From IMG/VR virus record IMGVR_UViG_2681813454_000002, positions 1-46,959 of that record: 46,959 nt of DNA. One strand, given 5' to 3'. This DNA comes from a virus (taxonomy: Duplodnaviria; Heunggongvirae; Uroviricota; Caudoviricetes). The notes under the pieces were generated by a model. That model was not told the origin of the DNA. It saw only the letters and a list, made by a program, of their open reading frames with translations, and searched no databases. A program made the translations under genes and the position numbers. Positions 1 to 46,959 of this stretch are shown here, piece after piece (positions within the stretch are counted from its first letter, which is position 1; each line of letters begins with the position of its first letter).

Positions 1-1314
1 TTAACTTACTGATTTTAATAAGCCTCTGGTGTCACTTTGGTGACTATGGGGCATCATTGGGACATAATCTGTCAGCTTCTGATTCAGCATTGCGATCTGT
101 TCTGCATTGCTGTCAGTCATCCATGCTCCGTATACATTGAATACCATCTGGGCACTTGCATGGCCCATCTGGCTGGCAATGAAGCTTGGGTTTGCTCCGG
201 CAGATAATGACCAGCACGCATAAGTGTGTCGTGACTGGTATGCCTTTCGATGCCTGATCCCTGCACGCTTAATGGCTGTTTCCCATGAGTCACCTACAGA
301 ATCGACTTTGTAGACAAAACCTACCTGTTCGCTTTTTCTAACCACTTGAGGGTTAAACACGAAAGTACATTCATGGTTCACTGAACGTCCATATTCACGT
401 AGTTGCACCTTGATGTTGTACTGCTTACCCAGTCTTGTCATTTCAGCCTGATTTTTCAGGACACTGATAGCGGGCTGGATAAGGTGCACAACCCTGTTTG
501 TGCTTGCTTCAGTTTTCGGTAGAGTGAACTCACCAAGTTTCGTATAATTGCGCCTGATGGTAATTGTTCCTGCCTTCAGATCGATATCTTCCCAGGCCAG
601 GGAGACCAGTTCACCGTGACGCATTCCTGTGTACACAGCCAATGACCACAGGTTTTTCGTCTGCTGATGTCGGCAAGCATCTATCAGGCGAATAAATTCG
701 TCACGAGTTAGCGGATCTGGCTCTGCCCTGGCTCTTTTAAGAGGCTTAATTCCCTGGAAGGGATTTGCTTCTAAGTAACCGTGATCTGCAGCAAACTGAA
801 ACATTCCAGCGATTGTCGTCATGTAATAATTTACAGTAACGACGCTCCGTCCTTTTGCTGCTGCTTTGTTTTTCGTTGAATTCTGATACCCGGTAAGCAA
901 ATCTTTCCTGATATACAGCAATTCCTCTTTGGTTACCGATGACACCAGTCTACTGCCTCCAATTTTCGGAACCATCGTTCTTGCAACGGATTCATAGCGA
1001 TTGAATGCATTTGCAGAGATTTCCATTCGTTTCAGATCCAGCCACTTTTCTTCAAGTTCCTTCACCGTAATTTCTTTTTTACTTACCCCAAAAGCCTGAA
1101 GGTTGGGGGAGTCAGGGAACTGTGCAGCATAATCAAAGCTTCCTGTGCGGATGGCAAAACATACTGATGTCCGCAGTTCCCCGGCGATCTTCCTGTTCTT
1201 GGCAGTGTCAGGGACACCAAGATTTTCCCTGACACGTTTACCTTTAAAATTAAACCAGATGCGTAATGTGCCGCCGTGGTTTTCGACGCCTGTTGGATAT
1301 TTGACTTTATCCAT
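1..1314 (-). CDS. int: Phage tyrosine integrase (437 aa)
   Basis: Complete ORF with stop at 1-3 on the minus strand; N-terminal arm-binding-like region and C-terminal tyrosine-recombinase-like region; sits next to an excisionase-like gene at the prophage left end. Confidence 0.85.
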   Translation of the reverse strand: MDKVKYPTGVENHGGTLRIWFNFKGKRVRENLGVPDTAKNRKIAGELRTSVCFAIRTGSFDYAAQFPDSPNLQAFGVSKKEITVKELEEKWLDLKRMEISANAFNRYESVARTMVPKIGGSRLVSSVTKEELLYIRKDLLTGYQNSTKNKAAAKGRSVVTVNYYMTTIAGMFQFAADHGYLEANPFQGIKPLKRARAEPDPLTRDEFIRLIDACRHQQTKNLWSLAVYTGMRHGELVSLAWEDIDLKAGTITIRRNYTKLGEFTLPKTEASTNRVVHLIQPAISVLKNQAEMTRLGKQYNIKVQLREYGRSVNHECTFVFNPQVVRKSEQVGFVYKVDSVGDSWETAIKRAGIRHRKAYQSRHTYACWSLSAGANPSFIASQMGHASAQMVFNVYGAWMTDSNAEQIAMLNQKLTDYVPMMPHSHQSDTRGLLKSVS

Positions 1315-1369
1315 CGATACCTCCAGACGCCCAAGAGCGATACGAGCTTACATATTTCATGATATTAAA

Positions 1370-1606
1370 TCACCTGGGTTGTTTGTTTTTCATTGAGGCG
1401 ACCCAGGCATCTATTGCTTTTCTGTTATACATACATTCACTGGAAGGCTTTGGATTACCGTCTGGTGATACGTGAATATACTCTCTTCCAACCATCCAGC
1501 ATTCTTTCCGGGCCCGAAGAATTGTGCCTGGTTTGAGCCCGGTAATTGCGATAAGAACGCTTTCACAAACCCATTCATTGGGAGCCAGTTGAATCACATT
1601 GCCCAT
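1370..1606 (-). CDS. xis: Excisionase-like small DNA-binding protein (78 aa)
   Basis: Small basic ORF immediately upstream of int in the same orientation; RBS TGAGGT before the ATG. Confidence 0.6.
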   Translation of the reverse strand: MGNVIQLAPNEWVCESVLIAITGLKPGTILRARKECWMVGREYIHVSPDGNPKPSSECMYNRKAIDAWVASMKNKQPR

Positions 1607-1614
1607 GTATTACC

Positions 1615-1761
1615 TCACACAACACTCAGCCCACGGCAGTGGCACCACACTTCAAACATTCGCTTCACAACTTCACGACAGTAGAAGCCGTCAACATCTC
1701 GCGTCAGGTCATAGCGATTGCCGTAACGCTGGTGGACCCATCGTTCAAATGCTTTATTCAT
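1615..1761 (-). CDS. Hypothetical small protein (48 aa), not in the ORF track
   Basis: ATG at 1759-1761 preceded by AAGGAAG; translates MNKAFERWVHQRYGNRYDLTRDVDGFYCREVVKRMFEVWCHCRGLSVV; stop just before the xis RBS. Confidence 0.35.
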   Translation of the reverse strand: MNKAFERWVHQRYGNRYDLTRDVDGFYCREVVKRMFEVWCHCRGLSVV

Positions 1762-1764
1762 TCT

Positions 1765-2007
1765 TTACTTCCTTTTTATGGCTCGTAATTTTTTCAGGTG
1801 CTTTTCCTGCTCAGTGTCCGCGAGAATTTTGCGGTACTCCTGGTGGTCAATATGTTCGAACAGGCAGTTTAACTCACCAATGCGTACCCGCCCGGATCGT
1901 CCGTCCATCCGTCGAAAGAACACTGAGTGCTCAGTGATGCGAGTAATCACCACGGGGTATCCGGCTCTGTCCGTGTATATCTGACCGCGTTGAATCAAAG
2001 CGAACAT
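1765..2007 (-). CDS. Hypothetical prophage protein (80 aa)
   Basis: ORF in the leftward early operon, same orientation as its neighbours. Confidence 0.5.
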   Translation of the reverse strand: MFALIQRGQIYTDRAGYPVVITRITEHSVFFRRMDGRSGRVRIGELNCLFEHIDHQEYRKILADTEQEKHLKKLRAIKRK

Positions 2008-2091
2008 GTGGTTATCCCCAGCGGCAAATCGAATACACCATCAGCGTCACCGCCATCGCAATTCCTACCGTTGTTAATGCTTCAGGCCAGG

Positions 2092-2436
2092 TCATCGTAA
2101 AATATCCTCCACGCTTATCAGTCCGTTCCGCTCCAGATAACTCATCGCCTTATCCGGTAATTTGCAGTCTGGCTTCGCTTTCCTCAGTTGCCAGGTTAAC
2201 TGCTTTACCAGCATGGTTAACTCATCGACCAGACGCTGATATCCCACTGGTTTGTATTCATGCAATTTACCGGCTGGCTCTGCTGCCAGCGATACCAGTG
2301 CGATTTCCAGAACAGCAATATCCATCTTATATGTGCGGATGATGTCATGGTCGATTGTACCCGGTATGCACAGTCTCTGTGCTTCAATAGTCTCCTCTGC
2401 GTGAGCTATTAACTGCTCTCTGGTAAAAGTCGTCAT
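2092..2436 (-). CDS. Hypothetical protein (114 aa)
   Basis: ORF whose stop overlaps the start of the upstream gene; shares an LVSL.AEP motif and a 30-bp nucleotide block with the adjacent 61-aa ORF. Confidence 0.55.
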
Positions 2437-2618
2437 GCCGTAGCCCCTTCTTGATATTTTTCAAACCAGAACACAACCGGCTCTGCTTCCAGCGATACCA
2501 GTGCAATTCGTGCCAGTTCTTCCGCTTCTTCTGCTGGCAGTACAACGTTGCTACCCGGTCCGTATGTTTCGCGCCACTGCTTGATTGTCAGCAGTCGCCC
2601 TTTGGTAATAGTGATCAT
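2433..2618 (-). CDS. Hypothetical protein (61 aa), partial paralog of the adjacent 114-aa gene
   Basis: ORF coupled by ATGA-type overlap; nucleotides 2479-2508 match 2275-2304 at 28/30 positions. Confidence 0.45.
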
Positions 2619-3130
2619 GCCGCGTTTCCTTCTTTCTTATTAACAATCACACCGTCATATATTTCATTAAGGTGCCCTCTCAACTCCATGCGCCTTAATG
2701 CAGATAACATGTAATCGCATTCAACCTGCTTATTCCCAGTAAATGGCTTATCGTCAGGATTACCCCAACAGCAATTACCCCTGGGCCATCCATGTACTTT
2801 CCGTACTCTTCCGTTAACAACGTGAAGTAATCCCCAGCCGGGAGGTAAATCCTCAACTGAAATAATTTCCGGCTCACTAATAAAGAATCGCCAGTCGCCC
2901 ATGCCAAGTGAGGGATTTTTACGGAAACGCTTTTTTCTATCTGCCAACAAGTCAGCACGAGAACACTTCGCCTCTATCAGGCATGATGCTGAATTTCTGA
3001 ATCCCATAGCATCTGGCTGTTCTCCGGTACTGGTTACAGCAACAAAGCGGTCATGAAAGCAAACCTTGAACCCGTTGCGCTTAAGGAACTTGTACGCAAT
3101 CTGACAGAGTTCGTGGTGTGTTAACGCCAT
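2615..3130 (-). CDS. Putative PD-(D/E)XK-family nuclease-like protein (171 aa from the MALTHH start)
   Basis: ATG at 3128-3130 with RBS AAGGAGAG; sequence has a D...EAK arrangement (..PDAMGF..CLIEAKCSRADL..) reminiscent of PD-(D/E)XK nucleases; family assignment is tentative. Confidence 0.5.
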   Translation of the reverse strand: MALTHHELCQIAYKFLKRNGFKVCFHDRFVAVTSTGEQPDAMGFRNSASCLIEAKCSRADLLADRKKRFRKNPSLGMGDWRFFISEPEIISVEDLPPGWGLLHVVNGRVRKVHGWPRGNCCWGNPDDKPFTGNKQVECDYMLSALRRMELRGHLNEIYDGVIVNKKEGNAA

Positions 3131-3131
3131 A

Positions 3132-3617
3132 TCACTCTCCTTTGATGCGAATGCCTGTTGCAATGCTGTTTATGATGCTGTCAGTGCATGGGGTAGAAAG
3201 CTGGGCATCTCCAGCAATTTTCATGACCTCAACATCTGCATATCGAATACCGAGGTGTATCAGACCGGCTATGCCTGACTTAAGCCGAGCATTTTCCATA
3301 AATAGAACTTTTGCCCGCTGTTTTTCTGCTTCAAGCTCAACGCGCAGCTTCCCTACCGTTAGCGCAATATCCTCGTTCTCCTGATCGCGGCTTTTGATGT
3401 ATTGCAGGTTTCTTTCCCGTTCATCCAGCAGTGCCAGCACGGTTTCTGGTCCGGTCAGAAATTTGAAGGCGTTGAGCGCATCAATATCCACACCGTAATC
3501 TTTAAGTTCCTGTTCACTTAACAAGTCATCATCAGCTGGCAACATTAACAGGCGTTCCATTGCTGGAATTGCACGTTCCGCCACCTCACGCAGTGCCTGG
3601 TAATTAATTTCGCTCAC
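3132..3617 (-). CDS. Ead/Ea22-like early protein (161 aa)
   Basis: N-terminus MSEINYQALREVAERA and coiled-coil-like middle are typical of lambdoid Ea22-like proteins; GTG start after GGAGG. Confidence 0.6.
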   Translation of the reverse strand: MSEINYQALREVAERAIPAMERLLMLPADDDLLSEQELKDYGVDIDALNAFKFLTGPETVLALLDERERNLQYIKSRDQENEDIALTVGKLRVELEAEKQRAKVLFMENARLKSGIAGLIHLGIRYADVEVMKIAGDAQLSTPCTDSIINSIATGIRIKGE

Positions 3618-4120
3618 TGGTTGCCTCCTTTGCGAAGCTGGGCAGCAAAGTCAACTAACCACTCAGTCATTTCAACCTTCCCTACCAGGTCTGAACCAGG
3701 GTACATACAGCAATCACTCTGCGCCGCTTTGAAATCCTTATACTCATATTCTTGGGCCACCAGATTTTTTGCAGCTTCTATAGCAGCGTCCACCCCCTGC
3801 GCCCGGACTTCAGCCAGGAAAGCATCAGTGGTTGGCGTTTCAGGTATCTGTCTCCTCATCCGTTCTATTGCATGATTGAACCCGAAGTCTTCCGCGAGAG
3901 ATACGTCATCCATATTGTCATTGTCATCCTCAATATCCCGTGATTCTGGAATTGCAGACTTTATTCCCGCATTCTCCGCTGCCAGCGCCGCGCACTTGGC
4001 CTCAAGAGCGGCAACCACTTCCTGATGGTCTTTGTACTTAACGTATGAGCCGGAGATGTCATCACCTTCGGTGTTTAGCCATGCGTCATTGCAATTCACT
4101 GCGTAGGTTCTGATGCTCAT
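3614..4120 (-). CDS. Hypothetical early protein (168 aa, start at MSIRTY)
   Basis: ATG at 4118-4120 overlaps the TGA of the upstream 60-aa ORF (ATGA coupling); acidic middle region. Confidence 0.55.
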   Translation of the reverse strand: MSIRTYAVNCNDAWLNTEGDDISGSYVKYKDHQEVVAALEAKCAALAAENAGIKSAIPESRDIEDDNDNMDDVSLAEDFGFNHAIERMRRQIPETPTTDAFLAEVRAQGVDAAIEAAKNLVAQEYEYKDFKAAQSDCCMYPGSDLVGKVEMTEWLVDFAAQLRKGGNQ

Positions 4121-4299
4121 GTTGATGCTCTCCCGCCCCTGACAGACGCCAGGCCAGTCAATAAAGTATCCGCAATGCCTACCCTCAGACGTGCGCGCAG
4201 GATAAATGCCGTTATGACCCGGCAAATATATGCTACCCATTCATCTTGCGTTGCCTGTTCCGCCGCCTCGCGCAGTGCCTGATAGTCAATCTTGCTCAC
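4117..4299 (-). CDS. Small ORF with an Ea22-like N-terminal module (60 aa)
   Basis: Starts MSKIDYQALREAAEQA with the same RBS and start context as the 161-aa Ea22-like gene; diverges after about 20 codons. Confidence 0.4.
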   Translation of the reverse strand: MSKIDYQALREAAEQATQDEWVAYICRVITAFILRARLRVGIADTLLTGLASVRGGRAST

Positions 4300-4600
4300 T
4301 GGCAGCCTCCTTTGCCGGGATTTCTAACTTTTGAGTGGTTGTATCAAATTCAAACAACTTAACCACGTCATCAAACAGGACATAATCACCATCAGGATCT
4401 TCAGTCATATCTGCGCCACAATCCTGACCGCACGAGTCGCAACCATCCATATCAAGCTCGTATCGCTTCAGGTTTGCGATATTTGATAAATTCAGCGCCA
4501 GTACAGCCAGGTCATAAACCTCTTCGGCAGTGACATCGCTGTTCAGTCCCATTTCATGGCGATATATGATTTTTTCTACTCGTTGTTTTGTGATCGTCAT
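4286..4600 (-). CDS. Hypothetical protein (104 aa from the MTITKQ start)
   Basis: ATG at 4598-4600 with RBS GGAGTGAAGAG; acidic, Cys-containing. Confidence 0.5.
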   Translation of the reverse strand: MTITKQRVEKIIYRHEMGLNSDVTAEEVYDLAVLALNLSNIANLKRYELDMDGCDSCGQDCGADMTEDPDGDYVLFDDVVKLFEFDTTTQKLEIPAKEAASEQD

Positions 4601-4871
4601 TTTTCTCTTCACTCCGATATACAAGGATTACTACACCCCCTCTGCTGATTGCGCGAGCTGGATCCCCTGGTTCCATGCCGTCAATTCCGAAGGCTTCGGA
4701 AAACGCATTCATTGCCTTCTGGCGTTCATCCTGCTTACGGCGTTTATTCCATTTTTTCAGGAACAACAGCGACAGCCACCGTCCGCTGCAGAACACGATG
4801 TAAAAATAACCAAGGAGCGCCAGGCCGACATTCAGGGCCGTTTCTATGGTTAGTTGTGAGTCAGTTGCCAT
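4554..4871 (-). CDS. Hypothetical small membrane protein (105 aa)
   Basis: RBS AGGTAAG before the ATG at 4869-4871; predicted hydrophobic segment LNVGLALLGYFYIVF; 3' end overlaps the next gene in another frame. Confidence 0.4.
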   Translation of the reverse strand: MATDSQLTIETALNVGLALLGYFYIVFCSGRWLSLLFLKKWNKRRKQDERQKAMNAFSEAFGIDGMEPGDPARAISRGGVVILVYRSEEKNDDHKTTSRKNHISP

Positions 4872-5109
4872 TTCTTACCTGTTTAAGTAACTGGTTGAAC
4901 ATAACACTTAGGGGATTGCTGTATCCAAACGGCAGATTGTTTACGCAGTACAGAATCATTTTGTTTTTTTCTCCAGTTCGTACTATTAACCCATTCCACA
5001 ATAACCGTGATAATTCATTACTGATAGAAGTTGCGCTTCTTCCAAGTGCGAGGGATATATCTTCTCTACTGCAATCTGGATTTTCCTGGATATACTCGAT
5101 AACGGTCAT
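4861..5109 (-). CDS. Putative winged-helix DNA-binding protein (82 aa, start at MTVIEY)
   Basis: ATG at 5107-5109 after AAAAGGGA; sequence MTVIEYIQENPDCSREDISLALGRSATSISNELSRLLWNGLI resembles wHTH regulators. Confidence 0.5.
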   Translation of the reverse strand: MTVIEYIQENPDCSREDISLALGRSATSISNELSRLLWNGLIVRTGEKNKMILYCVNNLPFGYSNPLSVMFNQLLKQVRNGN

Positions 5110-5119
5110 GTGGTCCCTT

Positions 5120-5701
5120 TTACTTAATATCTGTTTCGGATTGCATGCCATGAGTATTCATTTCGTTAATAATTTCATCCAGAAGGATTTCAAGCCCTTC
5201 TCGACCCATATCTGAAAGAATGAAACCTTTATCAGGGGAAGTAGTGAGCATTTTCTGATAAAGAAACAGCGCTCTTCCCATTCCTTCAGCTTCGCCGTAT
5301 TTTTGAATTAAATTCCATTCAATATACTGTTGTAAGGCAAATCGAATGGGGCCGGGATATATCGTCATAAACCCATACATCCCGTTATATACCACGGCGT
5401 GTTCAGTTGTTCCGTGTTCATTCAGGATATCAATTGTGCCGTTCTTGTCTTCTTCTTCGTTGATGAATGTCGTCACATACAACCATCGCCACTGAGCAAC
5501 CTTCATCTCAACCGGAAGTTTACCCAGTAATCCTGCTTCGTCGGCTTGCGCCAGACACTGAAGGATACGTAAACCTCGCACATTAGGAGTATCGAATTCT
5601 CCGGCATCCAGACGACGTATGGCGTCGTGATAATCAATCGTCATACTGCCAGTTCGTATACCATTGGCTGTTGCTTCAGCCTGGAATTCATCGTATTGCA
5701 T
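5120..5701 (-). CDS. Hypothetical protein (193 aa), uncharacterised accessory gene
   Basis: Long ORF with RBS GAGGAA before the ATG at 5699-5701; lies in a low-GC island. Confidence 0.6.
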   Translation of the reverse strand: MQYDEFQAEATANGIRTGSMTIDYHDAIRRLDAGEFDTPNVRGLRILQCLAQADEAGLLGKLPVEMKVAQWRWLYVTTFINEEEDKNGTIDILNEHGTTEHAVVYNGMYGFMTIYPGPIRFALQQYIEWNLIQKYGEAEGMGRALFLYQKMLTTSPDKGFILSDMGREGLEILLDEIINEMNTHGMQSETDIK

Positions 5702-5706
5702 GATAT

Positions 5707-5895
5707 TTATTCCTCATCTTCATCTTCATCTGCTGGTGCAATAACGTCATATCCTGCCCTTTCTGCAATAAACAGGAATGTTGAAAGAGTTCCTACAAGT
5801 TCATCGTCATGAACATGGCGAATGAATATTACTTTCCCGTTTTTGATGGTCAGCAATATTCTGGTTTGTTCGTGTTCTGCTGTTTTCTGATGCAT
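5707..5895 (-). CDS. Hypothetical small protein (62 aa) with an acidic C-terminus
   Basis: RBS GGGAGA before the ATG; C-terminal DEDEDEE tail; stop 6 nt before the start of the 193-aa gene. Confidence 0.45.
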   Translation of the reverse strand: MHQKTAEHEQTRILLTIKNGKVIFIRHVHDDELVGTLSTFLFIAERAGYDVIAPADEDEDEE

Positions 5896-6089
5896 TATTA
5901 TCTCCCGTATGCTTTACGCAGAAATAAGCAGGCAATATGCATGTAATTTTCACCGTATTGTGCAATAAGGCAGGCGGTCTTGTGTGATGCCATATTCTTT
6001 ATAAAAGTCACAATAAAGCCTCCTGTGGATTAAGGTTGTAACAATCCCCGGCGATAAAACCGCAATAAACGTTCAGGGCATATTTGTTG

Positions 6090-6455
6090 TTATTGCGCTA
6101 ATTCTTTTTCGGCAGCAGCTTTTGTATACTCACATGCAAAACTCAGAATTTCGCTGCCGAGTGTTTTCGTTTCGTGATTACTGGACATATGTAATACCTG
6201 TGTTGCATGCAATAAATGATAAACATTTACCGCAAATGAATCAGGCTCCAGACAAATGCCTTCGTAATTATCTTGCTGTGAGGTTGTTTCTGTCATTGCT
6301 CCTGAAGTGCATGCGAGCCTGTTTTTGACAATTCTCTTTTCTCTAATCACTATATCGGCAACATCTATTGCCTTTACAACCTCCGGGAGAAGTTCCGGGT
6401 TTGTATAATCAAAGTCATCAACATGGAGAACAGTTATGTTTTCGAACTTTTTCAT
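6090..6455 (-). CDS. Hypothetical protein (121 aa), uncharacterised accessory gene
   Basis: RBS GAGGAAG before the ATG at 6453-6455. Confidence 0.55.
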   Translation of the reverse strand: MKKFENITVLHVDDFDYTNPELLPEVVKAIDVADIVIREKRIVKNRLACTSGAMTETTSQQDNYEGICLEPDSFAVNVYHLLHATQVLHMSSNHETKTLGSEILSFACEYTKAAAEKELAQ

Positions 6456-6696
6456 GGCTTCCTCAGCTGACTTATATGTTCTGCTATATAGCGAGTCTCA
6501 GAAGTGTTTTCATATTGAGACTGTTTCCGCAATGATTGATAAAAATGTTCGCATGTACCTTGAAGGGCGAAGCGGCGATTATGTCACTATTGGTATTGGT
6601 TCTTCCGCAGAAGAGCTTCGCGAGATAAGGGGCAAACTTGTTGAGATGCGTCATGGTGTTGCTGCTCCTCACTTTTTGGTTGCTCCGGAGGAGTAA
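6436..6696 (+). CDS. Candidate plus-strand ORF (86 aa) embedded in the leftward operon
   Basis: GGAG 7 nt upstream of the ATG at 6436; overlaps the 5' end of the 121-aa gene and the 3' end of the HTH gene; may be spurious. Confidence 0.2.
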   Translation: MFSNFFMASSADLYVLLYSESQKCFHIETVSAMIDKNVRMYLEGRSGDYVTIGIGSSAEELREIRGKLVEMRHGVAAPHFLVAPEE

Positions 6697-7087
6697 CCTC
6701 ACCAGTTAACAGCCACATCGGATCGCAGCCAAGAATATTTGCCAGTGGGATAAGCATACTGATAGTTGGTTCATACTCTCCGCTCTCCCACTGGATGATA
6801 ATTTCTTCATCGAGATCGAGCAGCCTGGCGAGTTCGGCGGTTGTTAAGCCGCAGGCTTCGCGTTGGGTGCGAAGACGGTTGTTGATTGCAGAATTTTTGT
6901 TCTGTAAAAGCATTGCTGACGATAGCTTTCTGGATATGCTATTTGTCATATCCCATGCCAGTCCTGCGCATGACTCTATATCGCTAGAGAGCGTAGCATC
7001 AGGTGTTGCTTTTGCTATTAGTGTAATGAGGCTGCCGAGGTTTTTCAGTTCTTCGAGACAGTCAAGAGTTGTAGCTTTATTGATCAT
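6587..7087 (-). CDS. HTH (XRE-family) DNA-binding protein (166 aa), first gene of the leftward early operon
   Basis: Central motif GLTTAELARLLDLDEEIIIQWESGEYEPTISMLIPLANILGCDPMWLLTGE is a Cro/C1-type HTH; RBS TGAGGT before the ATG at 7085-7087; preceded by operator-like repeats. Confidence 0.6.
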   Translation of the reverse strand: MINKATTLDCLEELKNLGSLITLIAKATPDATLSSDIESCAGLAWDMTNSISRKLSSAMLLQNKNSAINNRLRTQREACGLTTAELARLLDLDEEIIIQWESGEYEPTISMLIPLANILGCDPMWLLTGEVTPPEQPKSEEQQHHDASQQVCPLSREALLRKNQYQ

Positions 7088-7116
7088 GAGATGATACCTC
7101 AGTTACGAACTTTGTT

Positions 7117-7170
7117 TTATGGTAACTAAGGTATCAAGGTGTGGCAAGTGATTTTTGATACTTTGGTTTC
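7117..7170. promoter_or_regulatory. OL-like operator/promoter region (TTGATAC repeats)
   Basis: Two TTGATAC(C/T)-type motifs in opposite orientation (7130-7137 minus strand, 7155-7166 plus strand) between the cI stop and the first leftward gene. Confidence 0.4.
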
Positions 7171-7190
7171 TTTTTGTGTTTTGTGTCTGG

Positions 7191-7847
7191 TCAGAAAATA
7201 TCCCACCTGGCATCAACCACAACACCTACTATTTCGCAATCATTGTCCATTTCTATGATTGGATATTGTGGATTAAGGGGCTTTAGAAACGCCTTTCCCA
7301 TGTCAGAAATATATTTTTTGAATGTTGCTTCATTGGTCGATTTTTTTCTGGCGATGACGTAACACCCTGAAAAAACTTCTTTATCTGGGTTGACAAGGAT
7401 CGACATTCCTTCAGGAAATGTTATTCCTACGGGCGAAGTCATTGAGTCTCCGTGCACTTCCAGCCAGAACCCCCTCTCACCAGCGTATTTTACAGAATGC
7501 CTCCAATTATCCTGATCATACATGTTGTAGTCATCACCAGAAGTTGCGAATAATCCTGCCTGAACCCAGTTAATTACAGGGTAAGAGTGTGCTGTGTCTC
7601 TCTGTGGGCAGCTCTTAACATTATTTTCCCAATGCTTATCTTTTTCATCTCCGTTCTGAAGCCACTGCGGTGAACACCGCAGTGCAGCTGCAACTTTAAA
7701 AAGGGTGTCACCGTTGAAACTTTTTGTAAGGCCTTGCTCGGCTTTACTGATTGCAACTCTGGTGATCCCAGCTTTTTTAGCCAACGCATCTTGTGTTAAC
7801 CCAGCTTTTTGCCGTGCGTTGATGAGACGTTCACCTAAAGACTTCAT
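7191..7847 (-). CDS. cI: CI-like prophage repressor (HTH plus S24 LexA-like autocleavage domain, 218 aa)
   Basis: N-terminal HTH (LTQDALAKKAGITRVAISKAEQG) and C-terminal S24-peptidase-like domain; ATG at 7845-7847 with RBS GAGGAG; divergent from the rightward genes. Confidence 0.85.
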   Translation of the reverse strand: MKSLGERLINARQKAGLTQDALAKKAGITRVAISKAEQGLTKSFNGDTLFKVAAALRCSPQWLQNGDEKDKHWENNVKSCPQRDTAHSYPVINWVQAGLFATSGDDYNMYDQDNWRHSVKYAGERGFWLEVHGDSMTSPVGITFPEGMSILVNPDKEVFSGCYVIARKKSTNEATFKKYISDMGKAFLKPLNPQYPIIEMDNDCEIVGVVVDARWDIF

Positions 7848-7861
7848 TTTTCTTCTCCTCT

Positions 7862-7955
7862 CATGGCTGTTGATACTAAAGTAACAGAATTTCTTGATAC
7901 TTTGGATTCCCGTGGTTAACATCGTTGGATAACAAAGTATCTGGTGTGAGACTAA
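7862..7955. promoter_or_regulatory. OR-like operator/promoter region (PRM/PR) with repeated TTGATAC half-sites
   Basis: TTGATACTAAAGTA at 7870, TTGATACTTTGG at 7894 and inverted GATAACAAAGTATC at 7928-7941, in the divergent intergenic region between cI and the rightward genes. Confidence 0.5.
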
Positions 7956-7958
7956 AGA

Positions 7959-8186
7959 ATGACCCTTTATGAAATATTAAAAATTCAATTTAAAACCAAT
8001 GCCGCTATTGGTCGCAGGTTCCCAAAGAAAGGAAGGCCTCGTGGCAGTCAAGGTGTTGGAAAGTGGAAAACGCGAGGTGTTCCGGAGGATGTTGCCATTC
8101 TTTGTCATCTGGATCCGAGCATTCCATATACACACCCAAGTCTAGCGAATACAGAAGATGACAAGCCCACAGGAGACCAACAATGA
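7959..8186 (+). CDS. Hypothetical ORF in the Cro position (75 aa), doubtful
   Basis: Only ORF between OR and the Rha gene; basic and Pro/Gly-rich, no HTH recognisable; weak RBS. Confidence 0.2.
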   Translation: MTLYEILKIQFKTNAAIGRRFPKKGRPRGSQGVGKWKTRGVPEDVAILCHLDPSIPYTHPSLANTEDDKPTGDQQ

Positions 8187-8890
8187 ACACCGCAATTTTT
8201 AACGGCAAAGCATCCATGACCAGCGTTGAGATCGCAGAGCTGGTGGGTAAACGTCATGACAATGTGAAACGCACTATTGAAACATTAGCCAAAGGTGGCG
8301 TTGTCCGGTCTCCTCAAATTGAGGTTTCCGAAAGAATCAATAACTTAGGTTTTAAAGTTCAATATGAGCATTACCTGTTTGAAGGAGAACAAGGTAAGCG
8401 CGACAGCATCATTGTCGTCGCACAGCTCTGTCCTGAATTCACTGCTCGCCTGGTAGATCGCTGGCGCGAACTGGAAGAACAGATCCGTAAGCCAATGAGC
8501 GAAATCGAAATGGTTGCCGCGATGGCTCTTGAAGCCGTTCGCCAACAGAAACGGATCACTCAGGTGGAAGAAAAAGTCAGCCACGTTGCTGAAACAGTCG
8601 AGCAAATTAAAAAGGGCACTATTCGTGAGGGCTATGCCGGATATCGCCAACTGAAAGCAAAAACCGGTTTGTCAGATGATAAATGCCGCAATCTGGTGAA
8701 CGCCTATCAGATTCCTACAGACACCCATGAGTTCATGACGCCGGACGGATTGTTGTCACGTCGCGCAATTGTTGCTGTGGAACCGTTTATGGCTGCTTTT
8801 TATCGGGTTATGGAGGAAGCAGAACCGCGAGGGACTCGCTGGTATCACCCGAAAATGGGGTTATTTCAGGTTATTGGTTGGCAGCGGTGA
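8183..8890 (+). CDS. Rha-family phage regulatory protein / antirepressor-like (235 aa)
   Basis: N-terminus ..MTSVEIAELVGKRHDNVKRTIETL.. is typical of the Rha family; RBS GGAGA before the ATG. Confidence 0.75.
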   Translation: MNTAIFNGKASMTSVEIAELVGKRHDNVKRTIETLAKGGVVRSPQIEVSERINNLGFKVQYEHYLFEGEQGKRDSIIVVAQLCPEFTARLVDRWRELEEQIRKPMSEIEMVAAMALEAVRQQKRITQVEEKVSHVAETVEQIKKGTIREGYAGYRQLKAKTGLSDDKCRNLVNAYQIPTDTHEFMTPDGLLSRRAIVAVEPFMAAFYRVMEEAEPRGTRWYHPKMGLFQVIGWQR

Positions 8891-8913
8891 AAAAAAGCCG
8901 GGAGTAACCCGGC
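8890..8913 (-). terminator. Hairpin plus T-run, intrinsic terminator oriented for leftward transcription
   Basis: A7 then GCCGGG-AGTAA-CCCGGC on the plus strand; on the minus strand this is a stem-loop followed by U7. Confidence 0.35.
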
Positions 8914-9020
8914 TCACTCAACATCAATAACGGGGAGCTGTTTCGCATAAAACGGCTCCGAAACATCCAAGAACAGTTCTAAAGATATCAGCAGCTATAT
9001 GATCATTTCAAGACCAAATA

Positions 9021-9049
9021 TTGATTCTGCAATTTCGGGACGTTACACT
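9021..9049 (+). promoter_or_regulatory. Candidate sigma70 promoter (TTGATT-17 bp-TACACT)
   Basis: -35 at 9021-9026 and -10 at 9044-9049 with 17-bp spacing, in a noncoding region of about 400 bp. Confidence 0.3.
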
Positions 9050-9112
9050 GTCTCTGCACCTTATAAAGCGGGTGCCGGGGGTCGCAGCCCGGAATTGTCA
9101 ACGGCGATATAT

Positions 9113-9133
9113 GACGCGCCAGCGTCTTTTTTA
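9113..9133 (+). terminator. Intrinsic terminator (GACGC-GCCA-GCGTC plus T6)
   Basis: Perfect 5-bp GC-rich stem followed by TTTTTT, about 65 nt downstream of the candidate promoter. Confidence 0.45.
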
Positions 9134-9298
9134 TCGTCCGCGCTCACGCACGCCAGAATTATGGTGGGCTGGGCAGGGGAGCCGAAAGGCTCGCCGGTTT
9201 CCGTTGACGCCGGTACTGCGAACCCTGTTCAGTCTGCCACCAGTGAGTTTCGCAGCTCCGGTGGTGGAAGTTTTCCACAGTCAACGGAGGCTGCCATC

Positions 9299-9850
9299 AT
9301 GGCTACGATCCCAACCCTCACTCAACCTGAAATTGCCATCGTTGATGGTCAGGCTGTTACTTCATCCCTGGCTGTTGCCAACTTCTTCTCCAAGCGTCAT
9401 GACGATGTACTGAAAAAGATCCGCACGCTTGAATGCTCCGCATCATTCACTGCCCGCAATTTTTCGGTGAGTGATTACACCGATTGCACAGGCCGCAAAC
9501 TACCTTGCTATCAAATCACCCGTGATGGCTTCGCGTTCCTTGCTATGGGCTTTACTGGCAAACGTGCAGCCCGGTTCAAAGAGGCATACATCAACGCCTT
9601 TAACCTGATGGAGAAGAGTTTATCAGGTGCCGATGCGTCTGATATGTCAGCTGTCGCACGAAACGCCAGAGGCGTATACCTGCATTTGCGTGAAATCCAT
9701 CAAATCTGGACAAGCCAGCTTTATCCAATGCTTAAGGCCGTTGAATCTCCGCTGGCTAGCAAACTGTACGACCGTGTTGGTGATGCTGTTTTTGGCGCTG
9801 CACTTGTTGATTCCAGGCTGAATGGTTCTGACAAGGAGGTTCGCCCATGA
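9299..9850 (+). CDS. Second Rha-family protein (183 aa from the MATIPTL start)
   Basis: ATG at 9299 after ACGGAGG; ..AVANFFSKRHDDVLKKIRTL.. Rha-like N-terminal domain; the upstream in-frame extension from 8999 is low-complexity and probably untranslated. Confidence 0.7.
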   Translation: MATIPTLTQPEIAIVDGQAVTSSLAVANFFSKRHDDVLKKIRTLECSASFTARNFSVSDYTDCTGRKLPCYQITRDGFAFLAMGFTGKRAARFKEAYINAFNLMEKSLSGADASDMSAVARNARGVYLHLREIHQIWTSQLYPMLKAVESPLASKLYDRVGDAVFGAALVDSRLNGSDKEVRP

Positions 9851-10041
9851 TTAGTTACGAAATCATCATCTCCACTACGGAATACAGAAACGATGTATCA
9901 GTTCGCACGGATGTATCTGTCTGGCACCGTCGCTATAAATCCAGAAAAACAGCGGAACTGAAAGCGGCAGAGATGTGTGAAACCATCTCAATGAAAGGTA
10001 GCCCGGTTAAATACGTAACTACGGTGGAGGTGCGTCCATGA
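9847..10041 (+). CDS. Hypothetical protein (64 aa)
   Basis: RBS GGAGG before the ATG; ATGA overlap with the upstream gene. Confidence 0.5.
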   Translation: MISYEIIISTTEYRNDVSVRTDVSVWHRRYKSRKTAELKAAEMCETISMKGSPVKYVTTVEVRP

Positions 10042-10262
10042 TCCGCCACATCGTTAATTCCCTGTATCACCGATACAACCGTTGCCCCCGTGTGGGGCAG
10101 TGGTTCGCCACCAGCAACGGTCACGTTCTGCGGGTTTGCCTAGTCAACGCTGAAAGCCAGAAAGTCGTGTGCGAACTACAGGGGCGTAGCTACACCATCA
10201 GTTACCCTCTGGCGGTATTTCTGTCTGGAAAAATGTTTAAGCGTCTGGGAGGTGTGGCGTGA
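10038..10262 (+). CDS. Hypothetical protein (74 aa)
   Basis: RBS GGAGGTG; ATGA overlap coupling. Confidence 0.5.
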   Translation: MIRHIVNSLYHRYNRCPRVGQWFATSNGHVLRVCLVNAESQKVVCELQGRSYTISYPLAVFLSGKMFKRLGGVA

Positions 10263-10558
10263 ACTGTTTTCAGTTTGTGTGCGGATGTGCTTTCGATAAC
10301 CCGATTCAGCGCCTAATTATGTTGCGTGTTTTGATGTCGGGTTCTTCAGACGGTGAAGGCGAGAGAGTTATTGATCATCAGGTGCTTGCTGATTTCTGCT
10401 GTTGTTCTAAGCAAGCGATATTCAGGGAAACCCTGGCACTGGAAAGAGCTGGTTATCTTCATATCCGAAAAATTGCAACGCTTACTATTGATGCAAAAGC
10501 CAGACTACAACCTGCGCGTGGCTACACAATTCTCATGCCGCGGAAGGAGGTTGTATGA
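10259..10558 (+). CDS. Hypothetical protein (99 aa), possible DNA-binding protein
   Basis: GTG start after GGAGG; coupled to the downstream O-like gene by ATGA overlap. Confidence 0.45.
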   Translation: MNCFQFVCGCAFDNPIQRLIMLRVLMSGSSDGEGERVIDHQVLADFCCCSKQAIFRETLALERAGYLHIRKIATLTIDAKARLQPARGYTILMPRKEVV

Positions 10559-11541
10559 GCCGTTACGCCCCCACACCGGAAGTTATGGCTATTGGTCAAA
10601 TTAATATTTCCGGCAATGTTACACCTGCGAACTGGTGGAAATATATTCGACTACCCAGTGGGCGTCCGGATGCGACGGCTATCGCTCTGCTTTCAGAGAT
10701 CGTTTACTGGTACCGCCCGACAGAGGTCAGGGATGAGCACACCGGAGCGTTGCTGGGATATCGCAAGCGTTTTCAGGGCGACAAACTGCAAAGAAGCTAC
10801 CAGGCGTTTGCTGAGCAGTTTGGTTTCGGGAAAAGGGAAACCGCAGATGCGCTGAAGCGTCTGCGCGATGCAGGGTTTATTACTCTGGATTTACGCACGG
10901 TGGAAATGCTCGATGGGGTGAAATGCAGCAATATTTTGTTTGTCGGGATCAACCCACAGGCAATTGCGGTCATCACCACACCTTCTTCTGTTTCGCCAGA
11001 AAGTAACAGCAATAATGCAATCAGCGATACAGCTATTACGTTAAAACGGAACACCCCCCGACGTCATAACGGAACAGGGGATACGCCGAATGTTGATACA
11101 AATACAGAGATTACTACAGAGATTACAACGGAGACTAAAAACACTATTGATGCATCCGCTGACGCGTCTGCGCGTTCTGCCCGACAGGAATATTCACCGG
11201 AATTTGAACAGGCCTGGCAGGAATATCCCAAACGTGCTGGTGGCAATTCCAAGTCAGCGGCCTTCAAAGCCTGGAAAGCCCGTATCAGGGAGGGAATAAA
11301 ACCGGAGACCATGCTTGATGGCGTGAAGCGGTATGCCGCCTGGGTACGTGCTACAGGAAATACCGGCACACAGTTCGTGAAGCAGGCTGCGACGTTCTTT
11401 GGACCCGATCGTCACTTCGAAGATTACTGGCAACAGCCAGCCGCTCACGGAGGTGGGCGACAGCGACAGGTCGATGTCCTGGCTGGCCTGGGAGCCATGT
11501 CTGACAAATTCGGTAAATCCAGTAACAAATTGACATTCTGA
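10555..11541 (+). CDS. Replication initiation protein (O-like, with a conserved phage C-terminal domain)
   Basis: C-terminal ..EFEQAWQEYPKRAGGNSKSAAFKAWKARIREG.. block is typical of phage replication initiators; sits upstream of a DnaC-like gene. Confidence 0.7.
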   Translation: MSRYAPTPEVMAIGQINISGNVTPANWWKYIRLPSGRPDATAIALLSEIVYWYRPTEVRDEHTGALLGYRKRFQGDKLQRSYQAFAEQFGFGKRETADALKRLRDAGFITLDLRTVEMLDGVKCSNILFVGINPQAIAVITTPSSVSPESNSNNAISDTAITLKRNTPRRHNGTGDTPNVDTNTEITTEITTETKNTIDASADASARSARQEYSPEFEQAWQEYPKRAGGNSKSAAFKAWKARIREGIKPETMLDGVKRYAAWVRATGNTGTQFVKQAATFFGPDRHFEDYWQQPAAHGGGRQRQVDVLAGLGAMSDKFGKSSNKLTF

Positions 11542-11542
11542 G

Positions 11543-12451
11543 GTGACAGCGATGATGACGATTGACCAACGTGAGAAACAAACAAGACTACAGGCGCGAA
11601 TGGATGAGTTACGGGCAGAAATGGATGAGTTACGGGCAGAGATTGCATTTGCTCAGAAGGGCGAAAAGCCATGGCCTTATCGTTCCTGCCTGATGCGTGA
11701 AGGTCGCGGATATTGCGAAAAACACGGTAAATATCGTACGCATATACTGGTGTGGATCGATCGTAATGGCGAGGACAGAGAAAAAATTTCATGCTGCCCT
11801 GACTGCTTGATCGCTGAGGCCAGTGATTTGACCATGGAACTGTCGTCCCTCAAGGCGGAAGAACTGACTGATAACGCCGGAATTGCTCTGCGTTTTCGGG
11901 ACTGCGAGTTTGATAATTATCTGGAGGTTAATCCTGACGCAGCCAGAAATCTTGCGGCCTGTCGCCGCTATGCGGAGAACTGGCCAGATATGCTGGAGAA
12001 CGGTACCAGTCTTGTTATGACCGGCAGTTGCGGTACCGGGAAAAATCATCTGGCGGTATCAATGGCAAAACACATCATCCGTAACTATCTGGCCAGTGTG
12101 GAGATCACCGACGTGATGCGCCTTACCCGGGCTGTGAAAAACTGCTGGCGGAATGACAGTGAAAAAACAGCGGATGACGTCATTGAGCATTATGCGTCAC
12201 TGGATTTGCTGATTGTCGACGAAGTCGGCGTTCAGTTTGGCAGTGCGGCTGAAATGGCCATTTTGCAGGAAATTATCAATGCCCGGTATGAGGGTATTTT
12301 GCCAACTATCTTGATCAGCAATCTTTCACCGGAAGAATTGTGGGCGTTCATCAGTCCCCGGATTGCCGACAGGATCACCGATGGCGGGCGCAACTGGTTG
12401 TCGTTTAACTGGCCCAGCTACCGTTCTCGTATCGGAGGTGTTGCCGCATGA
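11543..12451 (+). CDS. DnaC-like helicase loader (AAA+ ATPase)
   Basis: Walker A TGSCGTGKNHLA and Walker B LLIVDEVG; the real start may be the ATG at 11552 (RBS GAGGTGA). Confidence 0.8.
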   Translation: MTAMMTIDQREKQTRLQARMDELRAEMDELRAEIAFAQKGEKPWPYRSCLMREGRGYCEKHGKYRTHILVWIDRNGEDREKISCCPDCLIAEASDLTMELSSLKAEELTDNAGIALRFRDCEFDNYLEVNPDAARNLAACRRYAENWPDMLENGTSLVMTGSCGTGKNHLAVSMAKHIIRNYLASVEITDVMRLTRAVKNCWRNDSEKTADDVIEHYASLDLLIVDEVGVQFGSAAEMAILQEIINARYEGILPTILISNLSPEELWAFISPRIADRITDGGRNWLSFNWPSYRSRIGGVAA

Positions 12452-13848
12452 CCAGCCAGAACACCCCGGCATGGCGTAACGATGACCTGGAAGGCGCTGT
12501 CATCGGTGCGTTTTTTCTGCGTGGGGCCGATCCGGAAGTGATGGATATTCTGGCCACACTTCCGGCGGATGTATTTTTTGTGCGTCAGTACCGGGATATT
12601 TACGCGGGGATTTGCAGACAGGCTCGCATATCCGGCGTCATTGACCCCGTACTGCTGTGCAATGAGATGCCGGAACTTGCCCCGGTGATTACCGACACCG
12701 GACGCAAAACCTGGGTGAAGTCTTCACTGGAGCACTATGTCGCAGCGTTGCGGCGCAATGCCGCACTGCGCGATGCAGAAAAAACACTGACTGAAGCATT
12801 ACAGAATTTACGTGATGCGTATACCTGTGAAGCAGCCGAGGATGCCCTGAAGGATGTGCAGAACATGATGGCCTCACTGTCGACCGGAAAGGGCGTCATT
12901 CAGCCGGTTCACATTGATGATGTCCTTCCGGAAGTGGTCGACCGTGTTGAATGCCGCAATCAGGGACTGGAGAAATCCAGGGCGCTGATGACCGGTATTG
13001 ATGAACTGGACGCAAAAACGGGCGGTATGGAGCCCGGAGACCTGGTATTCATTGCCGCCCGTCCTTCGATGGGGAAAACCGAACTTGCGCTGGACATCAT
13101 CGACAAGGTGACTGAGCAGGGGCATGGCGTGCTTCTGTTCACCATGGAGATGGCGAACATCCAGATTGGTGAACGTATGGTGTCTGCTGCCGGTGGAATG
13201 CCGGTATCCCGTCTTAAGTCTGTTGCCCGTTTTGAAGATGAAGACTGGGCGCGTTTCTCGCAGGGCGTGGGACGAATGACGGGGCGTAATATCTGGATGG
13301 TGGACCAGGCAAACCTGACCATTGATGAGATATGTGCAACCACGAAGCACCACCGGATGAAACACCCGGAAACGGCGCTGGTGGTGGTCGATTACCTCGG
13401 CCTGATTAAAACCCGCAGCACGGGGCGTCACGACCTTGCGGTGGGGGAAATCTCAAAGGGACTTAAAAGCCTGGCAAAATCCGGCGGTTTTCCGCTGATT
13501 GCTCTGAGCCAGCTCTCCCGCGGCGTGGAATCCAGACCCAATAAACGCCCAATGAACTCGGACCTGAAAAACTCCGGGGAAATCGAGGCGGATGCCGACA
13601 TCATTCTGATGCTTTACAGGGATGAGGTATACAACCCGGAAACTCAGGCCAGAGGCATAGCAGAAATCAACATCACGAAACAGCGTAATGGCACGCTCGG
13701 GACCATTTACCGGCGTTTTCATAACGGACATTTTCTGCCTGTGGACCAGGAGAGTGCCCGGGTTCTTTCCACACCCATGACGCCGGGCAATCCGCGCAGA
13801 TACAGCAATAACCGCATGTCGGGCAGTAAAACGGAGCGTTTATTTTGA
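12448..13848 (+). CDS. DnaB-like replicative DNA helicase
   Basis: Walker A ARPSMGKTELAL, a ..VVVDYLGLI.. block and a RecA-like C-terminal domain typical of DnaB-family helicases. Confidence 0.85.
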   Translation: MTSQNTPAWRNDDLEGAVIGAFFLRGADPEVMDILATLPADVFFVRQYRDIYAGICRQARISGVIDPVLLCNEMPELAPVITDTGRKTWVKSSLEHYVAALRRNAALRDAEKTLTEALQNLRDAYTCEAAEDALKDVQNMMASLSTGKGVIQPVHIDDVLPEVVDRVECRNQGLEKSRALMTGIDELDAKTGGMEPGDLVFIAARPSMGKTELALDIIDKVTEQGHGVLLFTMEMANIQIGERMVSAAGGMPVSRLKSVARFEDEDWARFSQGVGRMTGRNIWMVDQANLTIDEICATTKHHRMKHPETALVVVDYLGLIKTRSTGRHDLAVGEISKGLKSLAKSGGFPLIALSQLSRGVESRPNKRPMNSDLKNSGEIEADADIILMLYRDEVYNPETQARGIAEINITKQRNGTLGTIYRRFHNGHFLPVDQESARVLSTPMTPGNPRRYSNNRMSGSKTERLF

Positions 13849-14102
13849 ACAACAGAACAATCACTGTTTCACCGGAACAACTTCGTCGGCAGGCGCAGGA
13901 GATGCTTCGTTGTGCTGAACAGATGAAAAAAACGAGCGTGAAAAAAGATACGCTCCGCAAGCAGCTTACTCCGGCGCTTCGTGATCTGCTGCAGGCAAAA
14001 CACCGCACACAAAAGGCGGTGGATGAGCTGGTGGATTGCGTGGCGGAACTGGAAGGACAGGTAAGCCAGTTTGAAACGCTGGTGAAGGAGTTTACTGCGT
14101 GA
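13845..14102 (+). CDS. Hypothetical coiled-coil protein (85 aa)
   Basis: Probable TTG start overlapping the dnaB-like stop; start codon uncertain. Confidence 0.4.
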   Translation: MNNRTITVSPEQLRRQAQEMLRCAEQMKKTSVKKDTLRKQLTPALRDLLQAKHRTQKAVDELVDCVAELEGQVSQFETLVKEFTA

Positions 14103-14148
14103 TGGCTGAATTTTTTTCTCCTGCGTTCATGCAATACCGTTCGCTGAG

Positions 14149-15144
14149 GTGACCGTGAGAGCACTGCTGACCCCTGAAATTGCCCCGCGTATGGGGATTG
14201 TATTGTTCAGGCCCGGTTCAGAGCTGATGCCCCTGTTTATGCAGGGGCGTGTCCTGCTGGAGCCTGAGCCGGAACGTTATTCATCTTTCGCCAGCGGTGC
14301 CGTTCCGGCAGCATCACAACCGCTGGCGGATGATCCTGCCGTTCGGGCCGTGTTCCGCCATGAGGCGGTGATCCGTCGTGCTGGTGGCGTGGAATGCCTT
14401 GAGAGCTGGTTACTTCGTGAAAAAGGCTGTCAGTGGCCTCATTCCGACTGGCACAGCGAGAACATGACCACAATGCGGCACGCGCCAGGCGCAATCCGTC
14501 TGTGCTGGCACTGTGACAATCTTCTCCGTGACCAGTTCACGGAACGGCTGGAAGCAATGGCAACGGATAACTGTGCCCGCTGGGTGTTGTCTGTTGTGCG
14601 CCGTGATCTTGGTTTTGATGACAGTCACGTTGTGACAATGCCGGAACTGTGCTGGTGGCTGATTCGTAATGACCTGGCGGATGCCTTACCGGAAAGTGCA
14701 GCCCGTAAGGCACTGAGATTACCGAAGCCTGTTGTGCCGTCTGTCACCCGGGAAAGTGACCTTGTGCCTTCGGTTACTGCCACCAGCATCATCCAGGATA
14801 AGGCGAAAAAGGTGCTGGCGCTGAAAGTGGATCCGGAGTCGCCGGAGTCTTTTATGTTACGCCCAAAACGTCGTCGCTGGGTTAATGAAAAGTACACGCG
14901 CTGGGTTAAGACGCAGCCGTGTGCATGTTGTGGTAAGCCAGCCGACGATCCCCATCACCTGATTGGTCATGGTCAGGGCGGAATGGGGACAAAATCTCAC
15001 GATATTTTCACGCTACCGCTGTGTCGGGAGCATCACAACGAGCTTCATGCGGATCCTCTGGCGTTCGAAGAAAAGCATGGTTCTCAGGTTGATTTAATTT
15101 TTCGTTTTCTTGATCACGCCTTTGCAACTGGCGTGCTTGGGTAA
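14149..15144 (+). CDS. DUF968-like protein with a C-terminal HNH-type Cys/His motif (putative nuclease)
   Basis: C-terminal ..CACCGKPADDPHHLIGHGQGGMGTKSHDIFTLPLCREHHNELH.. resembles an HNH zinc-finger nuclease motif; nin-region position upstream of rusA. Confidence 0.6.
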   Translation: MTVRALLTPEIAPRMGIVLFRPGSELMPLFMQGRVLLEPEPERYSSFASGAVPAASQPLADDPAVRAVFRHEAVIRRAGGVECLESWLLREKGCQWPHSDWHSENMTTMRHAPGAIRLCWHCDNLLRDQFTERLEAMATDNCARWVLSVVRRDLGFDDSHVVTMPELCWWLIRNDLADALPESAARKALRLPKPVVPSVTRESDLVPSVTATSIIQDKAKKVLALKVDPESPESFMLRPKRRRWVNEKYTRWVKTQPCACCGKPADDPHHLIGHGQGGMGTKSHDIFTLPLCREHHNELHADPLAFEEKHGSQVDLIFRFLDHAFATGVLG

Positions 15145-15156
15145 AAGAGGTGACTG

Positions 15157-15531
15157 ATGCTCATAGATTTGGTTTTACCTTACCCGCCGACGGTGAACAC
15201 TTACTGGCGACGCCGTGGCAGCACATATTTTATCTCGGAGGAGGGAAAGCGTTATCGCCGGGCTGTGGCGCTTATTGTTCGCCAGCAGCGGCTGAAATTA
15301 AGCCTGTCCGGAAGGCTGGCGATAAAGGTGATTGCAGAGCCACCGGATAAGCGTCGTCGCGACCTGGACAATATCCTGAAAGCACCGCTGGATGCGCTGA
15401 CGCATGCGGGAGTGTTAATGGACGATGAGCAGTTTGATGAAATCAATATCGTTCGTGGTCAGCCAGTATCTGGTGGACGTATGGGGGTGAAGATTTACCC
15501 CATAATGCATGAAGAGCAGGTCAAAAAATGA
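15157..15531 (+). CDS. rusA: Holliday junction resolvase RusA
   Basis: Characteristic RusA sequence (..PPTVNTYWRRRG.., ..RRRDLDNILKAPLDAL..); RBS AAGAGG. Confidence 0.85.
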   Translation: MLIDLVLPYPPTVNTYWRRRGSTYFISEEGKRYRRAVALIVRQQRLKLSLSGRLAIKVIAEPPDKRRRDLDNILKAPLDALTHAGVLMDDEQFDEINIVRGQPVSGGRMGVKIYPIMHEEQVKK

Positions 15532-16349
15532 AACTGGAAGATTTACCGAAATACTACTCCCCAAAATCCCCTGGCCTGACCGATGCATCGGCCTCAACGT
15601 CAAAAGATGCGCTGAGTATCACTGATGTGATGGCCGCGCAGGGCATGACACAGAATCGGGCTGAGATGGGGTTTTCTGCGTTCCTGGGGAAAATGGGCAT
15701 CAGTATGAATGACAGGGCGCGGGCAACAGAATTACTGGCAGATTATGCACTCAGTCGGTGCGATCGTGTGGCGGCGTTGAGAAAACTTCCGGCAGAAATA
15801 AAACCGGTAGTGATGCGCATTATGGCTTCGTATGCGTTTGAAGATTATGCCCGTAGCGCGGCGAGCAAAAAACAGTGCCCTTGCTGTCACGGAAAAAAAT
15901 TTATTGAAAGCGAGGTTTTTACAAACAAGATCCAGTATCCGGATGGTAAGCCACCAGTGTGGGCAAAGTGCACAAAAGGCGTGTATCCGTCTTACTGGGA
16001 AGAATGGAAAAAAGTCAGGGAGGTGGTAAAAGTTGCCTGTCCGGAGTGTGGCGGAAAGGGTGAGGTTTCCACCGCCTGTAAGGATTGCCGTGGGCGTGGT
16101 GTCGCCATTCATCGTGAAGAGTCGGTAAAACGTGGTATGCCTGTTATCAGAGATTGCCAGCGTTGTGGTGGTCGTGGCTGTGAAAGGCTGCCATCAACGG
16201 AGGCATTTAATGCCATATGCAAAGTGACGAGTGCTATCACGCTTGATACGTGGAAAAAATCAGTGAAACGCTTTTACGATACGTTGGTGGTTCGGTTTGA
16301 CATTGAAGAGGCATGGGCGGAGCGGCAGTTAAAGAGGGTAACGCGATAG
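15528..16349 (+). CDS. Late-gene antiterminator (Q-like) with CxxCxGxG zinc-finger repeats
   Basis: Last gene before a promoter-plus-terminator (PR'/tR'-like) unit; four Cys-pair motifs (CPCCHGKK, CPECGGKG, CKDCRGRG, CQRCGGRG). Confidence 0.6.
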   Translation: MKLEDLPKYYSPKSPGLTDASASTSKDALSITDVMAAQGMTQNRAEMGFSAFLGKMGISMNDRARATELLADYALSRCDRVAALRKLPAEIKPVVMRIMASYAFEDYARSAASKKQCPCCHGKKFIESEVFTNKIQYPDGKPPVWAKCTKGVYPSYWEEWKKVREVVKVACPECGGKGEVSTACKDCRGRGVAIHREESVKRGMPVIRDCQRCGGRGCERLPSTEAFNAICKVTSAITLDTWKKSVKRFYDTLVVRFDIEEAWAERQLKRVTR

Positions 16350-16354
16350 TGTTG

Positions 16355-16383
16355 TTGATTTTTCCCGAATCTGTGGTAAATTT
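16355..16383 (+). promoter_or_regulatory. Candidate late promoter PR' with overlapping qut-like region
   Basis: TTGATT (16355-16360), 16-bp spacer, TGgTAAATT extended -10-like element, immediately downstream of the Q-like gene. Confidence 0.4.
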
Positions 16384-16429
16384 GCTCTAACGATGGGCGT
16401 TTTATGCCTGACGTTAGAAGATTTTTTAC

Positions 16430-16455
16430 ACCCCGCCGCCTGGCGGGTTTTTTAT
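16430..16455 (+). terminator. tR'-like intrinsic terminator
   Basis: CCCGCC-GCCT-GGCGGG stem-loop followed by TTTTTTAT, about 50 nt downstream of the candidate PR'. Confidence 0.6.
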
Positions 16456-16573
16456 GACTGAAATCGCGTCAGTACAGTAAACGCGCTGGTGGCGGTGAAT
16501 ACCTGTCTTTCAGCTTGCTGGCTTTTTCGACAAGAGTTATTGGTGTGTCACGTTAACCGGAAAAGGAAAAGAC

Positions 16574-16771
16574 ATGCTAAAACAGCAGGATATGACAGAA
16601 ACCGCCAGAGTGGTGTTTAATGAATTAAGCGTTACCGACCCGGCGACAGTCGGGGAGATAGCGCAGAATACTTACCTTTCACGCGAACGCTGCCAGTTAA
16701 TACTGACTCAGCTGGTTATGGCGGGTCTGGCAGACTATCAGTTCGGTTGTTACAGACGCCTTCCGCAGTGA
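16574..16771 (+). CDS. Hypothetical small protein (65 aa)
   Basis: RBS AAGGAAAAG before the ATG; first ORF of the late transcript. Confidence 0.45.
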   Translation: MLKQQDMTETARVVFNELSVTDPATVGEIAQNTYLSRERCQLILTQLVMAGLADYQFGCYRRLPQ

Positions 16772-16783
16772 AGGCTTTTTTAT
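16758..16783 (+). terminator. Intrinsic terminator overlapping the stop of the 65-aa ORF
   Basis: GCCTTC-CGCAGT-GAAGGC followed by TTTTTTAT. Confidence 0.5.
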
Positions 16784-16799
16784 TTGTGGTAAATGGGCG

Positions 16800-28992: not shown

Positions 28993-30018
28993 ATGTCGAT
29001 GTACACAACCGCCCAGCTGCTGGCGGCAAATGAGCAGAAATTTAAGTTTGATCCGCTGTTTCTGCGTCTCTTTTTCCGTGAGAGCTATCCCTTCACCACG
29101 GAGAAAGTCTATCTCTCACAAATTCCGGGACTGGTAAACATGGCGCTGTACGTTTCGCCGATTGTTTCCGGTGAGGTTATCCGTTCCCGTGGCGGCTCCA
29201 CCTCTGAATTTACGCCGGGATATGTCAAGCCGAAGCATGAGGTGAATCCGCAGATGACCCTGCGTCGCCTGCCGGATGAAGATCCGCAGAATCTGGCGGA
29301 CCCGGCTTACCGCCGCCGTCGCATCATCATGCAGAACATGCGTGACGAAGAGCTGGCCATTGCCCAGGTCGAAGAGATGCAGGCAGTTTCTGCCGTGCTT
29401 AAGGGCAAATACACCATGACCGGTGAAGCCTTTGATCCGGTTGAGGTGGATATGGGCCGCAGTGCGGCGAACAACATCACACAGTCCGGCGGCACGGAGT
29501 GGAGCAAGCGTGACAAGTCCACGTATGACCCGACCGACGATATCGAAGCCTACGCGCTGAACGCCAGCGGCGTGGTGAATATCATTGTGTTTGACCCGAA
29601 AGGCTGGGCGCTGTTCCGTTCCTTCAAAGCCGTCAGGGAGAAGCTGGATACCCGTCGCGGCTCTCATTCCGAACTGGAGACAGCGGTAAAAGACCTGGGC
29701 AAAGCGGTGTCTTATAAGGGAATGTATGGCGATGTGGCCATCGTCGTGTATTCCGGACAGTACGTGGAAAACGGCGTCAAAAAGAACTTCCTGCCGGACA
29801 ACACGATGGTGCTGGGTAACACTCATGCACGCGGTCTGCGCACCTATGGCTGCATTCAGGATGCGGATGCACAGCGCGAAGGCATTAACGCCTCTGCCCG
29901 TTACCCGAAAAACTGGGTGACCACCGGCGATCCGGCGCGTGAGTTCACCATGATTCAGTCAGCACCGCTGATGCTGCTGGCTGACCCTGATGAGTTCGTT
30001 TCCGTACAACTGGCGTAA
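28993..30018 (+). CDS. E: Major capsid protein E
   Basis: 341 aa, lambda gpE-like. Confidence 0.95.
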   Translation: MSMYTTAQLLAANEQKFKFDPLFLRLFFRESYPFTTEKVYLSQIPGLVNMALYVSPIVSGEVIRSRGGSTSEFTPGYVKPKHEVNPQMTLRRLPDEDPQNLADPAYRRRRIIMQNMRDEELAIAQVEEMQAVSAVLKGKYTMTGEAFDPVEVDMGRSAANNITQSGGTEWSKRDKSTYDPTDDIEAYALNASGVVNIIVFDPKGWALFRSFKAVREKLDTRRGSHSELETAVKDLGKAVSYKGMYGDVAIVVYSGQYVENGVKKNFLPDNTMVLGNTHARGLRTYGCIQDADAQREGINASARYPKNWVTTGDPAREFTMIQSAPLMLLADPDEFVSVQLA

Positions 30019-30022
30019 TCGT

Positions 30023-30045
30023 GGCCCTTCGGGGCCATTTTCTCT
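30023..30045 (+). terminator. Hairpin plus T-rich tract after E
   Basis: GGCCC-TTCG-GGGCC followed by ATTTTCTCTCT. Confidence 0.4.
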
Positions 30046-30059
30046 CTGTGGAGGAGTTC

Positions 30060-30446
30060 ATGACGAAAGATGAACTGATTGCCCGTCTTCAGGAGCTGGG
30101 TGAGCAACTGAACCGTGATGTCAGCCTGACGGGAACGAAAGAAGAACTGGCGCTCCGTGTGGCAGAGCTGGAAGAGGAGCTTGATGACACTGCCGATCAG
30201 GATACCCCTATCAGCCCGGAAAATGCGCTGACCGGACATGAAAATGAGGTTGTATCAGCGCAGCCGGATACCGTGACTGATACGGCTGATCTGGTCACGG
30301 TTGTGGCACTGGTGACGCTGCATACTGATGCACTTCACGCCACGCGGGATGACACTGTGGCATTTGTGCTGCCGGGAACGGCGTTCCGTGTCTCTGCCGG
30401 TGTGGCAGCCGAAATGACAGAACGCGGCCTGGCCAGAATGCAATAA
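30060..30446 (+). CDS. FI: DNA packaging / head completion protein FI
   Basis: MTKDELIARLQELGEQLNRDVSLTG.. lambda FI-like; RBS GAGGAG. Confidence 0.9.
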   Translation: MTKDELIARLQELGEQLNRDVSLTGTKEELALRVAELEEELDDTADQDTPISPENALTGHENEVVSAQPDTVTDTADLVTVVALVTLHTDALHATRDDTVAFVLPGTAFRVSAGVAAEMTERGLARMQ

Positions 30447-30457
30447 CGGGAGGCGCT

Positions 30458-30811
30458 GTGGCTGATTTCGATAACCTGTTCGATGCTGCCATTGCCCGCG
30501 CCGATGAAACGATACGCGGGTACATGGGAACGTCAGCCACCATGACATCCGGTGAGCAGTCCGGCGCAGTAATACGTGGTGTTTTTGATGACCCTGAAAA
30601 TATCAGCTATGCCGGACAGGGCGTGCGCGTTGAAGGCTCCAGCCCGTCCCTGTTTGTCCGGACTGATGATGTGCGGCAACTGCGGCGTGGAGACACGCTG
30701 ACCATCGGTGAGGAAAACTTCTGGATAGACCGGGTTTCGCCGGATGATGGTGGAAGCTGTCATCTCTGGCTCAACCGTGGGCAACCACCCGCTGTTAACC
30801 GGCGACGATAA
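30458..30811 (+). CDS. FII: Head-tail connector protein FII
   Basis: 117 aa, lambda FII-like; GTG start after GGGAGG. Confidence 0.9.
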   Translation: MADFDNLFDAAIARADETIRGYMGTSATMTSGEQSGAVIRGVFDDPENISYAGQGVRVEGSSPSLFVRTDDVRQLRRGDTLTIGEENFWIDRVSPDDGGSCHLWLNRGQPPAVNRRR

Positions 30812-30826
30812 ACGCAGGGTGAAATT

Positions 30827-31402
30827 ATGGCGATAAAAGGGCTTGATCAGGCGATTGATAATCTGAGCCGGGTTCGTAAAAACGCCATTCCGGCGGCTTC
30901 AGCAATGACGATTAACCGCGTGGCCACAACGGCGATTAATCAGTCTTCGTCACAGGTTGCCCGGGAAACCAGGGTGAGACGGAAACTGGTAAAGGAACGG
31001 TCCAGACTGAAACGGGCGACGGTCAGAAATCCGAATGCCAGAATTATCGTTAACCGCGGTGATCTCCCTGTGATTAAGCTGGGGATCAGAATGCTGGGAC
31101 GTCGTCCGAACAGCATACTCAAAGCCGGTCAGCATCGTTATCAGCGGGCATTTATCCAGCGATTAAATAATGGGCGCTGGCATGTTATGCAACGTCTTCC
31201 CCAGGCCAGATATGAGGAGGGCAATGACGACAAGGGAAGGAAAAAGCGTAATCGCCTTCCCATTCAGGTGGTGAAAATCCCGATGGCGGCCCCACTGAAA
31301 CAGGCATTTGATGAGAATGTTGACCGTATCCGGCGTGAACGCCTGCCTAAAGAACTGGCATACGCGCTGAAACAACAACTGAGGATTGCAATAAAACGAT
31401 GA
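30827..31402 (+). CDS. Z: Tail completion protein Z
   Basis: N- and C-termini lambda Z-like; central segment differs. Confidence 0.85.
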   Translation: MAIKGLDQAIDNLSRVRKNAIPAASAMTINRVATTAINQSSSQVARETRVRRKLVKERSRLKRATVRNPNARIIVNRGDLPVIKLGIRMLGRRPNSILKAGQHRYQRAFIQRLNNGRWHVMQRLPQARYEEGNDDKGRKKRNRLPIQVVKIPMAAPLKQAFDENVDRIRRERLPKELAYALKQQLRIAIKR

Positions 31403-31794
31403 AACACACTGACATTCGTGCCGCAGTGCTGGATGCACTCGAGCAGCATGAACACGGGGCGACGCTGTTTGATGGTCGCCCCGTTGTTTTTGACGAAGAG
31501 GATTTTCCTGCGATCGCGGTTTATCTGACGGATGCAGAGTATACCGGTGAAGAGCTGGATGCAGATACCTGGCGGGCCACGCTGCATATTGAGGTGTTTT
31601 TACCGGCACAGGTACCGGATTCAGAGCTTGATCAGTGGATGGAAAGCCGGATTTACCCGGCGATGACTGCGATCCCGGCACTGGCAGGACTGATTACCAC
31701 GATGGTTACGCAGGGCTATGAGTATCGTCGTGATGACGATATGGCGTTATGGAGTTCTGCAGATCTGACTTATTCCATTACATACGAGATGTGA
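31399..31794 (+). CDS. U: Tail terminator protein U
   Basis: 131 aa, lambda gpU-like. Confidence 0.95.
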
Positions 31795-31801
31795 GGACGA
31801 T

Positions 31802-32554
31802 ATGGCAACACCAAATCCCCTTGAGCCGGTAAAAGGTGCCGGTACCACTCTGTGGGTTTACAACGGCAAGGGTGATGCTTATGCAAACCCGTTGTCAGAC
31901 GATGACTGGCAGCGACTGGCTAAGGTGAAGGATCTGACGCCGGGCGAGATGACGGCAGAATCCTACGATGATAACTACCTGGATGATGAAGACGCGGACT
32001 GGACCGCGACCGGTCAGGGGCAGAAATCTGCAGGTGATACCAGTTTTACGCTGGCCTGGAAACCGGGAGAGGAAGGCCAGAAAGGGCTTATAGGCTGGTT
32101 TGAAAGCGGCGATGTCCGGGCCTATAAAATCCGTTTTCCGAATGGCACGGTGGATGTGTTTCGTGGCTGGGTCAGCAGTATCGGTAAGGCCGTGACGGCG
32201 AAAGAAGTGATCACCCGCACGGTGAAAGTCACTAACGTGGGTAAACCTTCTGTAGCGGAAGAACGCAGCAAAATTACGCCGGTCAGTGCGATTAAGGTGA
32301 CGCCGACATCCGGTACGGTGGCAAAAGGGAAAACAACCACCCTGACGGTTTCTTTTGAGCCGGAAAGTGCAACCGACAAGACGTTCAGAGCGGTTTCCGC
32401 CGATCCGTCGAAAGCCACCATTAGTGTGAAAGATATGACAATTACGGTAAACGGCGTGGCGACAGGTAAGGTGCAGATCCCTGTGGTGAGCGGAAATGGT
32501 CAGTTCGCCGCAGTGGCTGAAGTCACCGTTACTGAAGCGGGCGCTGCAGGGTAA
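31802..32554 (+). CDS. V: Major tail protein V
   Basis: 250 aa, lambda gpV-like with a C-terminal Ig-like region. Confidence 0.95.
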
Positions 32555-32567
32555 ACGGAGGTAATAC

Positions 32568-32999
32568 ATGTTTCTGAAAACAGAACAATTTGAATATAAC
32601 GGTGTGTCTGTCACGCTTTCCGAATTGTCTGCGCTGCAGCGTATCGAGCATCTTGCTCTCCTGAAACGGCGTGCAGAACAGGCAGAATCCTGCGGCAACC
32701 TGCAGGTAAGCGTGGAAGATCTCGTCAGAACAGGCGCGTTTCTGGTGGCGATGTCCCTGTGGCATAACCATCCACAGAAAACGCAGTCACCGTCAATGAA
32801 TGAGGCCGTGATGAAGATAGAGCAGGAAGTGCTCACCACCTGGCCTGCCGATGCCATTGCCCGGGCGGAAGACGTGGTGTTGTGCCTGTCCGGGATGATC
32901 GAAGCTGTTCGTCCGGATACTGATATTACTGAAGTGGCGAAAAATAACACGCTGACTGATGATTATTTTTCTGCGGGAAAGTCTTCGACGGCGAGCTGA
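32568..32999 (+). CDS. G: Tail assembly chaperone G
   Basis: 143 aa, lambda gpG-like; slippery heptamer GGGAAAG near the 3' end. Confidence 0.9.
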   Translation: MFLKTEQFEYNGVSVTLSELSALQRIEHLALLKRRAEQAESCGNLQVSVEDLVRTGAFLVAMSLWHNHPQKTQSPSMNEAVMKIEQEVLTTWPADAIARAEDVVLCLSGMIEAVRPDTDITEVAKNNTLTDDYFSAGKSSTAS

Positions 33000-33439
33000 A
33001 CTTTGCCCTCAGACTGGCGCGTGAGATGGGGAGACCCGACTGGCGCGCCATGCTTGCCGGGATGACATCCACCGAATATGCCGACTGGCACCGTTTTTAC
33101 CGCACGCATTATTTTCAGGATACCCAGCTGGATATGCATTTTTCCGGGCTGACGTACGCTGTACTCAGCCTGTTTTTTTGCGATCCGGATATGCATCCCT
33201 CTGATTTCAGTCTGCTTGTCCCCCGGCATGAGGAAGAGCAGGTGGAGAGGCCGGATGAGGACAAAATGCTGATGCAGAAAGCGGCAGGACTTGCCGGAGG
33301 CGTCCGGTTCGGTGGGGACGGAGGGCGCGATATTTTATCGTCTGCGGATGTGGCGGATGTCATGGTGGATGATGCCGCATTAATGATGGCTTCAGCGGGG
33401 ATTCCGGGAGGTGTGAGATATGTCCCAGCCGGTTGGTGA
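32568..33439 (+). CDS. T: Tail assembly chaperone G-T fusion (programmed -1 frameshift at GGGAAAG, 32975-32981)
   Basis: T frame (..MGRPDWRAMLAGMTSTEYADWHRF..) opens in the -1 frame across the slip site and ends at 33439 overlapping H. Confidence 0.8.
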
Positions 33440-35993
33440 TCTTGTTATTGACCTGAGTCTGGATGCTGTCCGTTTCGATGAGCAGATGAGCCGGGTAAGG
33501 CGTCATTTTTCAGGTCTGGATACCGACGCCAGAAAAACCGCCAGTGCTGTTGAACAGGGCCTGAGCCGCCAGGCGCTGGCTGCACAAAAAGCCGGGATTT
33601 CCGTCGGGCAGTATAAAGCGGCCATGCGAACCCTGCCCGCACAGTTTACGGATATCGCCACGCAGCTTGCAGGTGGTCAGAATCCCTGGCTGATCCTGCT
33701 GCAACAGGGCGGTCAGGTGAAGGACTCCTTCGGCGGGATGATCCCCATGTTCAGGGGGCTTGCCGGTGCGATCACCCTGCCGATGGTCGGGGTCACCTCG
33801 CTGGCGGTGGCGACAGGTGCGCTGGTGTACGCCTGGTACCAGGGAGATTCCACGCTTTCAGCGTTTAATAAAACCCTGGTTCTTTCCGGTAATCAGTCCG
33901 GACTGACTGCCGATCGTATGCTGACTCTCTCAAGAGCCGGGCAGGCAGCAGGGCTGACGTTTAACCAGGCGAGAGAGTCACTGGCAGCCCTGGTGAATGC
34001 CGGTGTGCGTGGTGGTGAACAGTTTGATGCCATCAACCAGAGTGTCGCGCGTTTTGCGTCTGCATCCGGTGTGGAGGTGGATAAAGTCGCTGAAGCCTTC
34101 GGGAAGCTGACCACTGACCCGACGTCGGGACTGATGGCGATGGCGCGCCAGTTCCGTAACGTGACGGCAGAGCAGATTGCGTATGTTGCACAGCTGCAGC
34201 GTTCCGGAGACGAGGCCGGGGCATTGCAGGCGGCGAACGATATCGCCACGAAAGGCTTTGATGAGCAGACCCGTCGCCTGAAAGAAAACATGGGAACACT
34301 GGAGACCTGGGCGGATAAAACAGGGAAGGCATTCAAATCGATGTGGGATGCCATTCTGGATATCGGTCGTCCTGAATCCTCAGCGGATATGCTCGCCAGT
34401 GCGCAGAAGGCATTTGATGAGGCGGATAAAAAATGGCAGTGGTACCAGAGCCGGAGCCAGCGCCGGGGAAAGACCTCCTCTTTTCGTGCGAACCTTCAGG
34501 GGGCATGGGATGACCGGGAAAATGCCCGTCTGGGTCTGGCAGCGGCCACGCTGCAGTCGGATATGGAAAAAGCCGGTGAACTGGCGGCAAGGGACCGGGC
34601 TGAGCGTGAGGCGTCACAGCTGAAGTATACCGGAGAGGCGCAGAAGGCGTATGAGCGCCTGCAGACGCCGCTGGATAAATATACCGCCCGTCAGAAAGAG
34701 CTGAATAAGGCCCTGAAAGACGGAAAAATCCTGCAGGCGGATTACAACACGCTGATGGCGTCGGCAAAAAAGGATTATGAATCGACGCTGAAAAAGCCGT
34801 CAGGTGTGAAGGTGTCTGCCGGTGAGCGCCAGGAAGACCGGGCGCATGCAGCCATGCTGGCGCTTGAAACCGAGCTCAGGACGCTGGAAAAACACAGCGG
34901 TGTGAATGAGAAAATCAGCCAGCAGCGCCGGGATTTATGGGAAGCGGAAAATCAGTATGTGGTCCTGAAAGAGGCCGCCACGAAACGGCAGTTATCTGAG
35001 CAGGAAAAATCCCTGCTGGCCCATGAGAAAGAAACGCTGGAGTACAAACGCCAGCTTGCTGAGCTGGGCGACAAGATTGAACACCAGAAACGGCTGAATG
35101 AGCTGGCACAGCAGGCGGCGCGGTTTGAACAGCAGCAGAGCGCGAAGCAGGCGGCAATCAGCGCAAAAGCCCGCGGCCTCACTGACCGTCAGGCGCAGCG
35201 GGAGTCGGAAGAGCAGCGCCTTCGTGAGGTGTACGGTGATAATCCGGCTGCGCTGGCGAAGGCCACATCTGCACTGAAGAACACCTGGTCTGCGGAGGAG
35301 CAGCTTCGTGGAAGCTGGATGGCCGGGATGAAGTCCGGCTGGGGCGAGTGGGCGGAAAGTGCGAAGGACAGTTTTTCGCAGGTTAAAAACGCGGCCACGC
35401 AGACCTTTGACGGTATTGCACAGAATATGGCAGCGATGCTGACCGGCAGCGAACAGAACTGGCGTGGTTTCACCCGTTCCGTGCTGTCCATGCTGACAGA
35501 GATTTTTCTGAAGCAGGCGATGGTGGGGATAGTCGGGAGTATCGGCAGCGCCATTGGCGGGGCTGTTGGTGGCGGCGCATCCGCGTCAGGCGGTACAGCC
35601 ATTCAGGCTGCGGCGGCGAACTTCCATTTCGCGACCGGGGGATTTACGGGGACGGGGGGTAAATATGAACCTGCGGGGATTGTTCATCGCGGGGAGTTTG
35701 TCTTCACGAAGGAGGCGACCAGCCGGATTGGTGTCGGCAATCTGTACCGCCTGATGCGGGGCTATGCGGAAGGTGGTTATGTCGGCGGTGCCGGAAGTCC
35801 GGCGCAGATGCGGCGGGCGGAAGGCATTAATTTTAATCAGAACAATCACGTGGTGATTCAGAACGACGGCCCCAACGGGCGGGCAGGGCCGCAGCTGATG
35901 AAAGCGGTGTATGAGATGGCCCGCAAGGGGGCACAGGATGAACTCCGGCTGCAGTTGCGTGATGGCGGTATGTTATCAGGGAGCGGTGGATGA
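33420..35993 (+). CDS. H: Tail tape measure protein H
   Basis: 857 aa, lambda gpH-like. Confidence 0.95.
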   Translation: MSQPVGDLVIDLSLDAVRFDEQMSRVRRHFSGLDTDARKTASAVEQGLSRQALAAQKAGISVGQYKAAMRTLPAQFTDIATQLAGGQNPWLILLQQGGQVKDSFGGMIPMFRGLAGAITLPMVGVTSLAVATGALVYAWYQGDSTLSAFNKTLVLSGNQSGLTADRMLTLSRAGQAAGLTFNQARESLAALVNAGVRGGEQFDAINQSVARFASASGVEVDKVAEAFGKLTTDPTSGLMAMARQFRNVTAEQIAYVAQLQRSGDEAGALQAANDIATKGFDEQTRRLKENMGTLETWADKTGKAFKSMWDAILDIGRPESSADMLASAQKAFDEADKKWQWYQSRSQRRGKTSSFRANLQGAWDDRENARLGLAAATLQSDMEKAGELAARDRAEREASQLKYTGEAQKAYERLQTPLDKYTARQKELNKALKDGKILQADYNTLMASAKKDYESTLKKPSGVKVSAGERQEDRAHAAMLALETELRTLEKHSGVNEKISQQRRDLWEAENQYVVLKEAATKRQLSEQEKSLLAHEKETLEYKRQLAELGDKIEHQKRLNELAQQAARFEQQQSAKQAAISAKARGLTDRQAQRESEEQRLREVYGDNPAALAKATSALKNTWSAEEQLRGSWMAGMKSGWGEWAESAKDSFSQVKNAATQTFDGIAQNMAAMLTGSEQNWRGFTRSVLSMLTEIFLKQAMVGIVGSIGSAIGGAVGGGASASGGTAIQAAAANFHFATGGFTGTGGKYEPAGIVHRGEFVFTKEATSRIGVGNLYRLMRGYAEGGYVGGAGSPAQMRRAEGINFNQNNHVVIQNDGPNGRAGPQLMKAVYEMARKGAQDELRLQLRDGGMLSGSGG

Positions 35994-36319
35994 AAACCTT
36001 TCGCTGGAAAGTGAAGCCGGATATGGAGGTGAACTCGCAGCCATCGGTGCGTGAAGTGCGTTTTGGTGACGGGTACTCACAGCGTATGGCGGCAGGGCTG
36101 AATGCTGACCTGAAAACATACAGGGTGACGCTTTCCGTGACCCGGGAGGAGGCCCGGCATCTGGAAGCGTTCCTGGCAGAGCACGGTGGCTGGAAGGCAT
36201 TTTTGTGGAAGCCACCCTATGCATACCGGCAGATAAAGGTGACCTGTGCCGGGTGGTCTGCGCGGGTCGGGATGTTGCGCGTTGAGTTCAGCGCGGAGTT
36301 TAAGCAGGTGGTGAACTGA
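35990..36319 (+). CDS. M: Tail tip protein M
   Basis: 109 aa, lambda gpM-like. Confidence 0.95.
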   Translation: MKTFRWKVKPDMEVNSQPSVREVRFGDGYSQRMAAGLNADLKTYRVTLSVTREEARHLEAFLAEHGGWKAFLWKPPYAYRQIKVTCAGWSARVGMLRVEFSAEFKQVVN

Positions 36320-37017
36320 TGCAGGATATTCGAGAAGAAAGTCTGAACGAGTCGGTTAAGTCAGAGCAGTCACCGCGGGTGGTACTCTGGGAAATCGACC
36401 TGACGGTACAGGGTGGTGAGCGGTATTTTTTCTGTAATGAGCTGAATGAAAAAGGGGAGCCGGTCACCTGGCAGGGGCGTAAGTATGAGGCATACCCGAT
36501 TGACGGCAGCGGCTTTGAGATGAACGGCCGGGGCAGCAGTGCCAGACCGTCGCTGACGGTGTCCAATCTGTTCGGTCTGGTCACCGGGATGGCGGAAGAC
36601 CTGCAGAGTCTGGTGGGGGCCACGGTGGTCCGCCGCCGGGTGTATGCCCGTTTTCTGGATGCGGTGAATTTCGTTGCGGGCAATCCGGAGGCGGACCCGG
36701 AGCAGGAGCTGAGTGACCGCTGGGTGGTGGAGCAGATGTCGCAGCTGACAGCCATGACGGCCTCGTTTGTGCTGGCTACACCGACCGAGACGGACGGGGC
36801 GCTGTTTCCCGGTCGCATCATGCTGGCGAACACCTGTATGTGGGATTACCGGGGAGATGAATGCGGGTATAACGGTCCTGCGGTGGCGGATGAGTTCGAC
36901 AACCCCACCACGGATATCCGTAAGGACAGATGCAGCAAGTGCATGCGCGGGTGTGAACTGCGCAGGAATGTCGGCAATTTTGGCGGTTTCCTTTCCATTA
37001 ATAAACTTTCGCAGTAA
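36319..37017 (+). CDS. L: Tail tip protein L
   Basis: 232 aa, lambda gpL-like. Confidence 0.95.
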   Translation: MQDIREESLNESVKSEQSPRVVLWEIDLTVQGGERYFFCNELNEKGEPVTWQGRKYEAYPIDGSGFEMNGRGSSARPSLTVSNLFGLVTGMAEDLQSLVGATVVRRRVYARFLDAVNFVAGNPEADPEQELSDRWVVEQMSQLTAMTASFVLATPTETDGALFPGRIMLANTCMWDYRGDECGYNGPAVADEFDNPTTDIRKDRCSKCMRGCELRRNVGNFGGFLSINKLSQ

Positions 37018-37027
37018 ATCCCGGTTT

Positions 37028-37771
37028 ATGACACAGACTGAATCAGCGATTCTGGCGCATGCCCGGCGGTGTGCGCCTGCGGAGTCGTGCGGCTTCGTGA
37101 TAAGCACGCCGGAGGGGGAGTGGTATATCCCTTGTGTGAATATTTCTGCAGAGCCGGAGGCGTATTTTCGTATCGCACCGGAAGACTGGCTGCGGGCAGA
37201 GATGCAGGGGGAGATTGTGGCACTGGTCCACAGTCATCCCGGTGGGCTGCCCTGGCTGAGCGAGGCTGACCGGCGGCTGCAGATAAAAAGCGCACTGCCC
37301 TGGTGGCTGGTCTGCCGGGGTGACATTCACAAATTCCGCTGCGTGCCGCACCTGACGGGACGGCGCTTTGAGCACGGGGTGACGGACTGTTACACCCTGT
37401 TCCGGGATGCATACCATCTGGCGGGGACTGAAATGCCGGATTTTCATCGCGAGGATGACTGGTGGCGCCACGGTCAGAACCTTTACCTGGACAATATGGC
37501 GGTCACCGGCTTTTACCGGGTGCCCCTGTCCTCTGCACAGGCGGGCGATATTCTGCTGTGCTGCTTTGGTGCTTCGGTACCGAACCATGCCGCCATTTAC
37601 TGCGGCAACGGTGAGCTGCTTCACCATCTGCCTGAACAACTGAGTAAACGGGAGAGGTATTCCGAAAAATGGCAACGACGAACGCATTCTGTCTGGCGTC
37701 ACCGCCACTGGCACGCATCTGCCTTCACGGGGATTTGCAACGATTTGGCCGCCGCCTCAGCCTGTATGTGA
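37028..37771 (+). CDS. K: Tail tip assembly protein K (NlpC/P60-like)
   Basis: MTQTESAILAHARRCAPAESCGFV.. lambda gpK-like; the 3' end overlaps I, so the exact stop is uncertain. Confidence 0.85.
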   Translation: MTQTESAILAHARRCAPAESCGFVISTPEGEWYIPCVNISAEPEAYFRIAPEDWLRAEMQGEIVALVHSHPGGLPWLSEADRRLQIKSALPWWLVCRGDIHKFRCVPHLTGRRFEHGVTDCYTLFRDAYHLAGTEMPDFHREDDWWRHGQNLYLDNMAVTGFYRVPLSSAQAGDILLCCFGASVPNHAAIYCGNGELLHHLPEQLSKRERYSEKWQRRTHSVWRHRHWHASAFTGICNDLAAASACM

Positions 37772-38349
37772 ACACGGCAGCGGAAGCCATTCGCGCCCTG
37801 TCGATGCAGATGCCGGGCTTTCGCCGTCAGATGAACGAAGGCTGGTACCAGATACGTATTGCCGGTGATGACACGGCACCGGAGGCGGTGTATGCCCGTC
37901 TTCACGAACAGCTGGGTGAGGGAACGGTCATCCACATTGTGCCGCGACTGGCCGGGGCCGGAAAGGGTGGACTGCAGATTGTGCTGGGGGCGGCAGCCAT
38001 CGTGGGCTCTTTCTTCACGGCCGGAGGCTCGATGGCGTTATGGGGTACAGCCCTGAGTGCCGGTGGTTTTTCTGCCACCACGATGCTGTTTTCACTGGGT
38101 GCCAGCATGATACTGGGCGGAGTGGCCCAGATGCTGGCCCCGAAGGCAAAAACACCGGATTACCGCGCAACGGATAACGGCAGACAGAACACGTACTTTT
38201 CCTCGCTGGATAACATGATTGCCCAGGGGAACCCGATGCCGGTGCCTTACGGGGAAATGCTGGTTGGCTCCCGCCGTATATCCCAGGACATCAGCACCCG
38301 TGATGAAGGCGGGGGCGGAAAGGTCGTGGTTATCGGGCGGCAGGGGTAA
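37669..38349 (+). CDS. I: Tail tip assembly protein I
   Basis: 226 aa, lambda gpI-like. Confidence 0.9.
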   Translation: MATTNAFCLASPPLARICLHGDLQRFGRRLSLYVNTAAEAIRALSMQMPGFRRQMNEGWYQIRIAGDDTAPEAVYARLHEQLGEGTVIHIVPRLAGAGKGGLQIVLGAAAIVGSFFTAGGSMALWGTALSAGGFSATTMLFSLGASMILGGVAQMLAPKAKTPDYRATDNGRQNTYFSSLDNMIAQGNPMPVPYGEMLVGSRRISQDISTRDEGGGGKVVVIGRQG

Positions 38350-38692
38350 AAAGAATAAAAAAATCCCGCAGTGATCGCGGACAGGAACTGCGGGAGAGTT
38401 ACGAAGATTAAGTGTAAGGAATTATTCTTATATCACGACAAAAAAATTAACGCAGAGAAATTATACGCGCCACAGTCAGTGTGTGAAAATGTGAAGATAT
38501 TCAGAATTTTTATGCCATTACCGGTTTTAACCAACAGGATTATCGGTGGGCATGAAAGAAAACCCCGGTATCTGCTGATACCGGGGTTTCTCTTTAGCAT
38601 GGCAGAAATGTGTTTCATGCTTTTCGGGCGAAGGATATCCGACTTCTGTACGGAATGGCAAGTGGCGGTTAATTTATTCAGGGGAAGGCTGT

Positions 38693-41600
38693 ATGGGAAA
38701 AGGTGGCGGTAAGGCACACACGCCTCGTGAGGCGAAGGATAATCTCAAATCCACGCAGATGATGAGTGTGATTGATGCGATTGGTGAGGGACCGATAGAA
38801 GGTCCGGTGAAGGGACTGCAGAGTATTCTGGTGAACAAAACCCCGCTGACGGACACGGACGGTAATCCCGTGATACACGGTGTGACCGCGGTCTGGCGTG
38901 CCGGGGAGCAGGAGCAGACACCACCGGAAGGCTTTGAGTCCTCCGGAGCTGAAACCGGACTGGGCGTGGAAGTGACGAAGGCAAAACCGGTGACGCGCAC
39001 CATTACGTCCGCGAACATTGACCGCCTGCGGGTTACCTTCGGGGTGCAGTCACTGGTGCAGACCACGTCAAAGGGTGACCGTAACCCGACATCCGTCCGC
39101 CTGCTGATTCAGTTACAGCGTAACGGTAACTGGGTGACAGAAAAGGACGTCACCATTAACGGCAAGACCACCTCACAGTTCCTGGCCTCGGTGATTCTGG
39201 ATAATCTGCCTCCCCGGCCCTTTAACATCCGGATGGTCCGGGAGACGGCGGACAGCACCACGGACCAGCTGCAGAATAAGACGCTCTGGTCGTCATACAC
39301 CGAAATCATCGATGTGAAACAGTGCTACCCGAACACGGCCATTGTGGGGCTGCAGGTGGATGCGGAGCAGTTCGGCGGCCAGCAGATGACGGTGAACTAC
39401 CATATCCGCGGTCGTATCATCCAGGTGCCGTCAAACTATGACCCGGAAAAACGCACGTACAGTGGTATCTGGGACGGCAGTCTGAAACCGGCATACAGCA
39501 ACAACCCGGCCTGGTGCCTGTGGGACATGCTGACTCACCCGCGCTACGGCATGGGAAAACGTCTGGGGGCGGCGGATGTGGACAAGTGGGCGCTGTATGC
39601 CATCGGGCAGTACTGCGATCAGACGGTCCCGGATGGTTTCGGGGGGACCGAGCCGCGGATGACCTTTAATGCGTACCTGGCACAACAGCGTAAGGCGTGG
39701 GACGTTCTCAGTGATTTCTGCTCTGCGATGCGCTGTATGCCGGTATGGAACGGTCAGACGCTGACGTTCGTTCAGGACCGCCCGTCGGATGTGGTGTGGC
39801 CGTACACCAACAGCGATGTGGTGGTGGATGATAACGGCGTGGGATTCCGCTACAGCTTCAGTGCCCTGAAGGACCGGCACACGGCGGTGGAGGTGAATTA
39901 CACCGACCCGCAGAACGGCTGGCAGACCTCCACGGAACTGGTGGAAGACCCGGAAGCCATACTGCGCTACGGACGCAACCTGCTGAAGATGGACGCGTTC
40001 GGCTGTACCAGCCGCGGTCAGGCCCACCGTGCCGGACTGTGGGTGATAAAGACCGAACTGCTGGAAACGCAGACGGTGGATTTCACGCTCGGGTCTCAGG
40101 GGCTGCGGCACACACCCGGTGACATCATTGAAATCTGTGATAACGACTATGCCGGGATCCTGACCGGCGGACGTGTCCTGTCCATTGATGCTGCCACCCG
40201 CACCCTGACGCTGGACCGTGAAGTGACACTTCCGGAGACCGGTGCCGCCACGGTGAACCTGATTAACGGCAGCGGTAAGCCAGTGAGTGTGGACATCACC
40301 GAACACCCCGCGCCGGACCGGATACAGGTCAGTACCCTGCCTGATGGTGTGGAGACATACGGGGTGTGGGGACTCTCCCTGCCGTCACTGCGCCGTCGCC
40401 TGTTCCGCTGTGTCTCCGTCCGGGAAAACACGGACGGCACCTTTGCCATCACGGCGGTGCAGCACGTACCGGAAAAAGAAGCCATCGTGGATAACGGTGC
40501 CCGCTTTGAGCCGCAGTCAGGTTCCCTGAACAGCGTCATCCCACCGGCAGTGCAGCACCTGACGGTGGAGGTGAGCGCAGCTGACGGCCAGTATCTGGCG
40601 CAGGCGAAATGGGACACGCCGCGGGTGGTGAAGGGTGTGCGCTTCAGTCTGCGCCTGACCAGTGGTAAGGGAACGGATGCCAGACTGGTGACCACCGCCA
40701 TCACCGCAGACACGGAGCACCGTTTCAGCGGCCTGCCGCTCGGGGAATACACCCTGACGGTGCGGGCGATAAACAGCTATGGCCAGCAGGGTGAACCTGC
40801 CACCACCACCTTCCGGATTGCCGCACCGGCAGCACCGTCGCGGATTGAGCTGACGCCGGGCTATTTTCAGATAACCGCCACGCCGCATCTTGCCGTTTAT
40901 GACCCGACGGTACAGTTTGAGTTCTGGTTCTCGGAAAAGCGGATTGCGGATATCAGGCAGGTTGAAACCGCAGCCCGCTATCTTGGCTCGGCGCTGTACT
41001 GGATAGCTGCCAGTATCAATATCAAACCGGGCCATGATTATTATTTTTATATCCGCAGTGTGAATACTGTTGGCAAATCGGCATTCGTGGAGGCTGTCGG
41101 TCGGGCGAGCGATGATGCGGAAGGTTACCTGGATTTTTTCAAAGGAGAAATCGGGAAAACACATCTGGCCCAGGAGCTGTGGACGCAGATTGATAACGGT
41201 CAGCTTGCGCCGGACCTGGCTGAAATCAGGACGTCCATTACGAATGTCAGCAATGAAATCACGCAGACCGTCAATAAAAAACTGGAAAATCAGAGTGCGG
41301 CAATCCAGCAGATACAGAAAGTTCAGGTTGATACAAATAATAACCTGAACAGCATGTGGGCCGTGAAACTGCAGCAGATGCAGGACGGACGCCTTTATAT
41401 TGCGGGTATCGGTGCCGGTATTGAGAATACGCCAGCAGGAATGCAGAGTCAGGTGCTGCTGGCGGCAGACAGGATTGCGATGATTAATCCTGCGAATGGC
41501 AACACAAAGCCGATGTTTGTTGGTCAGGGCGATCAGATATTTATGAATGAAGTGTTCCTGAAATATCTGACGGCTCCCACCATTACCAGCGGCGGTAATC

Positions 41601-42166
41601 CTCCGGCATTTTCCCTGACACCGGACGGGCGGCTGACGGCGAAAAATGCCGATATCAGCGGTAACGTGAATGCGAACTCCGGGACGCTCAACAACGTCAC
41701 GATTAACGAGAACTGTCGGGTTCTGGGAAAATTGTCCGCGAACCAGATTGAAGGCGATCTCGTTAAAACAGTGGGCAAAGCTTTCCCCCGGGACTCCCGT
41801 GCACCGGAGCGGTGGCCATCAGGAACCATTACCGTCAGGGTTTATGACGATCAGCCGTTTGACCGGCAGATTGTTATTCCGGCGGTGGCATTCAGCGGCG
41901 CTAAACATGAGAAAGAGCATACTGATATTTACTCCTCATGCCGTCTGATAGTGCGGAAAAACGGTGCTGAAATTTATAACCGTACCGCGCTGGATAATAC
42001 GCTGATTTACAGTGGTGTTATTGATATGCCTGCCGGTCACGGTCACATGACACTGGAGTTTTCGGTGTCAGCATGGCTGGTAAATAACTGGTATCCCACA
42101 GCAAGTATCAGCGATTTGCTGGTTGTGGTGATGAAGAAAGCCACTGCAGGCATCACGATTAGCTGA
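38693..42166 (+). CDS. J: Central tail fiber / host specificity protein J
   Basis: 1157 aa, lambda gpJ-like over most of its length; the C-terminal about 150 aa differ from lambda. Confidence 0.95.
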
Positions 42167-42185
42167 ATTTTATAACCCAGATACG

Positions 42186-42210
42186 GGCGCCAGAAATGGC
42201 GCCTTTTTTA
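42186..42210 (+). terminator. Intrinsic terminator after J
   Basis: GGCGCC-AGAAAT-GGCGCC followed by TTTTTT. Confidence 0.55.
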
Positions 42211-42233
42211 TTGCAGAAAAGCGAGAGGTAATT

Positions 42234-42833
42234 ATGCGTAAATTATGTGCTGTTATTTTGTCCGCAGTAGTCTGGCAGGTCGCCGCTGCTACGCCAGCGA
42301 GTGCAGCAGAACATCAGTCCACGCTGAGCGCGGGGTATCTCCATGCCTCGACGAACGTTCCCGGTAGTGATGATCTGAACGGGATTAACGTGAAATACCG
42401 TTATGAGTTTACGGACGCGCTGGGGCTGATTACGTCCTTCAGTTATGCCAATGCTGAGGATGAGCAAAAAACGCGCTACAGCGATACCCGCTGGCATGAA
42501 GATTCCGTGCGTAACCGCTGGTTCAGCGTGATGGCGGGGCCGTCTGTACGCGTGAATGAATGGTTCAGCGCGTATGCGATGGTGGGTGTGGCTTACAGCC
42601 GTGTGTCGACTTTCTCCGGGGATTATCTCCGCGTAACTGACAACAAGGGGAAAACGCACGATGTGCTGACCGGAAGTGATGACGGTCGCCACAGCAACAC
42701 GTCTCTGGCGTGGGGGGCTGGCGTGCAGTTTAATCCGACCGAATCCGTGACCATTGACCTTGCTTATGAAGGTTCCGGTAGTGGCGACTGGCGAACGGAT
42801 GCATTTATTGTTGGTATCGGATACCGTTTCTGA
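42234..42833 (+). CDS. lom: Lom-like outer membrane beta-barrel protein (Ail/Lom family)
   Basis: Signal peptide then ..INVKYRYEFTD.. and C-terminal ..YEGSGSGDWRTDAFIVGIGYRF. Confidence 0.9.
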   Translation: MRKLCAVILSAVVWQVAAATPASAAEHQSTLSAGYLHASTNVPGSDDLNGINVKYRYEFTDALGLITSFSYANAEDEQKTRYSDTRWHEDSVRNRWFSVMAGPSVRVNEWFSAYAMVGVAYSRVSTFSGDYLRVTDNKGKTHDVLTGSDDGRHSNTSLAWGAGVQFNPTESVTIDLAYEGSGSGDWRTDAFIVGIGYRF

Positions 42834-42938
42834 CAACAGACGCCGATTTATCTTCTGTAAATATTGTTATGATACGCAGGTTCATCCACCTTATGGGGTG
42901 AACTGCGTTTGAGGAAACGTAAAGTTACACTGTCCTGA

Positions 42939-42971
42939 AGCCCGTGGCGTCACTGCTGCGGGCTTTTTTTA
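42939..42971 (+). terminator. Intrinsic terminator after lom
   Basis: GCCCG..CGGGC stem followed by TTTTTTT. Confidence 0.5.
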
Positions 42972-42984
42972 TTGGTGGAAAAGT

Positions 42985-45900
42985 ATGACAGTAAAAATTT
43001 CTGGCGTGCTTAAAGATGGCACAGGAAAACCAGTACAGAACTGCACCATTGTGCTGAAGGCCAGACGAACCAGCAGCACGGTGGTGGTGAACACGGTGGC
43101 CTCTGAAAATCCGGATGAAGCCGGACGTTACAGCATGGATGTTGAGCATGGTCAGTACAGCGTCACCCTGCTGGTTGAAGGTTTTCCGCCTTCACATGCC
43201 GGGACCATTACCGTCTATGAAGGTTCCAGACCAGGTACGCTGAATGATTTTCTCGGTGCCATGACGGAGGATGATGTCCGACCGGAGGCACTGCGCCGCT
43301 TTGAGCAGATGGTGGAAGAGGTGTCACGTAACGCCTCCGCGGTTGCACAGAATACGGCAGCCGCGAAAAAATCAGCCAGCGATGCCAGTGCATCAGCCAG
43401 CGAGGCGGCAACTCATGCAACCGATGCTGCAGCCTCAGCACGTGCCGCCAGCACGTCAGCCGGACAGGCCGCGTCGTCGGCTCAGTCAGCGTCTTCCAGC
43501 GCAGGAACGGCATCGACAAAGGCCCGTGAAGCAGCAAAAAGTGCTGCTGCTGCAGAGTCATCAAAAAGCGCGGCAGCTACCAGCGCCAGTGCCGCGAAAA
43601 CGTCAGAAACGAATGCCGCAGCATCACAAAAATCGGCAGCCACTTCTGCATCCACAGCGACCACGAAGGCGTCAGAAGCTGCCACCTCGGCACGGGGTGC
43701 GGCGGCCTCAAAAGAGGCAGCGAAATCTTCAGAAACGAATGCATCATCAAGTGCCAGTAGTGCAGCTTCCTCGGCAACGGCGGCAGGAAATTCCGCGAAG
43801 GCGGCAAAAACGTCCGAGACGAACGCTAAGTCTTCTGAAACAGCAGCGGGACAGAGCGCCTCAGCTGCGGCAGGTTCAAAAACAGCGGCTGCATTATCTG
43901 CCAGTGCCGCGTCAACAAGTGCCGGGCAGGCCTCAGCCAGTGCCACCGCCGCCGGAAAATCGGCAGAAAGCGCCGCATCATCCGCTTCAACAGCCACAAC
44001 GAAGGCTGGCAAAGCCACTGAGCAAGCCACTGCAGCAGCGAGGTCTGCTTCTGCAGCAAAAACCTCTGAAACAAATGCAAAGACTTCAGCAGACAATGCT
44101 GCTTCCTCTAAGGCGGCAGCCGCATCGTCAGCCAGTTCAGCGGCGTCATCGGCATCATCTGCGTCTGCTTCAAAAGATGAGGCGACCAGACAAGCGTCAG
44201 CAGCGAAAGGTAGTGCCACGACAGCAACAACGAAAGCATCAGAGGCGGCAGGCAGTGCGACGGCTGCATCTCAGAGCAAAGTTGCTGCTGAATCCGCGGC
44301 AACGCGCGCCGAGACAGCAGCAAAACGGGCAGAGGATATTGCATCCGCCGTAGCGCTGGAGGATGCGAGCACGACGAAAAAGGGGATAGTACAGCTCAGC
44401 AGTGCAACAAACAGCACCAGTGAAAAGCTGGCGGCAACGCCAAAGGCAGTTAAAACTGTTAAAGATAGTTCAGTTCAAAAAACTGGCGACACAATGGGAG
44501 GGCAGTTAAAAATCAGCACGATAAATGCTCTTCGAATATTCAACCAAGCCTTTGGCCTTATTTTTAGGCGTTCCGAAGATCATCTTCATCTTATTCCGAC
44601 TAATGAAGGGGAGGGGGAAAATGGAGACATCGGTTCATTAAGACCATTCTCTATAAACTTAAGATCAGGGTTGGTGTCCATCGGTAATGGACTAAAAGTT
44701 GGTGGTAGTGTTACTGGTAATTTGACCGGAAACGCAGATACTGCGACCAAGATCAAGACAGCACGTAAGATTGGGGGCGTGGCATTTGATGGATCGGCAG
44801 ATATCAACTTGCCTGGAGTCAACGCTACCGGTAATCAAAACACTACAGGTAATGCTGCGACCGCCACGAAACTTCAGGCAGCCAGAACGATTAACGGTGT
44901 GTCATTTGATGGTAGTGCAAATATCACATTGACCCCTTCAAATATTGGGGCATTGGCATTAACTGGAGGGACTCTTTCAGGTGGTTTAACTGCTGCTGGT
45001 GAGGTTATTTCAAGGTCAGCAAATGGTCTGCGTATTGCCTATGGCAACTATGGATTCTTTATCCGAAATGATGGATCAAACACATATTTTATGTTGACAG
45101 ATTCGGGTAACAGTCTTGGTACGCACAATAGCTTAAGGCCGTTTATAATTAGTAACCATACTGGCAATGTTACAATTGCAACTAAATTAAACGCGAGTGG
45201 TGGTATCACTGGATCTTTATCGGGTAATGCAAGCACAGCAACCAAATTGCAAACTGCAAGGACAATTAACGGCGTAAAATTTGACGGCTCGGCAAATATT
45301 GAAGCGTTTCCGCCAGGTGTTCCGCTGCCGTGGCCATCAGATACACCACCTGCAGGTTATGCAATCATGCAGGGGCAGACGTTTGATAAGGCAGCATATC
45401 CGAAACTGGCTATTGCCTATCCTTCAGGTGTTATTCCAGATATGCGCGGCTGGACAATCAAGGGCAAACCCGCCAGTGGCCGGGCCGTATTGTCTCAGGA
45501 ACAGGACGGCATTAAATCGCACACCCACAGCGCCAGCGCATCCAGTACGGATTTAGGGACGAAAACCACATCGTCGTTTGATTACGGCACTAAATCCACG
45601 AATAACACCGGGGCGCATACGCACAGTCTGAGTGGCTCTACGGGGTCTGCCGGTGTTCATACTCATGGTAATGGTATTCGTTGGCCAGGAGGCGGCGGTT
45701 CTGCGTTAGCATTTTATGATGGCGGTGGGTTCACTTATGTCCAGGATTCACAGTATCAAGTAAGCCCGGGGACTTCTTCCCGTAGATCGTATTATCAACG
45801 TATTCAGACACAGTCAGCAGGTGCTCATACCCACTCGCTGTCTGGTACTGCAGCAAGTTCTGGCGCACATGCACATACTGTAGGTATTGGTGCGCATACG

Positions 45901-46011
45901 CACTCCGTTGCGATTGGTTCACATGGACACACCATCACCGTTAACGCTGCTGGTAACGCGGAAAACACCGTCAAAAACATCGCATTTAACTATATTGTGA
46001 GGCTTGCATAA
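42985..46011 (+). CDS. stf: Side tail fiber protein Stf (1008 aa)
   Basis: N-terminus [22 protein letters not shown]..; long Ala/Ser/Thr-rich repeat region; C-terminal His-rich GAHTHS repeats and ..[22 protein letters not shown]. Confidence 0.9.
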
Positions 46012-46595
46012 TGGCATTCAGAATGAGTGAACAAGCACGGACCATAAAAATTTATAATCTGCTGGCCGGAACTAATGAATTTATTGGTGAAGGTGACGCA
46101 TATATTCCGCCTCATACAGGTCTGCCAGCAAACAGTACCGATATTGCACCACCAGATATTCCTGCTGGCTTTGTGGCTGTTTTCAACAGTGATGAGGCAT
46201 CGTGGCATCTCGTTGAAGACCATCGGGGTAAAACGGTTTATGACGTAGCGTCAGGGGACGAGTTATTTATTTCTGAACTCGGTCCGTTACCGGAAAATGT
46301 TACCTGGTTATCGCCGGAAGGGGAGTTTCAGAAGTGGAACGGCACAGCCTGGGTGAAGGATACGGAAGCAGAAAAACTGTTCCGGATCCGGGAGGCGGAA
46401 GAAACAAAAAACAACCTGATGCAGGTAGCCAGTGAGCATATTGCGCCGCTTCAGGATGCTGCAGATCTGGAAATTGCAACGGAGGAAGAAACCTCATTGC
46501 TGGAAGCCTGGAAAAAGTATCGGGTGTTGCTGAACCGTGTTGATACATCAACTGCACCTGATATTGAGTGGCCTACGAACCCTGTCAGGGAGTAA
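46011..46595 (+). CDS. tfa: Tail fiber assembly protein Tfa
   Basis: 194 aa, lambda Tfa-like ([24 protein letters not shown]..); TAATG overlap with stf. Confidence 0.9.
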
Positions 46596-46608
46596 TCATT
46601 GGGATTAT

Positions 46609-46642
46609 GCCGCAGCACGTCTTAAGCAAGAACGTGCTGCGG
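46609..46642. terminator. Inverted repeat between the convergent tfa and dinI-like genes
   Basis: GCCGCAGCACGT-CTTAAGCAAGA-ACGTGCTGCGG, about 11-bp stem, no clear U-tract. Confidence 0.35.
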
Positions 46643-46710
46643 TTGGATGGTGAACTTTCGATAGTGCGAGTATTGAATGATTTCCAGCCGTTACAGATTT
46701 TACGTGCTAA

Positions 46711-46959
46711 TTAGTGAACAAACCACTCGTCAGCAGACTCCCAGGTATCTTTCAGAGTTTCCTGAACAAAAGTTTTAGCTGAATCTTTATCGGCGGTGCG
46801 CGTAACAGAAAGGCCATCGTTGCTGGTAGCTTTTACGATCACCTCTACATCGTCATAACGTTTACTGATGCGTCGGGTTAATTCTTCCTTTAACGCATCC
46901 ACAGCACCGGTTGGCATTTTAGTCATTTTTTCTTTGGCTATGCAGATTTCAATACGCAT
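46711..46959 (-). CDS. DinI-family damage-inducible protein
   Basis: [35 protein letters not shown]...[15 protein letters not shown] resembles DinI; start codon at the window edge (46957-46959). Confidence 0.8.

Follow-up and report, generated by a model that had tools for sequence, protein, structure and literature searches.

Uncharacterised promoter-proximal genes of the early-left operon in a lambdoid prophage of the phiP27 lineage, with a possible regulatory pair and a conserved early module

The window analysed here is the whole of the 46,959-nucleotide tailed-phage record IMGVR_UViG_2681813454_000002 in IMG/VR. Between the int gene and the leftward early promoter it contains a string of leftward genes, tightly packed and with overlaps, that is unusually AT-rich, as the original prediction had noted: GC content is 42.3% at 4860-7100, compared with 52.2% across the full window and 55.4% at 23000-46959, and only 1.6% of windows of the same size in the stretch reach a value as low. 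The low-GC block does not stop at 7100 but extends through cI to around position 8000. The five open reading frames singled out earlier, encoding proteins of 121, 62, 193, 82 and 105 aa, are all present on the minus strand. That gene list was, however, incomplete, lacking a 37-aa gene, a plus-strand gene encoding 86 aa and the first gene of the operon, which encodes a 166-aa Xre-type regulator. Substitutions are biased towards codon position 3 in the 193-, 37- and 86-aa genes and in the regulator gene. The view that no product could be assigned to a family needs qualification, since all products have a PHROG match and one belongs to Pfam DUF4752, although most of the PHROGs are themselves of unknown function.

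The placement of these genes downstream of a leftward early promoter is correct. The OL/pL region (7092-7170, minus strand) comprises three operator-like repeats, at 7092-7106, 7122-7137 and 7155-7168, around a sigma-70-like promoter. They share the motif TTGATAC(T/C)(T/A)(T/A)(A/G)G with three further copies located between cI and cro (7870-7941). The pL promoter, predicted by consensus match only, has a -35 element TTGCCA (7147-7142), a 17-nt spacer and a -10 element TACCAT (7124-7119). The first two operator copies, from 7092 and 7122, are inverted with respect to each other and could form a 15-bp hairpin (z = -5.1). The CI repressor contains an S24 peptidase domain, and from a LexA-like CI together with this operator arrangement it follows that pL should be held off through the three OL operators and become active on induction. 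A Q-like antiterminator is encoded at 15528-16349 but no N-like antiterminator was found, the first gene after pL being instead that of the 166-aa regulator.

This regulator, here called HTH166 (6587-7087, minus strand), is an acidic protein (pI 4.7) of the phiP27 L10 family. It consists of an N-terminal domain that we call type A (residues 1-60) and an HTH_3 domain (residues 72-126) which matches the Pfam entry at 3.7e-11. The protein matches PHROG 4739 at 7e-98 and PHROG 4836, annotated as 'CII-like regulator', at 1.4e-40, while a match to the NCBIfam DicA-like model (4e-13) falls under the cut-off of that model. Among five phages the HTH core of the regulator is near-identical and its N- and C-terminal parts vary. 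Residues from about 131 to 166 are an unconstrained read-through tail lying antisense to the 86-aa gene, and substitutions in the tail hit codon position 2 of its frame.

The second leftward gene encodes a 121-aa two-module protein (6090-6455, minus strand), equivalent to phiP27 L08 and matching PHROG 5451. An N-terminal alpha/beta module (residues 9-45) is joined by a disordered linker to a C-terminal module (residues 69-120) predicted as a helical hairpin, in a structural model of moderate confidence (pLDDT 69.8). The C-terminal module is homologous to the N-terminal domains, of a type we call B, found in the pL regulators of the sibling phages PhiR49_2, Stx2_14040, ASU11 and locus L019 (hhalign 98.4%, E 8.8e-15; found also with hmmsearch). 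It has no similarity by BLASTP or hhalign (probability 0.2%) to the window's own type A regulator, and no similarity was found between type A and type B domains with hhalign. In Stx phages the hairpin is found alone, as a 66-aa protein whose gene directly follows that of the regulator. PGAP's call of a 68-aa protein would leave the N-terminal half of this frame non-coding; this was rejected because diverged homologues retain all 121 residues.

The 86-aa gene (6436-6696, plus strand) opposes the operon. It matches PHROG 6104, of unknown function, at 1.4e-49 and has a GGAG Shine-Dalgarno sequence 7 nt upstream of its ATG at 6436. It shares 20 nt, head-to-head, with the 5' end of the 121-aa gene and 110 nt with the 3' end of the regulator frame. 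The copy in phage ASU11 is intact, 76% identical and ends at the same stop, with substitutions distributed 6/3/18 over the codon positions, and the frame is intact in 64 of 66 IMG/VR loci, where variable sites are distributed 20/14/38. Judged from these substitution patterns it is a real coding gene under purifying selection. It is found in the window, PhiR49_2, ASU11 and the loci L018 and L019, is missing from L020 and is truncated in phiP27; such presence and absence between otherwise collinear relatives marks it, on sequence comparison, as a moron-like insertion. Its product would be small and soluble, with no recognisable domain and no match in Pfam or the PDB. A candidate rightward promoter lies within the 121-aa gene (6325-6353, plus strand), with -35 TTGACA (6325-6330), a 17-nt spacer and -10 CACTAT (6348-6353). 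Its hexamers are invariant in eight sequences in which the spacer and nearby synonymous sites vary, but in the 121-aa frame these bases also specify the conserved IV and VKN, and a consensus promoter scan listed no site upstream of the 86-aa gene, this one included. The suggestion that it would drive the 86-aa gene, antisense to pL transcripts, is therefore no firmer than suggestive. No terminator was found downstream of 6696.

Three genes follow the 121-aa gene across a 78-nt gap that has no significant RNA structure (z = -0.3); more broadly, an Rfam search of positions 1-12000 gave no relevant RNA and no RNA family inside the region. The first of the three encodes a basic 37-aa protein (5898-6011, minus strand) with a GTG start and an AGGAGG Shine-Dalgarno sequence; the end of this gene, around its stop codon, runs into the start of the next. 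It is annotated in PhiR49_2 and Stx1_14040, its product is 70-89% identical in phiP27, ASU11 and Stx phages and 51% identical in phage CharmingMan, and its substitutions fall 3/1/7 over the codon positions. Next comes an acidic 62-aa protein (5707-5895, minus strand; pI 4.7) with the C-terminal sequence ADEDEDEE, matching PHROG 340 at 2e-22. Weaker matches are to the C-terminal parts of PHROGs 4792 (1.2e-6) and 2379 (1e-3), both annotated as 'anti-repressor'; the protein corresponds, on its own, to a small domain that is C-terminal in some Ant-like antirepressor families.

The third of these genes encodes an acidic 193-aa protein (5120-5701, minus strand; pI 4.6), equivalent to phiP27 L06 and matching PHROG 1515. 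Its family, an orphan one of pI 4.4-5.6, has a confidently predicted mixed alpha/beta fold for which no structural analogue was found in the PDB or BFVD. Nor did searches of PDB chains with the 193-, 121-, 62-, 86- and 82-aa proteins, as single sequences and as profiles, give anything below E 0.04. Comparison of 30 family members with Pfam produced scattered chance matches only, and the long proteins matching the family profile (973 and 2741 aa) contain no informative domains. Most members end in a conserved P.P..H tail. The family spans phages of several genera and satellite-like elements. In the satellite-like loci L012 and L013/14 the gene lies immediately upstream of a primase-helicase gene in the same direction, and in L006 it lies three genes upstream of one. 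Domains like the 62-aa protein are found two genes upstream of members in CharmingMan, KPP5665-2 and the satellite locus L013. Identity of the family with P4 orf199 was considered and dropped, since a tblastn search of the phage collection with a satellite member gave no P4 match.

Two genes complete the region. An 82-aa protein (wHTH82; 4861-5109, minus strand) is a predicted winged-helix, MarR-like DNA-binding protein, shown as 96 aa from an upstream ATG in the list of open reading frames. It matches PHROG 1687, 'MarR family', at 1.3e-24 but over the C-terminal half of the profile only; Pfam matches to MarR_2 (9.5e-5, 22.9 bits) and HTH_24 (19.8 bits) are below the respective cut-offs of 27 and 21.9. 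In Stx1 phages it is annotated as a MarR regulator starting at the same methionine, and RefSeq (PGAP) leaves it unannotated in an identical prophage. The 105-aa protein (4554-4871, minus strand) matches Pfam DUF4752 at 7.2e-37 (125.8 bits with a cut-off of 27, over profile positions 2-84 of 84) and PHROG 667 at 3e-40. It has a single hydrophobic helix (residues 12-30), predicted to span the membrane, followed by a basic stretch, and is probably a small inner-membrane protein.

As was claimed at the outset, exo/bet/gam-like genes are absent: Pfam and PHROG scans of every frame between int and pL gave no match to a Red-beta/RecT/Erf/Sak annealing protein, to lambda Exo or to Gam. A RusA-like resolvase is encoded in the right operon (15157-15531).

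Of 5426 complete E. coli genomes, 379 (about 7%) carry DNA of the region, in whole or part; the carriers include Stx1- and Stx2-converting prophages. With positions 4500-7200 as query, DNA identity is 99.9% to phage PhiR49_2 over 88%, 84.7% to phiP27 over 70%, and 92-93% to Stx phages over between about a third and half of it. Related prophages keep the order cI, HTH regulator, 121 (or 66), 37, 62, 193 at only 45-65% protein identity, and in distant Escherichia and Klebsiella phages the 37-, 62-like and 193-aa genes are again found in this order. The Stx2e phage phiP27 (L06-L10) has cI, L10 (HTH), L08 (121), 37, L07 (62-like) and L06 (193); it differs in having a 138-aa regulator, then a different insert with L09, and in lacking wHTH82 and DUF4752. 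Stx1 and Stx2 prophages at the yecE site, like phiP27, carry equivalent early-left genes, all annotated as hypothetical. The Stx phages differ in that their regulators, of 216-242 aa, contain a further HTH domain and that they carry the hairpin protein in its 66-aa form only, while the Stx1 phages share wHTH82 and DUF4752 with the window. The region is a mosaic across phiP27 and its Stx relatives. Relative to the conserved gene order, only the segment past the 193-aa gene, here wHTH82 and DUF4752, is exchanged between phages.

These comparisons place the stretch in the pL operon, as its half nearest the promoter, in a lambdoid prophage of the phiP27/yecE-site lineage that carries Q but lacks N. 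They do not support the description of it as an accessory island: conservation of gene order at 45-65% identity indicates an operon core rather than variable cargo, although the synteny could reflect linkage and recent recombination instead of joint function. On its sequence, the region is that of a common E. coli lambda-like prophage, whose genes are real and whose functions we can only infer.

The reading that we favour, tentatively and at slightly less than even odds, is that the pL operon begins with a regulatory pair, HTH166 and the 121-aa protein, accompanied by the antisense 86-aa gene and followed by an early module of the 37-, 62- and 193-aa proteins. On induction, leftward transcription would proceed through HTH166, 121, 37, 62, 193, wHTH82 and DUF4752 and then into xis and int. 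HTH166 and the 121-aa protein look regulatory. The former would bind DNA as one half of the pair; the latter, without a DNA-binding domain, would carry a free copy of the N-terminal hairpin of sibling regulators, and this hairpin would pair with that of a type B regulator, turning it off or retuning it. SinI is described in PMC3163267 as binding SinR through residues conserved in both and abolishing its DNA binding, and by analogy the hairpin homology suggests a SinI/SinR-like decoy. However, the type A domain of the resident regulator bears no detectable similarity to the 121-aa module, which speaks against a cis-acting SinI-like pair in this phage; the hairpin may instead have another target, perhaps a heteroimmune relative's regulator. 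The 86-aa gene would be the sole gene here expressible under pL repression, and its transcript would run antisense to the 3' end of the regulator gene. The 37/62/193 triad, common to temperate phages of several genera and to primase-carrying satellite elements, would be a conserved early module. Its two acidic proteins, the 62- and 193-aa products, lack a DNA-binding signature and most likely would act early in the lytic cycle by binding and blocking a protein of host or phage, in host take-over or in a Gam-like or counter-defence function; acidity itself is weak evidence.

It was supported that the genes are uncharacterised and occupy the part of the pL operon where lambda carries ral, sieB, kil and gam, and confident homology to ordinary housekeeping phage functions, which would have spoken against the original proposal, was not seen. 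The defence or anti-defence function proposed from that position nevertheless gained no support. PADLOC-DB v2 gave no specific match for any protein of the region, only generic HTH (RmrA, capH, HTH_VI) and winged-helix (C-terminal parts of CARF, CasR and Csa3) matches and none for the 193-, 121-, 62-aa and DUF4752 proteins; PHROG and Pfam gave no match to known anti-defence or anti-restriction proteins (Ral, Gam, Abc2, Ocr/ArdA-like, Acr), and the only exclusion-type match, of wHTH82 to PHROG 142 'Ren-like exclusion protein', is weak (5e-5). Nor did the literature on DUF4752, PhiR49 and anti-defence in lambdoid phages, as searched, deal with these genes. It is rather unlikely that the 62-, 193- and possibly 121-aa proteins are cargo expressed early from pL to inhibit host immunity, for example RecBCD, restriction or abortive infection, with wHTH82 as an Aca-like autoregulator of the cassette. 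The position shared with lambda ral, gam and kil, the acidic products, the 193-aa fold without analogue, a phage without Gam or Abc homologues and a small HTH gene placed directly after the cassette all fit such a role, as does the presence of the 193 family in satellites and phages of other genera, which is seen for many counter-defence genes. Yet these genes are syntenic and conserved between close relatives, unlike typical variable counter-defence cargo, and that HTH gene, wHTH82, is missing from phiP27, ASU11, L019 and L020, in all of which the 62- and 193-aa genes persist.

Defence expressed in the lysogen, or superinfection exclusion, is less probable still: genes driven from pL and repressed by CI would be silent there, leaving essentially the 86-aa gene and possibly the DUF4752 protein, a small membrane protein as some exclusion proteins are. 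The orientation, possible own promoter, moron-like distribution and purifying selection of the 86-aa gene would suit such a role, but its small, soluble product has no convincing PADLOC match (the best, to Cas11a, has E 0.03) and no promoter upstream of it meets consensus criteria. An accessory role in replication or recombination, with the 193-aa protein, perhaps with the 62- and 37-aa proteins, filling the slot of lambda exo/bet/gam, we regard as improbable. It draws on an operon without Red, Erf or RecT genes, on the siting of 193-family genes beside primase-helicase genes in satellite-like elements and on the P.P..H tail, which could be a docking peptide. Comparably improbable, and argued by analogy, is that the 121- and 66-aa hairpins would act as decoys against the pL regulators of heteroimmune prophages, or that the 37/62/193 triad would be a take-over or counter-defence module of new fold. 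If true, the decoy proposal would explain the presence of a type B module in phages with a type A regulator and would represent a new form of inter-prophage interference through regulator mimicry.

Within this DNA, carried by some 7% of complete E. coli genomes, every gene is annotated as hypothetical or not at all. The first pL genes of N-less lambdoid phages bear on the control of induction and hence on Shiga-toxin release, and the arrangement of regulator and free hairpin offers a concrete, cheap hypothesis, while the 193-aa family, a well-folded orphan, connects phages with satellites. Should the hairpin or the 193 family prove to be a counter-defence function or a weapon between phages, the relevance of the family would be wide; otherwise the region is a typical, poorly understood early operon.

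Among known systems, the SinR/SinI and SlrR/SlrA pairs of Bacillus subtilis similarly combine an Xre/434-type HTH regulator bearing a helical oligomerisation domain with a small adjacent gene that encodes a free copy of the helical domain. In SinR, however, the helical domain is C-terminal to the HTH and here it is N-terminal; the free module here is of type B and the domain of the resident regulator of type A, with no sequence relationship between the systems. Searches with the 121-aa protein and HTH166 gave no match to the SinI/SinR families of Pfam at E <= 0.1, so that the parallel is one of architecture only.

The lambda pL operon offers a positional parallel. Both operons lie immediately left of cI and of a three-operator OL/pL, and both consist of packed, leftward small early genes running to xis and int with a GC content under that of the structural genes. 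The content differs: N, ral, sieB, cIII, kil, gam, bet and exo have no homologue here, the first gene encodes an Xre-HTH protein instead of N, and the Red/Gam module is lacking. The 86-aa gene, in turn, recalls lambda OOP RNA and cII, in that a unit opposing the early operon extends over the 3' end of a gene for a regulator, and also morons such as lambda rex and sieB, being present or absent among close relatives. It differs from OOP in that its promoter is only a candidate and in that the opposing unit here encodes a conserved protein of 86 aa.

The region at 4860-7100 is of a known kind, an early-left operon of hypothetical genes that has already been sequenced and is catalogued in PHROGs. 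Leftward from pL, on the minus strand, it begins with HTH166, a 166-aa Xre-type regulator with an HTH_3 domain (6587-7087), followed by genes for proteins of 121 aa (6090-6455), 37 aa (5898-6011), 62 aa (5707-5895) and 193 aa (5120-5701), the 82-aa winged-helix protein wHTH82 (4861-5109) and a DUF4752 protein (4554-4871). Further left lie a 112-aa ORF, Ea22-like genes, DUF4222, xis and int. The five ORFs named in the original prediction were all found on this strand, and the statement that no exo-, bet- or gam-like gene is recognisable holds as well, no relative of these or of erf or recT being found from int to pL. The pL-operon genes abut or overlap, with Shine-Dalgarno sequences located within preceding genes. 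On the plus strand, an 86-aa gene (6436-6696) runs antisense to the 3′ end of the regulator. RefSeq/PGAP annotation of an identical prophage (NZ_CP145634) leaves the winged-helix, 37-aa and 86-aa genes unannotated and cuts the 121-aa gene to its last 68 codons. Coding status was checked from substitutions at codon positions 1/2/3 relative to diverged copies, giving 30/25/79 for the 193-aa gene against phage phiP27, 6/5/27 for the HTH core and 3/1/7 for the 37-aa gene. Even at the lowest identity, 45%, homologues of the 121-aa protein are full-length and conserved in both halves. Two Ea22-like ORFs are present (3132-4240 and 2615-3163); for the identical prophage PGAP gives one Ea22-like gene and an adjoining ORF marked frameshifted or partial. 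Decay or misassembly seems to have affected the far end of the early-left operon.

The region had been thought an accessory island, a view that does not survive comparison with other phages: the order 121, 37, 62, 193 is kept in prophages whose proteins are only 45-65% identical. The DNA is widespread: a search of 5426 complete E. coli genomes found it in 379, chromosomal in every case, with at least 80% of it carried by 132 of the 379. PhiR49_2, a phage from ECOR13, is 99.9% identical to 4500-6875, and many Stx1 and Stx2 phages (92-93%) and the Stx2e phage phiP27 (84.7%) match over part of the length only. What follows the 193-aa gene on its 3′ side differs, being wHTH82 and DUF4752 in the window and Stx1 phages, and a Band_7 or ‘lipoprotein’ gene in phiP27 and two related prophage loci (L019 and L020). 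We conclude that 4860-7100 is a conserved operon core, not a variable accessory island.

The low GC content originally reported is real: the region has 42.3%, whereas the window averages 52.2% and its structural half 55.4%, and of segments of equal size only 1.6% fall so low. The trough extends past 7100, through cI, up to about 8000. At 22001-23000, with the lysis genes on one side and the small terminase region on the other, GC drops sharply a second time (39%), and no ORF of at least 90 aa is listed within this trough. The placement downstream of a leftward early promoter is also borne out. The motif TTGATAC(T/C)(T/A)(T/A)(A/G)G occurs three times at 7092-7170, flanking a leftward promoter-like TTGCCA-17-TACCAT, and three times more at 7870-7941, between cI (7191-7847; S24 peptidase plus HTH) and cro. 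Judged by sequence, this arrangement of putative operators around cI is the classical OL/OR layout. Two oppositely oriented copies at 7092-7136 make an inverted repeat, with arms of 15 bp and a spacer of 15 nt, predicted to fold as RNA at -20 kcal/mol (z = -5.1), which would hide the Shine-Dalgarno site in front of the first gene after pL. Should the promoter be placed correctly, transcription would probably begin downstream of the 5′ arm.

A prophage in E. coli S1-JOR-02-A is 100% identical to the first 12 kb of the window, and its integrase is abutted by a DUF72 gene beside yecN and cmoA. Found on the right arm are cro, two genes of Rha/Ant-like type, replication genes (O-like, DnaC-like and DnaB-like), RusA, a Q-like antiterminator, a DNA methyltransferase, lysis genes, terminase and a major head protein; this content identifies a lambdoid prophage with Q but without N. 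The methyltransferase gene (16922-17806, plus strand, downstream of the Q-like gene; PHROG 6025, 8e-107) is the only recognisable candidate for anti-restriction in the prophage. Two RNAs on the plus strand, both above the Rfam gathering scores, sit inside or upstream of a Rha/Ant-like gene (8999-9850): an isrK Hfq-binding RNA (9056-9132; 58.7 bits) and, after it, a C4 antisense RNA (9157-9244; 81.4 bits). The pair looks like a c4-ant antirepressor control module of the P1/P7 immI type in the right operon, which would add to CI another level of control over immunity.

The 86-aa ORF matches PHROG 6104 and is intact in 64 of 66 IMG/VR loci, across which variable sites fall 20/14/38 by codon position. 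Phage ASU11 has an intact copy, 76% identical and sharing the stop position, with substitutions of 6/3/18 in its own frame, whose third position coincides with position 2 on the antisense side; in ASU11 the overlap with the regulator gene is limited to the last 11 nt of the 86-aa gene. It follows that the 86-aa gene is real and that the regulator ORF of 166 aa ends in about 36 codons of unconstrained read-through. The 86-aa gene is moron-like in its behaviour, since it is truncated in phiP27 and absent from L020, where the regulator stop and the 121-aa start overlap. Upstream on its strand are a perfect TTGACA (6325-6330) and, 17 nt away, CACTAT (6348-6353), both invariant across eight sequences that differ in the spacer and at synonymous sites close by. 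Because the two hexamers double as codons for conserved residues of the 121-aa protein, they no more than suggest a promoter at 6325-6353.

The 193-aa protein belongs to an orphan family with 102 cluster representatives among 1.84 billion proteins (E <= 1e-3), almost without exception stand-alone proteins of 190-220 aa, with pI 4.4-5.6 and no match to Pfam or PDB profiles. Conserved residues are G34, D37, R72, W73, N87-G88, Y105, R120 and E128, and most members end in ...G(M/I/L)P..P..H. The window's copy lacks the ...P.P..H tail and ends ...GMQSETDIK (5120-5150), just upstream of the start of the winged-helix gene; Stx-phage copies end ...GMPEGQ. The family occurs in two contexts: in the early-left operons of temperate Escherichia, Klebsiella and Aeromonas phages, and in small integrative elements comprising int, AlpA, AntA/ORF6N, DUF4222, the 193-family gene and a primase-helicase. 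The latter, from metagenome and genome contigs, are satellite-like and share DUF4222, a 62-like domain and the 193 family with the window prophage. In two distinct elements (L012 and L013/L014) the primase gene is directly downstream of the 193-family gene, which in another (L006) lies three genes upstream of it; in L012 a C-terminal domain of unknown nature extends the protein to 336 aa. The acidic 62-aa protein (PHROG 340) bears a weak likeness to the C-terminal part of Ant-like antirepressor families. Domains like it lie upstream of 193-family genes in CharmingMan, along with a 37-aa homologue, and in KPP5665-2 and one satellite element.

The HTH DNA of the pL regulator is near-identical in five phages of different immunity, which implies a conserved DNA target, and its N- and C-terminal flanks differ. 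In the window, phiP27, Stx1_14040, L018 and L020 the N-terminal domain is of type A and the phages share one cI (94-98% identity); in PhiR49_2, Stx2_14040, ASU11 and L019 the domain is of type B and the cI types are others. The AlphaFold2 model of the 121-aa protein comprises a small α/β N-module, a disordered linker and a helical hairpin (residues 74-120, pLDDT 80-88). The hairpin matches the type B domain in hhalign (probability 98.4%, E 8.8e-15, 42% identity over 48 columns) and reciprocally in hmmsearch (E 1e-7 to 2e-11); on these alignments the two are homologous. In Stx phages the hairpin stands alone as a 66-aa protein encoded right behind the regulator gene.

What might such an operon do? 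Our tentative reading is that a regulatory pair, an antisense moron and an early protein-binding module would together make up the region. Anti-defence cargo seems unlikely. The acidic 62-aa and 193-aa proteins may have an anti-defence, host take-over or replication-linked role, though nothing supports one. No known anti-defence family is recognisable among the island proteins in Pfam or PHROG. An accessory function in replication or recombination, for which the primase neighbourhood of the satellite-like elements might be cited, we consider quite improbable. Defence in the lysogen is very doubtful; with pL repressed in that state, the 86-aa gene is the one plausible source of it. PADLOC gave no specific defence match. 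The original prediction was sound in its observations and partly so in its interpretation, its defence or anti-defence reading being left without support. The new leads are a protein mimicking a regulator, an embedded opposite-strand gene and an orphan fold that satellites also have.

For the regulatory pair, we propose that the hairpin protein would bind a regulator through the copied domain and abolish its DNA binding, by analogy with SinI. Type A and type B N-domains have no detectable relation, so a SinI-like target in this phage is not evident; the target could be the regulator of a heteroimmune relative. According to the account in PMC3163267, SinR loses DNA binding when SinI binds it via residues conserved in both. 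The logic shared with SinR/SinI is that of an Xre-type regulator with a helical domain, adjoined by a small protein that copies the domain.

Follow-up and report, generated by a model that had tools for sequence, protein, structure and literature searches.

A predicted Cro of the P22 branch with an insertion in its helix-turn-helix turn in the immunity region of a phiP27-type lambdoid prophage

Which gene, if any, serves as the Cro of a prophage whose CI repressor is plain to see but whose immunity region seemed to hold no recognisable Cro? This question is raised by a locus near the left end of the window, by which we mean the whole stretch of 46,959 nucleotides analysed here. A preliminary description had noted a LexA-like CI with operator-like repeats on both sides and, rightward of it, a single small ORF of 75 codons. 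We find that the locus belongs to a lambdoid prophage of the phiP27 type and is its immunity region. With a probability that we put at roughly 0.8, it works as a CI/Cro bistable switch of the classical lambdoid kind, of phiP27 immunity type, with the 75-aa ORF as the Cro. The predicted Cro went unrecognised because five residues are inserted in the turn of its helix-turn-helix (HTH). The genes of the region are as follows.

6587 to 7087, minus strand: first gene of the leftward (PL) operon, an XRE-type HTH protein of 166 aa (Pfam HTH_3, E 3.7e-11)
7191 to 7847, minus strand: cI, a repressor of 218 aa with HTH_3 and Peptidase_S24 domains
7959 to 8186, plus strand: predicted cro analogue of 75 aa, the counterpart of phiP27 L12 ("cro12"), in phrog_4749
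8183 to 8890, plus strand: Rha-family gene (Pfam Phage_pRha, E 5e-10; phrog_63, "anti-repressor Ant")

Over window bases 6400-8300 the Stx2e phage phiP27 is 96% identical, and a group of Stx1a/Stx2a converting phages is 85-86% identical over the same bases. Of 5,426 complete E. coli genomes, 196 carry the 1.1 kb of the immunity region, mostly at an identity of at least 99%, with one copy per genome and a chromosomal location every time. The counterparts of the three central genes in phiP27 are L10, L11 and L12, of which L11 and L12 correspond to CI and to the 75-aa ORF. The two phages share the same immunity type, their operators are identical and L12 is 91% identical to the 75-aa protein across residues 1-67. 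They differ in the C-terminal tail of Cro and in everything rightward of cro, in an additional leftward ORF (L13) that phiP27 carries ahead of its Rha gene, and in the size of L10, which has 138 aa where the window counterpart has 166. Beyond the Stx1a, Stx2a and Stx2e phages, carriers of the 75-aa family include prophages of Klebsiella, Salmonella, Yersinia, Providencia and Photorhabdus, and loci encoding relatives of the 75-aa ORF were taken from Klebsiella, Photorhabdus, Providencia and Salmonella for comparison.

By its domains and residues, CI is a lambda-type repressor made of an HTH and a LexA-like S24 autopeptidase. Pfam HTH_3 covers residues 10-63 (E 1.7e-14) with the recognition helix TRVAISKAEQG, and Peptidase_S24 follows with an E-value of 3e-22. 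The C-terminal domain resembles that of lambda CI (PDB 3bdn, full-length lambda repressor, E 9e-34; 2ho0, E 4e-31), and the N-terminal domain matches 434 Cro, P22 c2 and the 434 repressor (E 1e-8 to 2e-4). The cleavage site Ala97-Gly98 and the Ser135/Lys177 dyad are invariant in six orthologues. The LexA-like assignment made in the preliminary description is thus well founded, and its coordinates for cI are correct; the gene is preceded by a good Shine-Dalgarno sequence, GAGAGGAG. A 243-aa extension of cI, to 7922, is not used. Given these features it is reasonable to expect that CI is SOS-inducible through RecA-stimulated self-cleavage and that it binds cooperatively in the manner of lambda CI.

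The 75-aa ORF has the composition that was first ascribed to it, being basic and rich in proline and glycine (pI 9.5, seven Pro and seven Gly), and its match to a Shine-Dalgarno sequence is indeed poor (tgagactaaagaATG). Nei-Gojobori analysis of six orthologues gives a dN/dS of 0.04-0.12 in its own frame and at least 0.8 in the two other frames, and its stop codon overlaps the ATG of the Rha-family gene (ATGA). This in-frame purifying selection, together with the overlap, indicates that the 75-aa ORF is a real gene, and the overlap further makes the Rha-family gene the second gene of the PR operon. The position of the gene is constant as well. In the window the ORF opens the rightward early operon, divergent from cI across the multi-operator region. 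Its family members are likewise the first rightward gene in seven Klebsiella/Photorhabdus, four Providencia/Salmonella and three Vibrionaceae loci, at about 105-125 bp from a divergent HTH+S24 gene, and the flanking modules vary among these 14 loci. In the 11 enterobacterial loci of this set the distance is about 105-115 bp.

Direct searches assign the protein to no named family. It matches phrog_4749, an unnamed family in PHROGs, over its full length. In Pfam it has no match to PF14549 or PF15943 even at E-values up to 1, and searches of NCBIfam and of PDB sequences return nothing significant. A match to a Nup358 Ran-binding repeat (E 0.75) is spurious. A word-indexed homologue search finds close hypothetical proteins only (above 60% identity), and GenBank, RefSeq, PGAP and all 11 of 11 phage records label the protein hypothetical (WP_000177358 and relatives). 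A Cro assignment by position is already in print: Smith et al. 2012 (PMC3430580) list "P27, Cro12", and their cro12 primers encode MTLYEI and GKQSEV, which are the two ends of phiP27 L12.

Profile comparison through intermediate relatives links the protein to a known Cro. We searched a profile of 36 members of the 75-aa family against 1.84 billion representative proteins and recovered 16 proteins, including Vibrionaceae relatives of 76-99 aa, one of which, from Grimontia, is named a Cro/CI family regulator by NCBI. The Vibrionaceae relatives align from residue 2 to about residue 62, minus five residues between helix 2 and helix 3, and they too are encoded divergently from an HTH+S24 gene. Comparison of the 75-aa family with these insertion-less relatives by hhalign gives a probability of 99.7% (E 6e-26), with one 5-residue gap that falls in the HTH turn. 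The insertion-less relatives have an ordinary HTH (…IARTFGVTRPAVSKWK…) and match the Pfam family P22_Cro, and with 31.2 bits one of them, P0052, exceeds the gathering threshold of 30.2. The best PDB match of their profile is P22 Cro (1rzs; hmmsearch E 3.6e-5), and hhalign aligns the same profile with P22 Cro at a probability of 97% (E 1e-10) over 53 of 61 residues. The direct hhalign comparison of the 75-aa protein with P22 Cro is weak (probability 2.7%, E 0.017), and its register is the same. Based on this chain of profiles, we propose that the 75-aa protein is, as far as computation goes, a Cro homologue of the P22-Cro branch, and we expect it to have repressor activity. The earlier statement that there is no recognisable Cro therefore does not survive: the 75-aa ORF is joined to P22 Cro by transitive profiles, its relatives stand in the cro position in every case examined, and it is, to the extent that computation can tell, a Cro-fold protein.

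The insertion is what sets this predicted Cro apart. P22 Cro (PDB 1rzs; PF14549), of the all-alpha Cro branch, lacks the five extra turn residues (KKGRP or an equivalent); it also ends in -AA, a terminus that the 75-aa protein does not have, and its operator sequence differs from that of the window. The turn region of the 75-aa protein reads FP-KKGRP-RGS, so that a canonical HTH with a tight turn of three to four residues is not formed; the five-residue, mostly basic insertion displaces that turn together with its usual Gly position. The insertion breaks the 20-residue HTH signature, and this is why the Pfam model misses the protein. Within the turn region P22, G25 and R28 are invariant in the family. 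An AT-hook (GRP) was considered as the loop motif and set aside, since it is present in the window protein and is not kept across the family. The predicted structure has a Cro-like three-dimensional fold with helix 2 at 14-20, the recognition helix at 30-39 and, between the two, a basic loop at 21-29 whose length of eight to nine residues contrasts with the usual tight turn. A Foldseek search of this model against PDB and BFVD gives no significant match, and the top names below significance are a Cro hybrid (E 0.75) and a model named YdaS (E 0.39). The C-terminal tail is acidic and variable.

An insertion placed exactly in the HTH turn means that canonical docking on DNA cannot be assumed, and it could be read as a sign that the 75-aa protein derives from Cro and is no longer an operator-binding repressor. 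With its HTH disabled by the expanded turn, it would then work through protein contacts, for example as a small CI-binding antirepressor like MOR of TP901-1, a protein of HTH fold whose gene takes the place of cro, or by modulating the Rha/Ant proteins encoded downstream. Such a role would also suit an operon in which antirepressor-type genes and a C4-type antisense RNA follow. We nevertheless consider it unlikely. The protein has a strongly basic core (pI 10.2), and its loop contains four Lys/Arg. The best-conserved stretch is the putative recognition helix, SQGVGKWK-RG, in which V33, G34, K35 and W36 are invariant in all 36 sequences and which is aligned with its P22 Cro counterpart. The loop is modelled as an ordered hairpin (pLDDT about 95) between two correctly placed helices, and structural similarity to true Cro proteins is higher. 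These observations argue against a loss of operator binding.

A harsher reading, in which there is no Cro at all, would make the 75-aa ORF an unrelated basic protein or a non-gene and leave the decision for lysis to the Rha proteins. It draws on the failure of direct Pfam, NCBIfam and PDB sequence matches, on the weak Shine-Dalgarno sequence and on the uniform label of hypothetical protein in PGAP and the phage records. However, purifying selection acts in the 75-aa frame only, and the ORF is always found beside cI, whatever the genus, whereas the Rha genes are present in some loci and absent from others. Together with the transitive homology to P22 Cro and the Cro-like predicted fold, this makes the reading very improbable, and a P22-branch Cro remains our assignment for the 75-aa ORF.

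A repeat search and direct reading show that the repeat unit is a 14-bp imperfect dyad, GATAC-N4-GTATC, and not TTGATAC, which is one dyad arm plus flank. Called at no more than two mismatches to GATAC-N4-GTATC, there are six such dyads in the two intergenic stretches beside cI, three to the left of the gene and three to its right. They are listed here, unstranded, with the two promoters predicted by a consensus scan.

7093 to 7106: predicted OL site nearest the leftward gene, GATACCTCAGTTAC, two mismatches
7122 to 7135: predicted middle OL site, GTAACTAAGGTATC, lying in the PL spacer and -10
7119 to 7147, minus strand: PL-like promoter, TTGCCA, 17 bp, TACCAT
7157 to 7170: predicted distal OL site, GATACTTTGGTTTC, one mismatch, conserved
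7872 to 7885: predicted OR3-equivalent, nearest cI, GATACTAAAGTAAC, one mismatch, same register in five genera
7896 to 7909: predicted OR2-equivalent, GATACTTTGGATTC
7894 to 7922, plus strand: PR-like promoter, TTGATA, 17 bp, TAACAT
7928 to 7941: predicted OR1-equivalent, nearest cro, GATAACAAAGTATC, one mismatch

The two stretches that hold the six dyads add up to 214 bp, for which the rate in the remaining 46.7 kb of the window predicts 0.087 sites (Poisson P about 6e-10). The preliminary description had counted at least five copies of TTGATAC in two clusters, 7130-7166 and 7870-7941. The repeats are real and do cluster on both sides of cI, and TTGATACY occurs eight times in the whole window against 2.0 expected from shuffles. 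The exact copies of TTGATAC in the region number four, at 7131-7137 (minus strand), 7155-7161, 7870-7876 and 7894-7900 (all plus strand). The fifth copy of the earlier count, at 7934-7941, reads CAGATACT on the minus strand; it keeps the GATACT core alone and forms the right arm of the dyad at 7928. There is also a sixth related copy, TGATACC at 7092-7098, which like the 7093 site falls outside the clusters as first drawn.

Conservation extends to individual sites and to their spacing. On the left, the 7093 site overlaps the Shine-Dalgarno sequence of the 166-aa gene, roughly between +6 and +19 on the inferred PL transcript, and is identical in phiP27 and the Stx2a phage. Photorhabdus likewise has a third OL site, and Klebsiella and Salmonella have only two or one at the same cut-off. 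The middle site (7122) is kept in all five GATAC-type loci, and the distal site (7157) lies directly upstream of the PL -35. On the right, TTGATACTTTGG at OR2 is invariant in a five-locus alignment, and the OR1 counterpart in the Stx2a phage is a perfect palindrome, GATACTTAAGTATC. In E. coli, Klebsiella, Salmonella, Photorhabdus and the Stx2a phage alike, the OR sites start 24 and 32 bp apart. When 27 sites of five loci are combined, the half-site matrix reads T-T-G-A-W-A-C-T-W; in it G1 and C5 hardly vary, and A2 and A4 are strong. Most sites combine one strong arm (TTGATACT) with one weaker arm (GWWAC) around four central bases that are A/T-rich and variable; the operator consensus is TT-GATAC-TWWA-GTATC-AA.

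Providencia offers a natural variant of both partners. Its dyad arms are GAAAC or GTTAC, and its CI recognition helix is SRVTISKIELG, as against TRVAISKAEQG in all GATAC-type loci. That helix and operator have both changed is the co-variation expected of a repressor and its operator, seen here as a single event. We therefore infer that the six dyads are OL-like and OR-like operators of a CI with its own specificity, and to this extent our prediction agrees with the first description of the locus. The idea that the repeats are instead -35-like hexamers or chance A/T-rich repeats, or that they are bound by the 166-aa XRE protein and not by CI, can take from the data that TTGATA at 7894 doubles as the PR -35, but it is scarcely credible given that every copy is an arm of a 14-bp dyad whose second arm is conserved too, that the cluster is so improbable by chance, that the Providencia operators co-vary with the CI recognition helix, and that site position and spacing are kept in Klebsiella, Salmonella and Photorhabdus loci without the XRE gene.

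The PR-like promoter has its inferred start near 7929, at the edge of OR1. The left flank of OR2 and its first four bases form the PR -35 hexamer TTGATA, and the hexamer positions thus place OR2 over the PR -35 and OR1 at about +1 to +12. The PR -35 is invariant in the five-locus alignment, and in each of these loci it is followed, after 17 bp, by a -10 of the form TANNAT or TAGATT. For PL the geometry is readable in Klebsiella, Photorhabdus and Salmonella as TTGNNA, a 17-bp spacer that holds an operator, and TACNWT. For PRM, the minus strand of 7860-7958 was scanned and read by eye, and no convincing hexamer pair was found there; the best candidate for a -10 is TAGTAT inside OR3, whose -35 is poor and overlaps OR2.

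Based on these elements we propose the following working model. In the lysogen, CI dimers on the OR sites (7872, 7896 and 7928), with OR1 and OR2 occupied, would block PR, and CI on the OL sites (7093, 7122 and 7157) would hold PL shut, while a weak PRM-like promoter, within OR3 or close to it, would drive leftward transcription of cI. On SOS induction, RecA-stimulated cleavage at Ala97-Gly98, through the Ser135/Lys177 dyad, would remove CI. The freed PR would then express the 75-aa ORF, followed by the Rha/antirepressor-type genes and by the replication genes. The predicted Cro would bind the same dyads, turning off cI transcription first and later damping PR and PL, and its basic loop may, as a speculation, add contacts to the backbone, the flank or the minor groove. 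Site occupancy, affinity order, cooperativity, the position of PRM and the role of the loop are the parts of this model that we infer.

The loop invites a more specific proposal, which we put forward only tentatively. In the insertion clade, which is confined to Enterobacterales prophages, the hairpin FP-K/R-K/R-G-x-x-R-S would help to recognise the operator. Two features beside the GATAC half-site might be within its reach, the conserved TT flank and the A/T-rich minor groove, and a contact with either may give this Cro a recognition mode unlike that of CI and of other Cro proteins. In a more radical version, the hairpin may have turned Cro into a CI-binding antirepressor.

Comparison with well-studied switches shows where the locus is conventional and where it is not. 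As in lambda, cI and cro are divergent, there are three operators on each side of cI, and PR and PL are overlapped by operators; CI shares with lambda CI a homologous C-terminal domain, the Ala-Gly site and the Ser/Lys dyad. Unlike in lambda, the operators are 14 bp and not 17 bp, OL lies directly downstream of cI, about 740 bp from OR and with no rexAB, and the OR sites are spaced at 24 and 32 bp. The cI start has a normal Shine-Dalgarno sequence, whereas that of lambda is leaderless. None of lambda N, cII and cIII is recognised in the window by Pfam, and a further difference is that Rha/Ant-type genes and a C4-type RNA lie in the PR operon. The operator of phage 434 is also a 14-bp dyad, with four central base pairs that are A/T-rich, variable and uncontacted. 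The geometry of the window operator resembles that of 434, in agreement with a CI N-terminal domain of the 434/P22-like kind. The half-site differs, being ACAA in 434 and GATAC here, and the 434 Cro is of the repressor-like five-helix type, to which the predicted Cro of the window does not belong. We conclude that the switch belongs to a known kind, within which it is distinguished by a new operator specificity and by a predicted Cro that is atypical; it is not a new kind of switch.

These assignments bear on several groups of sequences. The hypothetical protein WP_000177358 and its relatives become an assignable Cro, and the Cro family, a model for fold evolution, gains a member whose HTH turn is expanded. 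For the phiP27 immunity type, the operator (GATAC-N4-GTATC) and the promoter layout are now defined, which helps in predicting superinfection immunity groups and the induction of Stx phages.

Lastly, we looked at the first gene of the leftward operon. An absence of N, cIII and a recognisable cII has been described for P27 (Smith et al. 2012, PMC3430580), and the preliminary description had called this gene an XRE-type HTH protein and not an N-like antiterminator. On both counts we agree: the 166-aa protein is acidic (pI 4.7), with an N-terminal domain of about 70 aa, HTH_3 at residues 72-126 and a short tail, which is not the small arginine-rich RNA-binding protein of the lambda N type. Since the cassettes of Klebsiella, Salmonella and Photorhabdus lack this gene, it is not part of the core switch. 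The protein matches phrog_4739 over its full length and also phrog_4836, a "CII-like regulator", and a DicA-like match appears below cutoff only. Related proteins are very abundant in E. coli prophages; most have 215-230 aa, with an N-terminal domain of about 70 aa and two HTH_3 domains. The copy in the window is shortened, with a single HTH and a replaced tail, and L10 of phiP27 is shorter still.

The rightward PR operon, which begins with cro, carries two RNA genes in addition to its protein-coding genes. Both were identified with Rfam at scores above the gathering scores of their families:

9056-9132, + strand: isrK Hfq-binding RNA (58.7 bits versus a gathering score of 50)
9157-9244, + strand: C4 antisense RNA (81.4 bits versus a gathering score of 45)

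Together these RNAs look like a P1 immI-type module, one in which C4 RNA controls an antirepressor, lying within the PR operon. Both matches fall in the 5' third of a single ORF (8999-9850), which PGAP names a "Rha family phage regulatory protein" and which in Pfam consists of two domains, Phage_ASH and Phage_pRha. The annotated start of this ORF and its "Ash" match probably span the RNA genes rather than protein.

Upstream of this module, the window (8140-8186) and the phiP27 locus (L001, 5100-5165) diverge abruptly within the last 10-15 codons of cro, and we therefore place a mosaic junction at the cro 3' end. After the divergence point, phiP27 has an additional leftward ORF, L13 (672 bp), ahead of its Rha gene. 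On the other side of the immunity region, the 166-aa XRE protein (6587-7087, - strand) is a one-HTH, tail-replaced form of a 215-230-aa two-HTH protein (for example, P0150); E. coli prophages carry this longer protein on over 1,000 contigs.

A sister immunity type is present in Providencia (L010 and L011, at 2890-3000 and 2114-2232). The operator arms there are GAAAC or GTTAC, replacing GATAC, and the recognition helix of CI is altered (SRVTISKIELG). The Cro of these loci differs at residues 19-21, 23, 38, and 51, and its recognition helix, SQGVGKWK, is the same.

Among the Cro relatives that lack the five-residue insertion, most of the Vibrionaceae proteins (P0047-P0056) end in -RAA, -EAA, or -QAA. 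P22 Cro has the same Ala-Ala ending (...YRQAA), whereas the insertion-bearing enterobacterial clade has variable acidic tails in place of it. The Ala-Ala conserved in most of these insertion-less relatives could be a protease recognition tag.

In the window, phiP27, and Stx phages, OL abuts cI and there is no hairpin between them. Cassettes from Klebsiella, Photorhabdus, Providencia, and Salmonella have a G+C-rich hairpin flanked by A/T runs between the cI stop codon and OL, which looks like a bidirectional intrinsic terminator:

L003, 3155-3180: cI-OL hairpin
L007, 3150-3170: cI-OL hairpin
L010, 2180-2215: cI-OL hairpin
L012, about 2195-2225: cI-OL hairpin

At the other end of cI, the mechanical ORF reaches 25 codons further upstream (7848-7922, - strand) to an ATG at 7922 within OR. 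We rejected this start, as homologs and a strong Shine-Dalgarno sequence place the real one at 7847.

The window contains further RNA genes and RNA family matches:

18020-19022: three tRNA genes (Met-CAT, Arg-TCG, Arg-TCT), then STnc100 (sRNA family), present twice
46354-46552: match to the IS009 RNA family, close to the window's right-hand end

What the first reader, a model, noticed from the sequence alone, without database searches (positions are those of the whole stretch)
8890..9298. About 400-bp structured noncoding leader upstream of the second Rha gene, with a promoter-terminator pair
The sequence between the first Rha gene (stop 8890) and the credible Rha2 start (9299) has no protein-like ORF. 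It contains a near-consensus promoter (TTGATT-17-TACACT, 9021-9049), an intrinsic terminator about 65 nt downstream (GACGC-GCCA-GCGTC plus T6, 9113-9133), further hairpins (GAGCC-GAAA-GGCTC at 9179-9192) and, at its left end, a terminator oriented for leftward transcription (8890-8913). This implies either a short RNA of about 75 nt or an attenuator controlling Rha2. It is reminiscent of RNA-based control of antirepressor genes in P22 (sar) and P1 (c4), by analogy only.
Basis: partly seen in the sequence, partly recalled or inferred. Interest (0 to 1): 0.55.

Follow-up and report, generated by a model that had tools for sequence, protein, structure and literature searches.

The report
Known IsrK–C4 antisense-RNA immunity cassette
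The "structured leader" in front of the second Rha gene is an ordinary copy of a well-known phage RNA switch (the IsrK/seqA decoy RNA plus the C4/CI antisense RNA of phages P1, P4 and Gifsy-1), which keeps an antirepressor-type gene silent by covering its ribosome-binding site.

Summary
The promoter is weaker than described (8 of 12 consensus positions). An in-frame ORF (8999-9850) does run through the region.

The region is not an anonymous leader.

The C4 loop b' (9200-9208) and junction a' (9216-9222) are complementary to a1/b1 inside IsrK (9082-9087, 9097-9104). They are also complementary to a2/b2 (9249-9255, 9280-9288), and b2 covers the Rha2 Shine-Dalgarno sequence.

Across 60 allele-representative relatives these contacts and all helices are 96-97% paired, against 31-61% in slid controls, with many compensatory changes. 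The cassette aligns element for element with P1 immI (a1, b1, c4, a2, b2, icd start) and with Gifsy-1 isrK-orf45-anrP. Matches occur in 3292 of 5426 complete E. coli genomes.

The frame stays open without protein-like codon constraint, as in the P4 eta/kil nested genes. Databases annotate that frame as "Ash" or as an N-terminal domain.

Verdict: real, but already known. Low interest.

The parts
9021..9049 (+). Promoter of the cassette (P_isrK / P1c4 equivalent), TTGATT-17-TACACT. It predicts a transcription start near 9056.
   Evidence: Sequence read. It matches 8 of 12 positions and so is not listed by the scan. The hexamers are conserved at 70-99% in 146 relatives. The left border of similarity in many phages is at 9018-9020. 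It aligns with the annotated P1 promoter P1c4 and with the Gifsy-1 isrK locus.
9056..9132 (+). IsrK / P4 seqA-type short RNA of 77 nt: hairpin 1 (9056-9075), hairpin 2 (9076-9091) with a1 in its loop, single-stranded b1, and the intrinsic terminator (9113-9126 plus U6).
   Evidence: Rfam RF01394 scores 58.7 bits against a gathering score of 50, over model positions 1-77. The terminator is listed. Helix covariation is shown.
9082..9087 (+). a1 site (TCGCAG), complementary to a' of C4.
   Evidence: the a1-a' helix is 97.1% paired, and 6 of 7 pairs show changes on both sides. It is collinear with the annotated a1 of P1.
9097..9104 (+). b1 site (GTCAACGG), complementary to the b' loop of C4.
   Evidence: the b1-b' helix is 96.4% paired, and 7 of 8 pairs show changes on both sides.
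9157..9244 (+). C4 / P4 CI-type antisense RNA. It has a 17-bp basal stem (9162-9178 with 9223-9239), hairpin 1 (9179-9192), hairpin 2 (9193-9214) carrying b' in its loop (9200-9208), the a' junction (9216-9222), and an invariant CACC at 9238-9241.
   Evidence: Rfam RF01695 scores 81.4 bits against a gathering score of 45. The minimum-energy fold equals the Rfam structure, with z = -4.84. The basal stem is 99.9% paired, with 10 pairs changed on both sides.
9161..9163 (+). Invariant AUG at the 5' end of C4. It is equivalent to the first start codon of Gifsy-1 orf45. Here it is in frame with Rha2, with no stop between them (46 codons).
   Evidence: Invariant in alignment A1. In frame without a stop in 134 of 146 relatives; the Gifsy-type AUGA overlap occurs in 4. 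The orf45 data are in PMC4825925.
9234..9267 (+). Alternative hairpin. The 3' strand of the C4 basal stem (9234-9241) pairs with GGUGGUGG (9260-9267) and presents a2 in the loop. This is mutually exclusive with the lower part of the C4 stem.
   Evidence: helix 3: 98.3% paired, with 4 pairs changed on both sides.
9249..9255 (+). a2 target site (TTCGCAG).
   Evidence: (helix 9, 93.1% paired).
9280..9289 (+). b2 target site (GTCAACGGA), overlapping the Shine-Dalgarno GGAG (9286-9289) of Rha2.
   Evidence: (helix 8, 92.8% paired, 7 of 9 pairs changed on both sides). In the minimum-energy fold of the whole leader, b'/a' pair with a2/b2 in cis.
9299..9850 (+). Rha2, the cargo gene (183 aa, Phage_pRha domain). 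It is the first of a chain of ORFs with 4-nt overlaps that leads into the replication genes.
   Evidence: Pfam E 5.3e-30. PHROG families for transcriptional regulator and anti-repressor. The start aligns with the P1 icd start. The ORF chain is seen.
8999..9850 (+). Long in-frame ORF (283 aa) that begins upstream of the internal promoter and runs through both RNA genes. This is the P4 eta/kil-type nested arrangement. Databases annotate it as the gene.
   Evidence: PGAP protein WP_024226990.1; Phage_ASH. The frame is open for at least 300 nt upstream of the cargo ATG in 133 of 146 relatives. Stops are depleted in this frame. There is no codon periodicity.
8888..8915 (-). Intrinsic terminator for leftward transcription, abutting the Rha1 stop codon. 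It belongs to the Rha1 3' flank, not to the cassette.
   Evidence: The stem is conserved, with loop changes, in a second spacer variant. Many relatives of the cassette lack this segment.

Best explanation
Positions 9021-9298 are a complete IsrK-C4 RNA immunity cassette. It is the lambdoid-prophage version of P1 immI (a1 b1 - c4 - a2 b2) and of P4 seqA - CI - seqC.

Shown here, by sequence, homology and covariation:
- One promoter (9021-9049) heads a 77-nt IsrK-type RNA that ends at a short, 5-bp terminator.
- Downstream lies a C4-type RNA.
- The loop b' and junction a' of C4 carry a two-part address. The same address is repeated in IsrK (a1/b1) and just before Rha2 (a2/b2), where b2 covers the Shine-Dalgarno sequence.

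Inferred from the homologues:
- Most transcripts stop at the terminator and give free IsrK.
- Read-through transcripts carry C4. C4 is cut out, by RNase P in P1, as a stable tRNA-like RNA.
- In cis or in trans, C4 pairs with a2/b2 and blocks Rha2 translation. Polarity then probably also lowers expression of the translationally coupled genes downstream.
- IsrK carries the same address as the target and acts as a decoy. It occupies a'/b' of C4, frees the ribosome-binding site and turns Rha2 on, as IsrK turns on AnrP in Gifsy-1.
- The hypervariable a and b alleles set the immunity specificity.
- The open frame from ATG 8999 lets ribosomes on transcripts from an upstream promoter (presumably the early rightward promoter, running through cro and Rha1) read through the RNA genes. 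This would override both the terminator and C4, as eta translation does in P4.
For: - Rfam matches above gathering scores for isrK and C4, full length and correctly ordered on the + strand.
- The same pair of hits, plus c4-a1b1, occurs at the experimentally studied Gifsy-1 locus.
- The window aligns element for element with P1 immI, whose record annotates P1c4, a1, b1, c4, a2, b2 and icd, and with Gifsy-1.
- The whole cassette is conserved as one unit: 190 of 223 nhmmer hits are full length.
- On an unfitted MAFFT alignment of 60 allele representatives, the intramolecular helices plus a'-a2 and b'-b2 are 96.2% paired, against 34-45% when slid. 37 pairs show changes on both sides.
- On the same alignment, a1-a', b1-b' and the alternative hairpin are 97.3% paired, against 31-61% when slid.
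- The variable positions are exactly the a and b elements. There are 61 allele combinations, and a and b alleles assort independently.
- The a-b site pair occurs only at the two predicted places in the window, where 0.01 is expected.
- The minimum-energy fold of the leader buries the Shine-Dalgarno sequence in the b'-b2 helix.
- Experimental precedent in Gifsy-1 (PMC4825925): the isrK promoter drives the downstream gene; translation is off unless IsrK is supplied in trans (more than 100-fold); compensatory mutations G28A/C162U and G31A/C159U lie in what I identify as a1 and a'; a processed stable RNA, STnc1160, lies downstream of IsrK.
- IsrK and STnc1160 are highly transcribed in lysogens under all conditions tested (PMC7067206).
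- IsrK = seqA and C4 = CI is stated in PMC3632133.
- The eta/kil logic is summarised in PMC10111431. The matching architecture here is shown.
Against: - No expression data exist for this locus. The promoter matches only 8 of 12 consensus positions.
- The isrK match (58.7 bits) is only modestly above its threshold of 50, and the IsrK fold alone is not unusually stable (z = -0.65).
- The c4-a1b1 model scores 17.2 bits, below its gathering score of 46.7.
- Rha2 is unrelated to Gifsy-1 AnrP, and its function as an antirepressor is assumed, not shown.
- The published Gifsy-1 model works through a separate orf45 whose stop overlaps the anrP start. That overlap is absent here, where the frame is fused.
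- ATG 8999 has no obvious Shine-Dalgarno sequence in this window, so the translational override may be weak in this copy.
- Each read-through transcript carries one decoy, one C4 and one target. Net repression therefore depends on RNA stabilities that I cannot assess.
Confidence: 0.85

Rival explanations
1. The region is simply coding sequence: the N-terminal 'Ash' domain of a 283-aa Rha protein (8999-9850), as PGAP, Pfam and PHROGs treat it, with no RNA function.
For: - The ORF is open and in frame.
- Pfam Phage_ASH matches at E 7.6e-14.
- Six PHROG families contain this segment as their N-terminal part.
- PGAP annotates the long protein.
- Frame-0 stops are depleted among the variable alleles: 14, against 73 and 43 in the other frames.
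Against: - Variation is flat across codon positions. Mean entropies are 0.735, 0.764 and 0.783. Variable columns number 43, 46 and 42 in the leader, against 33, 30 and 78 in the Rha2 coding sequence of the same sequences.
- Changes preserve base pairs, not residues.
- The same 'domain' precedes unrelated cargo proteins: Rha, Icd-like, Bro-N/P22_AR_C and ORF6N.
- A conserved promoter and terminator sit inside the ORF.
- The homologous RNAs are detected experimentally (PMC4825925, PMC7067206).
- An open frame is expected if only ribosome transit matters, as for P4 eta (PMC10111431).
Confidence: 0.03
2. P4-type output. The main effect of C4 pairing is premature transcription termination (Rho-dependent polarity after the translation block, or enhanced stopping at the IsrK terminator). 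On this reading the cassette chiefly gates transcription into Rha2 and the replication genes, rather than Rha2 translation as such.
For: - C4 and IsrK are the homologues of P4 CI and seqA (PMC3632133).
- b1 lies 8 nt before the terminator stem.
- Rha2 heads a chain of overlapping ORFs that runs into the O-like and DnaC-like genes.
- In Gifsy-1, IsrK in trans also raised the transcriptional fusion 8-fold (PMC4825925, Table 1B).
Against: - b2 overlaps the Shine-Dalgarno sequence in essentially every allele, and the conserved UCC of b' pairs with the GGA of the Shine-Dalgarno sequence. That points first to a translational block.
- In Gifsy-1 the translational effect (139-fold) far exceeds the transcriptional one (8-fold).
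- No Rho-dependent site can be identified from sequence.
- This explanation is compatible with the best explanation as a downstream consequence, rather than exclusive of it.
Confidence: 0.1
3. A plain leader attenuator or riboswitch-like element. On this reading the terminator at 9113-9132 is controlled by a protein or a small ligand, and the other hairpins are incidental.
For: A promoter-terminator pair lies upstream of a gene.
Against: - No riboswitch or leader family matches, even at E up to 10.
- The three-way covarying a/b code is explained only by RNA-RNA recognition.
- The region has full-length homology to characterised antisense systems.
Confidence: 0.02

Closest known systems
Gifsy-1 (Salmonella) isrK - orf45/STnc1160 - anrP locus (Hershko-Shalev et al. 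2016, PMC4825925)
   Same: - Same Rfam pair in the same order (isrK, then C4) and the same promoter position.
- The short terminated RNA and the read-through mRNA come from one promoter.
- IsrK is complementary to the C4 region. Their helix b-I is the a1/b1 - a'/b' pairing.
- An AUG lies at the 5' end of C4.
- The cargo is an antirepressor-type gene.
   Different: - The cargo is unrelated: Rha/Phage_pRha here, ORF6N AnrP there.
- Here the orf45-equivalent frame is fused in frame to the cargo, instead of ending in an AUGA overlap.
- The a and b alleles differ.
- The Gifsy-1 cassette lies after the Q-type antiterminator gene and is followed by isrJ. Here it lies between cro/Rha1 and the replication genes, with no isrJ.
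Phage P1/P7 immI operon: a1 b1 - c4 - a2 b2 - icd - ant1/ant2 (Citron and Schuster 1990, from memory; the elements are annotated in NC_005856)
   Same: - The promoter, a1, b1, T run, c4, a2, b2 and the first start codon all align in order.
- b2 lies over the ribosome-binding site of the first gene.
- Allele differences define immunity specificity. P1/P7 heteroimmunity is recalled from memory.
- Many sister cassettes carry an Icd-like first gene.
   Different: - There is no icd here. The Rha gene itself sits at the icd position.
- There is no C1 operator over the promoter, as far as can be seen.
- The host element is a lambdoid chromosomal prophage, not a plasmid prophage.
- RNase P processing was not tested.
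Satellite phage P4 immunity: seqA - CI (seqB) - seqC inside the nested eta/kil genes (summarised in PMC10111431 and PMC3632133; the primary papers are not held in the library)
   Same: - The RNA genes lie inside a long ORF that starts upstream of the internal constitutive promoter.
- The short product corresponds to the 3' part of the long one.
- Sites complementary to the immunity RNA (seqA, and seqC as recalled from memory) lie on either side of it, as a1/b1 and a2/b2 do here.
   Different: In P4 the documented output is transcription termination, and Kil is a killing peptide. Here the cargo is a Rha regulator, and the termination step is untested.
P22 sar antisense RNA controlling ant
   Same: A small RNA controls an antirepressor gene.
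   Different: sar is transcribed from the opposite strand across the ant start. Here all the RNAs are on the same strand, and the scan lists no opposite-strand promoter-like or terminator-like site over 9280-9300. The resemblance is functional only.

Membership tests
Rfam RF01695 C4 antisense RNA (P1 c4 / P4 CI) | Covariance-model score at or above the curated gathering score, full length. | tested here: met
   81.4 bits against 45, model positions 1-87 of 87, at 9157-9244 on the + strand.
Rfam RF01695 C4 antisense RNA (P1 c4 / P4 CI) | A long basal stem enclosing two hairpins, supported by compensatory changes. | tested here: met
   The basal stem is 99.9% paired with 10 pairs changed on both sides. 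Hairpin 1 is 99% paired, with all 5 pairs changed on both sides. The minimum-energy fold is identical to the model structure, z = -4.84.
P1 immI-type c4 system | Two elements of the RNA (a', b') are complementary to a2/b2 downstream, with b2 over the ribosome-binding site of the first gene. | tested here: met
   a' 9216-9222 pairs with a2 9249-9255. b' 9200-9208 pairs with b2 9280-9288, which overlaps GGAG at 9286-9289. These helices are 93% paired across 60 alleles with many changes on both sides. They are collinear with the annotated P1 sites.
P1 immI-type c4 system | A second copy of the targets (a1/b1) lies upstream of the RNA. | tested here: met
   a1 is at 9082-9087 and b1 at 9097-9104. 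They are 96-97% paired with a'/b'. However, the Rfam c4-a1b1 model scores only 17.2 bits against a gathering score of 46.7 here; the isrK model covers this segment instead.
P1 immI-type c4 system | The mature RNA is released from a longer transcript by RNase P. | not testable with these tools
   Only consistent sequence features can be seen: an invariant AUGG at the 5' end and CACC at the 3' end of the stem.
P1 immI-type c4 system | The controlled gene is an antirepressor that inactivates the prophage repressor. | tested here: inconclusive
   Rha2 has only a Phage_pRha domain. It hits PHROG families named transcriptional regulator or anti-repressor.
Rfam RF01394 isrK (P4 seqA homologue) | Covariance-model score at or above the gathering score, full length, ending in an intrinsic terminator. 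| tested here: met
   58.7 bits against 50, model positions 1-77 of 77, at 9056-9132. The terminator is listed. The T run is invariant in 60 relatives.
Gifsy-1 IsrK mechanism (PMC4825925) | A separate upstream ORF (orf45) whose stop codon overlaps the cargo start (AUGA), giving translational coupling. | tested here: not met
   AUG 9161 is in frame with AUG 9299 and no stop lies between them. The same holds in 134 of 146 relatives, and the AUGA overlap occurs in only 4.
Gifsy-1 IsrK mechanism (PMC4825925) | The short RNA activates translation of its own read-through mRNA in trans. | not testable with these tools
   The required complementarity is present. The activity itself needs reporter fusions.
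P4 eta/kil nested-gene arrangement | A long ORF starts upstream of the internal promoter, runs through the RNA genes, and is in frame with the short product. | tested here: met
   The ORF 8999-9850 encloses the promoter at 9021-9049. The frame is open for at least 300 nt upstream of the cargo ATG in 133 of 146 relatives, and in 70 of them the first in-frame ATG lies 19-40 nt before the -35. Some relatives have a strong Shine-Dalgarno sequence there or an overlap with the upstream stop codon.
Pfam PF10554 Phage_ASH (protein family) | HMM score above the curated cut-off. | tested here: met
   52.5 bits against 26, residues 16-99 of the translation of 8999-9298.
Pfam PF10554 Phage_ASH (protein family) | Evolution as a protein: an excess of third-codon-position change and conserved residues. 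| tested here: not met
   Variation is flat over codon positions, and changes are compensatory for RNA pairing.
P22 sar-type cis-antisense control | An RNA transcribed from the opposite strand across the start of the target gene. | tested here: not met
   The scan lists no minus-strand promoter-like or terminator-like site over 9250-9320. All conserved structure is on the + strand.

The most novel reading that the evidence does not exclude
Two readings that the evidence does not exclude:

1. The a and b elements form a combinatorial two-key RNA address: about 20 a' alleles, about 30 b' alleles and 61 observed combinations. The cassette occurs in 3292 of 5426 complete E. coli genomes, at up to 9 places per genome, on prophages, satellites and P1-type plasmids. 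C4 and IsrK RNAs from different resident elements could then repress or induce one another in an allele-specific network. The tandem cassettes seen in single phages are kept different in at least one of the two alleles.

2. The widespread 'Ash' protein family, and several PHROG 'N-terminal domains', would be by-products of a frame kept open only so that ribosomes can run through the RNA genes.
Probability: 0.3. Interest if true: 0.5.

Novelty: already known. Interest (0 to 1): 0.2.

Why it matters
- For this window, it replaces 'hypothetical N-terminal extension / unknown leader' with a defined regulatory module. The module predicts when Rha2, and possibly the replication genes behind it, are expressed.
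- It shows that current annotation is wrong or at best incomplete here. PGAP gives a 283-aa Rha protein, 'ash family protein' elsewhere, and no ncRNA features.
- More generally, the cassette is a compact natural set of orthogonal RNA-RNA address pairs attached to antirepressor-type genes. That bears on prophage induction, superinfection immunity and cross-talk among the several prophages of pathogenic E. coli.
- None of this is new in kind. P1 c4, P4 CI/seqA and Gifsy-1 IsrK established the system.

Tried and rejected
1. A third a-like element (TTTCGCA, 8941-8947) in the Rha1-isrK spacer, or an a' mimic on a leftward RNA. It is not conserved in the second spacer variant, and it does not follow the a allele of the adjoining cassette. 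Dropped.
2. Unrestricted duplex and cofold energies of C4 with IsrK or with the downstream segment. They were not distinguishable from shuffles (-50.2 against -43.2 ± 5.0, and -55.8 against -48.0 ± 5.5), and cofold gained less than 1 kcal/mol. They are uninformative for loop-loop contacts, so I relied on covariation instead.
3. Homology of Rha2 to Gifsy-1 AnrP. None was found (E 2.3).
4. Other Rfam families over 8700-9500 at E up to 10. Only sub-threshold, terminator-driven matches appeared on the minus strand: sroD at 24.5 bits, plus PrrF, SorX and SorY.
5. NCBIfam has no model for the leader translation on its own.
6. The primary P4 papers (Forti 1999, Sabbattini 1995) could not be read. The eta/kil logic is therefore cited from the summary in PMC10111431 and from memory.
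7. I did not predict a structure for the 'Ash' segment. The flat codon-position pattern already answers the coding question well enough.
Full report
**Observation**

- TTGATT (9021-9026), 17 nt, TACACT (9044-9049);
- the terminator GACGC-GCCA-GCGTC followed by six T (9113-9132);
- the hairpin GAGCC-GAAA-GGCTC (9179-9192);
- a terminator oriented for leftward transcription at 8915-8895, with its T run reaching the Rha1 stop codon.

The pattern scan lists both terminators. It does not list the promoter, which matches only 8 of 12 consensus positions. An ORF (8999-9850) does run through the whole region in frame with Rha2. Its first 100 residues hit Pfam Phage_ASH at E 7.6e-14.

**What it is**

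An Rfam scan of the window puts two curated families on the region, both above their gathering scores, full length and on the + strand:
- isrK (RF01394) at 9056-9132, 58.7 bits against 50.
- C4 antisense RNA (RF01695) at 9157-9244, 81.4 bits against 45.

The C4 segment folds on its own into exactly the model structure, with z = -4.84.

By direct reading, the loop of C4 hairpin 2 (b', 9200-9208) is complementary to GTCAACGG at 9097-9104, inside IsrK. It is also complementary to GTCAACGGA at 9280-9288, which overlaps the GGAG Shine-Dalgarno sequence of Rha2 (ATG at 9299).

The C4 junction a' (CUGCGAA, 9216-9222) is complementary to TCGCAG at 9082-9087, in the loop of IsrK hairpin 2. It is also complementary to TTCGCAG at 9249-9255.

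The combination TCGCAG-N(8-35)-GTCAACGG occurs in the 47-kb window only at these two places, where 0.01 is expected by chance.

**Comparative test**

I collected 200 IMG/VR loci. One set was found through the Rha2 protein and the other through a C4 core DNA pattern. Searching them with window 9018-9310 gave 223 hits, of which 190 were full length. After extraction and removal of duplicates this left 146 unique sequences, at 49-100% identity to the window over the extracted segments. The promoter, IsrK, C4, a2/b2 and the start codon therefore travel as one cassette.

In GenBank phages many matches begin at query position 128-130, which is window 9018-9020, just before the -35.

Conservation is high everywhere except in six short blocks, and those blocks are exactly a1, b1, b', a', a2 and b2. 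Tabulating them gives 61 allele combinations. In these the three copies of a and the three copies of b change together, while a and b alleles assort independently.

I then counted pairs on a MAFFT alignment of 60 allele representatives that had not been fitted to any structure (A1).
- All intramolecular helices plus b'-b2 and a'-a2 are 96.2% paired, against 34-45% when the partners are slid. 37 pairs show changes on both sides.
- a1-a', b1-b' and an alternative hairpin are 97.3% paired, against 31-61% when slid. In the alternative hairpin, 9234-9241 pairs with 9260-9267, a2 sits in the loop, and the pairing excludes the lower part of the C4 stem.

**Link to the characterised systems**

- **Gifsy-1.** The intergenic region between antQ and anrP gives the same Rfam hits in the same order (isrK, c4-a1b1, C4, then isrJ after anrP) and aligns with the window leader.
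- **P1.** The GenBank record of P1 annotates promoter P1c4, a1, b1, c4, a2, b2 and icd. These align one after another with the elements deduced here, and the icd start aligns with the Rha2 start.
- **P4.** Barquist et al. state that IsrK and C4 are the structural homologues of P4 seqA and CI, and that some lambdoid prophages carry this 'IsrK-C4 immunity system' (PMC3632133).
- **Experiments in Gifsy-1.** Hershko-Shalev et al. showed the following (PMC4825925).
  - The isrK promoter drives the downstream antirepressor-like gene.
  - The read-through mRNA is translationally silent.
  - IsrK supplied in trans activates it more than 100-fold.
  - Compensatory mutations support a helix between the middle of IsrK and the region they called orf45. 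I identify this helix as a1-a'.
  - A processed stable RNA, STnc1160, lies downstream of IsrK.
- **Expression in lysogens.** IsrK and STnc1160 are highly expressed in lysogens under all conditions examined (PMC7067206).

**Mechanism proposed for this copy**

What is shown here is the architecture, the homology and the conserved pairings. The rest is inferred from the homologues.

1. P_isrK is active in the lysogen.
2. Most transcripts end at the short terminator and yield IsrK.
3. Read-through transcripts yield C4. C4 pairs with a2/b2, in cis in the precursor or in trans after processing, and occludes the Rha2 ribosome-binding site. The minimum-energy fold of 9056-9310 does bury the Shine-Dalgarno sequence in the b'-b2 helix.
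4. IsrK carries the same address as the target. It competes for a'/b' and relieves the block.
5. Rha2 is the first of a chain of ORFs with 4-nt overlaps that leads into the O-like and DnaC-like genes. A translational block may therefore also lower transcription of those genes through polarity, which is the P4-type output. This step is untested.

**Coding or non-coding**

The frame of Rha2 stays open across 9056-9298 in 135 of 146 relatives, whereas the other two frames usually contain stops.

Among distinct alleles of the variable blocks, stops are depleted in this frame: 14, against 73 and 43.

The frame remains open for at least 300 nt upstream of the cargo ATG in 133 of 146 relatives. In 70 of them the first in-frame ATG lies 19-40 nt before the -35. 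In some relatives that ATG has a strong Shine-Dalgarno sequence or overlaps the stop of the upstream gene.

Yet variation shows no codon periodicity. Entropies by codon position are 0.735, 0.764 and 0.783. In eight collinear relatives the variable columns number 43, 46 and 42 in the leader, against 33, 30 and 78 in the Rha2 coding sequence.

The same 'N-terminal domain' also precedes unrelated cargo proteins: Rha, Icd-like, Bro-N/P22_AR_C and ORF6N.

The simplest reading is the P4 eta/kil arrangement. The RNA genes lie inside an ORF that is translated only on transcripts from an upstream promoter, and what matters is ribosome transit, which overrides termination and immunity, rather than the peptide (PMC10111431).

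Pfam Phage_ASH, the PGAP names 'ash family protein' and 'Rha family phage regulatory protein' (283 aa), and six PHROG families therefore describe this open frame rather than a conserved protein domain. In this window ATG 8999 has no obvious Shine-Dalgarno sequence, so the override may be weak here.

**Differences from the closest relatives**

- The cargo is a Rha-family protein unrelated to AnrP, and there is no icd.
- The orf45-equivalent AUG (9161) is fused in frame to Rha2 instead of ending in an AUGA overlap. This is the majority state: 134 of 146, against 4.
- The cassette sits between cro/Rha1 and the replication genes, not after Q.

**Prevalence and novelty**

The window is an E. coli lambdoid prophage that is 100% identical to several complete genomes over 7100-11600. 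Matches to the cassette occur in 3292 of 5426 complete E. coli genomes, at up to 9 places per genome, with 355 places on plasmids.

This is a known system found with standard models, so novelty is 'already known' and interest is low. Two things are perhaps under-described: the size of the combinatorial a/b repertoire, and the systematic annotation of the leader as protein.

**Left end of the finding**

The leftward terminator belongs to the 3' flank of Rha1, not to the cassette. Together with a promoter-like site on the minus strand (TTGAAA-18-TATCTT, 9011-8982) it could define a leftward RNA of about 85 nt. That RNA would fold well, with z = -3.4. Only the terminator and the -35 are conserved in a second spacer variant, and no Rfam family matches. 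This remains a side observation.

Noticed in passing
window 8888-9011, minus strand: Candidate leftward small RNA of about 85 nt, divergent from P_isrK. It has a promoter-like site TTGAAA-18-TATCTT with a TG extension (9011-8982), an internal hairpin, and an intrinsic terminator (8915-8895 plus U7) that ends at the Rha1 stop codon. It folds with z = -3.4. The terminator and the -35 are conserved in a second spacer variant, but the body is not. No Rfam family matches (sroD at 24.5 bits, below its threshold).
   Followed up: partly
window 18020-19022: Three tRNA genes (18020-18266) are followed by two copies of the sRNA family STnc100 (18345-18535 and 18813-19022). An IS009 RNA match lies at 46354-46552. 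I saw no ORF of 110 aa or more between about 17.9 and 19.9 kb, where related Stx2a phages carry stx.
   Followed up: no
window 9299-12451: Rha2 starts a chain of ORFs with 4-nt overlaps (9847-10041, 10038-10262, 10259-10558, 10555-11541 O-like, then 11543-12451, annotated as an ATP-binding protein). The RNA cassette therefore sits at the head of the replication-gene block, where lambda has cII and tR1.
   Followed up: partly
L027 (1061 and 1717), L059 (698 and 1117), L073 (408 and 1720), L166 (4032 and 10610): Some phages carry two cassettes, in three cases about 420-1300 bp apart. The two copies differ in the a allele, the b allele or both, so they look mutually orthogonal.
   Followed up: partly
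E. coli complete genomes; window 8999-9298: PGAP names the translated leader 'ash family protein', names the small first genes of sister cassettes 'host cell division inhibitor Icd-like protein', and annotates no C4 or isrK RNA. Six PHROG families include the leader translation as an N-terminal segment. This is likely a systematic annotation artefact of an ORF kept open over RNA genes.
   Followed up: partly
window 9290-9325 and the cargo genes of related loci: The first 7 or so codons (MATxPTL, or MATHLTL / MATVPAL) and the GCCAUCAUGGC sequence around the start codon are conserved in four of the six cargo groups, which are unrelated to one another in sequence. The cassette's right border therefore lies inside the cargo ORF, and the start codon sits in a small conserved inverted repeat.
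   Followed up: no
window 7191-8890: A LexA/S24-family repressor gene (7191-7922, minus strand) is divergent from a 75-aa cro-like ORF (7959-8186). The stop of that ORF overlaps the start of Rha1 (8183-8890; PHROG anti-repressor Ant, E 1.5e-48). Rha1 has no RNA cassette of its own.
   Followed up: no

What the first reader, a model, noticed from the sequence alone, without database searches (positions are those of the whole stretch)
10555..13848. Replication module encodes an initiator, a DnaC-like loader and a DnaB-like helicase
Lambdoid phages usually carry O plus P (lambda), O plus a DnaC-like loader, or an initiator plus their own DnaB-like helicase (P22-type). Here all three are present and translationally coupled, implying largely host-independent helicase loading.
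Basis: partly seen in the sequence, partly recalled or inferred. Interest (0 to 1): 0.4.

Follow-up and report, generated by a model that had tools for sequence, protein, structure and literature searches.

The report
Known initiator–loader–helicase phage replication module
An E. coli prophage carries three adjacent genes for a replication initiator, a DnaC-like helicase loader and its own DnaB-like helicase; the genes are real and intact, but this layout is an already described, fairly common type of phage replication module.

Summary
Window 10555-13848 holds three same-strand, tightly packed genes. The first is a 328-aa initiator with a winged-helix N-domain, a disordered linker and a helical C-domain. 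The second is a 299/302-aa DnaC-like AAA+ loader. The third is a 466-aa DnaB-family helicase with all catalytic motifs intact.

All three are under purifying selection (dN/dS 0.07-0.25). The trio stays linked in prophages of E. coli, Salmonella and Yersinia, and in Aeromonas phage AsXd-1 and Pseudomonas phage F10.

It is not new. The same block is in phage phiP27 (GenBank AJ298298), many Stx phages and 408 of 5426 complete E. coli genomes. RefSeq annotates it gene by gene in phage F10. A 2022 paper, citing Weigel & Seitz 2006, calls this layout a typical "ILH-type" (initiator-helicase loader-helicase) module.

Independence from host DnaB and DnaC is plausible but unproven. The loader's zinc-ribbon-like N-domain also occurs in 54 of 72 sampled loaders that have no phage helicase nearby, so it does not prove specificity for the phage helicase.

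Extra findings:
- The initiator is modular, with at least four different N-domains on one shared C-domain.
- 12-bp tandem repeats in the linker are candidate origin sites.
- A conserved 99-aa winged-helix ORF lies directly upstream.

The parts
10259..10558 (+). ORF99, a small winged-helix-like protein directly upstream of the initiator. It is an optional companion gene of this initiator type.
   Evidence: It matches PHROG 4617 'replication initiation protein' at 2e-29, covering only profile positions 3-93 of 223. There is a weak HTH_Crp_2 hit. Homologues of 102-103 aa sit in the same position in Salmonella L088 and Yersinia L090. dN/dS against Yersinia is 0.12. The ORF is absent from E. coli loci L060 and L082, which carry the same initiator type. 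Its GTGA start overlaps the stop of the upstream 74-aa ORF, and its own stop overlaps the initiator start in ATGA.
10555..11541 (+). Replication initiator, 328 aa. N-terminal winged-helix domain is aa 1-144 (10555-10986), disordered linker aa 145-210 (10987-11184), helical C-terminal domain aa 211-295 (11185-11439), followed by a disordered tail.
10256..11144 (.). Exchangeable cassette: ORF99 plus the initiator N-domain and linker. In related phages it is replaced by unrelated N-domain cassettes.
   Evidence: blastn against phiP27, PhiR49_2, ASU11, Stx2_EH2201 and IMG/VR loci shows homology stopping at about 10254-10262 and resuming at 11104-11145. blastp shows that only the C-terminal ~130-165 aa of the initiators are shared, while the loader is 81-95% identical and the helicase 92-98%. 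Initiator lengths of 271/274, 304, 308, 318 and 326-334 aa are found upstream of the same loader in 80 IMG/VR loci.
11103..11134 (.). 12-bp tandem repeat TACAGAGATTAC, 2.7 copies, in the linker-coding region. It is a candidate origin iteron array and is untested.
   Evidence: Tandem Repeats Finder reported it. ACAGAGAWTAC-type 12-bp repeats are also kept in Salmonella and Yersinia, where dS for the initiator or its neighbours is above 1. Other N-domain types carry different repeats at the same position. Window 11080-11160 is the most AT-rich part of the gene, at 62-68%.
11552..12451 (+). DnaC-like AAA+ helicase loader, 299 aa from the ATG (302 aa from the GTG at 11543). The N-domain is aa 1-~95, a coiled coil plus a C55-x2-H58...C82-x2-C85 motif. 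The AAA+ core is aa ~96-299.
   Evidence: PF01695 at 4e-14, PHROG 50 at 1e-87, NF005931 DnaC at 4e-36 (125 bits, below the 357-bit equivalog cut-off). It aligns to E. coli DnaC residues 44-242 only. Walker A GSCGTGKN is at 158-165 and Walker B LLIVDEVG at 219-226. The CxxH...CxxC motif is conserved in Salmonella, Yersinia, Aeromonas and Pseudomonas F10. dN/dS is 0.08-0.19.
11599..11640 (.). 21-nt perfect tandem duplication inside the loader gene, giving the peptide MDELRAE twice in the coiled coil.
   Evidence: Tandem Repeats Finder: period 21, 2.0 copies, 100% matches. The peptide occupies aa 17-23 and 24-30. Relatives with the 7-aa-shorter loader lack the second copy.
12448..13848 (+). DnaB-family replicative helicase, 466 aa.
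   Evidence: DnaB_C at 8e-74 and DnaB N-domain at 1e-5 (25.7 bits against a cut-off of 23). TIGR00665 at 6e-92, below its equivalog cut-off. It aligns to E. coli DnaB residues 34-457 with Walker A, Walker B, SQLSR and KQRNG intact. dN/dS is 0.07-0.11. It follows the loader, by my ORF calls, in all 79 related IMG/VR loci whose sequence extends far enough downstream (3 of the 79 copies are cut short).
13845..14102 (+). ORF85, a small coiled-coil protein whose TTG start overlaps the helicase stop. Function unknown; it travels with the module.
   Evidence: PHROG 2565 at 1e-30, function unknown. It is present at 67-100% identity in nearly all related loci. The junction sequence is shown.

Best explanation
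[quoted passage not shown] It is transcribed rightward from the early promoter region, downstream of the cI-like and cro-like genes and two Rha-family genes.

Proposed mechanism:
1. The initiator's N-terminal winged-helix domain binds an origin that lies inside the exchangeable N-domain/linker cassette. The 12-bp repeats at 11103-11134 are the best candidate. This step is inferred.
2. The initiator's conserved helical C-domain recruits the DnaC-like AAA+ loader. This is inferred from the invariable gene adjacency.
3. The loader, made in step with the helicase from overlapping genes, loads the phage's own DnaB-family hexameric helicase onto the opened origin. This is inferred.
4. Host primase and DNA polymerase III then take over. 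This is inferred because none was annotated in the closest genome record, which matches the window only up to 15119; I did not scan the rest of the window.

What is shown: the identity, intactness and purifying selection of the three genes, their conserved linkage, and the modular structure of the initiator.
For: Gene identities come from HMM and solved-structure matches.

Catalytic motifs are intact in both ATPases.

dN/dS is 0.07-0.25 for the initiator C-domain, the loader and the helicase against five diverged relatives.

The trio is kept in the same order, by called genes or record annotation, in:
- Salmonella, Yersinia and a second E. coli lineage
- Aeromonas AsXd-1 and Pseudomonas F10

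The loader and helicase overlap by 4 nt in F10 and in all three enterobacterial loci; the initiator-loader junction ranges from a 4-nt overlap to a gap of about 16 nt.

In all 79 IMG/VR loci that carry this loader at >=92% identity and extend far enough downstream, the helicase follows and the initiator C-domain precedes (3 of the 79 helicase copies are cut short).

In the phage collection, all 25 records with a helicase core >=71% identical also have the loader next to it. The next-nearest helicases, at <=52% identity (for example HK97 gp55), matched through their helicase part only (58% of the fused query).

The initiator C-domain sits 0-3 nt upstream of DnaC-like loaders even in modules without a helicase, which ties that domain to the loader.

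The initiator model shows a winged-helix domain, a linker and a helical domain.

N-domain cassettes and their tandem repeats change together, as with lambda O and ori.

The literature names this module type (PMC9144972 citing Weigel & Seitz 2006). In B. subtilis DnaI, a Zn-binding N-domain mediates helicase binding (PMC1636449).
Against: There is no experiment on this module.

The loader's client is not established. Its zinc-ribbon-like N-domain occurs in 54 of 72 sampled loaders with no DnaB-like gene within 4 kb, so it is not a signature of a phage-helicase-specific loader.

Related lambdoid helicases such as HK97 gp55 have no detectable DnaC-like loader next to them, so the loader may not be strictly needed.

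The origin assignment rests only on short repeats. The window, ASU11 and L092 N-domain types share a similar repeat, so the co-variation is imperfect.

Confidence: 0.72

Rival explanations
1. Split roles. The DnaC-like loader captures and loads the host DnaB, as in helicase-less DnaC-type lambdoid modules. The phage DnaB-like helicase is loaded directly by the initiator, as presumed for P22- and HK97-type modules, or it acts later, for example at the switch to rolling-circle replication. The two proteins would then be parallel rather than sequential.
For: Zinc-ribbon-type loaders mostly occur without a phage helicase (54 of 72). The initiator C-domain pairs with DnaC-like loaders in helicase-less modules such as Pluralibacter L006 and about 27 of 80 loci in set A. 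The nearest helicase relatives outside this lineage show no adjacent DnaC-like loader.
Against: The loader and helicase genes overlap by 4 nt, and this is kept across very diverged modules, including most of the 23 sampled F10-like ILH loci. Within this helicase lineage the loader is never missing: 25 of 25 phage records and 79 of 79 IMG/VR loci. The loader lacks the E. coli DnaC N-terminal DnaB-binding segment, since the alignment starts at DnaC residue 44.
Confidence: 0.2
2. Mosaic leftover. Recombination joined a DnaC-type module to a DnaB-type module, and one of the two genes is now redundant baggage with no role in replication.
For: Lambdoid early regions are highly mosaic. Recombination breakpoints fall inside and beside these genes.
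Against: Both genes have dN/dS of 0.07-0.19 and intact motifs. The pair persists from E. coli to Aeromonas and Pseudomonas, where synonymous sites are saturated.
Confidence: 0.05
3. The middle gene is an IS21-type IstB transposition helper rather than a replication loader.
For: The only Pfam family above its cut-off is PF01695 IstB_IS21.
Against: PF01695 also covers DnaC. The DnaC model scores 125 bits against 65 bits for IS21 IstB. The best solved-structure match is E. coli DnaC at 4e-29, against IS5376 IstB at 4e-3. The genes on either side are an initiator and a helicase, not an IstA-type transposase, and the gene lies in a phage early operon.
Confidence: 0.01

Closest known systems
ILH-type (initiator-helicase loader-helicase) phage replication modules, a class attributed to Weigel & Seitz 2006 by PMC9144972. 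Concrete members are phiP27 L17-L18-L19, Stx-phage modules (LC5678xx) and Pseudomonas phage F10 gp052-gp054.
   Same: The gene order, overlapping stop/start codons, DnaC-like AAA+ loader and DnaB-family helicase are the same. Against phiP27 and the Stx phages the loader is 81-95% identical and the helicase 92-98%.
   Different: Only the initiator N-domain/origin cassette and the extra ORF99 differ from phiP27 and the Stx phages. F10 is about 35-37% identical in loader and helicase, and its initiator showed no BLAST similarity.
Bacillus phage SPP1 G38P-G39P-G40P (origin-binding protein, loader, DnaB-like helicase)
   Different: G39P is not an AAA+ protein, whereas the loader here is a DnaC/DnaI-type AAA+ ATPase. 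There is no detectable sequence relationship to the initiator.
Lambda O/P and DnaC-type lambdoid modules (for example O157 Sakai Sp4, Sp10, Sp12; Pluralibacter locus L006)
   Same: The initiator has a DNA-binding N-domain and a partner-binding C-domain, with the candidate origin inside its own gene. The same initiator C-domain sits directly upstream of a DnaC-like loader in L006.
   Different: Those modules have no helicase gene and must use host DnaB. No lambda O or lambda P family was among the Pfam hits. The L006-type loaders have an E. coli-DnaC-like N-terminus without the Cys/His motif.
P22 gp18/gp12 and HK97/HK022 'P' helicase modules (initiator plus DnaB-like helicase)
   Same: The phage encodes its own DnaB-family helicase. 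HK97 gp55 is 48% identical to this helicase over the C-terminal domain.
   Different: No DnaC-like part of the fused query matched next to the HK97 helicase (only the helicase part, 58% of the query, is covered); that P22 also lacks a loader is from my own knowledge and PMC2669165.
Bacillus subtilis DnaI helicase loader
   Same: Both have two domains: an N-domain with a Cys/His cluster and a C-terminal AAA+ ATPase. In DnaI the Zn module mediates helicase binding (PMC1636449).
   Different: The AAA+ core here is closer to E. coli DnaC (125 bits) than to DnaI (38 bits). No DnaI_N Pfam hit was found. The motif spacing also differs: CxxH...CxxC here against CX2CX5CX7HX16C in DnaI.

Membership tests
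DnaB-family (SF4) replicative helicase | C-terminal RecA-like ATPase domain (Pfam DnaB_C) with Walker A, Walker B and the conserved SQLSR and KQRNG motifs | tested here: met
   PF03796 scores 248.7 bits against a cut-off of 27. ARPSMGKT is at 204-211, VVVDYL at 312-317, SQLSR at 354-358 and KQRNG at 411-415, all aligned to E. coli DnaB.
DnaB-family (SF4) replicative helicase | N-terminal helical DnaB domain (Pfam PF00772) | tested here: met
   25.7 bits against a cut-off of 23, over residues 12-89, so it passes only narrowly. The alignment to E. coli DnaB starts at residue 15.
DnaB-family (SF4) replicative helicase | Equivalog of cellular DnaB (TIGR00665) or of NCBI's curated phage_DnaB family (TIGR03600) | tested here: not met
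   308.8 bits against a cut-off of 385.25, and 278.7 bits against 498.65. It is a family member but outside both curated equivalog sets.
DnaB-family (SF4) replicative helicase | Hexameric ring with 5'->3' unwinding activity | not testable with these tools
   This needs biochemistry.
DnaC/DnaI-type AAA+ helicase loader | AAA+ ATPase core of the DnaC/IstB clade with Walker A and Walker B | tested here: met
   PF01695 scores 53.1 bits against a cut-off of 24.1. E. coli DnaC 6qel_G matches at 4e-29 over loader residues 96-299 in the 302-aa (GTG-start) numbering. GSCGTGKN is at 158-165 and LLIVDEVG at 219-226 in the 299-aa numbering.
DnaC/DnaI-type AAA+ helicase loader | E. coli DnaC equivalog, including its N-terminal DnaB-binding segment | tested here: not met
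   NF005931 scores 124.9 bits against a cut-off of 357. The alignment covers E. coli DnaC residues 44-242 only. The first ~95 residues are a different domain, a coiled coil plus CxxH...CxxC.
DnaC/DnaI-type AAA+ helicase loader | Binds and loads a DnaB-family helicase | not testable with these tools
   Only gene linkage is available: a 4-nt overlap with the helicase gene, and 79 of 79 related loci keep the pair.
ILH-type phage replication module | Initiator, helicase loader and helicase genes in that order in one early operon | tested here: met
   PMC9144972 describes the same order as typical, and RefSeq annotates it in F10.
ILH-type phage replication module | Origin of replication bound by the module's initiator, inside or next to the initiator gene | tested here: inconclusive
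   12-bp tandem repeats at 11103-11134 lie in the most AT-rich part of the gene. Repeats differ with N-domain type, but imperfectly. There are no binding or replication data.
Lambda O / lambda P module | Pfam Phage_rep_O N-domain in the initiator and a lambda P-family partner | tested here: not met
   Neither family is among the Pfam hits, even at E<=10 for the initiator. PHROG 'O-like' families match only weakly, at 3e-6 and 1e-4.
   There is no hit at E<=10.
DnaD-like (DDBH2) C-terminal domain | Sequence or fold match to DnaD C-domain structures | tested here: inconclusive

The most novel reading that the evidence does not exclude
The shared initiator C-domain plus the zinc-ribbon DnaC-like loader may form a portable adaptor-loader unit that can serve either the host DnaB or a phage DnaB. 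In that reading, ILH modules like this one arose when such a unit captured a P22/HK97-type helicase gene, and the loader here has dual specificity. It would load the phage helicase for phage replication while also tying up host DnaB. In the same reading, ORF99, a stand-alone copy of an initiator-type DNA-binding domain, would act as an origin-specific regulator or exclusion factor.
Probability: 0.15. Interest if true: 0.45.

Novelty: already known. Interest (0 to 1): 0.15.

Why it matters
This matters mainly for annotation. RefSeq labels the initiator 'hypothetical protein' and the loader 'ATP-binding protein' in the closest E. coli genome. These can be renamed with good support.

The module is in about 6-7.5% of complete E. 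coli genomes and in many Shiga-toxin phages. Knowing that these phages carry their own helicase and loader therefore bears on how Stx prophage replication, and so toxin gene dosage, depends on host functions. The module is also a convenient natural set of initiators with swapped origin-binding domains on a constant loader and helicase.

None of this overturns current understanding.

Tried and rejected
1. I tested whether the loader's CxxH...CxxC N-domain marks loaders dedicated to a phage helicase, and rejected the idea.
   - Of 80 IMG/VR loci with F10-like loaders, 72 have the motif, but only 17 of those (plus 6 loaders without the motif) have an adjacent DnaB-like gene.
   - 54 have no DnaB-like ORF within 4 kb, even at phmmer E<=10.
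   - The weaker association does hold: 0 of 78 loaders with an E. coli-DnaC-like N-terminus have a phage helicase.

2. Phg_2220_C, lambda O, lambda P and DnaI_N gave no Pfam hits.

3. Sequence and profile searches of the initiator against PDB found only weak winged-helix regulator hits for the N-domain and nothing credible for the C-domain.

4. The genome-contig scan with the initiator C-domain returned one locus only, because the exact peptide patterns were too strict. That single locus, from Pluralibacter, was still informative.

5. An iteron search with 10-mers allowing one mismatch over the cassette found no multi-copy motif other than the 12-bp tandem repeat.

6. The promoter scan was at background level: 7 sites found against 8.2 expected.

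7. The afdb50 fold library was unavailable.

8. Weigel & Seitz 2006 and what I believe is the original phiP27 paper (id from memory) are not in the held library. The ILH classification is therefore cited second-hand through PMC9144972 and PMC10269572.

9. The IS21 IstB reading of the middle gene was rejected, as set out under the rivals.


Full report
**What is there**

The window is a lambdoid prophage of E. coli inserted between yecE and yecD. It is collinear, at 99.6% identity, with NZ_CP195410 over positions 1-15119 and mosaic after that.

The early rightward operon, in order:
- a cro-like gene
- two Rha-family genes
- two small ORFs (9847-10041 and 10038-10262)
- ORF99 (10259-10558)
- the three genes of the finding
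- ORF85 (13845-14102)
- a DUF968/HNH gene
- RusA and a Q antiterminator

A cI-like S24 repressor is transcribed leftward at 7191-7847.

The three ORFs lie exactly at the coordinates given. From ORF64 to ORF85 the junctions are ATGA, GTGA or TTGA overlaps. The exception is the initiator/loader junction, a 1-nt gap to the GTG or a 10-nt gap to the ATG. GGAGG-type ribosome-binding sites sit inside the preceding genes. For the loader, the ATG at 11552 (the RefSeq start) has the better-placed GAGGTG. The GTG at 11543 is probably part of that site.

**Gene identities**

The helicase (466 aa) matches DnaB_C at 8e-74, the DnaB N-domain at 1e-5 and TIGR00665 at 6e-92. It aligns to E. coli DnaB structures over residues 15-429 at 1e-63, with Walker A, Walker B, SQLSR and KQRNG intact.

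The loader matches PF01695 at 4e-14, PHROG 50 at 1e-87 and E. coli DnaC (6qel_G) at 4e-29. Only DnaC residues 44-242 align, which is the AAA+ core. The first ~95 residues are a different domain: a coiled coil followed by C55-x2-H58...C82-x2-C85. This window carries a 21-nt tandem duplication in the coiled coil. The Cys/His motif is conserved in Salmonella, Yersinia, Aeromonas and Pseudomonas relatives. The architecture recalls B. subtilis DnaI, whose Zn-binding N-domain mediates helicase binding (PMC1636449).

**Are the genes functional and linked?**

Pairwise dN/dS is 0.07-0.25 for the initiator C-domain, the loader and the helicase. The comparisons were against phiP27, PhiR49_2, Stx2_EH2201, a second E. 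coli lineage and Salmonella.

The trio keeps the same order in Salmonella, Yersinia and another E. coli lineage, where the initiators are 50-66% identical. It is also kept in Aeromonas phage AsXd-1 and Pseudomonas phage F10.

Of 80 IMG/VR loci carrying this loader at >=92% identity, all 79 that extend far enough downstream have the helicase after it (3 of those copies are cut short). All 80 have the initiator C-domain before it.

**How common is it?**

The iniC-loader-helicase block (window 11145-13848) matches 408 of 5426 complete E. coli genomes, and 329 of them cover >=80% of it.

I ran a tblastn with the loader core fused to the helicase core against 50,697 phage records:
- 52 records have the two genes adjacent in this order: 25 E. 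coli, Stx or Aeromonas phages and 27 Pseudomonas phages.
- 1744 records match either part.

The GenBank record of phiP27 already labels the pair 'putative replication protein DnaC' and 'putative helicase'. RefSeq labels the F10 trio as initiator, DnaC-like loader and DnaB-like helicase.

The fourth combination is simply another described type.

**Initiator modularity and candidate origin**

Across phiP27, PhiR49_2, ASU11, the Stx2 phages and this window, the loader is 81-95% identical and the helicase 92-98%. The initiators share only their C-terminal ~130-165 residues. At the DNA level, homology breaks at about 10254-10262 and resumes at 11104-11145. Upstream of the same loader I found at least four unrelated N-domain types and five or six length classes.

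This is the lambda O pattern: an origin-specific N-domain and a partner-specific C-domain. The same C-domain also sits 0-3 nt upstream of DnaC-like loaders in modules that have no helicase. Examples are Pluralibacter L006 and about 27 of 80 loci in a second IMG/VR sample. The C-domain therefore most likely contacts the loader rather than the helicase.

Each N-domain type carries its own short tandem DNA repeat just before the shared C-domain:
- ACAGAGAWTAC, 3-4 copies at a 12-bp period, in the window, ASU11, L092, Salmonella and Yersinia types
- GAACCAGTCAA in PhiR49_2 and AsXd-1
- AAACATGATCCGCAAG in phiP27

In the window the repeat lies at 11103-11134, in the most AT-rich part of the gene. 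ACAGAGAWTAC-type repeats are also kept in Salmonella and Yersinia, although synonymous sites are saturated there. I regard these repeats as candidate iterons. The assignment is untested, and the co-variation with N-domain type is imperfect.

**Does the loader serve the phage helicase?**

I tested whether the zinc-ribbon-like N-domain marks loaders that come with a phage helicase.
- In 80 IMG/VR loci with E. coli-DnaC-like N-termini, none of the 78 evaluable loci has a DnaB-like gene within 4 kb.
- In 80 loci with F10-like loaders, 72 have the CxxH...CxxC motif. Only 17 of those, plus 6 loaders without the motif, have an adjacent helicase.
- 54 have none, even at phmmer E<=10.

Phage helicases therefore accompany only the zinc-ribbon loader clade in my samples, but most members of that clade do without one and presumably load host DnaB.

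This weakens any claim of strict specificity and keeps open a rival in which the loader works on host DnaB. In favour of a cognate pair:
- the 4-nt gene overlap is conserved across very diverged modules;
- the loader is never lost within this helicase lineage;
- the loader lacks the E. coli DnaC N-terminal DnaB-binding segment.

No primase or polymerase gene is annotated in the closest genome record, which matches the window only up to 15119. 'Host-independent' could therefore apply only to the DnaB/DnaC step.

**Verdict**

- The feature is an ordinary, well-conserved member of a known module class.
- The useful outputs are better names for two poorly annotated genes, the cassette structure of the initiator with candidate origin repeats, and the negative result on N-domain specificity.

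Noticed in passing
window 10259-10558 (+): ORF99 is a 99-aa winged-helix-like protein that matches only the N-terminal part of an initiator family (phrog_4617, positions 3-93 of 223). Homologues of 102-103 aa sit in the same place in Salmonella and Yersinia, yet the ORF is cleanly absent from some E. coli relatives with the same initiator. It could be a regulator, an origin-specific exclusion factor, or a retained N-domain of a displaced initiator.
   Followed up: partly
window 11103-11134; L003, L002, L004, L088, L090, L092, L095 at the equivalent position: Each initiator N-domain type has its own short tandem DNA repeat immediately before the shared C-domain. ACAGAGAWTAC-type 12-bp repeats like the window's are kept in Salmonella and Yersinia despite saturated synonymous divergence. 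These are candidate origin iterons.
   Followed up: partly
window 11599-11640: A perfect 21-nt tandem duplication in the loader gene doubles the heptad MDELRAE in the N-terminal coiled coil. Close relatives with a 7-aa-shorter loader lack it.
   Followed up: partly
window 13845-14102 (+): ORF85 is a small coiled-coil protein of unknown function (phrog_2565). Its TTG start overlaps the helicase stop codon, and it travels with the module in nearly all related loci.
   Followed up: no
IMG/VR loci L176-L255: DnaC-like loaders with a CxxH...CxxC N-domain are widespread in viral contigs, and most (54 of 72) have no DnaB-like gene within 4 kb. Loaders with an E. coli-DnaC-like N-terminus (L096-L175) never had one (0 of 78).
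   Followed up: yes
L006 (Pluralibacter gergoviae) 4431-6076; about 27 loci of L096-L175: The initiator C-terminal domain (motif EFEQAWQEYPKRxGGNSK...FFGP) is also found directly upstream of DnaC-like loaders in modules without a helicase. It appears to be a loader-associated domain used by many unrelated origin-binding N-domains.
   Followed up: partly
window 8183-8890 and 8999-9850 (+): Two consecutive Rha-family genes, the second with an Ash domain, lie between the cro-like gene and the replication genes. This resembles the layout reported for Eru6, Eru7 and Eru9 Stx phages (PMC8951638).
   Followed up: no
window 1-15119 versus 15120-46959: The window matches NZ_CP195410 almost perfectly up to 15119. 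After that it switches to a different late-gene set: RusA at 15157-15531 and a PF03589 Q antiterminator at 15528-16349, in place of that genome's Q-family gene. The mosaic junction is right after the DUF968 gene.
   Followed up: partly
L001 features at window 10555-11541 and 11552-12451: RefSeq (PGAP) names the initiator 'hypothetical protein' and the loader 'ATP-binding protein'. In phage records the same genes are variously called 'primosomal protein I', 'transcriptional regulator', 'DNA helicase' (for the loader) and 'replication protein' (for the helicase), so the public annotation is inconsistent.
   Followed up: yes

Follow-up and report, generated by a model that had tools for sequence, protein, structure and literature searches.

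A common allele of the lambda-type receptor-binding domain in the tail tip protein J of a lambdoid prophage

Gene J and its neighbours in the prophage

The DNA examined here, a single stretch of 46,959 nucleotides from a tailed virus (IMG/VR record IMGVR_UViG_2681813454_000002; hereafter, the window), represents essentially one lambdoid prophage, comprising an integrase-side end, early genes, three tRNA genes, and the terminase, portal, head and tail genes, together with J, lom, stf and tfa. In the early region, Rfam matches to isrK (9056-9132) and to the C4 antisense RNA (9157-9244) lie adjacent to each other on the plus strand, a pairing that is presumably the one used in antirepressor control of the P1/P7 type. 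The tRNA genes (anticodons CAT, TCG and TCT) are found within 18020-19022, followed by two copies of the STnc100 small RNA (18345-18535 and 18813-19022). This site is the position at which Stx phages carry stx; no stx-sized open reading frame was found after the tRNA genes in the window.

Gene J, which encodes the central tail fibre or tip attachment protein, is located at 38693..42166 on the plus strand as an intact open reading frame of 1157 amino acids, ending with the stop codon TGA. Six Pfam domains were detected in its product, all above their cutoffs, in the order FNIII-A_GpJ, Phage-tail_3, Ig_J, Ig_J_second, Phage_Tail_Tip and Ig_GpJ_C. The spacer between I and J (38350-38692) is AT-rich and 343 nt long, as compared with about 60 nt in lambda. 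Its minus strand contains a near-consensus promoter (TTCACA-16-TATAAT, 38487 to 38460) and, at 38381 to 38365, a terminator-like hairpin with a U-run, which together suggest a candidate small RNA of roughly 95 nt; a second strong hairpin is present in the spacer at approximately 38553-38590. The candidate RNA showed no match to an Rfam family and is not svsR. Among 5426 complete E. coli genomes, the same spacer is conserved in 1444, where it has no annotation.

Directly 3' of J, a terminator-like hairpin (42185..42214, plus strand) with an 8-bp stem containing six GC pairs is followed by a T-run, TTTTTATT. The next gene, lom (42234..42833, plus strand), encodes an Ail/Lom outer-membrane protein (Pfam PF06316, 412 bits) and is placed as in lambda. 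It is followed on the same strand by a gene for an stf-like side tail fibre (42985..46011; Pfam phage_tail_N, Gp34_trimer and Collar), a second host-range determinant, which is intact at 1008 amino acids, whereas its equivalent in lambda PaPa is split into orf-401 and orf-314. This protein contains a low-complexity stretch of about 350 amino acids, rich in Ala, Ser and Thr, at approximately residues 130-480. The tail fibre assembly gene tfa (46011..46595, plus strand; Pfam Caudo_TAP, 151 bits) completes the group, and an Rfam match to IS009 (225 bits) was observed at 46354-46552, inside the 3' part of tfa.

The J protein was aligned with lambda J (NC_001416, 15505-18903), to which it is 69% identical over the full length. 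The identity is unevenly distributed along the protein. Residues 1-820 and 898-1003 align without gaps and show 77% and 76% identity, respectively. The intervening segment, residues 821-897 (41153..41383, plus strand), is hypervariable and corresponds to the alpha-helical shaft of lambda J; its identity is only 21%, with 28 residues opposite gaps (amino acids 834-864) and a net gain of 25 amino acids. A preliminary description of this DNA had regarded J as collinear with lambda J up to about residue 1000. This view holds for the two gap-free regions and fails for the hypervariable segment between them, which had been overlooked. The lambda J region 809-861 is known to refold upon receptor binding (PMC11101478). 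Judging from record coordinates, the J proteins of phage 21, Stx1_499 and Chlobot have window-like lengths of about 1158-1160 amino acids, and those of lambda and 434 have 1132 and 1137, respectively. The beta-prism of the central straight fibre (residues 870-998; 41300..41686, plus strand) was recognised by Pfam PF09327 (Phage_Tail_Tip, 109 bits).

The C-terminal residues 1004-1157 (41702..42163, plus strand) align with lambda J without gaps, and only 65 of the 154 positions (42%) are identical. The change occurs abruptly: the nucleotide identity to lambda is 0.88 at codons 961-1000, which are 93% identical at the amino acid level, and falls to 0.48-0.57 at codons 1001-1157, with a third-position identity of 0.25-0.46 from codon 1001 onward. 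J has a sharp mosaic boundary at about codon 1001. The preliminary description had proposed that the last 150 or so residues differ from lambda, placing the start of the divergence at 41700, two nucleotides before codon 1004; the alignment bears this out, the boundary matches the coordinates that had been flagged, and the peptides quoted at that time are found in J.

Family, fold and exchange of the receptor-binding domain

The divergent segment is the receptor-binding domain (RBD), which terminates this J-type tip protein and is preceded by the FNIII/Ig domains and the Phage_Tail_Tip beta-prism. Its Ig_GpJ_C match covers residues 1027-1157 (nt 41771-42163); the score against Pfam PF12421 (tip attachment protein J, C-terminal receptor binding domain) was 127.6 bits, as compared with a cutoff of 26.2, and the match spans the entire model (1-135 of 135). 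In sequence searches, the RBD matched PDB 9wca (E 7e-117) and 8xcj (E 1.5e-95; about 1e-95 for 8xcj/8iyk), aligning end to end with the lambda RBD. An AlphaFold2 (AF2) model, computed as a monomer from a 17-sequence alignment, gave block-mean pLDDT values of 70-96 across most of the distal knob and of about 50 in the last ten residues; confidence was low outside the knob, as is to be expected for the adjoining trimeric beta-prism when a single chain is modelled. When this model was searched against the PDB with Foldseek, the best four matches, 9wca, 8xck, 8xcj and 9wcb (E 3e-19 to 2e-17; TM 0.61-0.69), were all gpJ fibres. Of these, 9wca and 8xck show the central fibre of A8 gpJ and lambda, respectively, in the closed state, and 9wcb and 8xcj show the corresponding open states.

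These results show that the tip of the window J is an allele of the same lambda-type RBD, an Ig-like beta-sandwich that forms the knob at the distal end of the trimeric central tail fibre. Replacement of the C-terminus by a non-homologous domain, of the kind seen in Gifsy-1, was ruled out, because the segment aligns with lambda without gaps and has both the Pfam and the Foldseek matches. A conserved lambda-type C-terminal domain is therefore present as regards family and fold, given the PF12421 match and the gpJ structures, and absent as regards sequence. The tip is best described as an allelic variant of the domain that lambda itself carries, and not as a different domain. Gifsy-1 J of Salmonella is also lambda-like, with a divergent C-terminal part from about residue 964, uses OmpC on rough strains, and, according to its authors, has only 18% C-terminal identity to lambda (PMC12312913). 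No Gifsy record was present among the best 60 of 243 records that matched the window RBD in a tblastn search.

Several observations concern how such a tip might have been acquired. The end of the beta-prism stretch constitutes a conserved junction for the exchange of RBD cassettes. In the J protein of PhiR49_2, the sequence is of the Stx1_499 type as far as KAFPR and of the window type beyond it, and residues 1004-1033 of the window J closely resemble phage 21 before the two diverge. Moreover, lambda chimeras in which natural gpJ tips are fused at lambda residue 964 are functional (Brodel et al., PMC11338833), and this residue falls within the conserved stretch. The mosaic structure of PhiR49_2, the likeness to phage 21 and the coincidence of the conserved stretch with the chimera joint indicate that the tip behaves as an exchangeable module. 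Judging from these sequence patterns, the RBD was most likely acquired as a cassette through recombination in the conserved junction, as in other lambdoid phages.

Distal loops and the candidate receptor

To place the allele among tips of known receptor, RBDs from phage records were compared over residues 1004-1157 of the window J. The RBD of PhiR49_2 is 90% identical to that of the window, followed by those of phage 21 (68%), Stx1_499 (65%), A8 gpJ, Chlobot and phi330 (63-64%), phage 434 (43%) and lambda (42%). The A8 gpJ 713 chain in the PDB is 100% identical in its RBD to Chlobot and 99% identical to phi330. The receptor has been shown to be OmpC for the A8/Chlobot/phi330 group; it is also OmpC for 434, and it is LamB for lambda. 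The comparison with J proteins of known receptor, which the preliminary description had recommended, thus places the window tip closer to the OmpC users A8 and phi330 than to lambda, and near-identical to neither. Neither the LamB-specific lambda allele, from which it differs in loop sequences as well as in overall identity, nor the OmpC-specific A8/phi330/Chlobot allele can be equated with it. Instead, it falls within the J-tip class of VT1-Sakai and PPompW, whose members share 90% or more nucleotide identity in the final 467 nt of J, and is 100% identical over this segment to 12 phage records. These include VT1-Sakai (AP000400), the PPompW_* prophages of E. coli O157:H7 and vB_EcoS-783R2, in which the whole J is 97-99% identical (99.1% for vB_EcoS-783R2 and 97.2% for VT1-Sakai at the nucleotide level), the gene order J-lom-stf-tfa is the same, and small differences are confined to the upstream part of J. 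Apart from PhiR49_2, which carries a window-type RBD, the allele forms a class of its own, with at most 68% identity to any compared allele with a named phage and at most 64% to any with a proven receptor.

Evidence for OmpC use by the related tips has come from several systems. A8 is a lambda chimera carrying a natural E. coli gpJ tip fused at lambda residue 964, and uses OmpC for DNA delivery into cells from which lamB has been deleted (Brodel et al. 2024, PMC11338833); PDB 9wcb represents A8 gpJ in complex with EDL933 OmpC. The second OmpC-using tip from Eligo, 1A2, works on EDL933 OmpC and not on K-12 OmpC (PMC11338833). For the long-tailed Stx phage phi330, failure on the Keio ompC mutant is reversed by Plac-ompC (PMC12502783), and the J protein of phage 434 confers OmpC use (PMC11101478). 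Lambda aside, the characterised alleles at an equal or smaller distance from the window RBD (A8, phi330 and 434) all bind OmpC. For OmpC use by long-tailed Stx phages, the phi330 paper cites its reference 47; this reference concerns the T-even phage PP01 and was set aside as irrelevant.

We examined four loops of the window RBD in relation to these tips. The first, DSRAPERW (residues 1034-1041; 41792..41815, plus strand), which the AF2 model places between strands, has the same length as the lambda loop and is 4 amino acids longer than its equivalent in A8 and phi330 (TSTY/TNSY). In phi330, this short loop, T918-Y921 (TSTY), has no predicted contact with OmpC (PMC12502783). The second is a hairpin tip, KHEKEHTDI (residues 1071-1079; 41903..41929, plus strand), which is likewise of lambda length and is 6 amino acids shorter than the hairpin ENFNSNNQQS of phi330 and A8. 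The phi330 hairpin, E953-S962, is predicted to enter the OmpC barrel (PMC12502783), and the long hairpin of A8 and phi330 was not found in the window, whose counterpart is EKEHTDI. The third loop, PAGHGH (residues 1113-1118; 42029..42046, plus strand), is a loop in the AF2 model. The fourth, LVNNWYP (residues 1129-1135; 42077..42097, plus strand), is the counterpart of ANNWTP in phi330 and A8, which in phi330 (A1015-P1020) is predicted to contact the rim of the barrel (PMC12502783). VNNWYP and ANNWTP match at four of six residues in the same position, the rim contact itself being an AlphaFold3 prediction; all of the phi330 contacts with OmpC are AlphaFold3 predictions by the phi330 authors and not a solved interface (PMC12502783).

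The window tip thus resembles the OmpC binders in its C-terminal third and lambda in the lengths of two loops. A8 gpJ shares with it the domain family, the fold, the strand framework, the NNW-P loop and the C-terminal end, and differs in its longer hairpin, its shorter preceding loop and its proven receptor. The lambda RBD (8xcj, LamB-bound; 8xck, closed) likewise terminates the same beta-prism fibre as an Ig-like domain with the two variable-loop lengths of the window, and both RBDs have an FPR...WPSG motif and a short hairpin; lambda gpJ differs in its contact-loop residues, in its use of LamB and in having 25 fewer amino acids in the helical shaft. The J protein of phage 434, the h434 host-range allele, belongs to the same domain family and has loop lengths different from those of the window. 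At the residue level, the loops of the window and lambda are dissimilar, with DSRAPERW and the hairpin tip standing against other residues in lambda (KRTVSGRTT in the case of the hairpin) and a further stretch of 12 residues standing against HSADIPPYTFAS. The divergence from lambda is not concentrated in the loops, as the identity was 40% in strands and 44% in non-strand positions.

Within the allele class, the distribution of variation is different. Among 32 cluster representatives with at least 85% identity, polymorphism clusters at residues 1071-1079, 1116-1118 and 1129-1132, which are predicted distal loops, and the strands are conserved; the counts refer to cluster representatives and not to independent events. 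The hairpin at 1071-1079 is the most polymorphic site, position 1116 varies among H, S and R, position 1118 among H, V and D, and positions 1129 and 1132 are also polymorphic. This clustering fits a role of the loops in receptor contact.

With respect to the receptor, the possibility that the tip still binds LamB, so that its host range at the level of the primary receptor would be that of lambda, appears unlikely to us. The shared fold and the gap-free alignment speak for it, as do the two loops of exactly lambda length, the FPR...WPSG motif and the short hairpin; against these stand the low overall identity, the different loop residues and the likeness of the C-terminal third to OmpC binders. 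Since the contact loops differ from those of lambda, LamB is very probably not the receptor. OmpC is the likeliest candidate, as it is bound by all of the nearest characterised alleles; on these comparisons we would put the chance that OmpC is used, possibly with a preference for certain OmpC alleles, at about even. The retained NNW-P loop, corresponding to the predicted rim contact in phi330, is in keeping with OmpC. Counting against it are the barrel-entering hairpin, which is six residues shorter, and the neighbouring loop, which is four residues longer, both lengths being those of a LamB binder, as well as the WPSG shared with lambda. Furthermore, 63% identity to an OmpC binder does not fix the specificity, given that a few point mutations switch lambda from LamB to OmpF (PMC11101478).

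The same plasticity of the RBD gives some weight to a different reading, in which the tip recognises an outer-membrane protein other than LamB and OmpC, such as OmpF, PhoE, NupG, Tsx or FhuA, and would represent a third specificity among lambda-type RBDs. It would be in keeping with this reading that the allele is a class of its own with respect to proven receptors and that it does not have the long hairpin predicted to enter OmpC in phi330 and A8. However, A8, phi330 and 434 all use OmpC despite a mutual identity of only 45% (99% between the A8 and phi330 RBDs), the NNW-P loop is common to the window and the OmpC binders, and we found no data favouring another receptor. We therefore regard a third specificity as conceivable and less probable than OmpC. 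Taken together, the explanation that we somewhat favour is a lambda-type RBD allele, acquired as a cassette, which recognises a porin other than LamB, most likely OmpC.

We searched the literature for receptor assignments of related tips. No receptor was found for the window allele or for the J proteins of VT1-Sakai, PPompW and 783R2 in the literature on J proteins of long-tailed Stx and O157 prophages, and no receptor data were found for the tip-carrying phages PhiR5_1, PhiR49_2, 2G7b and 783R2. Receptor evidence was likewise not found for Stx1_499. The receptor of phage 21 is not given in its genome announcement (PMC9119081), the Nature 2026 SNIPE paper, which uses strain ECOR13, contains no J receptor data, and the residues of lambda loops L1-L4 are not stated in the text of the Ge & Wang and Ur-lambda papers.

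By analogy with lambda and A8 gpJ, a course of receptor engagement can be proposed from PDB 8xcj, 8xck and 9wcb and from published work on lambda (PMC11101478). Each of the three knobs would engage one subunit of a trimeric outer-membrane porin by insertion of its distal loops, here probably DSRAPERW, KHEKEHTDI, PAGHGH and LVNNWYP. Docking would spread the bases of the knobs, and the resulting twist would be relayed through the beta-prism to the helical shaft. The beta-prism and shaft may then refold and the shaft flip, so that the tail tip would open for DNA ejection.

Abundance of the tip and its significance

The preliminary description had treated the tip as something out of the ordinary. 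We found it to be the most frequent J tip among E. coli prophages, and not a peculiarity of this element. The last 467 nt of the window J were detected, at a coverage of at least 80%, in 3349 of 5426 complete E. coli genomes (about 62%), nearly all at 90% identity or more, with a median of 2 and a maximum of 9 copies of the segment per genome. It is the lambda tip that is rare: the last 465 nt of lambda J were found in 98 of the 5426 genomes, in all cases at 99% identity or more, and K-12, B or DE3 laboratory strains account for the five that were listed. The exact lambda RBD is essentially confined to laboratory lysogens, which suggests that selection in nature has worked in favour of other tips in E. 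coli and counts further against LamB as the receptor of the window tip. The sequence itself was already known, having been in databases since the prophages of O157 Sakai were sequenced.

The same segment is 97-98% identical in PhiR5_1, 2G7b and many Stx2a phages. PhiR5_1 and PhiR55_1, which have the same or a near-identical tip, list E. coli C as the host, and 2G7b and vB_EcoS-783R2 also carry the tip. K-12 is the listed host in none of the 58 phage records with the window tip, and some phages with a 434-type tip do list K-12. At best, this hints weakly that K-12 OmpC may not serve the allele as a receptor.

Defective prophages are numerous in E. coli, and the presence of up to nine copies of the segment in a single genome raises the question of whether the tip is a decaying remnant that has lost its function in adsorption. 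We consider this very improbable, as the J reading frame is uninterrupted over its 1157 codons and matches all six J domain models above their cutoffs, lom, stf, tfa and the upstream tail genes are intact, deposited phage records that name a propagation host contain the same or nearly the same tip, and polymorphism falls in the loops with the strands conserved. The preferred reading remains that of a lambda-type RBD allele directed to a porin other than LamB.

Since the h434 host-range hybrids, it has been known that alleles of the J tip can differ in their receptors. J tip alleles are also exploited in engineered lambda particles, and the tip of the window, taken alone, matters little. Its significance lies in its class, which is the dominant natural one and for which our literature search found no receptor assignment; in natural E. 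coli prophages, it is the LamB-binding tip of lambda that is exceptional. As a host-range determinant, the tip is shared by thousands of prophages, including some with Shiga toxin genes. It is a tentative possibility that this commonest class of E. coli J tips recognises neither LamB nor OmpC, or only particular OmpC alleles. If so, an uncharacterised specificity would govern the entry of most lambdoid prophages, including long-tailed Stx phages, into E. coli strains.
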